Part shown: one piece after another, positions 1 through 64,000 of the stretch
How positions within the stretch are numbered: the first letter of the stretch is position 1
How the letters are laid out: every line of letters starts with the position of its first letter
NCBI GenBank assembly: GCA_964016885.1
Contig: OZ024740.1
Span: forward strand, 433,814,001 to 433,878,000
Direction of reading: 5' to 3'
DNA: 64,000 bases
Origin: Eledone cirrhosa
Taxonomy: Eukaryota
Notes under the pieces: generated by a model
Told to the model about the DNA's origin: nothing
What the model saw: only the letters and a program-made list of their open reading frames with translations
Database searches by the model: none
Made by a program: the position numbers and the translations under genes

Positions 1-1233
1 ACATGTTGGATTAAGTCTACAACTGGAGTATCTCTCATGTGGTAGTTATTATACCACATGTTGGATTAAGTCTACAACTGGAGTATCTCTCATGTGGTAG
101 TTATTATACCACATGTTAGATTAAGTCTACAGCTGGAGTATCTCTCATGTGGTAGTTATTATACCACATGTTGGATTAAGTCTACAACTGGAGTATCTCT
201 CATGTGGTAGTTATTATACCACATGTTAGATTAAGTCTACAACTGGAGTATCTCTCGTGTGGTAGTTATTATACCACATGTTGGATTAAGTCTACAACTG
301 GAGTATCTCTCATGTGGTAGTTATTATACCACATGTTGGATTAAGTCTACAACTGGAGTATCTCTCATGTGGTAGTTATTATACCACATGTTAGATTAAG
401 TCTACAACTGGAGTATCTCTCATGTGGTAGTTATTATACCACATGTTGGATTAAGTCTACAACTGGAGTATCTCTCATGTGGTAGTTATTATACCACATG
501 TTGGATTAAGTCTACAACTGGAGTATCTCTCATGTGGTAGTTATTATACCACATGTTGGATTAAGTCTACAACTGGAGTATCTCTCATGTGGTAGTTATT
601 ATACCACATGTTGGATTAAGTCTACAACTGGAGTATCTCTCATGTGGTAGTTATTATACCACATGTTGGATTAAGTCTACAACTGGAGTATCTCTCATGT
701 GGTAGTTATTATACCACATGTTAGATTAAGTCTACAGCTGGAGTATCTCTCATGTGGTAGTTATTATACCACATGTTGGATTAAGTCTACAACTGGAGTA
801 TCTCTCATGTGGTAGTTATTATACCACATGTTAGATTAAGTCTACAACTGGAGTATCTCTCGTGTGGTAGTTATTATACCACATGTTGGATTAAGTCTAC
901 AACTGGAGTATCTCTCATGTGGTAGTTATTATACCACATGTTGGATTAAGTCTACAACTGGAGTATCTCTCATGTGGTAGTTATTATACCACATGTTAGA
1001 TTAAGTCTACAACTGGAGTATCTCATGTGGTAGTTATTATACCACATGTTAGATTAAGTCTACAACTGGAGTATCTCTCATGTGGTAGTTATTATACCAC
1101 ATGTTAGATTAAGTCTACAACTGGAGTATCTCTCATGTGGTAGTTATTATACCACATGTTGGATTAAGTCTACAACTGGAGTATCTCTCGTGTGGTAGTT
1201 ATTATACCACATGTTAGATTAAGTCTACAACTG
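1..1233. repeat. 55-bp tandem satellite, about 22 copies visible (runs off the left edge)
   Basis: Unit ACATGTTGGATTAAGTCTACAACTGGAGTATCTCTCATGTGGTAGTTATTATACC recurs at 1, 56, 111 etc. Variants recur at 605-bp (11-unit) spacing. Each unit contains the inverted repeat CATGTGGTA-7nt-TACCACATG. Confidence 0.98.
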
Positions 1234-2326
1234 AAGAACATAAAACGTGAATAGCTTAAATAAATACTGCAAGGCATCTTGTGCAACACTAACAATTTAG
1301 CCAGTCCACCAGGGCCAGATTTAATGGGTGTGGGGGGCGCAATTGCCCCTTGGAGTGAGGGGCCACGCCAGCAACGGTCGTAGCAATGTATTTGTGCCCT
1401 CAGCAGTTTATGACAATCAGCCACATTAGGTCTATATATATCCATTTGATGACAGTTTTCAATTTCATTCCTTTTTGTTTATTTAGTAATGATATATATC
1501 ACTATCTGGCCCGTCCGGCTGGTGCCTGGCTAGGTATACCGGCATTTTATCTTTTCAGGAATCCCCCCCTACACTCTATTGCAAAGATACCACACGCCCT
1601 CTCAAGTCAGCAAGGGGAGGGGGGGGGTAATGTGGTCTGATGTTGGGTTTGAATAGGTTTTAGGATTCCCCAGTTCAGCAGCCAGTACGTTAAAGAAAAT
1701 TGATAGTTACAACAATAAAGGTTGAACAGAGAACACATTTTTTAACAAACAATAATTTGTACAACCATAATGGAAATTCCAAGTAACAGAAAATATTTAA
1801 ATTACATTGTTAGAGCCTCAGAGTATACAATATATTTTGTTCGGCCCTCCGGAGCAAAGATGAAGAGATTGTTTGGCGAGCTCACCCTAGAGCATCCTAC
1901 ATACAATTGACCATGAGAGAATCACTGATTCTGTAGCTCGTCTCTCGGAGAAACTCTGTAGATGTTGACCTCTGGACACTCCTGTCAGGAGCAGGTAAGC
2001 TGTAGTGTTCCACAGTGCGAGAGGGTCGGCAAGATCGCAGTTGTGCAGCATAATAGCAAAATGTTTTCGCAGCTGAGAAGGGACTTTAGCAGTTGCTGCT
2101 TCTTGCAGGGTGAGGTGTCAATGGCTGTCATCGTGTAACATACCATGCATCTGCAAGCCAAACGGTAAGTGGAACATTGATGGCCATTGATGGTTCTCAG
2201 ATCTTGGAAAGACTGTGGTCCTCTAACCTCGAACAGTTACAATGACAATAAGCCGTCTGTGCTTTGGTGAAATAAATAGGTTTTTGTTTTTGTGTATGCA
2301 AAAATATCTGTACACGAATATATATA

Positions 2327-2898
2327 TTAAAAGTTTAAGCAAAAAATCGCTGCTTTCACCCTTAACGGGATCTTCTGAAACTTAAAAAATCCGTCTGTGA
2401 ACGCAGAAGTAAATATTTCGAAAAACGTTATCTAATGCAGAAAGCCAGACATACAGAGACATATTATAAGGGCGCTACGTTATAGCTATGTATCTATCTA
2501 AAAAGACAGACTAAGAGAAAAAGGAGAAAGTTGTGCGACGTCATGAGAAAAAGTGAGGAATGTCGTATAACCGAAAGTGTTGACATTTGAAATTTTAAAG
2601 GAGCGAATATTTAAATAATGTCTTTAATCTTTTAACGAAATTCAGTAGACAAAAATACCTTCACTTGTTTACTTGGAAAAAGTTACCTCTATGGTGCAAA
2701 TCTGGTGCTGTTTGGTCCAGCCGTTTGGTGGAAAGTTCGTTACCTACATACGGCGTCAGCTTTATAGTATAGATAGTGTGTAACGTTTTTCAAAATATTT
2801 ACTTCTGCGTTCACAGATTGATTTTTTTAGTTTCAGAAGATCCCGTTAAGGGTGAAAGCAGCGATTCTTTGCTTAAACTTTAATCTGTTCTTTTAATA
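2327..2898. mobile_element. Non-autonomous element with about 100-bp long inverted repeats (foldback/MITE-like)
   Basis: 2328-2430 (AAAGTTTAAGC...GCTGCTTTCACCCTTAACGGGATC...GAAAAACGTTA) is the reverse complement of 2781-2883. Both ends lie next to (TA)n. A collapsed copy of the same arms lies at 30071-30177. Confidence 0.8.
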
Positions 2899-2930
2899 TG
2901 TATATATATAAAATGATGATGATGATGATA

Positions 2931-3669
2931 TAAGAAGTTCAGGGAGCTACTACCACTGCTAGCTGCAAAAGGCTTTTCCCTCAAAATGAAAGGCAGACTG
3001 TATGATGCGTGTATCCGAACAGCAATGTTACATGGTAGTTAGACCTGGGCGCCGTCTGTGGAAGGCTTGCATAGATTAGAAAGAAACGAAGCCTGCATGC
3101 TCCGATGGATGTGTAACAGTAATATACGTGAACGGCAAAACATAAATGAATTGAGAGAGAGACTGAGCATAAGAGGAATCAAATGCTGTGTGCAGGAGAG
3201 GCGGTTGCGTTGGTATGGACATGTGATGCGTATGAAGGATGACAGCTGCATAAAAAGGTGCAGAGCACTAGAAGTCGATGGAAACCGCGGAGTGGGGAGA
3301 TCGAAGAAGACCTGGGATGAGGTGATAAAAGCCGACCTTACCCAATTACACCTCTCATGACCTTGACCTCTGGCGTCTCGCAGTAATACAGAGTCCCGAC
3401 CTCCCATGGGTACAAGCTGAAGCATATAGACAATATGCCCCCACACCCTCCCACTGTAAAGTGGTCGTGGAGGTGCCACGGCAAAAAAGCACCCAGCCCA
3501 CACTGAAAATGAGGTTGGTGTTAGGAAGGGCATCCAGCTGTAAAAATCAAGCCAAAATCAGTTCCTATATGAGCAAGACAAGGTCAGCTGACCAGACACT
3601 ACCCACAACAGGACAACCCGTCTAACCCATGTTAGCGTGGAAGAACGGCCGTAAAATGGTGATGATGAT
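2931..3669 (+). mobile_element. 5'-truncated RTE-clade LINE fragment (ORF C-terminus, 3'UTR, GAT tail)
   Basis: ORF 3058-3360 (RLERNEACMLRWMC...RRLRWYGHVMR...KKTWDEVI) closely matches the end of the 25455-26666 ORF. It shares the 3'UTR and ends in (GAT)n. Confidence 0.9.
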
Positions 3670-3693
3670 TGATATTAGTTCACACTATAATAA

Positions 3694-3900
3694 TTGCTTC
3701 TACTTTTGGCACAAGGCCAGCCACCATCCAAGTGCATTACTGGTACTTTATTTTATCGACCCCGTATTAGACTGGTACTTTTGTTATTGACCTCGAAAGG
3801 ATGAAAGACAAAGTTAACATCGACGGGATTTGAACTCAGACCGTAAAGAAACGTAACTCTGTCAAAGTATGGTGTCTGACCCTCTACCAATACTGCCACT
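3694..3900 (-). mobile_element. tRNA-derived SINE (octopus-type), degenerate
   Basis: Minus strand has a B-box-like GAGTTCAAATCCC followed by CTTTGTCTTTCATCCTTTCGAGGTC...AAAGTACCAG. The same core occurs at 4008-4153 and 21807-21895. Confidence 0.7.
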
Positions 3901-4007
3901 ATAATAATATCAGCTATAATGATGTGTAATTTCAGGTGTGAGGTAAAGCATTAAACATGCTAAACCCATAACTTCAGTTTCATTTCTGTGAAGTAATTCC
4001 TATAGTG

Positions 4008-4153
4008 AACAGTGAATTGTGAAAGTCGTTAGAACGTCAGATAGCTTTGTGGTATCCAGCTCTCTACTCTCTCAGATCAAATCCAACTGAGATCAACTTT
4101 GCCTTTAATCCATTCAAGGTTGATAACAAAATGTACCAGTCTAGTACTGGGGT
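4008..4153 (+). mobile_element. tRNA-derived SINE, degenerate
   Basis: CAGATCAAATCC (decayed B box) followed by CAACTTTGCCTTTAATCCATTCAAGGTTGATAA...GTACCAGT, the same core as 3694-3900 in the opposite orientation. Confidence 0.65.
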
Positions 4154-4635
4154 CTATTCTTCCTCTATATCTCTCACTTCCTCATCCTTTATACTTCTCT
4201 GGAAGAAATCTGCTGTATTCAGACCTGGAGAGGAGATGGGCTCCACCAGATTTCAATATAACACCTCTACAACTCCCCCAACAGTTACGGGACCAACAAT
4301 TACTATGGTCGTCTCGGCTTCATGTTTATAAAAGAAATAAGTGGCCAGAGCTTAGACCTGAAATAAATTTCCAGTGATCAGAATTCATGACTTGGTTTTG
4401 ATTTCCTGCTGAAGCCAGTTTATTTCACTTGAGTTCCTAATAAAACTTCATTATAGAAACTGCCCAACTTTCTATTTCGCATAAGCTATCTGCTTAACCT
4501 TTTAGCATTTAAACTGGTCATATCTGGCCTTAATTCTCTCACCTCTTTCTGCTCAAACTGGTCGTAACTAGCTGCTCATAACAATGTTAAGGTATTGTTC
4601 TCAAAATAAATAATATCAAAATGTCGTAGATTCAA

Positions 4636-4965
4636 TATTATGTGAGGTAAAGCCTTTATCATGAAAATACAATAGTAAATATAGCGTAATGTAAATATTA
4701 TGTGAGGTAAAGCCTTTACTATGAAAATACAATATTATATATAGAGTAATGTAAATGTTACGTGAGATATTATGTGAGGTAAAGCCTTTACTGTGAAAAT
4801 ACAATAGTATATATATAGAGTAATGTAAATGTTATGTGAGATATTATGTGAGGTAAAGCCTTTACTGTGAAAATACAATAGTATATATAGAGTAATGTAA
4901 ATGTTATGTGAGATATTATGTGAGGTAAAGCCTTTACTGTGAAAATACAATAGTATATATAGAGT
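4636..4965. repeat. 72-bp (and 60-bp) minisatellite, array A
   Basis: Unit ATTATGTGAGGTAAAGCCTTTACTGTGAAAATACAATAGTATATATAGAGTAATGTAAATGTTATGTGAGAT. The first unit is the 60-bp form lacking the 12-bp internal duplication. Confidence 0.95.
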
Positions 4966-5202
4966 GGTTTCTTTATTTGCCACTAGGGCACAAAAGGTAG
5001 GGACAGATACAAGGGGGGAAGTTTACATATAATTAACGAGTATAAAAATATAACAATGAAATAACAACAACAAACGAAGTCCTCAATAGGGAGGGGGCAT
5101 TAACATGGGTCGCACACACCCCGGAAAAAATGTGCAACCCTTCTCCTCAGGAGCACAAAGAGTAGGTGCTTCCCTCGTCTCCTCTTTTTCCTCTTCTTTC
5201 AC

Positions 5203-8200
5203 CTACAGGCTGATATAGAGAGAAGACCCATTCACTCTGGCCATTCTCCCTACTTTCACCCACCTTTCATAAAACTTGCTGGGGTAGAGCACCTCTCTCT
5301 CCATTCTGATCCTTCTTTTAAAATGGTATTTGAAAAAGGGGACCAGTTGTTGGCCGGAGAGAAAGGTGTCTGACCTCAGCCCTTTCAGCCTCGTCGACCA
5401 TACAACTTCTTTAGCGATGGCTATCACACAGAGAAAAACCGCCTCTCCTTCGTTTTTGAAAGGGGGAGGCGGTTTGATCGTGACAATGGACTCGGTGGTC
5501 AACCGGATTGGGGCCACCCTCGACAGTAGTCGTTCCACATAGCCCCACAGGTCAGCAATGCCTGGGCAGTGTACGAATGCGTGCGCAACGGTTTCGTCAT
5601 CATGCACGCATCTCGGACAGATCTTATTCAAAGGATCTCTACCCAGGCTCCCATGCCTGTGGAGCTTGTCTCGAACGGGTAGAGCCCCTCGGTAGCACTG
5701 CCAAGCCAGGGACTTTTGGAAGTTGTCCATCGGTCCAGGGCCAAACGTCCTACCGAACAGACTGGCCAGTTCATCTTTCTCCATGCCTAGAGCTTCTCCG
5801 AGAGCATCGCCGCACCTGCTGCGTACCAACCCTCTATAGAATGTCGAGGTGGAGTCTCCACTGATTGCCGGGTCCGCTTTCCAGAGGGCCGTGAGCGCCT
5901 GGGCACATTCAATGTGCCAGTCGCCCACTTTTCTCGGTCTTTGCTTGACCCAGGATTGCAGCTCGGTGAGCGAGACGAGTCTGGGAAAGGCTCGCCTCAC
6001 AAACGGGGCCCACACCGGTTGACCGGTGAGGAATACCTGGAGGTGCCGTAGCCTTAATGCGTGTTTACGCATCTGTAGCCACGGCATCCCCAGCCCTCCT
6101 TTCGAAGGGTGTTGACAGCAGATGGATCTCCTCACCAAAGGGGTCCGCTTGTTCCAAAGAAATTGGAACAGTGCGCACTCCATTTTGGCGAGTCTTTTCA
6201 CTGGGCAAGGCACGACGGTCAAGCGGTAGTAGATGACGGATGCTATATAAGTATTCGCCACCTCCGCTCGACCTTTCAGGGATAGTTTGCACTGGGCCCA
6301 CTTCTGGGTGAGTGCAAACACCCTGGCCGTTACCTCGTTCCAGTTTTTCTCCTGGAGGTCTGGTCCGAACCAGACCCCAAGCAGCTTCACCGGGCCCTCC
6401 GTCCAGCGTCCGACGACGTCGTTGGAGGGCATCGGTTTGCCTCTCCATGTTCCGAGTTGCAAACCGACGGACTTGTCCCGGTTCAGCTTGGCTCCCGTAA
6501 ACCTTTCATATTCCTCCAGTAAGGTGCCGATCTCACCGATTTGCGAGGTTTTCGACACCATTACTGTCACGTCATCGGCGTAGGCCGACGCCGCTTTCTG
6601 CAATCCCGGTTCCAAAGGGATGCCCAGCAACCGCTCTAACTTCCGCAGTAGTGGCTCAAGAGCCAGCACATACAGTAGGGAGGAGAGAGGGCTTCCCTGT
6701 CGGATGGATCGCATGATTTGGAACGGCTCCGAGAGGTGGCCGTTCACCTTGACCCTTGAGCAGACGTTGCTGCTGTGCATCGCAGCAATCCAACCCCTGA
6801 AAACGGGTCCGAAGCCTGCCGCCGCGAGCACCGCATCCAGGTAACGATGGTCAACCCTATCGAAAGCTTTAGATTGATCCAAGTTGATCAGGGCCCCACC
6901 AAAGCCGGGTTCATTCCCTACCCTCTCTATGATGTATCGCATAAGGTGGAGATTGTCGTGAATGGACCTGGACGGGATTGCGCATGTCTGCGCTTCTCCC
7001 ACCAGGTTTCCGACGACAAGCACCAACCTCTTCGCTAACACCTTGGCCAAAATCTTTAACTCTGTATTTAGCAGAGTTATGGGCCTTAAGTTACTTATGT
7101 CATCCCCCTTGTTCTCATCCTTCCTCACCAGCGTAACTACGCCCTTGGTCACAGAACTGGGAATTCTCCCGTTCTGCTGCCAGTTGCAGTAGACCGCTTC
7201 GAGGATATCGGAGAACAAGTCCGGCATCGCTACATATAGCTCGTATGGTAGACCATCGAGACCCGGGGATTTGCGTTTGCCGCATTGGCTCAGCGCCGCC
7301 CCTATCTCAGCAGCTGAAATCGTCCTTTCGCAGGACTTCGCCTCCGCGTCCGAGAGGCGCGGCAGACCGTCGAGGTATGGATTGAAATCCATAGTCTCAC
7401 CCGGCGCGCAGCCCCTCTCGAACAGTCGTGCAAAGTGCCGCTGAAAGGCCGTACACATCTGCCCAGGTTCAAGGATCATACGCCCATCCTGGTCCTTCAA
7501 AGACCGAATCGTGGACTTGTTCCCACTTTTTTCCTCTGTCACTCGGGCCCAGCTCACAGCTTTGGCTCCCTCATTACCCAGAGCACGTATTTTACTCCTG
7601 ACAACGCAGCCTTCATGCTTCACCTCAAAGAACTGGTCTAAGGCCATTCTTGATGCTAGCACGCCGGCTACATTGCCACTCCTAATCGCCTCTTCTACTC
7701 TATCTACTAATTCCCTTTCCGTCTTGTTCCTATCCCTTGCTAATTCCTGACTAAAACCTATCGATTCTATTCTAATTGCTCTCTTAAGAGAGCTCCACCA
7801 CCTGTTGTTGACAATTGCCCCTGTCAAACTCTGCTTAACTAACGTGCTAATCCGTTTACTGTAAGCTTTGCTTCTCAGTAAGGACAAGTTCATCTTCCAG
7901 TAACCGGGTCCCTGTCTATGGGTTCTATCAAGGTTGGCTATGCAGGTCACTAACTTGTGATCCGAATAGTCAACCATGAACATTTTTGGACAGCTAAATG
8001 TGTCCCTATCCTTCTCTCTAACTAGGACCCTATCTAGGTACGGCCTAGATGTTCCGCTAAAATTGGTCCACGTCCATAGTGGTACAGTCGGAAAATCTAG
8101 TCGATATCTATCGGCCAGGTCAAATCGGCCGATTAACCTTTTGAGGCTTTTACACCCCCCTCTATTGGCACATGCCCCTACATAGTCCCAACGTGCATCC

Positions 8201-8637
8201 AGGATACCATTCCAGTCCCCCACTAAAAGCAAGGAGCGGGACGTTCCCAGAAAAGTTTCCAGACGTTGGAAGTATTCCGGCCGCGCTACCCAAAAAGGGG
8301 CGTACACAGCTATTAGTCTAAGGGCTCCACTTTCACTACTGCCGACGTCTAAAACCACCAGTCGACCCTCCGGGTCCAGGTGCACCTTCTGTATGGCGAG
8401 GCCCAGGTGTTTTCGCAGCAGAACGACAACTCCACCCCCACCCCCCGGTTGACAGAGAGATGCGAAGATCTCAAAGTCGTCGAAGAGGGGCGCCAGTTGG
8501 TGCTCGCTGCTGATCCTGGACTCGCAAATAGCCATTACATCCATTCTATGCGACCTGAGATCGTTTAAAAGTTTGCCTTGTTTCCAAGACAGTCCCAGGC
8601 CACGTACATTCAGACACCCAACTCTTATATCAGCCAT
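5203..8637 (-). CDS. LINE ORF2p: AP-like endonuclease, reverse transcriptase, C-terminal CCHC zinc finger (1144 aa)
   Basis: EN motifs LNVRG, AICES, VYAP, GDWN, LDRV, SDH. RT motifs KSPGLDG, RPITLLN, DQSKAFDRVDH, IRQGSPLS, YADD, KLLGV. GGLG motif and CPRC-x8-H-x4-C. PGYWKMN and the overall architecture are typical of Tx1/L1-clade elements. Confidence 0.96.
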   Translation of the reverse strand: MADIRVGCLNVRGLGLSWKQGKLLNDLRSHRMDVMAICESRISSEHQLAPLFDDFEIFASLCQPGGGGGVVVLLRKHLGLAIQKVHLDPEGRLVVLDVGSSESGALRLIAVYAPFWVARPEYFQRLETFLGTSRSLLLVGDWNGILDARWDYVGACANRGGCKSLKRLIGRFDLADRYRLDFPTVPLWTWTNFSGTSRPYLDRVLVREKDRDTFSCPKMFMVDYSDHKLVTCIANLDRTHRQGPGYWKMNLSLLRSKAYSKRISTLVKQSLTGAIVNNRWWSSLKRAIRIESIGFSQELARDRNKTERELVDRVEEAIRSGNVAGVLASRMALDQFFEVKHEGCVVRSKIRALGNEGAKAVSWARVTEEKSGNKSTIRSLKDQDGRMILEPGQMCTAFQRHFARLFERGCAPGETMDFNPYLDGLPRLSDAEAKSCERTISAAEIGAALSQCGKRKSPGLDGLPYELYVAMPDLFSDILEAVYCNWQQNGRIPSSVTKGVVTLVRKDENKGDDISNLRPITLLNTELKILAKVLAKRLVLVVGNLVGEAQTCAIPSRSIHDNLHLMRYIIERVGNEPGFGGALINLDQSKAFDRVDHRYLDAVLAAAGFGPVFRGWIAAMHSSNVCSRVKVNGHLSEPFQIMRSIRQGSPLSSLLYVLALEPLLRKLERLLGIPLEPGLQKAASAYADDVTVMVSKTSQIGEIGTLLEEYERFTGAKLNRDKSVGLQLGTWRGKPMPSNDVVGRWTEGPVKLLGVWFGPDLQEKNWNEVTARVFALTQKWAQCKLSLKGRAEVANTYIASVIYYRLTVVPCPVKRLAKMECALFQFLWNKRTPLVRRSICCQHPSKGGLGMPWLQMRKHALRLRHLQVFLTGQPVWAPFVRRAFPRLVSLTELQSWVKQRPRKVGDWHIECAQALTALWKADPAISGDSTSTFYRGLVRSRCGDALGEALGMEKDELASLFGRTFGPGPMDNFQKSLAWQCYRGALPVRDKLHRHGSLGRDPLNKICPRCVHDDETVAHAFVHCPGIADLWGYVERLLSRVAPIRLTTESIVTIKPPPPFKNEGEAVFLCVIAIAKEVVWSTRLKGLRSDTFLSGQQLVPFFKYHFKRRIRMEREVLYPSKFYERWVKVGRMARVNGSSLYISL

Positions 8638-8658
8638 GTTGGTTAACAGAGGAAGGAC

Positions 8659-10392
8659 CTACCTGTTCGGCTCCTGAGGAGCAGGTTGCACAATATCCAT
8701 GGGCGTATTGGAGGGGTTGTTTGGTGGGGTGTTGTTCTGTGGTGGAGTGGGGGTGTTTGGTGAGGTGTGGGTGGGGAAACGTTTCAAGAGGACGCGGTTA
8801 TAGGGTCGAGTACATGTTTTCCCCACGTCCTCAGGAAAGTTCTCTCTTAGTTTTGCATAGGTGTCCATTGGGAGTCTTATCATTTTTAAATGCGGTTTGT
8901 TGGCCGCGCTTGCAAAGAATTGCCCTTCAGTTTCCACCGAAGGGTCTTTGTGTATTGTTTTTACTAGTTCTTTGTTATTTGTGTTAATGTATGCATACTG
9001 TTTTATTTGTGTTGTGTTTGTTTGTTGTTCTTGTGTGTGCTTACGTTTTGTTGTATGTGTTATGTTTTGGGGTGGGGAGGATTTTGTTTGTTCTGTTTGT
9101 TTTGTTTTTGTTGGTGGTTGTGTGTTTGTTTCGTTTATGTTCGAGTGGTGCTTTCTTTTTTTCCTTTTTACAGGTTGGAAGGGTTCCCCCTCTTCGTCAC
9201 TAGGTGCCGTTTCCGCTGGGTCCTCGTCCGTGCTGTCGGGTAGTGGTGTATTTGGGGGTTTTGTTGTATTTGTGTGTGTTTTGGGAGTTGTTTTGGGTGG
9301 GGCCGTGTCTTGTGTTATTTTTCCGTGTTGTTTTTGTTGTTGTTGTGGTGGTGGTGGTGGAGGTGGTGGTGGCGGCGGTGGTGGTGTGTGGGGTGTAGGC
9401 AAAAGAGCCTTTTTTTTTGTCAATTGAGGACAAGCAGCCCTTAGATGACCCCTGCTTGAACAGTAGTAACATATGGGCCTCCTACCCTCGGCTGAAATAT
9501 ATATAAATGTTTCTCCATCGAGGGACACCCTCTGTGGTATTCTAGCTATTCGTTCTGGTCTCATTTGGACCAGAACCTCCACGCTCAAACCGCCGAAAAC
9601 GTCTGTGGTGACTTCTCCTACTGAAAGGATTCCGTCCTCGTCTTCTAAAAATCCTGTTAGTACCCAGGAAATGCATGCATTTGGCCGGATTCCGGAGACC
9701 CTTATCTTCTGCGTTCTTTTCCCTAAATATGTGGGGAAAAATGTATGTAGCTTGGAAACAATTGGCGTCACAGAGTATTTCCTGGCCGTCAATTGATCCT
9801 TCATTAGGACCGTTATATTCCCATAGAGTGGCCCTTTTTGTATGAACGATATATCACTCCACACATTTTTTAGGACCAGCTCAATCTCTTTTTGGGATAA
9901 TTGAGTTGGTTTCCTTGTTATGTTAGAAATTGTTCTGAAAGATATCGTTCTTAGCGTCGTGTCTCTTTTGATTTCTTGTGGGGAGGTGATTGTGAAGTCT
10001 CCTCCTTCTTTGAAAGTTACATACTGTTTCGCTTCCTTCATCTTTTCTCTCAGAGTTGTAATGTCCAGTTGCTTGCAGGTTTGTGTTTTCCGGACCGCCT
10101 GTGCAAAAGAGGCACCAGTAGTGGGTTCGCTTTGTTTGGTGTTATCGTTATTTTTTCCTTCGTTGGTGTTGTGACTATTGCTGTTATTGTCGTTGTTGTT
10201 TTTGTCTGCGTTTATGTGACTTTCTGGGTTTTCACCCATTTTTACAAATTTTTCTTTTAATTCCGTGTTCCATGTTTCTTTTGCAGAAGTGAGGAGGGAA
10301 GACTTAGAGCCTTGTGCTTCTAGCTTCTCTGTATCACCTTTCTTAGGGGGCGTGGCTTTCACGTTAGGATGAGATGTGAAAATTCCGTCCAT
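8659..10392 (-). CDS. LINE ORF1p, gag-like nucleic-acid-binding protein with zinc knuckle (577 aa from first ATG; frame open to 10485)
   Basis: CYYCSSRGHLRAAC = CX2CX4HX4C; SFAQAV motif; Pro/Gln/Thr low-complexity tail with basic KRKKRK. Lies directly upstream of ORF2. Confidence 0.9.
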   Translation of the reverse strand: MDGIFTSHPNVKATPPKKGDTEKLEAQGSKSSLLTSAKETWNTELKEKFVKMGENPESHINADKNNNDNNSNSHNTNEGKNNDNTKQSEPTTGASFAQAVRKTQTCKQLDITTLREKMKEAKQYVTFKEGGDFTITSPQEIKRDTTLRTISFRTISNITRKPTQLSQKEIELVLKNVWSDISFIQKGPLYGNITVLMKDQLTARKYSVTPIVSKLHTFFPTYLGKRTQKIRVSGIRPNACISWVLTGFLEDEDGILSVGEVTTDVFGGLSVEVLVQMRPERIARIPQRVSLDGETFIYISAEGRRPICYYCSSRGHLRAACPQLTKKKALLPTPHTPPPPPPPPPPPPPQQQQKQHGKITQDTAPPKTTPKTHTNTTKPPNTPLPDSTDEDPAETAPSDEEGEPFQPVKRKKRKHHSNINETNTQPPTKTKQTEQTKSSPPQNITHTTKRKHTQEQQTNTTQIKQYAYINTNNKELVKTIHKDPSVETEGQFFASAANKPHLKMIRLPMDTYAKLRENFPEDVGKTCTRPYNRVLLKRFPTHTSPNTPTPPQNNTPPNNPSNTPMDIVQPAPQEPNR

Positions 10393-10602
10393 TTCAATTA
10401 GTTTGCCGTAATAAATTTTTAACTGGAAAATTCGCCCCAAAAAGGGGCGAAAATAAATAAACTCAAAGTTTGACGACCAAGGCAAGGGGTTAACGTATAT
10501 TACAGTATAAAAAAATTAATCAAAACTCACTTTTGAGTAAGTAAATCCGACTCGGTAGCCGAGCTTGTTCACACACGTCAACACACGTCTCTCGTATACG
10601 AG

Positions 10603-11243
10603 ATGTTATGTGAGATATTATGTGAGGTAAAGCCTTTACTATGAAAATACAATATTATATATAGAGTAATGTAAATGTTATGTGAGATATTATGTGAGGT
10701 AAAGCCTTTACTGTGAAAATACAATAGTATATATAGAGTAATGTAAATGTTATGTGAGATATTATGTGAGGTAAAGCCTTTACTGTGAAAATACTATAGT
10801 AAATATAGAGTAATGTAAATGTTATGTGAGATATTATGTGAGGTAAAGCCTTTACTATGAAAATACAATAGTATATATAGAGTAATGTGAATGTAATGGA
10901 GATATTATGTGAGGTAAAGCCTTTACTGTGAAAATACTATATTATATATAGAGTAATGTAAATGTTATGTGAGATACTATGTGAGGTAAAGCCTTTACTG
11001 TGAAAATACAATAGTATATATAGAGTAATGTAAATGTTACGTGAGATATTACGTGAGGTAAAGCCTTTACTATGAAAATACAATAGTATATATAGAGTAA
11101 TGTGAATGTAATGGAGATATTATGTGAGGTAAAGCCTTTACTGTGAAAATACTATAGTAAATATAGAGTAATGTAAATGTTATGTGAGATATTATGTGAG
11201 GTAAAGCCTTTACTGTGAAAATACAATAGTATATATAGAGTAA
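10603..11243. repeat. 72-bp minisatellite, array B (about 9 units) between the two LINEs
   Basis: Same unit as array A. The variant GTGAATGTAATGGAGAT occurs twice (about 10887 and 11102). Confidence 0.95.
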
Positions 11244-11478
11244 TTTCTTTATTTGCCACCAGGGCACAAAAGATAGGGACAGATACAAGGGGGGAAGTTT
11301 ACATATAATTAACGAGTACAAAAATATAACAATGAAATAACAACAACAAACGAAGTCCTCAATAGGGAGGGGGCATTAACATGGGTCGCACACACCCCGG
11401 AGAAAATGTGCAACCCTCCTCCTCAGGAGCACAAAGAGTAGGTGCTTCCCTCGTCTCCTCTTTTTCCTCTTCGTTTAC

Positions 11479-14400
11479 CTACAGGCTGATATAGAGAGAA
11501 GACCCATTCACTCTGGCCATTCTCCCTACTTTCACCCACCTTTCATAAAACTTGCTGGGGTAGAGCACCTCTCTCTCCATTCTGATCCTTCTTTTAAAAT
11601 GGTATTTGAAAAGGGGGACCAGTTTTTGGCCGGAGAGAAAGGTGTCTGACCTCAGCCCTTTCAGCCTCGTCGACCATACAACTTCTTTAGCCATGGCTAT
11701 CACACAGAGAAAAACCGCCTCTCCTTCGTTTTTGAAAGGGGGAAGCGGTTTGATCGTGTCAATGGACTCGGTGGTCAACCGGATTGGTCCCACCCTCGAC
11801 AGTAGTCGTTCCACATAGCCCCACAGGTCAGCAATGCCTGGGCAGTGTACGAATGCGTGCGCAACGGTTTCGTCGTCATGCACGCATCTCGGACAGATCT
11901 TATTCAAAGGATCCCTACCCAGGCTCCCATGCCTGTGGAGCTTGTCTCGAACGGGTAGAGCCCCTCGGTAGCACTGCCAAGCCAGGGACTTTTGGAAGTT
12001 GTCCATCGGTCCAGGGCCAAACGTCCTACCGAACAGACTGGCCAGTTCATCTTCCTCCATGCCTAGAGCTTCTCCGAGAGCATCGTCGCACCTGCTGCGT
12101 ACCAACCCTCTATAGAATGTCGAGGTGGAGTCTCCACTGATTGCCGGGTCCGCTTTCCAGAGGGCCGTGAGCGCCTGGGCACATTCAATGTGCCAGTCGC
12201 CCACTTTTCTCGGTCTTTGCTTGACCCAGGATTGCAGCTCGGTGAGCGAGACGAGTCTGGGAAAGGCTCGCCTCACAAACGGGGCCCACACCGGTTGACC
12301 GGTGAGGAATACCTGGAGGTGCCGTAGCCTTAATGCGTGTTTACGCATCTGTAGCCACGGCATCCCCAGCCCTCCTTTCGAAGGGTGTTGACAGCAGATG
12401 GATCTCCTCACCAAAGGGGTCCGCTTGTTCCAAAGAAATTGGAACAGCGCGCACTCAATTTTGGCGAGTCTTTTCACTGGGCAAGGCACGACGGTCAAGC
12501 GGTAGTAGATGACGGATGCTATATAAGTATTCGCCACCTCCGCTCGACCTTTCAGGGATAGTTTGCACTGGGCCCACTTCTGGGTGAGTGCAAACACCCT
12601 GGCCGTTACCTCGTTCCAGTTTTTCTCCATCTGGAGGTCTGGTCCGAACCAGACCCCAAGCAGCTTCACCGGGCCCTCCGTCCAGCGTCCGACGACGTCG
12701 TTGGAGGGCATCGGTTTGCCTCTCCATGTTCCGAGTTGCAAACCGACGGACTTGTCCCGGTTCAGCTTGGCTCCTGTAAACCTTTCATATTCCTCCAGTA
12801 AGGTGCCGATCTCACCGATTTGCGAGGTTTTCGACACCATTACTGTCACGTCATCGGCGTAGGCCGACGCCGCTTTCTGCAATCCCGGTTCCAAAGGGAT
12901 GCCCTGCAACCGCTCCAACTTCCGCAGTAGTGGCTCAAGAGCCAGCACATTCAGAAGGGAGGAGAGAGGGCATCCCTGTCGGATGGATCGCATGATTTGG
13001 AACGGCTCCGAGAGGTGGCCGTTCACCTTGACCCTTGAGCAGACGTTGCTGCTGTGCATCGCAGCAATCCAACCCCTGAAAACGGGTCCGAAGCCTGCCG
13101 CCGCGGGCACCGCATCCAGGTAACGATGGTCAACCCTATCGAAAGCTTTAGATTGATCCAAGTTGATCAGGGCCCCACCAAAGCCGGGTTCATTCCCTAC
13201 CCTCTCTATGATGTATCGCATAAGGTGGAGATTGTCGTGAATGGACCTGGACGGGATTGCGCATGTCTGCGCTTCTCCCACCAGGTTTCCGACGACAAGC
13301 ACCAACCTCTTCGCTAACACCTTGGCCAAAATCTTTAACTCTGTATTTAGCAGAGTTATGGGCCTTAAGTTACTTATGTCATCCCCCTTGTTCTCATCCT
13401 TCCTCACCAGCGTAACTACGCCCTTGGTCACAGAACTGGGAATTCTCCCGTTCTGCTGCCAGTTGCAGTAGACCACTTCGAGGATATCGGAGAACAAGTC
13501 CGGCATCGCTACATATAGCTCGTATGGTAGACCATCGAGACCCGGGGATTTGCGTTTGCCGCATTGGCTCAGCGCCGCCCCTATCTCAGCAGCTGAAATC
13601 GTCCTTTCATAGGACTTCGCCTCCGCGTCCGAGAGGCGCGGCAGACCGTCGAGGTATGGATTGAAATCCATAGTCTCACCCGGCGCGCCGCCCCTCTCGA
13701 ACAGTCGTGCAAAGCACCGCTGAAAGGCCGCACACAGTCTGCCCAGGTTCAAGGATCATACGCCCATCCTGGTCCTTCAAAGACCGAATCGTGGACTTGT
13801 TCCCACTTTTTGCCTCTGTCACTCGGGCCCAGCTCACAGCTTTGGCTCCCTCATTACCCAGAGCGCGTATTTTACTCCTGACAACGCAGCCTTCATGCTT
13901 CACCTCAAAGAACTGGTCTAAGGCCATTCTTGATGCCAGCACGCCGGCTACATTGCCACTCCTAATCGCCTCTTCTACTCTATCTACTAATTCCCTTTCC
14001 GTCTTGTTCCTATCCCTTGCTAATTCCTGACTAAAACCTATCGATTCTATTCTAATTGCTCTCTTAAGAGAGCTCCACCACCTGTTGTTGACAATTGCCC
14101 CTGTCAAACTCTGCTTAACTAACGTGCTAATCCGTTTACTGTAAGCTTTGCTTGTCGGTAAGGACAAGTTCAGCTTCCAGTAACCGGGTCCCTGTCTATG
14201 GGTTCTATCAAGGTTGGCTATGCAGGTCACTAACTTGTGATCCGAATAGTCAACCATGAACATTTTTGGACAGCTAAATGTGTCCCTATCCTTCTCTCTA
14301 ACTAGGACCCTATCTAGGTACGACCTAGATGTTCCGCTAAAATTGGTCCACGTCCATAGTGGTACAGTCGGAAAATCTAGTCGATATCTATCGGCCAGGT

Positions 14401-14917
14401 CAAATCGGCCGATTAACCTTTTGAGGCTTTTACACCCCGCTCTATTGGCACATGCCCCTACATAGTCCCAACGTGCATCCAGGATACCATTCCAGTCCCC
14501 CACTAAAAGCAAGGAGCGGGACGTTCCCAGAAAAGTTTCCAGACGTTGGAAGTATTCCGGCCGCGCTGCCCAAAAAGGGGTTTACACAGCAATTAGTCTA
14601 AGGGCTCCACTTTCACTACTGCCGACGTCTAAAACCACCAGTCGACCCTCCGGGTCCAGGTGCACCTTCTGTATGGCGAGGCCCAGGTGTTTTCGCAGCA
14701 GAACGACAACTCCACCCCCACCCCCCGGTTGACAGAGAGATGCGAAGATCTCAAAGTCGTCGAAGAAGGGTGCCAGTTGGTGCTCGCTGCTGATCCTGGA
14801 CTCGCAAATAGCCATTACATCCATTATATGCGACCTGAGATCATTTAAAAGTTTGCCTTGTTTCCAAGACAGTCCCAGGCCGCGTACATTCGGACACCCA
14901 ACTCTTATATCAGCCAT
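11479..14917 (-). pseudogene. ORF2 of LINE copy 2, broken
   Basis: Premature TAA at 14582-14584 and a +1 frameshift near 13737 split it into the 111-, 278- and 757-aa ORFs. Otherwise near-identical to 5203-8637. Confidence 0.93.
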
Positions 14918-14938
14918 GTTGGTTAACAGAGGAAGGAC

Positions 14939-16686
14939 CTACCTGTTCGGCTCCTGAGGAGCAGGTTGCACAATATCCATGGGCGTATTGGAGGGGTTGT
15001 TTGGTGGGGTGTTGTTCTATGGTGGAGTGGGGGTGTTTGGTGAGGTGTGGGTGGGGAAACGTTTCAAGAGGACGCGGTTATAGGGTCGAGTACATGTTTT
15101 CCCCACGTCCTCAGGAAAGTTCTCTCTTAGTTTTGCATAGGTGTCCATTGGGAGTCTTATCATTTTTAAATGCGGTTTGTTGGCCGCGCTTGCAAAGAAT
15201 TGCCCTTCAGTTTCCACCGAAGGGTCTTTGTGTATTGTTTTTACTAGTTCTTTGTTATTTGTGTTAATGTATGTATACTGTTTTATTTGTGTTGTGTTTG
15301 TTTGTTGTTCTTGTGTGTGCTTACGTTTTGTTGTATGTGTTATGTTTTGGGGTGGGGCGGATTTTGTTTGTTCTGTTTGTTTTGTTTTTGTTGGTGGTTG
15401 TGTGTTTGTTTCGTTTATGTTCGAGTGGTGCTTTCTTTTTTTCCTTTTTACAGGTTGGAAGGGTTCCCCCTCTTCGTCACTAGGTGCCGTTTCAGCTGGG
15501 TCTTCGTCCGTGCTGTCGGGTAGTGGTGTATTTTGGGGTTTTGTTGTGTTTGTGTGTGTTTTGGGAGTTGTTTTGGGTGGGGCCGTGTCTTGTGTTATTT
15601 TTTCATGTTGTTTTTGTTGTTGTTGTTGTGGTGGTAGTGGTTGAGGTGGTGGTGGTGGTGGCGGTGGTGGTGTGTAGGCAAAAGAGCCTTTTTTTTGGTC
15701 AATTGAGGACAGGCAGCCCTTAGATGACCCCTGCTTGAACAGTAATAACATATGGGCCTCCTACCCTCGGCTGAAATGTATATAAATGTTTCTCCATCGA
15801 GGAACACCCTCTGTGGTATTCTAGCTATTCGTTCTGGTCTCATTTGGACCAGAACCTCCACGCTCAAACCGCCGAAAACGTTTGTGGTGACTTCTCCTAC
15901 TGAGAGGATTCCGTCCTCGTCTTCTAAAAATCCTGTTAGTACCCAGGAAATGCATGCATTTGGCCGGATTCCGGAGACTTTTATTTTCTGCGTTCTTTTC
16001 CCCATATATGTGGGGGAAAATGTGTGTAGCTTGGAAACAATTGGCGCCACAGAGTATTTCCTGGCCGTCAATTGATCCTTCATTAGCACCGTTATATTCC
16101 CATAGAGTGGCCCTTTTTGTATGAACGATATATCACTCCACACATTTTTTAGGACCAGCTCAATCTCTTTTTGGGATAATTGAGCTGGTTTCCTTGTTAT
16201 GTTGGAAATTGTTCTGAAAGATATCGTTCTTAGTGTCGTGTCTCTTTTGATTTCTTGTGGGGAGGTGATTGTGAAGTCTCCTCCTTCTTTGAAAGTTACA
16301 TACTGTTTTGCTTCCTTCATCTTTTCTCTCAGAGTTGTAATGTCCAGTTGCTTGCAGGTCTGTGTTTTCCGGACCGCCTGTGCAAAAGAGGCACCAGTAG
16401 TGGGTTCGCTTTGTTTGGTGTTATCGTTATTTTTTCCTTGGTTGGTGTTGTGACTATTGCTGTTGTTGGTCGTGCTGTTATTGTCATTGTTGTTTTTGTC
16501 TGCGTTTATGTGACTTTCTGGGTTTTCACCCATTTTTACAAATTTTTCTTTTAATTCCGTGTTCCATGTTTCTTTTGCAGAAGTGAGGAGGGAAGACTTA
16601 GAGCCTTGTGCTTCTAGCTTCTCTGTATCACCTTTCTTAGGGGGCGTGGCTTTCACGTTAGGATGAGATGTGAAAATTCCGTCCAT
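14939..16686 (-). pseudogene. ORF1 of LINE copy 2, broken
   Basis: Net -1 frameshift at the poly-Pro tract (about 15640-15680), premature TAG at 15017-15019, and an in-frame 15-bp insertion relative to copy 1. Confidence 0.9.
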
Positions 16687-16896
16687 TTCTATTAGTTTGC
16701 CGTAATAAATTTTTAACTGGAAAATTCGCCCCAAAAAGGGGCGAAAATAAATAAACTCAAAGTTTGACGACCAAGGCAAGCGGTTAACGTATATTACAGT
16801 ATAAAAAAATTAATCAAAACTCACTTTTGAGTAAGTAAATCCGACTCGGTAGCCAAGCTTGTTCACACACGTCAACACACGTCTCTCGTATACGAG

Positions 16897-17246
16897 ATGT
16901 TATGTGAGATATTATGTGAGGTAAAGCCTTTACTGTGAAAATACAATAGTATATATAGAGTAATGTAAATGTTATGTGAGATATTATGTGAGGTAAAGCC
17001 TTTACTGTGAAAATACAATAGTATATATAGAGTAATGTAAATGTTATGTGAGATATTATGTGAGGTAAAGCCTTTACCGTGAAAATACAATAGTATATAT
17101 AGAGTAATGTAAATGTTATGTGAGATATTATGTGAGGTAAAGCCTTTACTGTGAAAATACAATAGTATATATAGAGTAATGTAAATGTTATGTGAGGTAA
17201 AGCCTTTACTGTGAAAATACAATAGTATATATTGAGTAATGTAAAT
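16897..17246. repeat. 72-bp minisatellite, array C, running into the MITE right terminus
   Basis: Units start at 16911, 16983, 17055, 17127. The last unit is 60-bp and is followed by GCTAAATGGTTAA. Confidence 0.95.
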
Positions 17247-17395
17247 GCTAAATGGTTAAATGTAGTCAATTGAAACAGCCAGCACTTGTTTGCAATGTTT
17301 TTAAATGTTGATATTAAAAGACGCCCTAATAAATTGTTTAGTCTATGAGGTTTAAATACTGTTAGAAGAAAGTAGGAAGGAAATAAACAGAGAAT

Positions 17396-17725
17396 ATTAT
17401 TAACACTGTTGCTACAGTGTTAATAATGAAATACACTGCCTATGTCTCTCAACACTGTTGCTACAGTGTTAATAAAGAAATACACTGCCCCTGTCTCTCA
17501 ACACTGTTGCTACAGTGTTAATAATAAAATGCACTCTCTATCTCTGTCAACACTGTTGCTACAGTGTTAATAATGAAATACACTGTCTATGCCTCTCAAC
17601 ATTGTTGCTACAGTGTTAATAATAAAATACACTGCTGCTACAGTGTTAATAACGAAACACACTGCCCATGTCTCTCAATTAACACTTTCACAATAGTGTT
17701 TATAATGAAATACACTGCCTATGTC
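17396..17725. repeat. Degenerate 49-bp minisatellite with palindromic core, about 6-7 copies
   Basis: AACACTGTTGCTACAGTGTTAATAA at 17402, 17451, 17500, 17549, 17598. Confidence 0.88.
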
Positions 17726-18439
17726 TATCAATTCATTTTGAAAATTTGAAGAATCTAATAAAATATTTAGTAAGCTAATGTTTGAAATATTACTGAACAA
17801 AAATATCTTAAAATTATAATGAAAGGTTGTGTAACATAAAACTGGGGTGGATTTAGGTGGGTTGTTATCAAAAAGGTTAAGGACGTGACAACCAAATCTA
17901 TAGTCGTTGTATGACAGATAACAATAAGATTATCATTCTAGACAGATGAGTCATAAATTATTCCCCCACACAGGGTTAGATAAATACCAATACTACTATA
18001 TAAAAGTGCCAGCCAGTGTGTTGATCAGTGGACATAGCAGTCTACCTGGTCATGTAGCAGCAATTGGATACTCTCCTCAAAAGAGTTTCTTTCACACTAT
18101 CATGTGGCCACCATTAAGATGGCCTTCAATGGCCTCATAAATAAGTTTCCATAGTAAATCGGTTTGTAGTTGCCAATATGTCATAGAAAACAGTCATCTG
18201 CTTGTTCTTGTATTCCAAAGACAGGATGAGAGATAGTGATGAATAGCTGGCTCCCAGAGTCAATGAAGGCAGTTGCAAAGTTGATTCCGAGCAGTTAAGA
18301 TGTAGTTAACTGTGTCACACAGACCCATTTAGGTCTCTCACTCTCACTCTTGGTCTCTCTCATTGCCAGGCCAACATCCATCATCCCATTACAGAAGTGT
18401 GGTAAATAACATCTTTTGAATCATTGCACATGTGCATAC

Positions 18440-19050
18440 ATTTGGAGAAGTAGCGGCTCTATGGTCGCTGAGCTATGCACTCTATTGAGTAATGTTACCC
18501 CAAGGACCCTTCAGAGGAACCCCATTTTGGACGCTTGAATTCGCGATCGTATTCTTTCGGCCATTACTCAAGATTCATGAATATAGGTAAGGGTTGGCAC
18601 GAATACCGAATTGAGGATAGCGAGTTTACCTTTTACACCTACCTCCCTTCTTCTGACTACTGAATGCTGAAGCTGGTGCATTACTGCACCAGCTTCTGCA
18701 ATTCTTGCACTTAATTCAGCCTCCTTCCTTCCATCACTCATGAATACGGCCCCGAGATACTTGAACTTTTCTACCTGCTTCAGTGGAACTCCATTTACAT
18801 GTAGAGTGCATGTGCAGGGTTCCTTGAGAGGAAGGGTGTCTCAGTTTTCACAGCACTGATTTTCATTCCAGCCATGCAACACTCTGCATCAAACCTATCG
18901 AGTGCAAGTCAAAGATCACCTTCCGTCAAGTTAAGTAACACCATGTCGTCTGCAAATTCAAGTCAACTGATTTTACACCCGCCAGTCATGATACCCCTTC
19001 CCACCCAGCTACACATGTCAATCCTGTTCATGTGAATAATGAATAGGAGA
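18440..19050 (-). pseudogene. Decayed RT fragment of an RTE-clade (Expander/Rex3-like) LINE
   Basis: Manual minus-strand translation with stops and frameshifts: LLFIIHMNRID...EFADDMVLL...LALDRF...GMKIS..KTE...LKQVEKFKYLG...PTLTY.HES*VMAERIRSRIQA. Confidence 0.8.
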
Positions 19051-19124
19051 GCTGTTTCCTTCTAGCTTTATTTTGTCATTTTCATATTTTTTCTGTATGT
19101 GTTTTTGTCCTTATCTAACCAACC

Positions 19125-20090
19125 TCATATTACATCTACTTTCCACACTGGCATGTGTTGGAGAGGTTGTCACAGTCTGAGACCAGACTTTCCACACTGG
19201 CATGTGTTGGAGAGGTTGTCACAGTCTAAGACCAGACTTTCCACACTGGCATGTGTTGGAGAGGTTGTCACAGTCTGAGACCAGACTTTCCACACTGGCA
19301 TGTGTTGGAGAGGTTGTCACAGTCTGAGACCAGACTTTCCACACTGGCATGTGTTGGAGAGGTTGTCACAGTCTGAGACCAGACTTTCCACACTGGCATG
19401 TGTTGGAGAGGTTGTCACAGTCTGAGACCAGACATTTGGGAGTGACCTCATCTTACTCATACATTACATATTTAGCATGGTTTCTATGGCTGGATGCACT
19501 TTACAATGGATAGATTGTTTTTGCAATACCAGCACAACCACAGGACTAGGTATATTGTATCAAGGTACCAACACTAGCAATTTGCAAGATGTACTGAGTG
19601 TATTTTATTATGTCACTAGTACTAAAGAAGTTGTTATATTCTCGACTAGACGAAAGTGTTCCCTTAAACCCTTAAACCCTTAAGTGTTCCCTTAAACCTT
19701 AAGTGTTCCCTTAAACCCTGTATTGTCTTCATTTGATTACCAAACATTGTAGCCTCCCATCTCCCACCACATTTACCTTTATTGTCTTACTACTTGTACT
19801 GGGGGACATGTCTTTTATATTATAGTATATTATCAATCAGCTGTCTTGTGTCATCTCCTTTCTTGATGTCATTCTTTACAACTTCGTCCCATATTTTCCT
19901 TGATCAAGAGTTTGGCACTTTTTTTTATCCAATCTCACTCTCCTGTATCACATATACATATCAGAGTAATCATCACTCTTACACAGTATATTTAATTAAA
20001 ATATTCTCTCAACTCTCTTATACTCTGTCATTCACATACACTAATATTGCACATCCAGTGAAGTCACTGCAAATATTCTGACCAGTTATA
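19125..20090 (-). mobile_element. Old, degraded RTE LINE 3' portion
   Basis: Begins TTTCCACACTGGCATG, resembling the reverse complement of the RTE 3' end at about 27015-27035. GGTTTCTATGGCTGGATGC at about 19480 matches 29980-29998, and decayed GHVMR-region sequence lies near 19940-19980. Confidence 0.55.
19138..19433. repeat. 49-bp minisatellite, 6 near-perfect copies
   Basis: ACTTTCCACACTGGCATGTGTTGGAGAGGTTGTCACAGTCTGAGACCAG at 19138, 19187, 19236 etc. Confidence 0.97.
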
Positions 20091-20230
20091 CAGAAATCTA
20101 ACATGGAAGTATACATAATTGTATAGAGGCTTATATAGAAACATATATGATATTTATGTATAACAAACATACATAAGTCTCACTTTGATCATGTCAACGT
20201 GACCTCAATAACTGAGAACACCAAATATTA

Positions 20231-20860
20231 CAGGGATGCTCAGTTCTTGGAAGGCATGTCTTTTAATAGCTCTAAATTTGTTCTAACTTGTTCTGATTTA
20301 TCATTTCTTTTCAGATAAATAATGACAGACATCGAGGTACCCTAACAAATTAAACTGTAATTGTTGCCTTAACCCTTTAGCATTCACATTTCTCTATTAT
20401 TTACTACTGTATTTTCATGGTAAAGGCTTTATATCACATGACATTGAATCTATGAGATTTTAATATTTATTTTGAGAACAATACCTTAACATAAGTATGA
20501 GCAGCCAGTTATGGCTGGTTTAAATAGAAAAAGGTGAGAGAATTCTGGCCACATATGGCTGGTTTAAGTGCTAAAGGTAGAACATAGTGATTTAGAGATT
20601 GTTCACTTCTTGAAAGTTGCATGGTCGTTTGTTATGAAAGCTCTCAAAGAGCTGGAAGTCACTAACAGGGATTCTGCAGCAGTAGCCAAATGTAAAATGT
20701 TTGCTAATGGTCCTAATACCATCAGAACACTCAAATTTTGTATGAAAGGGGCAGCAAATAATCGATAAGAACTCCAGAAAGTCAATTAGTGCTATTGCTA
20801 GGGAGCTTAAGATTTTAAGGCACACTATCAGAAAAATTGTGCTTGAGGACCTTCGATATT
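20231..20860 (+). mobile_element. 5' fragment of a Tc1/mariner (maT-like) transposon, interrupted by a MITE
   Basis: Starts TA|CAGGG. Decayed N-terminal HTH reads MTDIE..VIVAL[MITE]EHSDLEIVHFLKVAWSFV...IIDKNSRKSISAIARELKI..HTIRKIVLEDLRY. Confidence 0.65.
20369..20578 (-). mobile_element. About 210-bp piggyBac-like MITE (unexpanded sibling of the 4494-17259 element)
   Basis: TTAA|CCCTTTAGCATT ... GTGCTAAAGG termini. Contains a single diverged copy of the 60/72-bp unit (TACTGTATTTTCATGGTAAAGGCTTTATATCACAT). Confidence 0.85.
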
Positions 20861-21806
20861 TTTTGTTAAAAATATAGTTCCCATTGTCAAAGGGATAAAA
20901 CTAAAGAACCTAGAAGAGAGCACAACTAAATTGCTACCCCCCCCCCCAACCGCGAGGAGGGGAATCCCCCCCCCTCCCCCAGCCCTGATAATGACTTCAG
21001 CCATTATCTACTATCACTCACGCACGGAAACCATTGAGGGGTCCTCTATGTGATAATGTTGAAATCTAGACCACTTACAACAGATAAAACATGACATTAT
21101 TACATTACTTTATTCCACCCAGATAAATTCATATGAATAATAAATCAGTTTTATTGAAGGGAAGTTTCTGTTTAACCTTCTCATAACAACCTGCTGCAAA
21201 CTGCCATTTTAAACGGTTCCTATGTAAATTAAAATATTCCAACATGATTTCATATAAAAACCATGTTTTGTTGTAAATACCATTCTAATATTTCTTGGCA
21301 TTAGGACCAGCAATTTGAAATTAGCTAAAAACAACAAAACCTAAGTCAGCCGTGCGTTGACCAGTGTAATTATATCCAAGGTGTGTAGTTATGTGAAACT
21401 CCGATTGTTTTTTCACAGACCCCTACTTTATCTACAAACCTGGGCATTCCTGACTGGCTTCGGGATACTATTCATGAATAACATGTAAAGCAAAAAATTG
21501 TAGAGAAATCTCCAGGGAAGGGGGTGGGGACCATGTCACCCCTTTCATTCTCCGGGGGGAAAAAGTTGATTGCCAGAATCTTGGAGGTTAAATTAGTTGA
21601 TAACACACAAAAAAGCTGAGAGGAAAAAATGTTCCCACTGAAATCGAGTGGGGTGTTCTATAGATTTACTGAAAAATCATTATTATAAATATGATGTTTC
21701 GTATATTTATTGTGTACGTGGTATATGTTCATGTGTGTAGAGTGTATGTATATATATATATATATATATACAATAAATGTAATCTGAGTTATTCGAATAT
21801 TAATAA

Positions 21807-21895
21807 TTGTTTCTACTTTTTGGCACAAGGCCAGCAATTACCCAGTGCATTACTGGTACTTTATTTTATCGACCCCGTAAGGATGAAAGGCAAAA
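21807..21895 (-). mobile_element. SINE fragment
   Basis: TTCTACTTTTTGGCACAAGGCCAGC...TGCATTACTGGTACTTTATTTTATCGACCCCG is nearly identical to 3699-3765. Confidence 0.7.
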
Positions 21896-22171
21896 ATAAC
21901 ATTCAATTCGTTTGCAATTATGCAAACAAGCCTCAATTTTATAGCCATGTCAGTAGAATGAACCCTTCATTCTTGCTCTTGTGTATGCAGTTCTGTTCAT
22001 ATCCCAACACAAGAGCAAGAATGAAGGGTTCATTCTACTGACATGGCTTTAAAATTGAGGCATGTTTGCATAATTGCAAACGAATCGAATGTTATTATTA
22101 ATATTTTAAAAACTCAGATTACATTTATTGTATTCAGCCATGTAGAGCAAAAATTTTCTTTTTATATATAT

Positions 22172-24769
22172 ATTGGACAGCTCCAGGATGGTTACACTGG
22201 GGGTACATGGTGGGCACGGTTACGGCTCAAGAAATGAAGAAGGAGTGAGACTTCTTGAATTTTGTGATGCAAGTACATGACTATTTGCAACACTAACTTC
22301 TAGAAACCTGCCAACCACCTAATAATCTACAAATCAGGCAAGCACATAAGCCAGATTGACTTCTTACTAGGCAGATAGTGTCTAATACCAAGGCATACCC
22401 TGGGGAAGAATGTACCCCACGGCGTAGGTTAATTGTTAGTGATATCTCAGTAAGCAAGAGATGGAATGAGACATACAGGAAGGCGTGGAGAAGAAAGGTC
22501 TGGAAGCTAAAAGACCTTTCACTAAAATACAAATTTAGGAAAGCCCCTCAAGGTGTGTATGACGAAAAAGAAGACGATTTAGAGTCGTATGGTATAGATA
22601 ATAACTGGAATTTCTTACGTGACAACTTACTGCAGGCTACTGATGAAACTTGTGGCTGGAGCAGAGCTCCAACCAGACAGAGAGTGACCTGGTGGTGGAA
22701 CAGCACAGTAGATAGGGCCATTAGAGACAAAAGACTAGCATGGAAGGCTTGGAAAAAGGGTGGGAGTAGAAAAGGATATACAGCCGCTAAGAGAGAAGCT
22801 AGACATCAGGTGTACTTAGCACGCAGGGAGGCTGAGAGTAGGAGGTTTGCCAATGTTCTGCGACGGGAAGATCAGAGGCATGCGGTGTTCCACATTGCAA
22901 GGCAATGTGTCAATGCAAATCAGGATGTTGTTGGAGATAAATGTGTCCGGAATGATGCCGGTGTACTTAGTGTAACGAATGATCAGAAAAAGGAGGCCTG
23001 GAAATGTCATTATGAAAGACTGATGAATGTGGAGAACGAATAGGAGAAAGAGAAATTACCCTCAGTAGATCCGACAGAGGGACCAGCTATTGAGATTGAC
23101 GAATATAGGGTCCAAGAGGCGATTAAGGAAATGAAAAATGGTAAGGCTGCTGGACCGTTGGGATAGTTGCTGAGATGCTGAAGGCATCAAGAGACGTAGG
23201 CACTAAACTGGTTGCACACATCATCAATCAGGCTATATATGGTGGTGTCATACACAAAGACTGGTGCAGCAGTATTCTCATAAATTGCTACAAAGGTAAA
23301 GGGGATGCTCTGGAGAGGAGCAATTATAGGGGTATAAAACTGATGGATCAGGTTATGAAAGTGGCAGAAAGGATATTAGCACAACTAATTAGAGAAAGGG
23401 TCAAACTAGATGAGATGCAGTTTGGTTTTGTGTCTGGGAAAAGTACAACAGATGCCCTCTTCTTGGTGAGACAATTAGAAGAGAGGTTCTTAGAGAAGAA
23501 TAAACCACTATACTTAGCCTTTGTTGACCTAGAGAAGGCCTTTGATAGGGTACCCCGATCTGTCATCTGATGGTTCCTAAGGAAACTAGGTGTTGAGGAA
23601 TGGCTTGTGAGGACAGTGCAAACTTTGTACAGAGGTACTGTCAGTAAAGTCAGGGTAGGAATGGAGTTTAGTGAGGAATTCTAGATACAAGTAGGAGTAC
23701 ATCAAGGTTCGGTCCTCAGCCCGCTCTTGTTCATTATAGTCCTCCAAGCCATAACAGAGGAGTTTAAGACTAGCTGTCCATGGGAACTTCTCTATGCTGA
23801 CGATCTGGTTCTTATAGCAGAATCAGTAGAGGAGCTAGAGAATAAATTCCGGCTATGGAAACAGCAGTTGGAAGCAAGAGGACTGAGAGTGAACCTAGCT
23901 AAGACAAAAGTGTTGATGAGTAGAAAAGAGGACAAAACTCTGATTCCATCAGGGAAATGGCCATGTTCGATATGCAGAAAAGGAACTGGCATAAATTCTA
24001 CAAGAGATGTAGTGGGATAGCAGGCAAACTAACAGGTAGGGAGAAATATGTATGCAGTAGATGTACAGGGAAATTAGACAGTAGAAGTCGCATTGATAGA
24101 CACATTTTTCAAATGCAGGCGGGTGCTATAGAAGTGGTGGATAGCTTCTGGTACCTAGGAGATCAGATTAGCATGGGAGGTGGGTGTTCCGAGGCCATAG
24201 TATCTAGAATAAGGACGGGTTGGAAGAAGTTTAGGGAGCTGCTTCCTCTGCTGACAAAGAAGGGTCTTTTCCTGCGTACGAAAGGCTGGTTATGTGATGC
24301 CTGTGTGAGGAGCGCGATGCTGCATAGTAGTGAGACATGGGCAGCTACTGCAGAGGATATGCGATGGCTGGAGAGAAATGAGGCAAGCATGCTCCGTTGG
24401 ATGTGCAGTGTAAATGTGCGTGAACGACCCAGCATGGATGTGTTGGGAGAGAAACTGTGTCTGAGAGGGATAGAATGTAGTGTGCGAGAGAGGAGACTGC
24501 GGTGGTATGGACATGTGATGCGTATGGAGGATGACCGATGGGTGAAGAAGTGCCAGGAAATGCCAGTTGAAGGAAGACGTGATAGAGGTAGACCACGAAA
24601 AACATTGGCGGAGGTGGTGAGAACAGACCTCAGATCACTGAAGCTTGCACTGGAGATGACGAAGGGCCATGACAAGTGGAGAGATGCTGTGCTGAATAAG
24701 ACCCGCCCCACCCTTGCAAGCAGGGAAAAGCGGACGTAAAATGATGATGATGATGATGATGATGATGAT
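22172..24769 (+). mobile_element. RTE-clade LINE, 5'-truncated within the endonuclease, ORF fragmented
   Basis: GHGYGSRNEEG (EN), TWWWN, KGKGDAL..NYRGIKL, QFGF, FVDLEKAFDRVPR, LLYADDL, YLGD, RRLRWYGHVMR, GRPRKT. Several stops and frameshifts; (GAT)n tail 24740-24769. Confidence 0.93.
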
Positions 24770-25005
24770 ATATATATATATATATATCGTTTCTGAATTT
24801 GTTTAGCAAGATTCTTTATCTGAAAACGTGTGTTGAAACCGATATTGTTATACTTTGGTAGGGTCATGTTGCCAATAAGAAACACACGCACCAGTTGCTT
24901 TCACTTCAATTTATTATAAATTAAATTATAAATTTAAGAAATTTATAAATTTCCGGTTGGTTGGTTGGTTGGTTGGTTCCACAATCGGACGGTTGTTCAT
25001 ATATT

Positions 25006-25048
25006 GTCAAAGTTCTTTCGTCACACATTATGTGACCTCTTCAGTGAC
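25006..25048 (-). ncRNA. Candidate minimal hammerhead ribozyme motif (mirror copy)
   Basis: Reverse complement reads GTCACTGAAGAGGTCACATAATGTGTGACGAAAGAACTTTGAC. Confidence 0.55.
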
Positions 25049-25243
25049 TGGGGATTCTTCTCTTTGTTTCGTGCCTCTCCTTTGTTCTGTCCTACGCCAT
25101 CTTGTTTTTGAAAAAACAAGATGGCGTAGAACAAAACAAAAAGAAGAATCCCCAGTCACTGAAGAGGTCATCTTGTTTTTGAAAAAACAAGATGGCGTAG
25201 GACAGAACAAAGGAGAGGCACGAAACAAAGAGAAGAATCCCCA

Positions 25244-25286
25244 GTCACTGAAGAGGTCACAGAATGTGTGACGAAAGAACTTTGAC
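25244..25286 (+). ncRNA. Candidate minimal type I hammerhead ribozyme motif
   Basis: GTCA-CTGAAGA-G-GTCACA(GAATG)TGTGAC-GAAA-G(AA)C-TT-TGAC: stem I GTCA/TGAC, CUGANGA, stem II, GAAA, minimal stem III, CUU triplet. Confidence 0.55.
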
Positions 25287-25454
25287 AATTTATGAACAAC
25301 CGTCCGGTTGTGGAACCAACCAACTGGAAATTTATAAATTTCTTAAATTTATAATTTAATTTATAATAAATTGGAGTGAAAGCAACTGGTGCGTGTATTT
25401 CTTATTGGCAACATGACCCTACCAAAGTATAACAATATATATATATATATATAT

Positions 25455-26666
25455 GCCTTCGACAGAGTCCCCCGCTCCATTATCTGGTGGGCTCTTAGAA
25501 AACTAGGTGTTGACGAATGGCTTGTGAGAGCTATACAAGCCATGTATAAAGAAACAGTCAGCAAGGTTAGAATTAACAACGAATATAGTGAAGAGTTTAG
25601 CGTAAAAGTTGGCGTCCATCAGGGCTCTGTTCTCAGCCCCCTACTATTTATTATTGCCCTTCAGGCTATAACAGAGGAGTTCAAGACCGGCTGCCCATGG
25701 GAACTCCTATACGCAGACGACCTGACACTCATAGCGGAATCAATGGCCGAGCTAGAGAAGAAATTCCAAACATGGAAGCACGGCCTAGAATCAAAAGGCC
25801 TTAAAATTAACCTGGCTAAGACTAAAGTTCTAGTTTGTAGGAAAGAAAATAAGGCGGCGGTCCCTTCTGGGAAATGGTCGTGCTCGGTGTGTAGGAAAGG
25901 CGTAGGTAGAAACTCCATTTTATGTCCTAAATGCAAAGTATGGGTGCATAAAAGATGTAGTCGGATCACAGGTAAGCTAACTAAGAACATAGATTTTACA
26001 TGTGGCCGGTGCTCTGGTGCAATAAGTAGCAGCAAGTGCCCACAAAATACTAGCTCTTTCAATTGCGCAGAGGGTTCTATAGAAATAGTGGACAGTTTCC
26101 GTTACCTGGGTGATAAAATCAGCAGTGGGGGAGGGTGCTCTGAAAGTACAGTAGCTAGAGTCAGAACTGGTTGGAAAAAGTTCAGAGAGCTTATACCACT
26201 ATTAGCTGCTAAAGCGTTCTCCCTAAAAATGAAAGGCAGGTTGTACGATGCCTGCATACGAACAGCAATGTTGCATGGCAGTGAGACCTGGGCATTGTGT
26301 GCAGAGGATATACGCAGACTAGAGAGGAACGAAGTTTGCATGCTCCGCTGGATGTGTAACAGTAATATACGTGAACGGCAAAGCATAAACGAACTAAGGA
26401 AAAAATTAGAAATAAGAGGGATCAGATGTTGTTTACTCGAGAGAAGGCTACGTTGGTATGGACACGTGATGCGCATGAAAGTCGATAGCTGTATAACAAA
26501 GTGCAGGGCAATAAAGATAGACGGTAGCCACGGAATAGGCAGACCTAGAAAAACCTGGGACGAGCTGATAAACTCCGACCTCACACACTTACACCTCTCC
26601 AAGACAATGTCACTGGACCGAGACCTTTGGCGGTACTCAGTAACAGAGAAGACCCGCCTTACCTAA
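25455..26666 (+). pseudogene. Uninterrupted C-terminal 403 codons of an RTE reverse transcriptase with an internal PHD-type finger (no native start)
   Basis: AFDRVP, VHQGSVLSPLLF, LLYADD, C4HC3 cluster, FRYLG, RRLRWYGHVMR. The first 22 codons of the tracked ORF (25389-25454) come from the neighbouring palindrome and TA repeat. Confidence 0.9.
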
Positions 26667-27075
26667 ATACATAGTAAAACCTACTACAGCCAGTAGGCAT
26701 CTCTAACAAAATACCCCCCCCACCCCCACCCCCGTCCCACCACCCCCACCCCATCCACGCAACCCCGTTCTATGTAAAGTTGTGTTGGTGCCACACCATC
26801 CAGGCCGAAACAAATGAGATCGTGTAGGTGTCACGACAAAAAAACACACAGTCCACGCTGTAATGTGGCCGTGTAGGCAACACGGTAAAAACCTCCCAGA
26901 CCCACACTGTAAATGTGGTTGGTGTTAGGAAGGGTATCCAACTGTAGAAAACCTGCCAGACAGTCCTATGCGAGCAAGACAATCACTCTTGCCTCAAGTG
27001 GGACTACCCCCGTCCAAACCCATGCAAGCGTGGAACACGGACGTTAAACGTTGATGATGATGATGATGATGATGA
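25455..27075 (+). mobile_element. RTE-clade LINE, 5'-truncated, with 3'UTR and (GAT)n tail
   Basis: Starts abruptly at AFDRVPR after (TA)n. 3'UTR 26667-27050 resembles 3361-3660. Tail 27052-27075. Confidence 0.93.
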
Positions 27076-27149
27076 TATATATATATATACAGAGAGAGAG
27101 AGAGAGAGAGAGAATTGTGTATGTTAATATATTGGTAGAGTGTATATAT

Positions 27150-28833
27150 ATAATAATAATAATAATAATATAATGAAATTATTGTGTACAGTGTTCAGGT
27201 GCACTACAACTCATCAAAGGTGCATGTATAGTACATAGAATAATATACAAATGTCAGGAAAGTGAATAGTGTATGAGTCATGATATACATGTGTGCATGT
27301 GTATGGAAGGGGAATATTAGGTGTAGTGTTGGCGAATCTCAGGAAGCTTGGAGGTCTTAAAGGATGCAGTGTCTCGACAGCTAACAACTGATGACGGTAG
27401 TTTGCTCCATGGAGGTCTTAAAGGATGCAGTGTCTCGACAGCTAACAACTGATGCAAGTAGTTTGTTCCATGGAGGTTTTAAAGGGGGCAGTGTCTCGAC
27501 AGCTAACAACTGATGTAAGTAGTTTGTTCCATGGAGGTTTTAAAGGATGCAGTGTCTCGCCAGCTAACAACTGATGCAGGTAGTTTGTTCCATGGAGGTT
27601 TCAAAGGATGCAGTGTCTCGACAGCTAACAACTGATGCAGGTAGTTTGTTCCATGGAGGTTTTAAAGGATGCAGTATATCGACAGCTAACAACTGATGCA
27701 GGTAGTTTGTTCCATGGAGGTTTTAAAGGATGCAGTGTCTCGACAGCTAACAACTGATGCAGGGAGTTTGTTCCATGGAGGTTTTAAAGGATGCAGTGTC
27801 TCGACAGCTAACAACTGATGCAGGTAGTTTGTTACATGGAGGTTTTAAAGGATGCAGTGTCTCGACAGCTAACAACTGATGCAGGGGTTTGTTCCATGGA
27901 GGTTTTAAAGGATGAAGTGTCTCGACAGCTAACAACTGATGCAGGTAGTTTGTTCCATGGAGGTTTTAAAGGATGCAGTGTCTCAACAGCTAACAACTGA
28001 TGCAGGGAGTTTGTTCCATGTTTCAGCAACTCTGAGCATGAAAAAATGTTTCCGAAAGTCATGGGAGCTATGCTGTTTTCTGACTTTGTAGGCATGTCCA
28101 CGTGTGTTAGACACATGAAATTCGAAAAGGTGCTCAGGGTTGTTGTTGGCAAGATGGTTAATAATTTTGTGGGTGTTTACCAAGTCAGTTGCCAGGCATC
28201 GGAGCTTCAATGTATCCATGCCCAGGGAAGCAAGGTGTTCAGAGTATGGTAGATGCCTGATGGAGGGTATTCGTTTGGTTGCATGTCTCTGAACAGTTTC
28301 CGGGCGGTCAATGTTCTGAGCAAGATAGGGGTTCCAGACCAAATTCTAAGTGTGGCCGCACCATAGCTATATACAGCTTTAAATATATAGCTGGAGAGCG
28401 ACTGACAAAGGTCTTGCTGAGTGATGCCAAGGCACCCTCGGCCTTCTTGACAATTTTAGAGACGTGCTTTGTCCAACACAAATCGCTGCTGACAGTAATG
28501 CCCAGGTCACGTTCACAAGAGGAGTTCTTGATATCGGTGTTGTGGAGGGAGTATGTGGACGCTGGGTTTTTATTCCCAAAATGCATGGTGGTACACTTGT
28601 CCATAGCCAGCTTGAGTTGCCAGTCTGTGATCCATTGCTGCATTATGTCCAGGTCAGATTGCAGGAAAGATCTATAGTGTTCAGGAACTGTCCTTTTTAT
28701 TTCAAGGTACAGCTTGATGTCATCTGCATATTTCAGTACTGTGGCATTCTTTAAGTTAGCATCTATGTCATTAATATATGCCACAAACAAAAGGGGGCCA
28801 AGAACAGAACCCTGTGGTATACCAGATGACATC
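27150..28833 (-). mobile_element. 5'-truncated CR1-group LINE with (TTA)n tail
   Basis: SGIPQGSVLGPLLFVAYIND, KYADDIKLY, ERDLG, VRPHLEF, WNPY, VQRHATK, TRGH, WNKLP...FK. Tail (TAA)n at 27150-27173 on the plus strand; frameshifts present. Confidence 0.9.
27347..28020. repeat. 61-bp minisatellite, about 11 copies, amplified from the end of the CR1 ORF2
   Basis: Unit CATGGAGGTTTTAAAGGATGCAGTGTCTCGACAGCTAACAACTGATGCAGGTAGTTTGTTC. The minus strand encodes WNKLPASVVSCRDTASFKTSM. Confidence 0.96.
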
Positions 28834-28889
28834 TGTTGTGTATGTCAATATATTGGTAGAATGTGTGTGTATATATACATATATACACA

Positions 28890-29766
28890 CAGGGTGCGGA
28901 CGATATTTGTTCACAATTTTCAACTGCTAATTTTATGCAAATCTTTTTTACTTCCGTTGTCACTCTTGTCTTCATAAAAACAGTGACTATATTTCCATTA
29001 TTTATTTTCAGAATAATTAATTATGAATAATTTTGAACCTCCAAATTTGGGGAAGAGACACGGAGTTCTTCTTGGAATCCACGCCGGGAGGACAAATAAG
29101 ACCAGAAGATCAACTCCCAGAACAACAGGTGGCTCGCTGTCTCATCCAAAGACGTGCCCAGAGTCATGCAGACAAAGTTTTCAGCGACAACATTGGTCTT
29201 GTGTTTCGTCAGCAATCAAGGTGACGTCATGCCACCTCACTTCTTCCCTGAAGGCCTCAAGCTGAACACCGATGGCTACATCCGCGTTCTGAGTGAGGTA
29301 TTAAGCCCTGGATCGACCAGGTAGCTGCAGGTAGGCCGTACGTGTGGCAGCAAGACTCAGCACCCTGCCATACCAGCCGAAAGACCCAAGCCTGGCTGTC
29401 AGAGAACTTTGTGGACCACACTTCACCTGACATCTGGCCTCCCAGCTCGCCTGACTGCAACCCCCGTAACTTCTTTGTGTGGGGCACAGTGGAACGAGAC
29501 ACCAACAGATCTAGCTGCAATACAAAAGACGATCTGAAGGTCAGGATCACAAGTGCCTTTAGGGGCCTAAGTCGGGGGACAGTGACGAAGGCCTGTAGCC
29601 TGTTCCGAGGCCTTCATTAAAGCCAATGGCGGGTTTATCAAGTGAGGTCGAAAGAACAAGTCATGAAGACAAACTGACCCAAGTTTGATAAATATATCTT
29701 AAAAAATAAAACTACTGTCTTACTTTTTCCTGGACAGTAATCTTGCGAACAGATATCATTCGCACC

Positions 29767-29769
<3 letters not shown>
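28890..29769 (+). mobile_element. Internally deleted Tc1/mariner transposon, DD37D (maT) family
   Basis: Imperfect TIRs CAGGGTGCGGACGATATTTGTTCACAA / TTGCGAACAGATATCATTCGCACCCTG in TA-rich flanks. Transposase remnant WQQDSAPCH...WPPSSPDCNPRN has 37 residues between the second D and the mutated third position. Confidence 0.88.
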
Positions 29770-29832
<63 letters not shown>

Positions 29833-29867
29833 GTGCATGTCAATATATTGGTAGAGTGTGTATACAT

Positions 29868-30040
29868 ATCATCATCATCATTTAACATCTTCCACACTAG
29901 CATGGTTTGGACGAGAATTGTCCCACTTGCAGCAAGATTGATCGGGTGACCTTGTCTTACTTGTATAGGACTGTAGCAGGTTTTCTATGACTGGATGCTT
30001 TTTCTAACACCAACCACATCTACAGTGTGGACTGGGAGCC
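29868..30040 (-). mobile_element. RTE LINE 3'-end fragment
   Basis: (ATC)n followed by TTTAACATCTTCCACACTAGCATGGTTTGGACG...CTAACACCAACCAC..TACAGTGTGG, the reverse complement of the 26900-27075 3'UTR. Confidence 0.8.
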
Positions 30041-30070
30041 TCTCTCTCTCTATATATATATTTATATATA

Positions 30071-30177
30071 TATTTATTAAAATAACAGATTAAAGTTTAA
30101 GCAAAGATCCTGTTAAGGGTGAAAGCAGCGATTCTTTGCTTAAACTTCTTTGCTTAATCTGTTATTTTAATAAATAT
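30071..30177. mobile_element. Collapsed mini-copy of the 2327-2898 inverted-repeat element
   Basis: TATTTATTAAAATAACAGATTAA ... TTAATCTGTTATTTTAATAAATA termini. The interior TTAAGGGTGAAAGCAGCGATTCTTTGCTTAAACTT is identical to 2846-2880. Confidence 0.8.
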
Positions 30178-30819
30178 TTGCTCTACAGTTCTTATATATT
30201 TATATATATTTATCCTTATCGAGCCCTCTTTGGATTTTAGTCTTCAAATTTATTATTATTACATATATATATGTATATAATTATATATACGTATAATCTA
30301 TTATTATTACTATATATACGTGTATATATATATATCACAGAAAAAATAGAATCAGTGTTGCGACGAAAGGAATTTATTGGACATATTACAATTGTTTCTC
30401 GGGCGACCAGTTCAAGGCACAATCGATATGGTTATCAAACCTGACTCTGAAATTGCGCGGTCCTTGGATACATCACGATTCTATGAAGCAGATTTTCCTA
30501 TTGTCCTTTAACATTGAATTCCTTTGTTTGTTTATTTATCCTGTTGTTGTCGTTCCATGACTAGTCACGAATTGTACACGTCACTGGTATTTCTAGCCGC
30601 TCATGGTTGCCCACTGTTTGGTTCTTCTCATTCTCCACCTGTCAATCAAAATTTCTTCATATATCAGAATTACTACTGTGGTGGGAGAGGGGCTGTAATC
30701 TGAATGTAGAATTAGGTCTATTTGTTGAAAACACCTTTGATATAGCCTTTCTGTTTGAAAGGCTGTTGAACGCTTTCATATAAAAAGTTCTTAATACAGG
30801 TTTTTTCCTTTTCTTTTTG

Positions 30820-33800
30820 AAATATGTATGGCGGAGTGTATCCTACTAATGTTACACTAAATATGTATGGTGGAGTGTATCCTACTAATGTTACACTAAA
30901 TATGTATGGTGGAGTGTATCCTAAGGCTGTATCCTACTAATGTTACACTAAATATGTATGGCGGAGTGTATCCTACTAATGTTACACTAAATATGTATGG
31001 TGGAGTGTATCCTACTAATGTTACACTAAATATGTATGGTGGAGTGTATCCTACTAATGTTACACTAAATATGTATGGTGGAGTGTATCCTAAGGCTGTA
31101 TCCTACTAATGTTACACTAAATATGTATGGCGGAGTGTATCCTACTAATGTTACACTAAATATGTATGGTGGAGTGTATCCTACTAATGTTACACTAAAT
31201 ATGTATGGTGGAGTGTATCCTAAGGCTGTGTACTACTAATGTTACACTAAATATGTATGGTGGAGTGTATCCTAAGGCTGTGTCCTACTAATGTTACACT
31301 AAATATGTATGGTGGAGTGTATCCTAAGGCTGTGTCCTACTAATGTTACACTAAATATGTATGGTGGAGTGTATCCTAAGGCTGTGTCCTACTAATGTTA
31401 CACTAAATATGTATGGTGGAGTGTATCCTACTAATGTTACGCTAAATATGTATGGTGGAGTGTATCCTAAGGCTGTGTCCTACTAATGTTACACTAAATA
31501 TGTATGGTGGAGTGTATCCTAAGACTGTGTCCTACTAATGTTACACTAAATATGTATGGTGGAGTGTCTCCTAAGGCTGTGTCCTACTAATGTTACACTA
31601 AATATGTATGGTGGAGTGTATCCTAAGGCTGTGTCCTACTAATGTTACACTAAATATGTATGGTGGAGTGTATCCTAAGGCTGTGTCCTACTAATGTTAC
31701 ACTAAATATGTATGGCGGAGTGTATCCTACTAATGTTACACTAAATATGTATGGCGGAGTGTATCCTACTAATGTTACACTAAATATGTATGGTGGAGTG
31801 TATCCTAAGGCTGTGTCCTACTAATGTTACACTAAATATGTATGGCGGAGTGTATCCTACTAATGTTACACTAAATATGTATGGCGGAGTGTATCCTACT
31901 AATGTTACACTAAATATGTATGGTGGAGTGTATCCTAAGGCTGTGTCCTACTAATGTTACACTAAATATGTATGGCGGAGTGTATCCTACTAATGTTACA
32001 CTAAATATGTATGGTGGAGTGTATCCTAAGGCTGTGTCCTACTAATGTTACACTAAATATGTATGGCGGAGTGTATCCTACTAATGTTACACTAAATATG
32101 TATGGCGGAGTGTATCCTACTAATGTTACACTAAATATGTATGGCGGAGTGTATCCTACTAATGTTACACTAAATATGTATGGTGGAGTGTATCCTAAGG
32201 CTGTGTCCTACTAATGTTACACTAAATATGTATGGCGGAGTGTATCCTACTAATGTTACACTAAATATGTATGGCGGAGTGTATCCTACTAATGTTACAC
32301 TATATATGTATGGTGGAGTGTATCCTAAGGCTGTGTCCTACTAATGTTACACTAAATATGTATGGTGGAGTGTATCCTAAGGCTGTATCCTACTAATGTT
32401 ACACTAAATATGTATGGTGGAGTGTATCCTAAGGCTGTGTCCTACTAATGTTACACTAAATATGTATGGCGGAGTGTATCCTACTAATGTTACACTAAAT
32501 ATGTATGGTGGAGTCTATCCTAAGGCTGTATCCTACTAATGTTACACTAAATATGTATGGTGGAGTGTATCCTACTAATGTTACACTAAATATGTATGGT
32601 GGAGTGTATCCTAAGGCTGTATCCTACTAATGTTACACTAAATATGTATGGTGGAGTGTATCCTACTAATGTTACACTAAATATGTATGGTGGAGTGTAT
32701 CCTACTAATGTTACACTAAATATGTATGGCGGAGTGTATCCTACTAATGTTACACTAAATATGTATGGTGGAGTCTATCCTACTAATGTTACACTAAATA
32801 TGTATGGTGGAGTGTATCCTAAGGCTGTATCCTACTAATGTTACACTAAATATGTATGGTGGAGTGTATCCTAAGGCTGTATCCTACTAATGTTACACTA
32901 AATATGTATGGTGGAGTGTATCCTAAGGCTGTATCCTACTAATGTTACACTAAATATGCATGGTAGAGTGTATCCTACTAATGTTACACTAAATATGTAT
33001 GGCGGAGTGTATCCTACTAATGTTACACTAAATATGTATGGTGGAGTTTATCCTACTAATGTTACACTAAATATGTATGGTGGAGTGTATCCTAAGGCTG
33101 TATCCTACTAATGTTACACTAAATATGTATGGTGGAGTGTATCCTAAGGCTGTATCCTACTAATGTTACACTAAATATGTATGGTGGAGTGTATCCTACT
33201 AATGTTACACTAAATATGTATGGTGGAGTGTATCCTAAGGCTGTGTCCTACTAATGTTACACTAAATATGTATGGTGGAGTGTATCCTAAGGCTGTGTCC
33301 TACTAATGTTACACTAAATATGTATGGTGGAGTCTATCCTAAGGCTGTGTCCTACTAATGTTACACTAAATATGTATGGTGGAGTGTATCCTAAGGCTGT
33401 ATCCTACTAATGTTACACTAAATATGTATGGTGGAGTCTATCCTAAGGCTGTATCCTACTAATGTTACACTAAATATGTATGGTGGAGTGTATCCTAAGG
33501 CTGTATCCTACTAATGTTACACTAAATATGTATGGTGGAGTGTATCCTAAGGCTGTGTCCTACTAATGTTACACTAAATATGTATGGTGGAGTGTATCCT
33601 AAGGCTGTGTCCTACTAATGTTACACTAAATATGTATGGTGGAGTGTATCCTACTAATGTTACACTAAACATGTATGGTGGAGTGTATCCTAAGGCTGTG
33701 TCCTACTAACGTTACACTAAATATGTATGGTGGAGTGTATCCTAAGGCTGTGTCCTACTAATGTGACACTAAATATGTATGGTGGAGTGTATCCTACTAA

Positions 33801-36800
33801 TGTTACACTAAATATGTATGGTGGAGTGTATCCTACTAATGTTACACTAAATATGTATGGTGGAGTGTATCCTACTAATGTTACACTAAATATGTATGGT
33901 GGAGTGTATCCTAAGGCTGTGTCCTACTAATGTTACACTAAATATGTATGGTGGAGTGTATCCTACTAATGTTACACTAAATATGTATGGTGGAGTGTAT
34001 CCTACTAATGTTACACTAAACATGTATGGTGGAGTGTATCCTAAGGCTGTGTCCTACTAATGTTACACTAAATATGTATGGTGGAGTGTATCCTACTAAT
34101 GTTACACTAAATATGTATGGTGGAGTGTATCCTACTAATGTTACACTAAATATGTATGGTGGAGTGTATCCTACTAATGTTACACTAAACATGTATGGTG
34201 GAGTGTATCCTAAGGCTGTGTCCTACTAATGTTACACTAAATATGTATGGTGGAGTGTATCCTACTAATGTTACACTAAATAAGTATGGTGGAGTGTATC
34301 CTAAGGCTGTGTCCTACTAATGTTACACTAAATATGTATGGTGGAGTGTATCCTACTAATGTTACACTAAATATGTATGGTGGAGTGTATCCTACTAATG
34401 TTACACTAAATATGTATGGCGGAGTGTATCCTACTAATGTTACACTAAATATGTATGGCGGAGTGTATCCTACTAATGTTACACTAAATATGTATGGCGG
34501 AGTGTATCCTACTAATGTTACACTAAATATGTATGGTGGAGTGTATCCTACTAATGTTACACTAAATATGTATGGCGGAGTGTATCCTACTAATGTTACA
34601 CTAAATATGTATGGTGGAGTGTATCCTACTAATGTTACACAAAATATGTATGGTGGAGTGTATCCTACTAATGTTACACTAAATATGTATGGCGGAGTGT
34701 ATCCTACTAATGTTACACTAAATATGTATGGCGGAGTGTATCCTACTAATGTTACACTAAATATGTATGGCGGAGTGTATCCTACTAATGTTACACTAAA
34801 TATGTATGGTGGAGTGTATCCTACTAATGTTACACTAAATATGTATGGCGGAGTGTATCCTACTAATGTTACACTAAATATGTATGGCGGAGTGTATCCT
34901 ACTAATGTTACACTAAATATGTATGGCGGAGTGTATCCTACTAATGTTACACTAAATATGTATGGCGGAGTGTATCCTACTAATGTTACACTAAACATGT
35001 ATGGCGGAGTGTATCCTACTAATGTTACACTAAATATGTATGGCGGAGTGTATCCTACTAATGTTACACTAAATATGTATGGTGGAGTGTATCCTACTAA
35101 TGTTACACTAAACATGTATGGTGGAGTGTATCCTAAGGCTGTGTCCTACTAATGTTACACTAAATATGTATGGTGGAGTGTATCCTACTAATGTTACACT
35201 AAATATGTATGGTGGAGTGTATCCTAAGGCTGTGTCCTACTAATGTTACACTAAATATGTATGGTGGAGTGTATCCTACTAATGTTACACTAAATATGTA
35301 TGGTGGAGTGTATCCTACTAATGTTACACTAAACATGTATGGTGGAGTGTATCCTAAGGCGGTGTCCTACTAATGTTACACTAAATATGTATGGTGGAGT
35401 GTATCCTACTAATGTTACAATAAATATGTATGGTGGAGTGTATCCTACTAATGTTACACTAAATATGTATGGTGGAGTGTATACTACTAATGTTACACTA
35501 AATATGTATGGCGGAGTGTATCCTACTAATGTTACACTAAATATGTATGGTGGAGTCTATCCTACTAATGTTACACTAAATATGTATGGTGGAGTGTATC
35601 CTAAGGCTGTATCCTACTAATGTTACACTAAATATGTATGGTGGAGTGTATCCTAAGGCTGTATCCTACTAGTGTTACACTAAATATGTATGGTGGAGTG
35701 TATCCTAAGGCTGTATCCTACTAATGTTACACTAAATATGTATGGTAGAGTGTATCCTACTAATGTTACACTAAATATGTATGGCGGAGTGTATCCTACT
35801 AATGTTACACTAAATATGTATGGTGGAGTCTATCCTACTAATGTTACACTAAATATGTATGGTGGAGTGTATCCTAAGGCTGTATCCTACTAATGTTACA
35901 CTAAATATGTATGGTGGAGTGTATCCTAAGGCTGTATCCTACTAATGTTACACTAAATATGTATGGTGGAGTGTATCCTACTAATGTTACACTAAATATG
36001 TATGGTGGAGTGTATCCTAAGGCTGTGTCCTACTAATGTTACACTAAATATGTATGGTGGAGTGTATCCTAAGGCTGTGTCCTACTAATGTTACACTAAA
36101 CATGTATGGTGGAGTGTATCCTAAGGCTGTGTCCTACTAATGTTACACTAAATATGTATGGTGGAGTCTATCCTAAGGCTGTGTCCTACTAATGTTACAC
36201 TAAATATGTATGGTGGAGTGTATCCTAAGGCTGTATCCTACTAATGTTACACTAAATATGTATGGTGGAGTCTATCCTAAGGCTGTATCCTAGTAATGTT
36301 ACACTAAATATGTATGGTGGAGTGTATCCTAAGGCTGTGTCCTACTAATGTTACACTAAATATGTATGGTGGAGTGTATCCTAAGGCTGTGTCCTACTAA
36401 TGTTACACTAAATATGTATGGTGGAGTGTATCCTACTAATGTTACACTAAATATGTATGGTGGAGTGTATCCTACTAATGTTACACTAAACATGTATGGT
36501 GGAGTGTATCCTAAGGCTGTGTCCTACTAACGTTACACTAAATATGTATGGTGGAGTGTATCCTAAGGCTGTGTCCTACTAATGTTACACTAAATATGTA
36601 TGGTGGAGTGTATCCTACTAATGTTACACTAAATATGTATGGTGGAGTGTATCCTAAGGCTGTATCCTACTAATGTTACACTAAATATGTATGGTGGAGT
36701 CTATCCTAAGGCGGTATCCTAGTAATGTTACAATAAATATGTATGGTGGAGTGTATCCAAAGGCTGTGTCCTACTAATGTTACACTAAATATGTATGGTG

Positions 36801-39800
36801 GAGTGTATCCTAAGGCTGTGTCCTACTAATGTTACACTAAATATGTATGGTGGAGTGTATCCTACTAATGTTACACTAAATATGTATGGTGGAGTGTATC
36901 CTACTAATGTTACACTAAATATGTATGGTGGAGTGTATCCTACTAATGTTACACTAAATATGTATGGTGGAGTGTATCCTAAGGCTGTGTCCTACTAATG
37001 TTACACTAAATATGTATGGTGGAGTGTATCCTACTAATGTTACACTAAATATGTATGGTGGAGTGTATCCTACTAATGTTACACTAAACATGTATGGTGG
37101 AGTGTATCCTAAGGCTGTGTCCTACTAATGTTACACTAAATATGTATGGTGGAGTGTATCCTACTAATGTTACACTAAATATGTATGGTGGAGTGTATCC
37201 TACTAATGTTACACTAAATATGTATGGTGGAGTGTATCCTACTAATGTTACACTAAACATGTATGGTGGAGTGTATCCTAAGGCTGTGTCCTACTAATGT
37301 TACACTAAATATGTATGGTGGAGTGTATCCTACTAATGTTACACTAAATATGTATGGTGGAGTGTATCCTAAGGCTGTGTCCTACTAATGTTACACTAAA
37401 TATGTATGGTGGAGTGTATCCTACTAATGTTACACTAAATATGTATGGTGGAGTGTATCCTACTAATGTTACACTAAACATGTATGGTGGGGTGTATCCT
37501 AAGGCTGTGTCCTACTAATGTTACACTAAATATGTATGGTGGAGTGTATCCTACTAATGTTACACTAAATATGTATGGTGGAGTGTATCCTACTAATGTT
37601 ACACTAAATATGTATGGTGGAGTGTATCCTACTAATGTTACACTAAACATGTATGGTGGAGTGTATCCTAAGGCTGTGTCCTACTAATGTTACACTAAAT
37701 ATGTATGGTGGAGTGTATCCTAAGGCTGTGTCCTACTAATGTTACACTAAATATGTATGGTGGAGTGTATCCTAAGGCTGTGTCCTACTAATGTTACACT
37801 AAATATGTATGGTGGAGTGTATCCTACTAATGTTACACTAAATATGTATGGTGGAGTGTATCCTAAGGCTGTGTCCTACTAATGTTACACTAAATATGTA
37901 TGGTGGAGTGTATCCTAAGGCTGTGTCCTACTAATGTTACACTAAATATGTATGGTGGAGTGTATCCTACTAATGTTGCACTAAATATGTATGGTGGAGT
38001 GTATCCTACTAATGTTACACTAAATATGTATGGTGGAGTGTATCCTAAGGCTGTATCCTACTAATGTTACACTAAATATGTATGGTGGAGTGTATCCTAA
38101 GGCTGTGTCCTACTAATGTTACACTAAATATGTATGGTGGAGTGTATCCTAAGGCTGTGTCCTACTAATGTTACACTAAATATGTATGGTGGAGTGTATC
38201 CTAAGGCTGTGTCCTACTAATGTTACACTAAATATGTATGGTGGAGTGTATCCTAAGGCTGTGTCCTACTAATGTTACACTAAATATGTATGGTGGAGTG
38301 TATCCTAAGGCTGTGTCCTACTAATGTTACACTAAATATGTATGGTGGAGTGTATCCTACTAATGTTACACTAAATATGTATGGTGGAGTGTATCCTAAG
38401 GCTGTGTCCTACTAATGTTACACTAAATATGTATGGTGGAGTGTATCCTACTAATGTTACACTAAATATGTATGGTGGAGTGTATCCTACTAATGTTACA
38501 CTAAATATGTATGGTGGAGTGTATCCTACTAATGTTACACTAAATATGTATGGTGGAGTGTATCCTAAGGCTGTGTCCTACTAATGTTACACTAAATATG
38601 TATGGTGGAGTGTATCCTACTAATGTTACACTAAATATGTATGGTGGAGTGTATCCTAAGGCTGTGTCCTACTAATGTTACACTAAATATGTATGGTGGA
38701 GTGTATCCTAAGGCTGTGTCCTACTAATGTTACACTAAATATGTATGGTGGAGTGTATCCTAAGGCTGTGTCCTACTAATGTTACACTAAATATGTATGG
38801 TGGAGTGTATCCTAAGGCTGTGTCCTACTAATGTTACACTAAATATGTATGGTGGAGTGTATCCTACTAATGTTACACTAAATATGTATGGTGGAGTGTA
38901 TCCTACTAATGTTACACTAAATATGTATGGTGGAGTGTATCCTACTAATGTTACACTAAATATGTATGGTGGAGTGTATCCTAAGGCTGTGTCCTACTAA
39001 TGTTACACTAAATATGTATGGTGGAGTGTATCCTACTAATGTTACACTAAATATGTATGGTGGAGTGTATCCTACTAATGTTACACTAAATATGTATGGT
39101 GGAGTGTATCCTACTAATGTTACACTAAATATGTATGGTGGAGTGTATCCTACTAATGTTACACTAAATATGTATGGTGGAGTGTATCCTACTAATGTTA
39201 CACTAAATATGTATGGTGGAGTGTATCCTACTAATGTTACACTAAATATGTATGGTGGAGTGTATCCTACTAATGTTACACTAAATATGTATGGTGGAGT
39301 GTATCCTAAGGCTGTGTCCTACTAATGTTACACTAAATATGTATGGTGGAGTGTATCCTAAGGCTGTGTCCTACTAATGTTACACTAAATATGTATGGTG
39401 GAGTGTATCCTACTAATGTTACACTAAATATGTATGGTGGAGTGTATCCTAAGGCTGTGTCCTTCTAATGTTACACTAAATATGTATGGTGGAGTGTATC
39501 CTACTAATGTTACACTAAATATGTATGGTGGAGTGTATCCTACTAATGTTACACTAAATATGTATGGTGGAGTGTATCCTACTAATGTTACACTAAATAT
39601 GTATGGTGGAGTGTATCCTAAGGCTGTGTCCTACTAATGTTACACTAAATATGTATGGTGGAGTGTATCCTACTAATGTTACACTAAATATGTATGGTGG
39701 AGTGTATCCTACTAATGTTACACTAAATATGTATGGTGGAGTGTATCCTACTAATGTTACACTAAATATGTATGGTGGAGTGTATCCTACTAATGTTACA

Positions 39801-42800
39801 CTAAATATGTATGGTGGAGTGTATCCTAAGGCTGTGTCCTACTAATGTTACACTAAATATGTATGGTGGAGTGTATCCTACTAATGTTACACTAAATATG
39901 TATGGTGGAGTGTATCCTACTAATGTTACACTAAATATGTATGGTGGAGTGTATCCTACTAATGTTACACTAAATATGTATGGTGGAGTGTATCCTACTA
40001 ATGTTACACTAAATATGTATGGTGGAGTGTATCCTACTAATGTTACACTAAATATGTAAGGTGGAGTGTATCCTAAGGCTGTGTCCTACTAATGTTACAC
40101 TAAATATGTATGGTGGAGTGTATCCTAAGGCTGTGTCCTACTAATGTTACACTAAATATGTATGGTGGAGTGTATCCTACTAATGTTACACTAAATATGT
40201 ATGGTGGAGTGTATCCTAAGGCTGTGTCCTACTAATGTTACACTAAATATGTATGGTTGAGTGTATCCTACTAATGTTACACTAAATATGTATGGTGGAG
40301 TGTATCCTACTAATGTTACACTAAATATGTATGGTGGAGTGTATCCTACTAATGTTACACTAAATATGTATGGTGGAGTGTATCCTACTAATGTTTCACT
40401 AAATATGTATGGTGGAGTGTATCCTAAGGCTGTGTCCTACTAATGTTACACTAAATATGTATGGTGGAGTGTATCCTAAGGCTGTGTCCTACTAATGTTA
40501 CACTAAATATGTATGGTGGAGTGTATCCTACTAATGTTACACTAAATATGTATGGTGGAGTGTATCCTACTAATGTTACACTAAATATGTATGGTGGAGT
40601 GTATCCTACTAATGTTTCACTAAATATGTATGGTGGAGTGTATCCTACTAATGTTACACTAAATATGTATGGTGGAGTGTATCCTACTAATGTTTCACTA
40701 AATATGTATGGTGGAGTGTATCCTACTAATGTTACACTAAATATGTATGGTGGAGTGTATCCTACTAATGTTACACTAAATATGTATGGTGGAGTGTATC
40801 CTACTAATGTTACACTAAATATGTATGGTGGAGTGTATCCTAAGGCTGTGTCCTACTAATGTTACACTAAATATGTATGGTGGAGTGTATCCTAAGGCTG
40901 TGTCCTACTAATGTTACACTAAATATGTATGGTGGAGTGTATCCTACTAATGTTACACTAAATATGTATGGTGGAGTCTATCCTACTAATGTTACACTAA
41001 ATATGTATGGTGGAGTGTATCCTAAGGCTGTATCCTACTAATGTTACACTAAATATGTATGGTGGAGTGTATCCTAAGGCTGTATCCTACTAATGTTACA
41101 CTAAATATGTATGGTGGAGTGTATCCTAAGGCTGTATCCTACTAATGTTACACTAAATATGTATGGTAGAGTGTATCCTACTAATGTTACACTAAATATG
41201 TATGGCGGAGTGTATCCTACTAATGTTACACTAAATATGTATGGTGGAGTCTATCCTACTAATGTTACACTAAATATGTATGGTGGAGTGTATCCTAAGG
41301 CTGTATCCTACTAATGTTACACTAAATATGTATGGTGGAGTGTATCCTAAGGCTGTATCCTACTAATGTTACACTAAATATGTATGGTGGAGTGTATCCT
41401 ACTAATGTTACACTAAATATGTATGGTGGAGTGTATCCTAAGGCTGTGTCCTACTAATGTTACACTAAATATGTATGGTGGAGTGTATCCTAAGGCTGTG
41501 TCCTACTAATGTTACACTAAATATGTATGGTGGAGTCTATCCTAAGGCTGTGTCCTACTAATGTTACACTAAATATGTATGGTGGAGTGTATCCTAAGGC
41601 TGTATCCTACTAATGTTACACTAAATATGTATGGTGGAGTCTATCCTAAGGCTGTATCCTACTAATGTTACACTAAATATGTATGGTGGAGTGTATCCTA
41701 AGGCTGTATCCTACTAATGTTACACTAAATATGTATGGTGGAGTGTATCCTAAGGCTGTGTCCTACTAATGTTACACTAAATATGTATGGTGGAGTGTAT
41801 CCTAAGGCTGTGTCCTACTAATGTTACACTAAATATGTATGGTGGAGTGTATCCTACTAATGTTACACTAAACATGTATGGTGGAGTGTATCCTAAGGCT
41901 GTGTCCTACTAACGTTACACTAAATATGTATGGTGGAGTGTATCCTAAGGCTGTGTCCTACTAATGTGACACTAAATATGTATGGTGGAGTGTATCCTAC
42001 TAATGTTACACTAAATATGTATGGTGGAGTGTATCCTACTAATGTTACACTAAATATGTATGGTGGAGTGTATCCTACTAATGTTACACTAAATATGTAT
42101 GGTGGAGTGTATCCTAAGGCTGTGTCCTACTAATGTTACACTAAATATGTATGGTGGAGTGTATCCTACTAATGTTACACTAAATATGTATGGTGGAGTG
42201 TATCCTACTAATGTTACACTAAACATGTATGGTGGAGTGTATCCTAAGGCTGTGTCCTACTAATGTTACACTAAATATGTATGGTGGAGTGTATCCTACT
42301 AATGTTACACTAAATATGTATGGTGGAGTGTATCCTACTAATGTTACACTAAATATGTATGGTGGAGTGTATCCTACTAATGTTACACTAAACATGTATG
42401 GTGGAGTGTATCCTAAGGCTGTGTCCTACTAATGTTACACTAAATATGTATGGTGGAGTGTATCCTACTAATGTTACACTAAATAAGTATGGTGGAGTGT
42501 ATCCTAAGGCTGTGTCCTACTAATGTTACACTAAATATGTATGGTGGAGTGTATCCTACTAATGTTACACTAAATATGTATGGTGGAGTGTATCCTACTA
42601 ATGTTACACTAAATATGTATGGCGGAGTGTATCCTACTAATGTTACACTAAATATGTATGGCGGAGTGTATCCTACTAATGTTACACTAAATATGTATGG
42701 CGGAGTGTATCCTACTAATGTTACACTAAATATGTATGGTGGAGTGTATCCTACTAATGTTACACTAAATATGTATGGCGGAGTGTATCCTACTAATGTT

Positions 42801-45800
42801 ACACTAAATATGTATGGTGGAGTGTATCCTACTAATGTTACACTAAATATGTATGGTGGAGTGTATCCTACTAATGTTACACTAAATATGTATGGCGGAG
42901 TGTATCCTACTAATGTTACACTAAATATGTATGGCGGAGTGTATCCTACTAATGTTACACTAAATATGTATGGTGGAGTGTATCCTACTAATGTTACACT
43001 AAATATGTATGGTGGAGTGTATCCTACTAATGTTACACTAAATATGTATGGCGGAGTGTATCCTACTAATGTTACACTAAATATGTATGGCGGAGTGTAT
43101 CCTACTAATGTTACACTAAATATGTATGGCGGAGTGTATCCTACTAATGTTACACTAAATATGTATGGCGGAGTGTATCCTACTAATGTTACACTAAATA
43201 TGTATGGCGGAGTGTATCCTACTAATGTTACACTAAATATGTATGGCGGAGTGTATCCTACTAATGTTACACTAAATATGTATGGTGGAGTGTATCCTAC
43301 TAATGTTACACTAAACATGTATGGTGGAGTGTATCCTAAGGCTGTGTCCTACTAATGTTACACTAAATATGTATGGTGGAGTGTATCCTACTAATGTTAC
43401 ACTAAATATGTATGGTGGAGTGTATCCTAAGGCTGTGTCCTACTAATGTTACACTAAATATGTATGGTGGAGTGTATCCTACTAATGTTACACTAAATAT
43501 GTATGGTGGAGTGTATCCTACTAATGTTACACTAAACATGTATGGTGGAGTGTATCCTAAGGCGGTGTCCTACTAATGTTACACTAAATATGTATGGTGG
43601 AGTGTATCCTACTAATGTTACAATAAATATGTATGGTGGAGTGTATCCTACTAATGTTACACTAAATATGTATGGTGGAGTGTATACTACTAATGTTACA
43701 CTAAATATGTATGGCGGAGTGTATCCTACTAATGTTACACTAAATATGTATGGTGGAGTCTATCCTACTAATGTTACACTAAATATGTATGGTGGAGTGT
43801 ATCCTAAGGCTGTATCCTACTAATGTTACACTAAATATGTATGGTGGAGTGTATCCTAAGGCTGTATCCTACTAGTGTTACACTAAATATGTATGGTGGA
43901 GTGTATCCTAAGGCTGTATCCTACTAATGTTACACTAAATATGTATGGTAGAGTGTATCCTACTAATGTTACACTAAATATGTATGGCGGAGTGTATCCT
44001 ACTAATGTTACACTAAATATGTATGGTGGAGTCTATCCTACTAATGTTACACTAAATATGTATGGTGGAGTGTATCCTAAGGCTGTATCCTACTAATGTT
44101 ACACTAAATATGTATGGTGGAGTGTATCCTAAGGCTGTATCCTACTAATGTTACACTAAATATGTATGGTGGAGTGTATCCTACTAATGTTACACTAAAT
44201 ATGTATGGTGGAGTGTATCCTAAGGCTGTGTCCTACTAATGTTACACTAAATATGTATGGTGGAGTGTATCCTAAGGCTGTGTCCTACTAATGTTACACT
44301 AAACATGTATGGTGGAGTGTATCCTAAGGCTGTGTCCTACTAATGTTACACTAAATATGTATGGTGGAGTCTATCCTAAGGCTGTGTCCTACTAATGTTA
44401 CACTAAATATGTATGGTGGAGTGTATCCTAAGGCTGTATCCTACTAATGTTACACTAAATATGTATGGTGGAGTCTATCCTAAGGCTGTATCCTAGTAAT
44501 GTTACACTAAATATGTATGGTGGAGTGTATCCTAAGGCTGTGTCCTACTAATGTTACACTAAATATGTATGGTGGAGTGTATCCTAAGGCTGTGTCCTAC
44601 TAATGTTACACTAAATATGTATGGTGGAGTGTATCCTACTAATGTTACACTAAATATGTATGGTGGAGTGTATCCTACTAATGTTACACTAAACATGTAT
44701 GGTGGAGTGTATCCTAAGGCTGTGTCCTACTAACGTTACACTAAATATGTATGGTGGAGTGTATCCTAAGGCTGTGTCCTACTAATGTTACACTAAATAT
44801 GTATGGTGGAGTGTATCCTACTAATGTTACACTAAATATGTATGGTGGAGTGTATCCTAAGGCTGTATCCTACTAATGTTACACTAAATATGTATGGTGG
44901 AGTCTATCCTAAGGCGGTATCCTAGTAATGTTACAATAAATATGTATGGTGGAGTGTATCCTAAGGCTGTGTCCTACTAATGTTACACTAAATATGTATG
45001 GTGGAGTGTATCCTAAGGCTGTGTCCTACTAATGTTACACTAAATATGTATGGTGGAGTGTATCCTACTAATGTTACACTAAATATGTATGGTGGAGTGT
45101 ATCCTACTAATGTTACACTAAATATGTATGGTGGAGTGTATCCTACTAATGTTACACTAAATATGTATGGTGGAGTGTATCCTAAGGCTGTGTCCTACTA
45201 ATGTTACACTAAATATGTATGGTGGAGTGTATCCTACTAATGTTACACTAAATATGTATGGTGGAGTGTATCCTACTAATGTTACACTAAACATGTATGG
45301 TGGAGTGTATCCTAAGGCTGTGTCCTACTAATGTTACACTAAATATGTATGGTGGAGTGTATCCTACTAATGTTACACTAAATATGTATGGTGGAGTGTA
45401 TCCTACTAATGTTACACTAAATATGTATGGTGGAGTGTATCCTACTAATGTTACACTAAACATGTATGGTGGAGTGTATCCTAAGGCTGTGTCCTACTAA
45501 TGTTACACTAAATATGTATGGTGGAGTGTATCCTACTAATGTTACACTAAATATGTATGGTGGAGTGTATCCTAAGGCTGTGTCCTACTAATGTTACACT
45601 AAATATGTATGGTGGAGTGTATCCTACTAATGTTACACTAAATATGTATGGTGGAGTGTATCCTACTAATGTTACACTAAACATGTATGGTGGAGTGTAT
45701 CCTAAGGCTGTGTCCTACTAATGTTACACTAAATATGTATGGTGGAGTGTATCCTACTAATGTTACACTAAATATGTATGGTGGAGTGTATCCTAAGGCT

Positions 45801-48800
45801 GTGTCCTACTAATGTTACACTAAATATGTATGGTGGAGTGTATCCTACTAATGTTACACTAAATATGTATGGTGGAGTGTATCCTACTAATGTTACACTA
45901 AACATGTATGGTGGAGTGTATCCTAAGGCGGTGTCCTACTAATGTTACACTAAATATGTATGGTGGAGTGTATCCTACTAATGTTACAATAAATATGTAT
46001 GGTGGAGTGTATCCTACTAATGTTACACTAAATATGTATGGTGGAGTGTATCCTACTAATGTTACACTAAACATGTATGGTGGAGTGTATCCTAAGGCTG
46101 TGTCCTACTAATGTTACACTAAATATGTATGGTGGAGTGTATCCTAAGGCTGTGTCCTACTAATGTTACACTAAATATGTATGGTGGAGTGTATCCTAAG
46201 GCTGTGTCCTACTAATGTTACACTAAATATGTATGGTGGAGTGTATCCTACTAATGTTACACTAAATATGTATGGTGGAGTGTATCCTAAGGCTGTGTCC
46301 TACTAATGTTACACTAAATATGTATGGTGGAGTGTATCCTAAGGCGGTGTCCTACTAATGTTACACTAAATATGTATGGTGGAGTGTATCCTACTAATGT
46401 TACACTAAATATGTATGGTGGAGTGTATCCTACTAATGTTACACTAAATATGTATGGTGGAGTGTATCCTAAGGCTGTATCCTACTAATGTTACACTAAA
46501 TATGTATGGTGGAGTGTATCCTAAGGCTGTGTCCTACTAATGTTACACTAAATATGTATGGTGGAGTGTATCCTAAGGCTGTGTCCTACTAATGTTACAC
46601 TAAATATGTATGGTGGAGTGTATCCTAAGGCTGTGTCCTACTAATGTTACACTAAATATGTATGGTGGAGTGTATCCTAAGGCTGTGTCCTACTAATGTT
46701 ACACTAAATATGTATGGTGGAGTGTATCCTAAGGCTGTGTCCTACTAATGTTACACTAAATATGTATGGTGGAGTGTATCCTAAGGCTGTGTCCTACTAA
46801 TGTTACACTAAATATGTATGGTGGAGTGTATCCTACTAATGTTACACTAAATATGTATGGTGGAGTGTATCCTAAGGCTGTGTCCTACTAATGTTACACT
46901 AAATATGTATGGTGGAGTGTATCCTAAGGCTGTGTCCTACTAATGTTACACTAAATATGTATGGTGGAGTGTATCCTACTAATGTTACACTAAATATGTA
47001 TGGTGAAGTGTATCCTACTAATGTTACACTAAATATGTATGGTGGAGTGTATCCTACTAATGTTACACTAAATATGTATGGTGGAGTGTATCCTAAGGCT
47101 GTGTCCTACTAATGTTACACTAAATATGTATGGTGGAGTGTATCCTACTAATGTTACACTAAATATGTATGGTGGAGTGTATCCTAAGGCTGTGTCCTAC
47201 TAATGTTACACTAAATATGTATGGTGGAGTGTATCCTAAGGCTGTGTCCTACTAATGTTACACAAAATATGTATGGTGGAGTGTATTCTAAGGCTGTGTC
47301 CTACTAATGTTACACTAAATATGTATGGTGGAGTGTATCCTAAGGCTGTGTCCTACTAATGTTACACTAAATATGTATGGTGGAGTGTATCCTACTAATG
47401 TTACACTAAATATGTATGGTGGAGTGTATCCTACTAATGTTACACTAAATATGTATGGTGGAGTGTATCCTACTAATGTTACACTAAATATGTATGGTGG
47501 AGTGTATCCTAAGGCTGTGTCCTACTAATGTTATACTAAATATGTATGGTGGAGTGTATCCTACTAATGTTACACTAAATATGTATGGTGGAGTGTATCC
47601 TACTAATGTTACACTAAATATGTATGGTGGAGTGTATCCTACTAATGTTACACTAAATATGTATGGTGGAGTGTATCCTACTAATGTTACACTAAATATG
47701 TATGGTGGAGTGTATCCTACTAATGTTACACTAAATATGTATGGTGGAGTGTATCCTACTAATGTTACACTAAATATGTATGGTGGAGTGTATCCTACTA
47801 ATGTTACACGAAATATGTATGGTGGAGTGTATCCTAAGGCTGTGTCCTACTAATGTTACACTAAATATGTATGGTGGAGTGTATCCTAAGGCTGTGTCCT
47901 ACTAATGTTACACTAAATATGTATGGTGGAGTGTATCCTACTAATGTTACACTAAATATGTATGGTGGAGTGTATCCTAAGGCTGTGTCCTTCTAATGTT
48001 ACACTAAATATGTATGGTGGAGTGTATCCTACTAATGTTACACTAAATATGTATGGTGGAGTGTATCCTACTAATGTTACACTAAATATGTATGGTGGAG
48101 TGTATCCTACTAATGTTACACTAAATATGTATGGTGGAGTGTATCCTACTAATGTTACACTAAATATGTATGGTGGAGTGTATCCTAAGGCTGTGTCCTA
48201 CTAATGTTACACTAAATATGTATGGTGGAGTGTATCCTACTAATGTTACACTAAATATGTATGGTGGAGTGTATCCTACTAATGTTACACTAAATATGTA
48301 TGGTGGAGTGTATCCTACTAATGTTACACTAAATATGTATGGTGGAGTGTATCCTACTAATGTTACACTAAATATGTATGGTGGAGTGTATCCTAAGGCT
48401 GTGTCCTACTAATGTTACACTAAATATGTATGGTGGAGTGTATCCTACTAATGTTACACTAAATATGTATGGTGGAGTGTATCCTACTAATGTTACACTA
48501 AATATGTATGGTGGAGTGTATCCTACTAATGTTACACTAAATATGTATGGTGGAGTGTATCCTACTAATGTTACACTAAATATGTATGGTGGAGTGTATC
48601 CTACTAATGTTACACTAAATATGTAAGGTGGAGTGTATCCTAAGGCTGTGTCCTACTAATGTTACACTAAATATGTATGGTGGAGTGTATCCTAAGGCTG
48701 TGTCCTACTAATGTTACACTAAATATGTATGGTGGAGTGTATCCTACTAATGTTACACTAAATATGTATGGTGGAGTGTATCCTAAGGCTGTGTCCTACT

Positions 48801-51800
48801 AATGTTACACTAAATATGTATGGTTGAGTGTATCCTACTAATGTTACACTAAATATGTATGGTGGAGTGTATCCTACTAATGTTACACTAAATATGTATG
48901 GTGGAGTGTATCCTACTAATGTTACACTAAATATGTATGGTGGAGTGTATCCTACTAATGTTTCACTAAATATGTATGGTGGAGTGTATCCTAAGGCTGT
49001 GTCCTACTAATGTTACACTAAATATGTATGGTGGAGTGTATCCTAAGGCTGTGTCCTACTAATGTTACACTAAATATGTATGGTGGAGTGTATCCTACTA
49101 ATGTTACACTAAATATGTATGGTGGAGTGTATCCTACTAATGTTACACTAAATATGTATGGTGGAGTGTATCCTACTAATGTTTCACTAAATATGTATGG
49201 TGGAGTGTATCCTACTAATGTTACACTAAATATGTATGGTGGAGTGTATCCTACTAATGTTTCACTAAATATGTATGGTGGAGTGTATCCTACTAATGTT
49301 ACACTAAATATGTATGGTGGAGTGTATCCTACTAATGTTACACTAAATATGTATGGTGGAGTGTATCCTACTAATGTTACACTAAATATGTATGGTGGAG
49401 TGTATCCTAAGGCTGTGTCCTACTAATGTTACACTAAATATGTATGGTGGAGTGTATCCTAAGGCTGTGTCCTACTAATGTTACACTAAATATGTATGGT
49501 GGAGTGTATCCTAAGGCTGTGTCCTACTAATGTTACACTAAATATGTATGGTGGAGTGTATCCTAAGGCTGTGTCCTACTAACGTTACACTAAATATGTA
49601 TGCTGGAGTGTATCCTAAGGCTGTGTCCTACTAATGTTACACTAAATATGTATGGTGGAGTGTATCCTACTAATGTTACACTAAATATGTATGGTGGAGT
49701 GTATCCTAAGGCTGTGTCCTACTAATGTTACACTAAATATGTATGGTGGAGTGTATCCTACTAATGTTACACTAAATATGTATGGTGGAGTGTATCCTAA
49801 GGCTGTGTCCTACTAATGTTACACTAAACATGTATGGTGGAGTGTATCCTAAGGCTGTGTCCTACTAATGTTACACTAAATATGTATGGTGGAGTGTATC
49901 CTACTAATGTTACACTAAATATGTATGGTGGAGTGTATCCTAAGGCTGTGTCCTACTAATGTTACACTAAATATGTATGGTGGCGTGTATCCTACTAATG
50001 TTACACTAAATATGTATGGTGGAGTGTATCCTAAGGCTGTGTCCTACTAATGTTACACTAAATATGTATGGTGGAGTGTATCCTACTAATGTTACACTAA
50101 ATATGTATGGTGGAGTGTATCCTACTAATGTTACACTAAATATGTATGGTGGAGTGTATCCTAAGGCTGTGTCCTACTAATGTTACACTAAATATGTATG
50201 GTGGAGTGTATCCTAAGGCTGTGTCCTACTAATGTTACACTAAATATGTATGGTGGAGTGTATCCTAAGGCTGTGTCCTACTAATGTTACACTAAATATG
50301 TATGGTGGAGTGTATCCTAAGGCTGTGTCCTACTAATGTTACACTAAATATGTATGGTGGAGTGTATCCTAAGGCTGTGTCCTACTAATGTTACACTAAA
50401 TATGTATGGTGGAGTGTATCCTACTAATGTTACACTAAATATGTATGGTGGAGTGTATCCTAAGGCTGTCTCTACTAATGTTACACTAAATATGTATGGT
50501 GGAGTGTATCCTAAGGCTGTGTCCTACTAATGTTACACTAAATATGTATGGTGGAGTGTATCCTAAGGCTGTGTCCTACTAATGTTACACTAAATATGTA
50601 TGGTGGAGTGTATCCTACTAATGTTACACTAAATATGTATGGTGGAGTGTATCCTACTAATGTTACACTAAATATGTATGGTGGAGTGTATCCTAAGGCT
50701 GTCTCTACTAATGTTACACTAAATATGTATGGTGGAGTGTATCCTAAGGCTGTGTCCTACTAATGTTACACTAAATATGTATGGTGGAGTGCATCCTAAG
50801 GCTGTGTCCTACTAATGTTACACTAAATATGTATGGTGGAGTGTATCCTACTAATGTTACACTAAATATGTATGGTGGAGTGTATCCTAAGGCTGTCTCT
50901 ACTAATGTTACACTAAATATGTATGGTGGAGTGTATCCTAAGGCTGTGTCCTACTAATGTTACACTAAATATGTATGGTGGAGTGTATCCTAAGGCTGTT
51001 TCCTACTAATGTTACACTAAATATGTATGGTGGAGTGTATCCTAAGGCTGTGTCCTACTAATGTTACACTAAATATGTATGGTGGAGTGTATCCTACTAA
51101 TGTTACACTAAATATGTATGGTGGAGTGTATCCTAAGGCTGTGTCCTACTAATGTTACACTAAATATGTATGGTGGAGTGTATCCTACTAATGTAACACT
51201 AAATATGTATGGTGGAGTGTATCCTACTAATGTTACACTAAATATGTATGGTGGAGTGTATCCTAAGGCTGTGTCCTACTAATGTTACACTAAATATGTA
51301 TGGTGGAGTGTATCCTAAGGCTGTCTCTACTAATGTTACACTAAATATGTATGGTGGAGTGTATCCTAAGGCTGTGTCCTACTAATATTACACTAAATAT
51401 GTATGGTGGAGTGTATCCTAAGGCTGTATCCTACTAATGTTACACTAAACATGTATGGTGGAGTGTATCCTACTAATGTTACACTAAATATGTATGGTGG
51501 AGTGTATCCTAAGGCTGTCTCTACTAATGTTACACTAAATATGTATCGTGGAGTGTATCCTAAGGCTGTATCCTACTAATGTTACACTAAATATGTATGG
51601 TGGAGTGTATCCTAAGGCTGTCTCTACTAATGTTACACTAAATATGTATGGTGGAGTGTATCCTAAGGCTGTATCCTACTAATGTTACACTAAACATGAA
51701 TGGTGGAGTGTATCCTACTAATGTTACACTAAATATGTATGGTGGAGTGTATCCTAAGGCTGTCTCTACTAATGTTACACTAAATATGTATGGTGGAGTG

Positions 51801-54800
51801 TATCCTAAGGCTGTGTCCTACTAATGTTACACTAAACATGTATGGTGGAGTGTATCCTAAGGCTGTATCCTACTAATGTTACACTAAACATGTATGGTGG
51901 AGTGTATCCTAAGGCTGTGTCCTACTAATGTTACACTAAATATGTATGGTGGAGTGTATCCTACTAATGTTACACTAAATATGTATGGTGGAGTGTATCC
52001 TACTAATGTTACACTAAATATGTATTGTGGAGTGTATCCTAAGGCTGTGTCCTACTAATGTTACACTAAATATGTATGGTGGAGTGTATCCTAAGGCTGT
52101 GTCCTACTAATGTTACACTAAATATGTATGGTGGAGTGTATCCTACTAATGTTACACTAAATATGTATGGTGGAGTGTATCCTAAGGCTGTATCCTACTA
52201 ATGTTACACTAAGTATGTATGGTGGAGTCTATCCTAAGGCTGTCTCTACTAATGTTACACTAAATATGTATGGTGGAGTGTATCCTACTAATGTTACACT
52301 AAATATGTATGGTGGAGTGTATCCTAAGGCTGTATCCTACTAATGTTACACTAAGTATGTATGGTGGAGTCTATCCTAAGGCTGTCTCTACTAATGTTAC
52401 ACTAAATATGTATGGTGGAGTGTATCCTAAGGCTGTATCCTACTAATGTTACACTAAGTATGTATGGTGGAGTCTATCCTAAGGCTGTCTCTACTAATGT
52501 TACACTAAATATGTATGGTGGAGTGTATCCTACTAATGTTACACTAAATATGTATGGTGGAGTGTATCCTAAGGCTGTGTCCTACTAATGTTACACTAAA
52601 TATGTATGGTGGAGTGTATCCTAAGGCTGTGTCCTACTAATGTTACACTAAATATGTATGGTGGAGTGTATCCTACTAATGTTACACTAAATATGTATGG
52701 TGGAGTGTATCCTACTAATGTTACACTAAATATGTATGGTGGAGTGTATCCTAAGGCTGTCTCTACTAATGTTACACTAAATATGTATGGTGGAGTGTAT
52801 CCTAAGGCTGTGTCCTACTAATGTTACACTAAATATGTATGGTGGAGTGTATCCTAAGGCTGTGTCCTACTAATGTTACACTAAATATGTATGGTGGAGT
52901 GTATCCTACTAATGTTACACTAAATATGTATGGTGGAGTGTATCCTACTAATGTTACACTAAATATGTATGGTGGAGTGTATCCTAAGGCTGTCTCTACT
53001 AATGTTACACTAAATATGTATGGTGGAGTGTATCCTAAGGCTGTGTCCTACTAATGTTACACTAAATATGTATGGTGGAGTGCATCCTAAGGCTGTGTCC
53101 TACTAATGTTACACTAAATATGTATGGTGGAGTGTATCCTACTAATGTTACACTAAATATGTATGGTGGAGTGTATCCTAAGGCTGTCTCTACTAATGTT
53201 ACACTAAATATGTATGGTGGAGTGTATCCTAAGGCTGTGTCCTACTAATGTTACACTAAATATGTATGGTGGAGTGTATCCTAAGGCTGTTTCCTACTAA
53301 TGTTACACTAAATATGTATGGTGGAGTGTATCCTAAGGCTGTGTCCTACTAATGTTACACTAAATATGTATGGTGGAGTGTATCCTACTAATGTTACACT
53401 AAATATGTATGGTGGAGTGTATCCTAAGGCTGTGTCCTACTAATGTTACACTAAATATGTATGGTGGAGTGTATCCTACTAATGTAACACTAAATATGTA
53501 TGGTGGAGTGTATCCTACTAATGTTACACTAAATATGTATGGTGGAGTGTATCCTAAGGCTGTGTCCTACTAATGTTACACTAAATATGTATGGTGGAGT
53601 GTATCCTAAGGCTGTCTCTACTAATGTTACACTAAATATGTATGGTGGAGTGTATCCTAAGGCTGTGTCCTACTAATATTACACTAAATATGTATGGTGG
53701 AGTGTATCCTAAGGCTGTATCCTACTAATGTTACACTAAACATGTATGGTGGAGTGTATCCTACTAATGTTACACTAAATATGTATGGTGGAGTGTATCC
53801 TAAGGCTGTCTCTACTAATGTTACACTAAATATGTATCGTGGAGTGTATCCTAAGGCTGTATCCTACTAATGTTACACTAAATATGTATGGTGGAGTGTA
53901 TCCTAAGGCTGTCTCTACTAATGTTACACTAAATATGTATGGTGGAGTGTATCCTAAGGCTGTATCCTACTAATGTTACACTAAACATGAATGGTGGAGT
54001 GTATCCTACTAATGTTACACTAAATATGTATGGTGGAGTGTATCCTAAGGCTGTCTCTACTAATGTTACACTAAATATGTATGGTGGAGTGTATCCTAAG
54101 GCTGTGTCCTACTAATGTTACACTAAACATGTATGGTGGAGTGTATCCTAAGGCTGTATCCTACTAATGTTACACTAAACATGTATGGTGGAGTGTATCC
54201 TAAGGCTGTGTCCTACTAATGTTACACTAAATATGTATGGTGGAGTGTATCCTACTAATGTTACACTAAATATGTATGGTGGAGTGTATCCTACTAATGT
54301 TACACTAAATATGTATGGTGGAGTCTATCCTACTAATGTTACACTAAATATGTATTGTGGAGTGTATCCTAAGGCTGTGTCCTACTAATGTTACACTAAA
54401 TATGTATGGTGGAGTGTATCCTAAGGCTGTGTCCTACTAATGTTACACTAAATATGTATGGTGGAGTGTATCCTACTAATGTTACACTAAATATGTATTG
54501 TGGAGTGTATCCTAAGGCTGTGTCCTACTAATGTTACACTAAATATGTATGGTGGAGTGTATCCTAAGGCTGTGTCCTACTAATGTTACACTAAATATGT
54601 ATGGCGGAGTGTATCCTACTAATGTTACACTAAATATGTATGGTGGAGTCTATCCTACTAATGTTACACTAAATATGTATTGTGGAGTGTATCCTAAGGC
54701 TGTGTCCTACTAATGTTACACTAAATATGTATGGTGGAGTGTATCCTAAGGCTGTGTCCTACTAATGTTACACTAAATATGTATGGTGGAGTGTATCCTA

Positions 54801-57800
54801 CTAATGTTACACTAAATATGTATGGTGGAGTGTATCCTAAGGCTGTATCCTACTAATGTTACACTAAGTATGTATGGTGGAGTCTATCCTAAGGCTGTCT
54901 CTACTAATGTTACACTAAATATGTATGGTGGAGTGTATCCTACTAATGTTACACTAAATATGTATGGTGGAGTGTATCCTAAGGCTGTATCCTACTAATG
55001 TTACACTAAGTATGTATGGTGGAGTCTATCCTAAGGCTGTCTCTACTAATGTTACACTAAATATGTATGGTGGAGTGTATCCTAAGGCTGTATCCTACTA
55101 ATGTTACACTAAGTATGTATGGTGGAGTCTATCCTAAGGCTGTCTCTACTAATGTTACACTAAATATGTATGGTGGAGTGTATCCTACTAATGTTACACT
55201 AAATATGTATGGTGGAGTGTATCCTAAGGCTGTGTCCTACTAATGTTACACTAAATATGTATGGTGGAGTGTATCCTAAGTCTGTGTCCTACTAATGTTA
55301 CACTAAATATGTATGGTGGAGTGTATCCTAAGGCTGTGTCCTACTAATGTTACACTAAATATGTATGGTGGAGTGTATCCTACTAATGTTACACTAAATA
55401 TGTATGGTGGAGTGTATCCTACTAATGTTACACTAAATATGTATGGTGGAGTGTATCCTACTAATGTTACACTAAATATGTATGGTGGAGTGTATCCTAA
55501 GGCTGTGTCCTACTAATGTTACACTAAATATGTATGGTGGAGTGTATCCTACTAATGTTACACTAAATATGTATGGTGGAGTGTATCCTACTAATGTTAC
55601 ACTAAACATGTATGGTGGAGTGTATCCTAAGGCTGTGTCCTACTAATGTTACACTAAATATGTATGGTGGAGTGTATCCTACTAATGTTACACTAAATAT
55701 GTATGGTGGAGTGTATCCTACTAATGTTACACTAAATATGTATGGTGGAGTGTATCCTACTAATGTTACACTAAACATGTATGGTGGAGTGTATCCTAAG
55801 GCTGTGTCCTACTAATGTTACACTAAATATGTATGGTGGAGTGTATCCTACTAATGTTACACTAAATATGTATGGTGGAGTGTATCCTAAGGCTGTGTCC
55901 TACTAATGTTACACTAAATATGTATGGTGGAGTGTATCCTACTAATGTTACACTAAATATGTATGGTGGAGTGTATCCTACTAATGTTACACTAAACATG
56001 TATGGTGGAGTGTATCCTAAGGCTGTGTCCTACTAATGTTACACTAAATATGTATGGTGGAGTGTATCCTACTAATGTTACACTAAATATGTATGGTGGA
56101 GTGTATCCTACTAATGTTACACTAAATATGTATGGTGGAGTGTATCCTACTAATGTTACACTAAACATGTATGGTGGAGTGTATCCTAAGGCGGTGTCCT
56201 ACTAATGTTACACTAAATATGTATGGTGGAGTGTATCCTACTAATGTTACAATAAATATGTATGGTGGAGTGTATCCTACTAATGTTACACTAAATATGT
56301 ATGGTGGAGTGTATCCTACTAATGTTACACTAAACATGTATGGTGGAGTGTATCCTAAGGCTGTGTCCTACTAATGTTACACTAAATATGTATGGTGGAG
56401 TGTATCCTAAGGCTGTGTCCTACTAATGTTACACTAAATATGTATGGTGGAGTGTATCCTAAGGCTGTGTCCTACTAATGTTACACTAAATATGTATGGT
56501 GGAGTGTATCCTACTAATGTTACACTAAATATGTATGGTGGAGTGTATCCTAAGGCTGTGTCCTACTAATGTTACACTAAATATGTATGGTGGAGTGTAT
56601 CCTAAGGCTGTGTCCTACTAATGTTACACTAAATATGTATGGTGGAGTGTATCCTACTAATGTTACACTAAATATGTATGGTGGAGTGTATCCTACTAAT
56701 GTTACACTAAATATGTATGGTGGAGTGTATCCTAAGGCTGTATCCTACTAATGTTACACTAAATATGTATGGTGGAGTGTATCCTAAGGCTGTGTCCTAC
56801 TAATGTTACACTAAATATGTATGGTGGAGTGTATCCTAAGGCTGTGTCCTACTAATGTTACACTAAATATGTATGGTGGAGTGTATCCTAAGGCTGTGTC
56901 CTACTAATGTTACACTAAATATGTATGGTGGAGTGTATCCTAAGGCTGTGTCCTACTAATGTTACACTAAATATGTATGGTGGAGTGTATCCTAAGGCTG
57001 TGTCCTACTAATGTTACACTAAATATGTATGGTGGAGTGTATCCTAAGGCTGTGTCCTACTAATGTTACACTAAATATGTATGGTGGAGTGTATCCTACT
57101 AATGTTACACTAAATATGTATGGTGGAGTGTATCCTAAGGCTGTGTCCTACTAATGTTACACTAAATATGTATGGTGGAGTGTATCCTAGGGCTGTGTCC
57201 TACTAATGTTACACTAAATATGTATGGTGGAGTGTATCCTACTAATGTTACACTAAATATGTATGGTGGAGTGTATCCTACTAATGTTACACTAAATATG
57301 TATGGTGGAGTGTATCCTACTAATGTTACACTAAATATGTATGGTGGAGTGTATCCTAAGGCTGTGTCCTACTAATGTTACACTAAATATGTATGGTGGA
57401 GTGTATCCTACTAATGTTACACTAAATATGTATGGTGGAGTGTATCCTAAGGCTGTGTCCTACTAATGTTACACTAAATATGTATGGTGGAGTGTATCCT
57501 AAGGCTGTGTCCTACTAATGTTACACTAAATATGTATGGTGGAGTGTATCCTAAGGCTGTGTCCTACTAATGTTACACTAAATATGTATGGTGGAGTGTA
57601 TCCTACTAATGTTACACTAAATATGTATGGTGGAGTGTATCCTACTAATGTTACACTAAATATGTATGGTGGAGTGTATCCTACTAATGTTACACTAAAT
57701 ATGTATGGTGGAGTGTATCCTAAGGCTGTGTCCTACTAATGTTACACTAAATATGTATGGTGGAGTGTATCCTACTAATGTTACACTAAATATGTATGGT

Positions 57801-60800
57801 GGAGTGTATCCTACTAATGTTACACTAAATATGTATGGTGGAGTGTATCCTACTAATGTTACACTAAATATGTATGGTGGAGTGTATCCTACTAATGTTA
57901 CACTAAATATGTATGGTGGAGTGTATCCTACTAATGTTACACTAAATATGTATGGTGGAGTGTATCCTACTAATGTTACACTAAATATGTATGGTGGAGT
58001 GTATCCTACTAATGTTACACTAAATATGTATGGTGGAGTGTATCCTAAGGCTGTGTCCTACTAATGTTACACTAAATATGTATGGTGGAGTGTATCCTAA
58101 GGCTGTGTCCTACTAATGTTACACTAAATATGTATGGTGGAGTGTATCCTACTAATGTTACACTAAATATGTATGGTGGAGTGTATCCTAAGGCTGTGTC
58201 CTTCTAATGTTACACTAAATATGTATGGTGGAGTGTATCCTACTAATGTTACACTAAATATGTATGGTGGAGTGTATCCTACTAATGTTACACTAAATAT
58301 GTATGGTGGAGTGTATCCTACTAATGTTACACTAAATATGTATGGTGGAGTGTATCCTACTAATGTTACACTAAATATGTATGGTGGAGTGTATCCTAAG
58401 GCTGTGTCCTACTAATGTTACACTAAATATGTATGGTGGAGTGTATCCTACTAATGTTACACTAAATATGTATGGTGGAGTGTATCCTACTAATGTTACA
58501 CTAAATATGTATGGTGGAGTGTATCCTACTAATGTTACACTAAATATGTATGGTGGAGTGTATCCTACTAATGTTACACTAAATATGTATGGTGGAGTGT
58601 ATCCTAAGGCTGTGTCCTACTAATGTTACACTAAATATGTATGGTGGAGTGTATCCTACTAATGTTACACTAAATATGTATGGTGGAGTGTATCCTACTA
58701 ATGTTACACTAAATATGTATGGTGGAGTGTATCCTACTAATGTTACACTAAATATGTATGGTGGAGTGTATCCTACTAATGTTACACTAAATATGTATGG
58801 TGGAGTGTATCCTACTAATGTTACACTAAATATGTAAGGTGGAGTGTATCCTAAGGCTGTGTCCTACTAATGTTACACTAAATATGTATGGTGGAGTGTA
58901 TCCTAAGGCTGTGTCCTACTAATGTTACACTAAATATGTATGGTGGAGTGTATCCTACTAATGTTACACTAAATATGTATGGTGGAGTGTATCCTAAGGC
59001 TGTGTCCTACTAATGTTACACTAAATATGTATGGTTGAGTGTATCCTTCTAATGTTACACTAAATATGTATGGTGGAGTGTATCCTACTAATGTTACACT
59101 AAATATGTATGGTGGAGTGTATCCTACTAATGTTACACTAAATATGTATGGTGGAGTGTATCCTACTAATGTTTCACTAAATATGTATGGTGGAGTGTAT
59201 CCTAAGGCTGTGTCCTACTAATGTTACACTAAATATGTATGGTGGAGTGTATGCTAAGGCTGTGTCCTACTAATGTTACACTAAATATGTATGGTGGAGT
59301 GTATCCTACTAATGTTACACTAAATATGTATGGTGGAGTGTATCCTACTAATGTTACACTAAATATGTATGGTGGAGTGTATCCTACTAATGTTTCACTA
59401 AATATGTATGGTGGAGTGTATCCTACTAATGTTACACTAAATATGTATGGTGGAGTGTATCCTACTAATGTTTCACTAAATATGTATGGTGGAGTGTATC
59501 CTACTAATGTTACACTAAATATGTATGGTGGAGTGTATCCTACTAATGTTACACTAAATATGTATGGTGGAGTGTATCCTACTAATGTTACACTAAATAT
59601 GTATGGTGGAGTGTATCCTAAGGCTGTGTCCTACTAATGTTACACTAAATATGTATGGTGGAGTGTATCCTAAGGCTGTGTCCTACTAATGTTACACTAA
59701 ATATGTATGGTGGAGTGTATCCTACTAATGTTACACTAAATATGTATGGTGGAGTCTATCCTACTAATGTTACACTAAATATGTATGGTGGAGTGTATCC
59801 TAAGGCTGTATCCTACTAATGTTACACTAAATATGTATGGTGGAGTGTATCCTAAGGCTGTATCCTACTAATGTTACACTAAATATGTATGGTGGAGTGT
59901 ATCCTAAGGCTGTATCCTACTAATGTTACACTAAATATGTATGGTAGAGTGTATCCTACTAATGTTACACTAAATATGTATGGCGGAGTGTATCCTACTA
60001 ATGTTACACTAAATATGTATGGTGGAGTCTATCCTACTAATGTTACACTAAATATGTATGGTGGAGTGTATCCTAAGGCTGTATCCTACTAATGTTACAC
60101 TAAATATGTATGGTGGAGTGTATCCTAAGGCTGTATCCTACTAATGTTACACTAAATATGTATGGTGGAGTGTATCCTACTAATGTTACACTAAATATGT
60201 ATGGTGGAGTGTATCCTACTAATGTTACACTAAATATGTATGGTGGAGTGTATCCTACTAATGTTACACTAAATATGTATGGTGGAGTGTATCCTAAGGC
60301 TGTGTCCTACTAATGTTACACTAAATATGTATGGTGGAGTGTATCCTACTAATGTTACACTAAATATGTATGGTGGAGTGTATCCTAAGGCTGTGTCCTA
60401 CTAATGTTACACTAAATATGTATGGTGGAGTGTATCCTAAGGCTGTGTCCTACTAATGTTACACTAAATATGTATGGTGGAGTGTATCCTAAGGCTGTGT
60501 CCTACTAATGTTACACTAAATATGTATGGTGGAGTGTATCCTAAGGCTGTGTCCTACTAATGTTACACTAAATATGTATGGTGGAGTGTATCCTACTAAT
60601 GTTACACTAAATATGTATGGTGGAGTGTATCCTACTAATGTTACACTAAATATGTATGGTGGAGTGTATCCTACTAATGTTACACTAAATATGTATGGTG
60701 GAGTGTATCCTACTAATGTTACACTAAATATGTATGGTGGAGTGTATCCTACTAATGTTACACTAAATATGTATGGTGGAGTGTATCCTACTAATGTTAC

Positions 60801-63800
60801 ACTAAATATGTATGGTGGAGTGTATCCTACTAATGTTACACTAAATATGTATGGTGGAGTGTATCCTACTAATGTTACACTAAATATGTATGGTGGAGTG
60901 TATCCTACTAATGTTACACTAAATATGTATGGTGGAGTGTATCCTACTAATGTTACACTAAATATGTATGGTGGAGTGTATCCTAAGGCTGTGTCCTACT
61001 AATGTTACACTAAATATGTATGGTGGAGTGTATCCTAAGGCTGTGTCCTACTAATGTTACACTAAATATGTATGGTGGAGTGTATCCTACTAATGTTACA
61101 CTAAATATGTATGGTGGAGTGTATCCTAAGGCTGTGTCCTTCTAATGTTACATTAAATATGTATGGTGGAGTGTATCCTACTAATGTTACACTAAATATG
61201 TATGGTGGAGTGTATCCTACTAATGTTACACTAAATATGTATGGTGGAGTGTATCCTACTAATGTTACACTAAATATGTATGGTGGAGTGTATCCTACTA
61301 ATGTTACACTAAATATGTATGGTGGAGTGTATCCTACTAATGTTACACTAAATATGTATGGTGGAGTGTATCCTAAGGCTGTGTCCTACTAATGTTACAC
61401 TAAATATGTATGGTGGAGTGTATCCTACTAATGTTACACTAAATATGTATGGTGGAGTGTATCCTACTAATGTTACACTAAATATGTATGGTGGAGTGTA
61501 TCCTACTAATGTTACACTAAATATGTATGGTGGAGTGTATCCTACTAATGTTACACTAAATATGTATGGTGGAGTGTATCCTAAGGCTGTGTCCTACTAA
61601 TGTTACACTAAATATGTATGGTGGAGTGTATCCTACTAATGTTACACTAAATATGTATGGTGGAGTGTATCCTACTAATGTTACACTAAATATGTATGGT
61701 GGAGTGTATCCTACTAATGTTACACTAAATATGTATGGTGGAGTGTATCCTACTAATGTTACACTAAATATGTATGGTGGAGTGTATCCTACTAATGTTA
61801 CACTAAATATGTAAGGTGGAGTGTATCCTAAGGCTGTGTCCTACTAATGTTACACTAAATATGTATGGTGGAGTGTATCCTAAGGCTGTGTCCTACTAAT
61901 GTTACACTTAATATGTATGGTGGAGTGTATCCTACTAATGTTACACTAAATATGTATGGTGGAGTGTATCCTAAGGCTGTGTCCTACTAATGTTACACTA
62001 AATATGTATGGTTGAGTGTATCCTTCTAATGTTACACTAAATATGTATGGTGGAGTGTATCCTACTAATGTTACACTAAATATGTATGGTGGAGTGTATC
62101 CTACTAATGTTACACTAAATATGTATGGTGGAGTGTATCCTACTAATGTTTCACTAAATATGTATGGTGGAGTGTATCCTAAGGCTGTGTCCTACTAATG
62201 TTACACTAAATATGTATGGTGGAGTGTATCCTAAGGCTGTGTCCTACTAATGTTACACTAAATATGTATGGTGGAGTGTATCCTACTAATGTTACACTAA
62301 ATATGTATGGTGGAGTGTATCCTACTAATGTTACACTAAATATGTATGGTGGAGTGTATCCTACTAATGTTTCACTAAATATGTATGGTGGAGTGTATCC
62401 TACTAATGTTACACTAAATATGTATGGTGGAGTGTATCCTACTAATGTTTCACTAAATATGTATGGTGGAGTGTATCCTACTAATGTTACACTAAATATG
62501 TATGGTGGAGTGTATCCTACTAATGTTACACTAAATATGTATGGTGGAGTGTATCCTACTAATGTTACACTAAATATGTATGGTGGAGTGTATCCTAAGG
62601 CTGTGTCCTACTAATGTTACACTAAATATGTATGGTGGAGTGTATCCTAAGGCTGTGTCCTACTAATGTTACACTAAATATGTATGGTGGAGTGTATCCT
62701 ACTAATGTTACACTAAATATGTATGGTGGAGTCTATCCTACTAATGTTACACTAAATATGTATGGTGGAGTGTATCCTAAGGCTGTATCCTACTAATGTT
62801 ACACTAAATATGTATGGTGGAGTGTATCCTAAGGCTGTATCCTACTAATGTTACACTAAATATGTATGGTGGAGTGTATCCTAAGGCTGTATCCTACTAA
62901 TGTTACACTAAATATGTATGGTAGAGTGTATCCTACTAATGTTACACTAAATATGTATGGCGGAGTGTATCCTACTAATGTTACACTAAATATGTATGGT
63001 GGAGTCTATCCTACTAATGTTACACTAAATATGTATGGTGGAGTGTATCCTAAGGCTGTATCCTACTAATGTTACACTAAATATGTATGGTGGAGTGTAT
63101 CCTAAGGCTGTATCCTACTAATGTTACACTAAATATGTATGGTGGAGTGTATCCTACTAATGTTACACTAAATATGTATGGTGGAGTGTATCCTAAGGCT
63201 GTGTCCTACTAATGTTACACTAAATATGTATGGTGGAGTGTATCCTAAGGCTGTGTCCTACTAATGTTACACTAAATATGTATGGTGGAGTCTATCCTAA
63301 GGCTGTGTCCTACTAATGTTACACTAAATATGTATGGTGGAGTGTATCCTAAGGCTGTATCCTACTAATGTTACACTAAATATGTATGGTGGAGTCTATC
63401 CTAAGGCTGTATCCTACTAATGTTACACTAAATATGTATGGTGGAGTGTATCCTAAGGCTGTATCCTACTAATGTTACACTAAATATGTATGGTGGAGTG
63501 TATCCTAAGGCTGTGTCCTACTAATGTTACACTAAATATGTATGGTGGAGTGTATCCTAAGGCTGTGTCCTACTAATGTTACACTAAATATGTATGGTGG
63601 AGTGTATCCTACTAATGTTACACTAAACATGTATGGTGGAGTGTATCCTAAGGCTGTGTCCTACTAACGTTACACTAAATATGTATGGTGGAGTGTATCC
63701 TAAGGCTGTGTCCTACTAATGTGACACTAAATATGTATGGTGGAGTGTATCCTACTAATGTTACACTAAATATGTATGGTGGAGTGTATCCTACTAATGT

Positions 63801-64000
63801 TACACTAAATATGTATGGTGGAGTGTATCCTACTAATGTTACACTAAATATGTATGGTGGAGTGTATCCTAAGGCTGTGTCCTACTAATGTTACACTAAA
63901 TATGTATGGTGGAGTGTATCCTACTAATGTTACACTAAATATGTATGGTGGAGTGTATCCTACTAATGTTACACTAAACATGTATGGTGGAGTGTATCCT
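30820..64000. repeat. Large satellite array of interspersed 39-bp and 52-bp units (51-bp variant locally), runs off the right edge
   Basis: 39-mer AAATATGTATGGTGGAGTGTATCCTACTAATGTTACACT; the 52-mer adds AGGCTGT(G/A)TCCTA. Very low divergence and no unique insertions seen in 33 kb. Confidence 0.99.

Follow-up and report, generated by a model that had tools for sequence, protein, structure and literature searches.

Two LINEs within a minisatellite bounded by MITE termini

At positions 4494-17259 of the window (the whole stretch of 64,000 nucleotides analysed here) lies a composite element that runs from TTAA to TTAA and encloses 19 units of a 72-bp repeat as well as two minus-strand LINEs. An initial annotation had described TTAA-flanked MITE termini at 4494..17259, and both sequence and motif count bear this out. 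The left terminus (4494-4511) reads TTAA+CCTTTTAGCATTTA and is composed of the left target-site copy TTAA (4494..4497, no strand) and a 14-bp terminal inverted repeat (TIR) of the piggyBac type (4498..4511, plus strand), while the right terminus (17242-17259) reads TAAATGCTAAATGG+TTAA and is composed of the 14-bp right TIR (17242..17255, minus strand) and the right target-site copy TTAA (17256..17259, no strand); the two TIRs match in 13 of 14 letters. The motif TTAACCYTTTAGCATT occurs three times in the window (4494 +, 17244 -, 20369 +) against 0.10 expected, a count that none of 100 shuffles reached. TIRs of piggyBac MITEs are 12-19 bp long and start with C[C/A/T][C/A/T] (PMC5381638); those found here are 14 bp long, start with CCT and CCA in the composite and with CCC in a lone copy, and together with the TTAA at 4494 and 17256 display the features of the piggyBac superfamily; no unoccupied target site was encountered. 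Kolobok elements have an RR end according to the accessible text of PMC6004289, and a Kolobok/T2 origin of the MITE was ruled out because of the CC termini.

The left TIR is followed by the unique arm of the MITE (4512..4633, plus strand), in which two short subterminal direct repeats can be read near 4512 and 4556. This arm is part of a 197-bp match with 82% identity to positions 20382-20575, which belong to the lone MITE (20369..20578, minus strand; 206 bp between its ends, 20373-20578) in the opposite orientation. Its description as an unexpanded relative of the composite is upheld by this similarity, with the correction that TTAA is present at one end only (20369), the opposite terminus being degenerate and reading GCTAAAGGT-AGAA.

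As had also been reported, three arrays with a period of 72 bp (4634-4966, 10603-11244 and 16897-17196; 5+9+5 units) are split by the two LINEs. Array 1 (4634..4965, plus strand) contains one 60-mer followed by units of 72, 74 and 72 bp and a last unit cut by LINE1, array 2 (10603..11244, plus strand) nine units of 71-72 bp with variants of its own, and array 3 (16897..17241, plus strand) three 72-mers, one 60-mer and a terminal unit running into the TIR. The notion that the unit is present as a single copy in the MITE at 20369-20578 holds for a segment of ~60 bp; the remaining 12 bp are an internal duplication (ATGTTATGTGAG/ATATTATGTGAG). The 60-mers are located at the first and penultimate positions. 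The inner six letters of the right TIR (TAAATG on the plus strand) recur in nearly every unit. Folding gave no significant structure for the repeat unit, for 91 nt of array, for the LINE 5' junction or for the 3' end (z -0.31 to -1.14), and a hairpin-target model is therefore without support. Neither genome_contigs nor viral_contigs contained an exact match to a 20-mer taken from the unit. The neighbouring satellite in the window carries a higher-order tandem duplication of 8,203 bp, so that kb-scale duplications do occur nearby.

Coding state and phylogenetic placement of the LINEs

LINE1 (4969..10602, minus strand) is a full-length Tx1-like non-LTR retrotransposon of 5,634 bp that starts at its 5' end with the palindrome CTCGTATACGAG and ends in AATAAAGAA without poly(A). 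Its ORF2 (5203..8637, minus strand; 1,144 aa) shows the layout of the Tx1 clade, with an N-terminal APE endonuclease, a reverse transcriptase (RT; YADD at 686) and a C-terminal CCHC, represented by the Pfam domains Exo_endo_phos, RVT_1 and zf-RVT and the motifs LNVRG, CESR, GDWN, YLDR, SDHK, YADD and CX2CX9HX4C. This frame is open, yet it is unlike its relatives at conserved sites (P199 for S, at the anchor of the endonuclease hairpin, S649 for C, a codon lost near 762). LINE2 (11245..16896, minus strand; 5,652 bp) is separated from LINE1 by 96 substitutions and 4 indels. Both copies are full length, as had been annotated, but LINE2 is broken by two frameshifts, one per ORF, and by stops at codon 552 of ORF1 and codon 112 of ORF2.

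An ORF1 with an RNA-binding part and a CCHC knuckle is typical of Tx1, unlike mammalian L1. LINE1 ORF1 (8659..10392, minus strand; 577 aa) has a knuckle of this type, CX2CX4HX4C, at 308, and its residues 110-330 look like zf-CCHC / RBD_ZCCHC3-type RNA-binding clusters (Atlas scores 0.90-0.92, to be taken as a lead only); it had no Pfam match, and none of 1,244 candidates was a sequence homologue.

In a phmmer search, ORF2 scored 356 bits against an Oryzias protein from a YTX2-named clade and 178 bits against human L1 ORF2, and it is ~28% identical to a YTX2-named vertebrate protein. The RT phylogeny called for in the initial annotation was built as a quick LG+G4 tree from 40 of 64 extracted rows, with neither Tx1L nor true L1 among them; within this sampling, the 11 rows of the query group (support 100) branch with the YTX2-named clade at an SH-aLRT of 84. 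The RT itself lies outside the YTX2-named vertebrate clade, and the proposed independent origin fits this tree, from which Tx1L is absent. The best 80 of 353 metagenome relatives are 24-43% identical and brought no DNA resembling the MITE or the unit, and a literature search found no tie of BAC82605 and BAC82609 to named families. The endonuclease hairpin, from T189 to residue 199, aligns without gaps to that of human L1, whereas Tx1L and TRAS1 have loops of eleven residues (PMC1950540, accessible text), a point that speaks against targeting.

Junctions and target-site changes

The two LINEs lie on the same strand and share an identical 5' junction register in the 72-bp unit, palindrome included, which falls inside the TIR-derived TAAATG (TAA|ATG). 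Their 3' junctions diverge right at the joint: LINE1 (4966..4968, minus strand) has GGT on the plus strand, probably the last bases of the LINE, where the repeat has AAT, and LINE2 has AAT, the form of the repeat. No ordinary short target-site duplication is present around either LINE; instead, the unit has lost 7 bp at LINE1 and 4 bp at LINE2. An alternative duplication of 65-68 bp is disfavoured for LINE1 because 2 of 65 positions mismatch, and may apply to LINE2, where 0 of 68 do.

For the LINE and the repeat part of the MITE, contigs of other organisms were compared in four of 16 sequencing runs (X2, X5, X6 and X7), using the contig records among the matches listed. The 72-bp periodicity appears in three of these four runs, and repeat depth is far above that of the LINE 5' half. 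One contig from run X5 (organism B; 10031-10632, depth 10.2) and one from run X6 (organism C; 10084-10632, depth 4.64) lead from the LINE 5' end into the repeat; in both, the repeat part amounts to the same 30 letters, takes in the 12-bp duplication and matches the remaining element in depth. On the 3' side, an X5 contig (4944-5281) spans the junction in its GGT form with one difference, at 5043, and an X6 contig ends at 4968, where the two window copies diverge. The junction contigs reach 30, 30 and 25 letters past the joint, the bridging rule being 31 letters, and those of X5 and X6 may represent orthologous insertions rather than new events. For the two window copies and the contigs among the matches listed, 4/4 5' junctions and 3/3 crossed 3' junctions lie in the repeat; by the criterion of Kojima (2015), a Tx1 family is target-specific when >20% of its copies are flanked by one sequence type.

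The LINE family is most abundant in run X2, where ORF1 contigs reach depths of 1,959-2,244 and a 3' UTR contig 2,487, and looks mostly full length there; no LINE junction was found among the matches listed for this run, nor in the thin cover of run X7. At 10530, the contigs of organisms B and C have an additional T that is absent from both window copies; it is also seen in part of the X2 family (depth 998), at a T-run site where it can recur. Judged from the 18 near-identical of 32 listed records, LINE1 differs from the contigs of other organisms by 0.58-0.87% and from LINE2, over the same intervals, by 0.80-1.85%. This comparison carries little weight, as copies are collapsed in contigs and their private changes disappear.

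Origin of the arrangement

Of 41 differences between the two LINEs in ORF1, 24 are synonymous, where a context-matched neutral model predicts 12.6 (P=1.5e-4), and an excess is retained when the proline-rich codons 325-360 are removed (17/29 vs 9.3 expected, P=0.0026). ORF2 differences look neutral (14/45 synonymous vs 12.6 expected, P=0.37). Derived amino-acid changes are split about evenly between the copies (14 and 13 of 30, with 3 ambiguous). Excess divergence is clustered at ORF1 codons ~100-400, with 36 differences in 900 bp (P=2e-4), a clustering that weakens to P=0.087 once the proline run is left out. The synonymous excess implies selection on ORF1 along the path between the copies, of a kind that DNA duplication alone does not produce; gene conversion after duplication could yield the same localized pattern.

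We consider it probable that a Tx1-group LINE family, itself probably octopod, has a preferred site in a minisatellite that arose by expansion within a non-autonomous piggyBac MITE. As the initial annotation had it, targeting of this repeat is the best-supported reading, backed by the ORF1 synonymous excess, by two 3' junctions at one register and by the recurrence of the 5' junction in organisms B and C; the neutral ORF2, the even split of derived changes and the identical 5' junctions weigh on the other side. In the proposed sequence of events, a MITE of ~206 bp would have landed at a TTAA, after which its TIR-proximal 60 bp would have been duplicated, gained the 12-bp internal duplication and grown to ~19 units. 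Two LINE RNAs from slightly different sources would then have inserted separately through target-primed reverse transcription. The endonuclease would recognise the repeat and nick the plus strand behind ...TATAGAGT for LINE1 and behind ...GAGTAA(T) for LINE2, reverse transcription would start from a 3' end without poly(A), and second-strand cleavage would fall at GTAA|ATG; nicks at these predicted positions would account for the 7 and 4 bp of target lost. Each LINE copy would subsequently have decayed by ~0.6-1%.

It is unlikely, in our assessment, that the LINE landed only once, by chance or a weak AT preference, and was then duplicated in tandem with its repeats by unequal crossing-over, with gene conversion from a family member later replacing part of one ORF1. 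Such a history would account for the identical 5' junctions with their shared register and strand, for the neutral-looking ORF2 next to localized ORF1 divergence, and for B and C junction contigs that stop short of the bridging rule and could be orthologues, and the adjoining satellite provides a precedent with its 8.2-kb duplication. However, it requires a conversion tract as well as two neighbouring changes that fall exactly at the 3' joint and match the repeat, and the variant units of array 2 start unlike array 3 and end unlike array 1, contrary to the prefix/suffix pattern predicted for unequal crossover. The extra T of the B and C contigs, missing from the window copies, also argues against it, although a T run can acquire it repeatedly. 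Two separate insertions, sharing strand and 5' register and differing at the 3' joint, fit better than tandem duplication.

That the LINE entered a MITE array on one or a few occasions, and that the LINE-loaded MITE then spread as DNA, by piggyBac cut-and-paste hitchhiking or array recombination, so that junctions are shared without repeated targeting, appears very unlikely. Both TTAA sites and near-perfect TIRs do persist around 12.76 kb, and the mostly full-length X2 family is what DNA copying would yield, but the rarity of 5' truncation can equally result from complete reverse transcription, no second composite was seen, and the ORF1 synonymous excess and the two 3' junction forms are left unexplained. 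It is extremely unlikely that the LINE merely leans towards AT-rich or TA-repeat DNA, with an abundant repeat catching insertions by sheer mass: the repeat is indeed very abundant and a TATATATAG stretch precedes the predicted nick region, but all four 5' junctions (window and contigs listed) fall at one base of the unit, and two unrelated insertions would share register and strand with a chance of ~1 in 144.

A broader version of the targeting model, which we regard as quite unlikely, would have an invertebrate Tx1 lineage, separate from frog Tx1L, converge on piggyBac MITEs and cut within the TIR-derived TAAATG. MITE expansion would multiply decoy sites and spare the true end, transposase would move the LINE-loaded element of 6-13 kb, as the initial annotation had suggested it might, and MITE, minisatellite and LINE would form a loop spreading by RNA and DNA routes.

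Comparison with known systems

In Xenopus, the Tx1L site lies in the internal tandem repeats of Tx1D, the composite being named Tx1C, and Tx1L makes a short target-site duplication. The parallel to this system drawn in the initial annotation is correct and closer than claimed, as Tx1D of Xenopus laevis is itself a non-autonomous piggyBac element hosting Tx1L (PMC4494074, PMC6719617, PMC1950540, accessible texts). Both cases feature a Tx1-group APE LINE that sits among the internal tandem repeats of a piggyBac element of the non-autonomous kind. They differ in that target bases are lost here and duplicated by Tx1L, in the presence of two LINEs in one element, in the L1-length endonuclease hairpin, in the probably invertebrate host, and in an RT outside the YTX2-named vertebrate clade at 28% identity.

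According to the accessible text of PMC4494074, published Tx1 families prefer piggyBac, Mariner, Harbinger and LTR elements, satellites and microsatellites; the crocodilian Tx1-Mar, Tx1-9_AMi, Tx1-8_Crp/Tx1-4_AMi and SINEU-3 prefer Mariner-N4_AMi, Harbinger and LTR elements, tandem neighbours arise through sequential insertion, and target-site truncation occurs in the group. The family described here would share the preference for another transposon and the truncation, but in that text the crocodilian targets are not described as expanded internal repeats, whereas here the site is present ~19-fold within one MITE. Amplification of an internal MITE segment into an array is likewise known from Xenopus Xmix/Xstir (Xmix being Kolobok/T2 with AGGRR ends; PMC6004289) and clam DTC84 (AA target-site duplication; PMC3879986), for which the accessible texts mention no LINE target.

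For Octopus vulgaris, the accessible part of PMC13282606 reports 80 L1-Tx1 consensus families, 13 of them recently active, with 421 near-full-length insertions (2.29 Mb, ~5.4 kb each). If the host is that or a close species, the LINE family found here may be among those annotated; that part contains no target analysis, and "target" has 0 matches in the supplement. Searches of the openly accessible literature listed no description of a Tx1 element from a cephalopod or other mollusc that targets a MITE repeat.

The transposon-targeting habit is already known from frogs and crocodiles, and the family described here would add a member rather than a new mechanism. If confirmed, a cephalopod-type case would join the few LINEs for which another transposon serves as a harmless place to land, and would represent convergence on the frog arrangement from a lineage whose ORF2 shares only ~28% identity with YTX2-named proteins of vertebrates. 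The locus yields a defined 72-bp substrate with predicted nick sites for a candidate sequence-preferring APE endonuclease, from a LINE family whose copies, in one or more of the organisms sequenced, are young and for the most part full length.

Architecture of the composite element

The composite element extends from a TTAA at 4494 to a TTAA at 17256-17259 and is bounded by MITE termini with 14-bp TIRs that are identical at 13 of 14 positions; the window holds three occurrences of the MITE end motif, where 0.10 would be expected by chance. Tandem Repeats Finder resolves three arrays of period 72 within the element, comprising five (array 1, 4634-4966), nine (array 2, 10603-11244) and five units (array 3, 16897-17196). 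LINE1 (4969-10602) lies between arrays 1 and 2 and LINE2 (11245-16896) between arrays 2 and 3, both on the minus strand and separated by 96 substitutions and four indels. The layout proposed in the initial annotation, with TTAA termini, arrays and two same-strand LINEs, is thus borne out, although LINE2 is disrupted by two frameshifts and two stops. LINE1 has decayed as well, since conserved sites differ from its relatives (S199P, C649S, one codon lost) despite open frames.

The TTAA duplication, the length of the TIRs and their start (CCT, CCA or CCC) fit piggyBac, whose TIRs measure 12-19 bp and start C[C/A/T][C/A/T] (PMC5381638). A Kolobok/T2 MITE does not fit, as those end in RR and the TIRs here begin CC (PMC6004289). 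MITEs with amplified internal repeats are already known from Xenopus (PMC6004289) and from a clam (PMC3879986). The left arm, preceding array 1, matches a 206-bp element on the opposite strand (20373-20578), an unexpanded lone MITE, with 82% identity over 197 bp. This MITE had been taken to contain the whole repeat unit once; it has TTAA at one end only and contributes a 60-bp segment, while the remaining 12 bp are an internal duplication that makes the 72-mer. The 60-mer form persists in two array units, and the amplified segment adjoins the right TIR and takes in its inner six letters. The units of all three arrays also contain a palindrome, GTAAAG-C-CTTTAC, which lies some 30 bp away from the site of insertion, with a folding energy not better than that of shuffles.

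Coding capacity and classification of the LINEs

ORF2 (1,144 aa) carries endonuclease, RT and zf-RVT domains with catalytic motifs in place, and ORF1 (577 aa) contains a CCHC knuckle; the similarity of ORF1 to zf-CCHC/ZCCHC3-type clusters is a lead only. The protein most similar to it is an unnamed NCBI entry (69%), followed by one from Argonauta hians (63%) and then by many others, also unnamed, around 40%, which points to an octopod as the probable host. An Oryzias protein from the group of YTX2-named proteins gives ORF2 356 bits, versus 178 bits for human L1. A quick tree, which covers 40 of the 64 RT regions extracted, attaches the query group (support 100) to the YTX2-named clade at 84, from outside that clade. 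As Tx1L and true L1 are absent from this tree, assignment to the Tx1 group is likely rather than established.

LINE junctions and the number of insertions

No short TSD surrounds LINE1 or LINE2 in the window. Relative to the unit, 7 bp of target are missing at LINE1 and 4 bp at LINE2; in a tandem array, such a 4-7-bp loss and a 65-68-bp duplication are indistinguishable by position alone. Compared with each other, the LINE1 flanks show 2 mismatches in 65 positions, both of which recur in a variant unit elsewhere in array 1; the LINE2 flanks show 0 in 68. The LINE ends AATAAAGAA(ACC), without poly(A), and the 3' joints read GAGT-GGT-TTCTTT for LINE1 versus GAGT-AAT-TTCTTT for LINE2, the latter being the form of the repeat. 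At 10591-10604 a perfect palindrome of 14 bp, TCTCGTATACGAGA on the plus strand, is made up of the 5' end together with the first repeat base and adjoins two direct copies of the short sequence ACACACGTC. The palindrome is alike in both LINEs, is covered by contigs of the sequencing runs X5 and X6 (organisms B and C), and may represent either a 5' end that is fixed or the outcome of snap-back.

Because unequal crossing-over in a tandem array also yields identical junctions, the number of insertions is the central question. Against a neutral simulation matched for base and CpG, 24 of the 41 ORF1 differences between LINE1 and LINE2 are synonymous (12.6 expected, P=1.5e-4), as are 17 of 29 without the proline-rich stretch (9.3 expected, P=0.0026). 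This excess, the 3' joints that are unlike exactly at the joint (GGT versus AAT) and the variant units of array 2, which start unlike array 3 and end unlike array 1, favour two events, and we regard targeted, separate insertion of the two LINEs as the probable history. Other observations tell against two events: the 5' junctions are identical, ORF2 differences are neutral-like (14/45 synonymous, 12.6 expected, P=0.37), derived ORF2 changes are divided 14 to 13 between the copies, an 8,203-bp duplication is seen in the satellite of the window, and conversion could produce an excess divergence that is concentrated in some 900 bp of ORF1 (P=2e-4, or P=0.087 when the proline run is left out). On balance we hold duplication with conversion to be unlikely, DNA-level hitchhiking of the LINE to be less likely still, and a loose AT preference to be very improbable.

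For separate, targeted insertion, the four 5' and three 3' junctions from which the whole mechanism is drawn suggest a priming nick that, the LINE being on the minus strand, would fall on the plus strand after ...TATAGAGT or ...GAGTAA(T). A second break would follow to its right, between GTAA and ATG, so that target bases would be lost; this site falls within the TIR-derived TAAATG. Since the unit and junctions fold no better than shuffles, primary-sequence recognition of the target is the simpler guess. The target-choice hairpin of the endonuclease has L1 length, in contrast to eleven residues in Tx1L and TRAS1 (PMC1950540). Target-site truncation of this kind has been reported for SINEU-2, which Tx1 elements presumably mobilize (PMC4494074).

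The LINE and the repeat in other genomes

LINE1 sequence is partly present in 12 of 16 listed runs, and four runs (X2, from organism A, X5, X6 and X7) were compared with the window at 85% likeness. In X5 and X6, single contigs lead from the LINE interior across the 5' end as far as 10632, with the same depth as the remainder of the element. They hold 30 letters of the 72-mer form past the joint, one below the bridging rule, and we infer that they stop where the 31-mer graph meets the high-copy repeat. An X5 contig over the 3' joint shows LINE1's GGT form and 25 letters beyond, and an X6 contig ends at 4968, the point where LINE1 and LINE2 diverge. The X5 and X6 copies have a T at 10530, within a T run, that is absent from LINE1 and LINE2; the junction copies may be orthologues of LINE1 or LINE2.

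In X2, the depths of ORF1 contigs (1,959-2,244) and of the 3' UTR contig (2,487) far exceed those of most rare joints within the LINE (12-44, among the joints listed), which suggests very roughly a hundred copies, mostly full-length, on depths not scaled to a single-copy value. Repeat-holding bins are about hundredfold deeper than ORF1 bins in this run, and no LINE junction occurs among the records listed for it. The 72-bp go-back joint is present in X2, X5 and X7. At 5200-8600, lower-identity families cover ORF2 in X2, X5 and X6, with depths that reach several hundredfold the value for the ORF1 half; Tx1-like relatives in far greater abundance therefore exist, with ORF1 and ends unmatched at 85%.

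Other repeats in the window

A 33-kb satellite occupies 30820-64000 and is built on a base unit of 39 bp, with variants of 52 and 91 bp; its variant patterns recur every 8,203 bp (e.g. 33074/41277, 35856/44059), which is a large higher-order duplication. Pieces of another LINE family lie at 23538-26666, including an RT and a PHD-like finger (25413-26666), and at 2932-3356, with 67-78% alike copies elsewhere in the window. A third type of LINE is represented by a short piece of RT at 28308-28832. Further minisatellites have units of 55 bp (1-1233), 49 bp (17402-17635), a different 49 bp (19138-19433) and 61 bp (27349-28020).

Relation to known Tx1 targets

Tx1L inserts into internal repeats and makes a short TSD. 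The composite works like Xenopus Tx1L/Tx1D, to which we liken it by arrangement rather than by family membership, but it has no short TSD. The premise that Tx1-clade LINEs are often sequence-specific agrees with the literature, in which target preference is common among Tx1 families and many such families are published: the non-autonomous piggyBac Tx1D is the insertion target of Tx1 in Xenopus, crocodilian families favour Mariner, Harbinger or LTR elements, and Kibi and Koshi prefer microsatellites (PMC4494074, PMC6719617).

In O. vulgaris, 80 L1-Tx1 families are described, 13 of them recently active (PMC13282606); we found no target analysis of these in the accessible portions of that paper's text or supplement, and its repeat library may include the LINE family seen here. 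Table 1 of the same paper prints a PiggyBac coverage of 3,666,023 bp, larger than the TIR total of 2,175,404 bp; its rows sum if the value is 366,023, about 770 bp per insertion. A literature search over titles and abstract openings found no published account of such a case. The kind of arrangement is already known, and the LINE/MITE pair is a further member of that kind, probably convergent on Xenopus Tx1L/Tx1D, in which the LINE could possibly travel inside the MITE termini.

Follow-up and report, generated by a model that had tools for sequence, protein, structure and literature searches.

The window analysed here, a 64-kb stretch of the Eledone cirrhosa genome, contains a 205-bp mini DNA transposon flanked by TTAA and bounded by 14-bp terminal inverted repeats. 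Within it lies an array of 72-bp units which is interrupted by two full-length LINEs of about 5.6 kb each, both on the minus strand and 97.9% identical. The left TTAA, a putative target duplication (4494-4497), is followed by the left inverted repeat (4498-4511, plus strand, 13 of 14 positions matching the right one), with which an unamplified left arm begins (4498-4634, plus strand). The right inverted repeat (17242-17255, minus strand) pairs with the left one, and the right TTAA (17256-17259) closes a TTAA-to-TTAA composite of about 12.76 kb. The left arm is 82% identical to a monomer at 20369-20577 (minus strand), an unamplified and LINE-free relative of the host that has kept TTAA at one end only and contains one degenerate version of the LINE target site. 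TTAA on both sides, short inverted repeats and the CC with which the three host ends that follow an intact TTAA begin suggest a piggyBac-type MITE as the host, CC at the ends being the piggyBac rule. Kolobok ends begin with a purine pair (PMC6004289). Within the 64-kb window no autonomous piggyBac element sharing these ends was detected.

The array is the amplified inner right end of this mini-transposon. Its left block (4635-4965, plus strand) consists of one 60-bp unit followed by units of 72 or 74 bp, the last of them cut at GAGT. The middle block (10603-11243, plus strand) comprises 8.9 units with variants absent from both outer blocks, and the right block (16897-17241, plus strand) passes from 72-bp units to 60-bp units running into the right end of the host. 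The 12-bp duplication that distinguishes the 72-bp from the 60-bp unit starts in register with the LINE 5' junction. Since the array arose by amplification within a mini DNA transposon, no LINE is needed to explain it. Unit duplications also occur away from either LINE (the units at 10759 and 11117 are identical, those at 10831 and 11046 one base apart). These observations give no support to the proposal of the first-pass annotation that the LINE may help to build its own target array; they show how a LINE can come to lie in a minisatellite of transposon origin that it did not itself create. The 72-bp unit was also considered as an RNA gene and rejected, Rfam returning for 4000-21000 only two weak microRNA matches, both outside the element.

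In LINE copy 1 (4968-10602, minus strand, 5635 bp) both reading frames are open, while copy 2 (11244-16896, minus strand, 5653 bp) carries a stop codon and a frameshift in each ORF. ORF2 of copy 1 (5203-8658, minus strand, 1151 aa stop to stop, first ATG at 8637) encodes an AP-type endonuclease, a reverse transcriptase and a C-terminal zinc domain (Pfam Exo_endo_phos 29-234, RVT_1 519-763, zf-RVT 982-1038). In its catalytic residues the endonuclease can be aligned with L1 ORF2p, and the best match among solved structures is human L1 (E about 1e-51). ORF1 (8659-10515, minus strand, 618 aa stop to stop, first ATG at 10392) contains one CCHC knuckle, its zf-CCHC match being weak (E 0.007, below the cut-off). 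Look-alike clusters of ORF1 carry CCHC and ZCCHC3-type RNA-binding domains (at 0.90-0.92), and none of 944 candidates was a homologue. The sole AATAAA in the 235-nt 3' UTR of copy 1 (4972-4977, minus strand) is located 4 nt before the 3' terminus. The opposite, 5' end of this copy carries a perfect palindrome (10590-10603) of 12 bp in the element and 14 bp with the next base, and copy 2 has the same end. This palindrome surfaced in a scan with a sigma-70 model, which is irrelevant to a eukaryote. The 5' region folds somewhat better than shuffled sequences (z -2.5, 4/200), the 3' end no better (z -0.3). Neither Rfam (4000-21000) nor a home-made HDV-like descriptor revealed a ribozyme or other 5' processing signal; the descriptor, which matched 2 of 100 random sequences and had no positive control, found no HDV-like ribozyme at the 5' junction of either copy. 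The search for other copies of the family gave 0 matches to the LINE 5' end in bacterial and archaeal contigs.

On its domain composition the element may be classed as Tx1-like. Its ORF2 has the layout of the Tx1 clade, in which ORF1 typically encodes one or more RNA-binding domains and a CCHC knuckle and in which target-sequence preference is common, not universal. A tree of 28 reverse transcriptase rows, without named Tx1 references, places the query beside Argonauta hians and a single further match (100/98). The strict L1 clade was rejected: neither copy shows a 3' poly(A), a T-rich nick site or a short target duplication, and an L1-type ORF1 (coiled coil, RRM, C-terminal domain) gave no Pfam match at E up to 0.1. 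A repeat survey of Octopus vulgaris treats L1-Tx1 as a single class (PMC13282606). We found no description of an octopus Tx1 target in the open-access literature; Repbase/Dfam or the supplement of PMC4494074 may already hold the family. Relatives with 41% identity are arranged head to tail, adjacent members being up to 99.65% identical and separated by linkers of 15-25 nt, no array start being captured. Tail-less 3' ends are a trait of this lineage; among 50 relative 3' ends chosen by a 3' motif plus AATAAA, 0 had a run of at least 8 A residues within 40 nt. Neither the host nor the UTRs had a meaningful DNA match in the relatives examined (best E 0.26).

Inspection of the junctions confirmed what had first been noticed there, namely that both LINEs occupy the same phase of the array, that about 5 bases are missing, and that short target duplications and a poly(A) beyond the LINE 3' end are absent at both copies. 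Copy 1 is preceded by GAGT-GG and copy 2 by GAGT-AA. Both copies end CTCGTATACGAG, after which the flank reads ATGTTATGTGAG, and the sense 3' end of the LINE is AATAAAGAAA, without an A tail. Judged against an empty unit, TGTAA is absent at both insertions. The loss is nominally 5 bp, but falls to 4 if the junction T comes from the target and rises to 6 if the element includes the A at 10603, which extends the terminal palindrome to 14 bp, or to 7 if both junction bases are filler; moreover, a 5-bp deletion is indistinguishable from a loss of 5 bp plus whole units. An exact target duplication of 2-39 bp was found at neither copy. The precise small deletion with an invariant 5' junction is present in 2 of 2 full-length copies, whereas the 3' junctions differ, the target AA seen at copy 2 being replaced at copy 1 by GG (4966-4967, plus strand), either an untemplated filler or a later double change. 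The chance of a later adjacent double change at this place is about 0.1-0.4% (4 pairs in 4232 bp). The chance of a shared phase is 1/72, or 1/144 with orientation, figures valid only if the copies are independent insertions.

We lean slightly towards the interpretation that a Tx1-like LINE inserted twice at a fixed site in two separate target-primed events, the endonuclease being likely sequence-specific and the second-strand nick lying about 5 bp upstream of the first, with deletion of the bases in between. The last 60 bp of the host would have been amplified beforehand, the 12-bp duplication giving rise to the 72-bp unit. ORF2p would then nick the plus strand after GAGT(AA) and prime reverse transcription there. 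RNA is cut some 10-30 nt past AATAAA; because this hexamer lies only 4 nt from the LINE end, the RNA would end in array sequence that may anneal to the primer, and reverse transcription would copy no A tail. The GG at copy 1 fits an untemplated addition, which is hard to reconcile with priming by annealing of read-through RNA. The second strand would next be nicked at TGTAA/ATG and the 5' end joined flush, perhaps with the help of array sequence carried upstream on the RNA, as has been proposed for Drosophila R1A. Because the outer portion of the inverted repeat is missing from internal units, insertion into them would leave both host ends intact. The evidence for two insertions comes from two copies at a single locus, with no empty allele, and so small a sample does not suffice to prove targeting.

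Of the two options offered by the first-pass annotation, which recognised neither the host transposon nor the possible descent of both copies from one insertion, cleavage at a precise position with loss of a few target bases is the best supported reading. The other, a duplication spanning one unit less 5 bp, fails at copy 1 and is compatible with copy 2. On this view, which we consider unlikely, a second nick at the same sequence one unit downstream would duplicate 67 bp, and the duplicate at copy 1 would later have been overwritten by conversion from another unit. A downstream second nick fits the usual geometry of AP-endonuclease LINEs, and the 67-bp flanks of copy 2 match without mismatch, as is also the case at only 2 of 15 empty sites. 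The flank type of copy 2 is, however, the commonest one (7 of 18 in-phase unit cores). At copy 1 the flanks differ by the GG and at positions 39 and 53, two array-polymorphic sites whose variants occur together in the unit at 4695, so that point mutation cannot explain the differences. At copy 1 a duplication of either 67 or 139 bp was rejected because of mismatches, as was one of 139 bp at copy 2, and no other duplication up to 329 bp was detected at either copy (ungapped, 85% matching). Support comes from a distant relative (27% identity, same domain layout), which lies between direct repeats of 163 bp differing by 1 mismatch, and a precedent from rotifer R9, for which an exceptionally long target duplication is on record (going by the title of a reference listed in PMC12203849). 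Were 67 bp duplicated, each insertion would regenerate an intact target site instead of consuming one, but recombination between the duplicates restores the old unit number and by itself gives no net array growth. We give little credence to a wider scenario in which the LINE both shapes and renews its own target by duplicating 67 bp per insertion, the 12-bp duplication is the footprint of its endonuclease or of target RNA carried at the 5' end, and the 12.8-kb TTAA composite travels as a DNA transposon, spreading LINEs and target array with it.

The main rival, possible though doubtful, is a single LINE insertion that unequal exchange between alleles or paralogous composites turned into a tandem pair, conversion from a third copy having patched ORF1; the shared junction would then be inherited and say nothing about targeting. 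Such a history is favoured by the neutral-looking differences in ORF2 (14 silent, 31 replacement; dN/dS 0.68-0.88), with derived replacements in both copies (10 and 14 of the 31, 7 unresolved), and in the last third of ORF1. Likewise, only 3 of 210 sites in the 5' UTR distinguish the copies, adjacent double changes between the copies are enriched (4 seen vs 0.7 expected in 4232 bp), and the private variants of the middle block look as if they came from another array. The near-identical tandem arrays of the relatives make recombinational amplification plausible in the lineage, and the composite keeps TTAA and near-perfect ends, so a move of the whole unit is possible. Independent insertions are favoured by ORF1, which as a whole shows 25 silent and 18 replacement differences (dN/dS 0.21-0.28, p under 1e-4), the silent excess being limited to about 1.2 kb with 5-11% silent divergence and densest at 9752-9202 (0 of 100 permutations as dense). 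Since these differences are skewed to silent sites, this part of ORF1 diverged in active lineages. The mosaic does not prove two insertions, because a conversion event is needed under any model. One unequal crossover predicts a middle block composed of a right-flank prefix and a left-flank suffix, and the flank haplotypes do not match this product (in the first 216 bp, one side mismatches at 39, 53, 182, 193 and 200; on the other side 7 mismatches fall in the stretch from 82 to 135 bp). A single insertion would require array turnover on both sides, ORF1 conversion and the rare double change exactly at the junction. It is hardly credible that the assembly joined two haplotypes of one insertion in tandem via the repeat. 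The high identity of the copies and their position within a tandem repeat would fit such an artefact, but there are a single left and a single right host arm, the middle block has its own variants, and the divergent ORF1 tract is under selection and does not resemble allelic noise.

If other copies confirm two targeted insertions, the locus would be a mollusc parallel to Xenopus Tx1L/Tx1D, with a LINE using the internal repeats of a DNA transposon as a renewable safe site, and would add a small-deletion junction to this kind of setting. It would also provide a natural AP-endonuclease with a defined short target, useful for studying or engineering site-specific insertion. At present this is a two-copy observation with good precedents, the likely kind of insertion being already known in frogs and crocodiles.

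The closest known systems are Tx1L of Xenopus, whose host Tx1D is of piggyBac type, and R1A of Drosophila, which deletes precisely 9 bp. Tx1D also has internal tandem repeats, and Tx1L makes a 23-bp target duplication. In both Xenopus laevis and Eledone an AP-endonuclease LINE is found at an apparently fixed site in a TTAA-type transposon, Tx1D being a non-autonomous piggyBac element (PMC4494074, PMC1950540), and in Eledone, too, the LINEs lie inside a non-autonomous TTAA element with both ends intact. Unlike Tx1L, the Eledone LINE loses about 5 bp, and host phylum and target sequence are different. Genome-wide target exclusivity is a feature of Tx1L, whereas the Eledone LINE is represented by only two copies at one locus. 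The crocodilian Tx1-Mar and Tx1-9_AMi are Tx1 families preferring a site in Mariner or Harbinger elements and probably mobilise SINEU elements. Their targets are dispersed transposon copies, that of Eledone an amplified internal minisatellite. Both target duplications and truncations are reported there for SINEU-2, and SINEU-3 has a short duplication, which the Eledone LINEs lack (PMC4494074). Human L1 shares the endonuclease and reverse transcriptase motifs, but its poly(A) tail, TTTT/AA target and short duplications are not found in the Eledone LINEs, and its ORF1 is of another type. The Xenopus Xmix is likewise a TTAA-type MITE, an internal segment of which became the tandem repeat Xstir. 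Its ends are of the Kolobok-type AGG, whereas the Eledone host starts with CC, and the passage on Xstir in PMC6004289 mentions no LINE in it, whereas the Eledone array holds two. R1A of the Drosophila melanogaster group, again an AP-endonuclease LINE, has full-length copies with a precise 9-bp deletion and little junction variation, and it has been proposed that this results from target sequence at both ends of the RNA (PMC2718515). Belonging to the R1 clade and inserting into 28S rDNA, it differs from the Eledone LINE in clade and target and would serve as a model of the mechanism only.

Two full-length LINEs, both on the minus strand, interrupt an array of 72-bp units, namely copy 1 at 4968-10602 and copy 2 at 11244-16896. 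They are 97.9% identical and differ by 96 substitutions and 4 indels in the alignment (a fifth listed gap was discounted as an end-trimming artefact). Both break the array in the same phase. In plus-strand orientation the empty unit reads GAGTAA-TGTAA-ATGTTATGTGAG, the upstream join is GAGTAA at copy 2 and GAGTGG at copy 1, and the array resumes at ATGTTATGTGAG after both copies. The sense end of the LINE is AATAAAGAAA, and the flanks of copies 1 and 2 contain no exact duplication of 2-39 bp. The first-pass annotation had described a shared junction with missing target bases and no poly(A), and this was borne out: nominally 5 bp are lost (4-7 bp allowing for junction ambiguities), a tail is absent after AATAAAGAAA, and the shared junction is a real feature.

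Both reading frames of copy 1 are open; in copy 2 each frame has one stop and one frameshift. ORF2 comprises an AP-type endonuclease, a reverse transcriptase and a C-terminal zinc domain, and its best solved relative is L1 ORF2p, with aligning catalytic motifs. ORF1 exhibits a single CCHC knuckle (a weak match) and is by its features similar to CCHC and ZCCHC3-type RNA-binding proteins. The only named close match among 90 protein hits was a protein of Argonauta hians (67% identity over 41% of the searched region), with which the query groups in the tree (support 100/98). Besides the query, this tree includes 27 of the 90 hits, namely 21 close unnamed and 6 named ones; further unnamed hits that were partial or of low identity were left out. 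The grouping points to an octopod as the host. The LINE is likely Tx1-like, the tree containing no named Tx1 reference. A perfect palindrome of 12-14 bp makes up the outermost 5' end of each LINE (10590-10603 in copy 1, same end in copy 2).

Rather than being a free satellite, the array is part of a mini DNA transposon, which has TTAA at 4494 and 17256 and whose 14-bp inverted repeats agree at 13 positions. An unamplified, LINE-free relative of this host, about 205 bp long (20369-20577, 82% identity), can be aligned both with the left arm followed by one unit and with the last unit followed by the right end. The source of the repeat is the last 60 bp of the host before its right end. Units of 60 bp survive at both array edges, and the inner units have an additional 12-bp duplication. 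Of the 16-mer around the insertion site (up to 3 mismatches) there are 17 occurrences in the array and a single one in the unamplified relative; the rest of the 64 kb has none. The unit at 10759 has the same sequence as that at 11117, and the units at 10831 and 11046 are one base apart, which shows array turnover independent of the LINE. The idea that the LINE built the array was therefore not sustained. A target that renews itself, with the LINE shaping it and the DNA transposon carrying it, appears very improbable. One possible reading of the 12-bp duplication present in every 72-bp unit (e.g. 16969-16992) is that it begins exactly at the LINE 5' junction, allowing one mismatch; microhomology is absent at its break, and this register could be due to chance or slippage. 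A tandem repeat derived from a MITE is on record for Xenopus (Xmix/Xstir, PMC6004289).

Further repeats in the window are a satellite of at least 33 kb with 39- and 52-bp variants and a 91-bp higher-order period (30820-64000) and minisatellites of 55 bp (1-1233), 49 bp (17402-17665 and 19138-19433) and 61 bp (27349-28020). The latter continues into a reverse-strand LINE remnant (28020-28840) and may therefore likewise have arisen by amplification of part of a mobile element. The sequence at 28888-29770 looks like a Tc1/mariner remnant: it is a short element whose inverted ends lie in TA runs and whose transposase-like frame is degenerate. Decayed LINE remnants with GAT/ATG repeats at their ends (2940-3670, 22190-24770, 25450-27076) are presumably RTE-like, and long inverted repeats or near-palindromes at 2330-2890, 21760-22130 and 24830-25440 are probably other MITEs.

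A scan for relatives with a 10-protein alignment yielded 41 loci. Among these, 39 (L001-L037, L040 and L041; ORF2 about 41% identical) are eukaryote-like contigs in one bacterial genome bin carrying head-to-tail arrays of a eukaryotic LINE with a period of about 6.4-6.9 kb, indicating that the bin holds host DNA. Neighbouring copies reach 99.65% identity, and the arrays fit repeated one-site insertion and recombinational amplification equally well. Linker variants between copies tend to go with the 5' type of the next copy. None of 50 distinct 3' ends, chosen by a conserved motif plus AATAAA, had an A run of at least 8 within the next 40 nt, so that a tail-less end just past AATAAA is common to this lineage; after it comes a linker of about 15-25 nt that is specific to the family, and beyond the linker usually another copy.

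Within a repeat, a 5-bp loss and a 67-bp duplication leave the same junction, and unit variants were therefore compared across the insertions. At copy 1 the 67-bp flanks mismatch at positions 39 and 53, in addition to the GG that replaces the target AA. The unit at 4695 combines both variants, which are therefore old array variants; this speaks for the small deletion and against its proposed alternative, a duplication of one unit minus 5 bp, unless later conversion masked the latter. Copy 2 has identical 67-bp flanks, a point in favour of duplication, but this flank type is the most frequent one (7 of 18 in-phase cores) and equal identity is seen at 2 of 15 empty sites. Neither copy fits a duplication of 139 bp. 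A Tx1-like LINE in locus L038 (3036-10170, ORF2 27% identity, same domain layout) has a short A tail, a whole U1 snRNA gene on one side, a U1 3' fragment on the other, and a 163-bp direct repeat with 1 mismatch on both sides, which makes it a candidate for U1 targeting combined with a very long target duplication. This broad group thus seems capable of long duplications, and we retain the 67-bp duplication as an unlikely alternative. The same ambiguity between deletion and duplication has been remarked for Utopia in U2 arrays (PMC4640811), and an exceptionally long duplication by R9 appears in the title of a reference in PMC12203849.

The shared phase is informative only if the copies are independent. 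Two insertions are somewhat more probable than a single insertion later copied: the block between the copies does not correspond to right-flank prefix plus left-flank suffix, and the bases at the 3' junctions differ, a later double change there having a chance of 0.1-0.4% with the excess of adjacent double changes included (4 observed against 0.7 expected, 4232 bp). The mainly silent differences in ORF1 (25 silent, 18 replacement, dN/dS 0.21-0.28) also argue against copying, whereas the neutral ones in ORF2 (14 silent, 31 replacement, dN/dS 0.68-0.88) favour it, as do derived ORF2 replacements in both copies (10 and 14 of 31, 7 not assigned, using six outgroup proteins) and the confinement of the ORF1 silent excess to one tract whose density peaks at 9752-9202 (matched by 0 of 100 permutations). 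This mosaic requires conversion under both models. The tract (9200-10200) shows 3-11% silent divergence from copy 2, the copies being otherwise 1.3% divergent, which suggests that subfamilies exchanged sequence by gene conversion or template switching. The neutral part, about 0.65% per copy, corresponds to roughly 1.8 million years by the calibration of PMC13282606, ample time for array turnover.

For the small deletion we infer all enzymatic and RNA steps. Most likely, ORF2p would nick the plus strand after GAGT(AA) and prime at that point, and the nick in the other strand would lie, in element orientation, about 5 bp upstream, with loss of the intervening bases. RNA is generally cleaved downstream of AATAAA. 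With AATAAA 4 nt from the end, cleavage would fall within downstream array sequence, and a 3' end of array sequence pairing with the primer would explain the missing tail. Upstream target sequence on the RNA would fit the flush, identical 5' join without microhomology. Both RNA steps have been proposed for Drosophila R1 (PMC2718515), and RNA-target pairing is discussed for SART1 (PMC7265360). At copy 1 the GG has the appearance of untemplated filler, evidence against annealed priming at this junction. Neither Rfam over 4000-21000 nor an HDV-like descriptor, applied to both copies, revealed a ribozyme.

Tx1L generates a 23-bp target duplication, and Tx1D contains internal repeats. Xenopus Tx1 goes into Tx1D, a non-autonomous piggyBac family, crocodilian Tx1 families favour Mariner and Harbinger elements, and target truncation is reported for SINEU-2 (PMC4494074); the Tx1L endonuclease was characterised as sequence-specific (PMC1950540). 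In its accessible text, a survey of O. vulgaris gives counts for L1-Tx1 and piggyBac families without naming targets (PMC13282606). In the open-access literature we did not find this LINE-host pairing described. As a LINE inside a DNA transposon it resembles Tx1L in Tx1D, and the small precise loss at its junction resembles R1A, for which a precise 9-bp deletion is described in the melanogaster group (PMC2718515).
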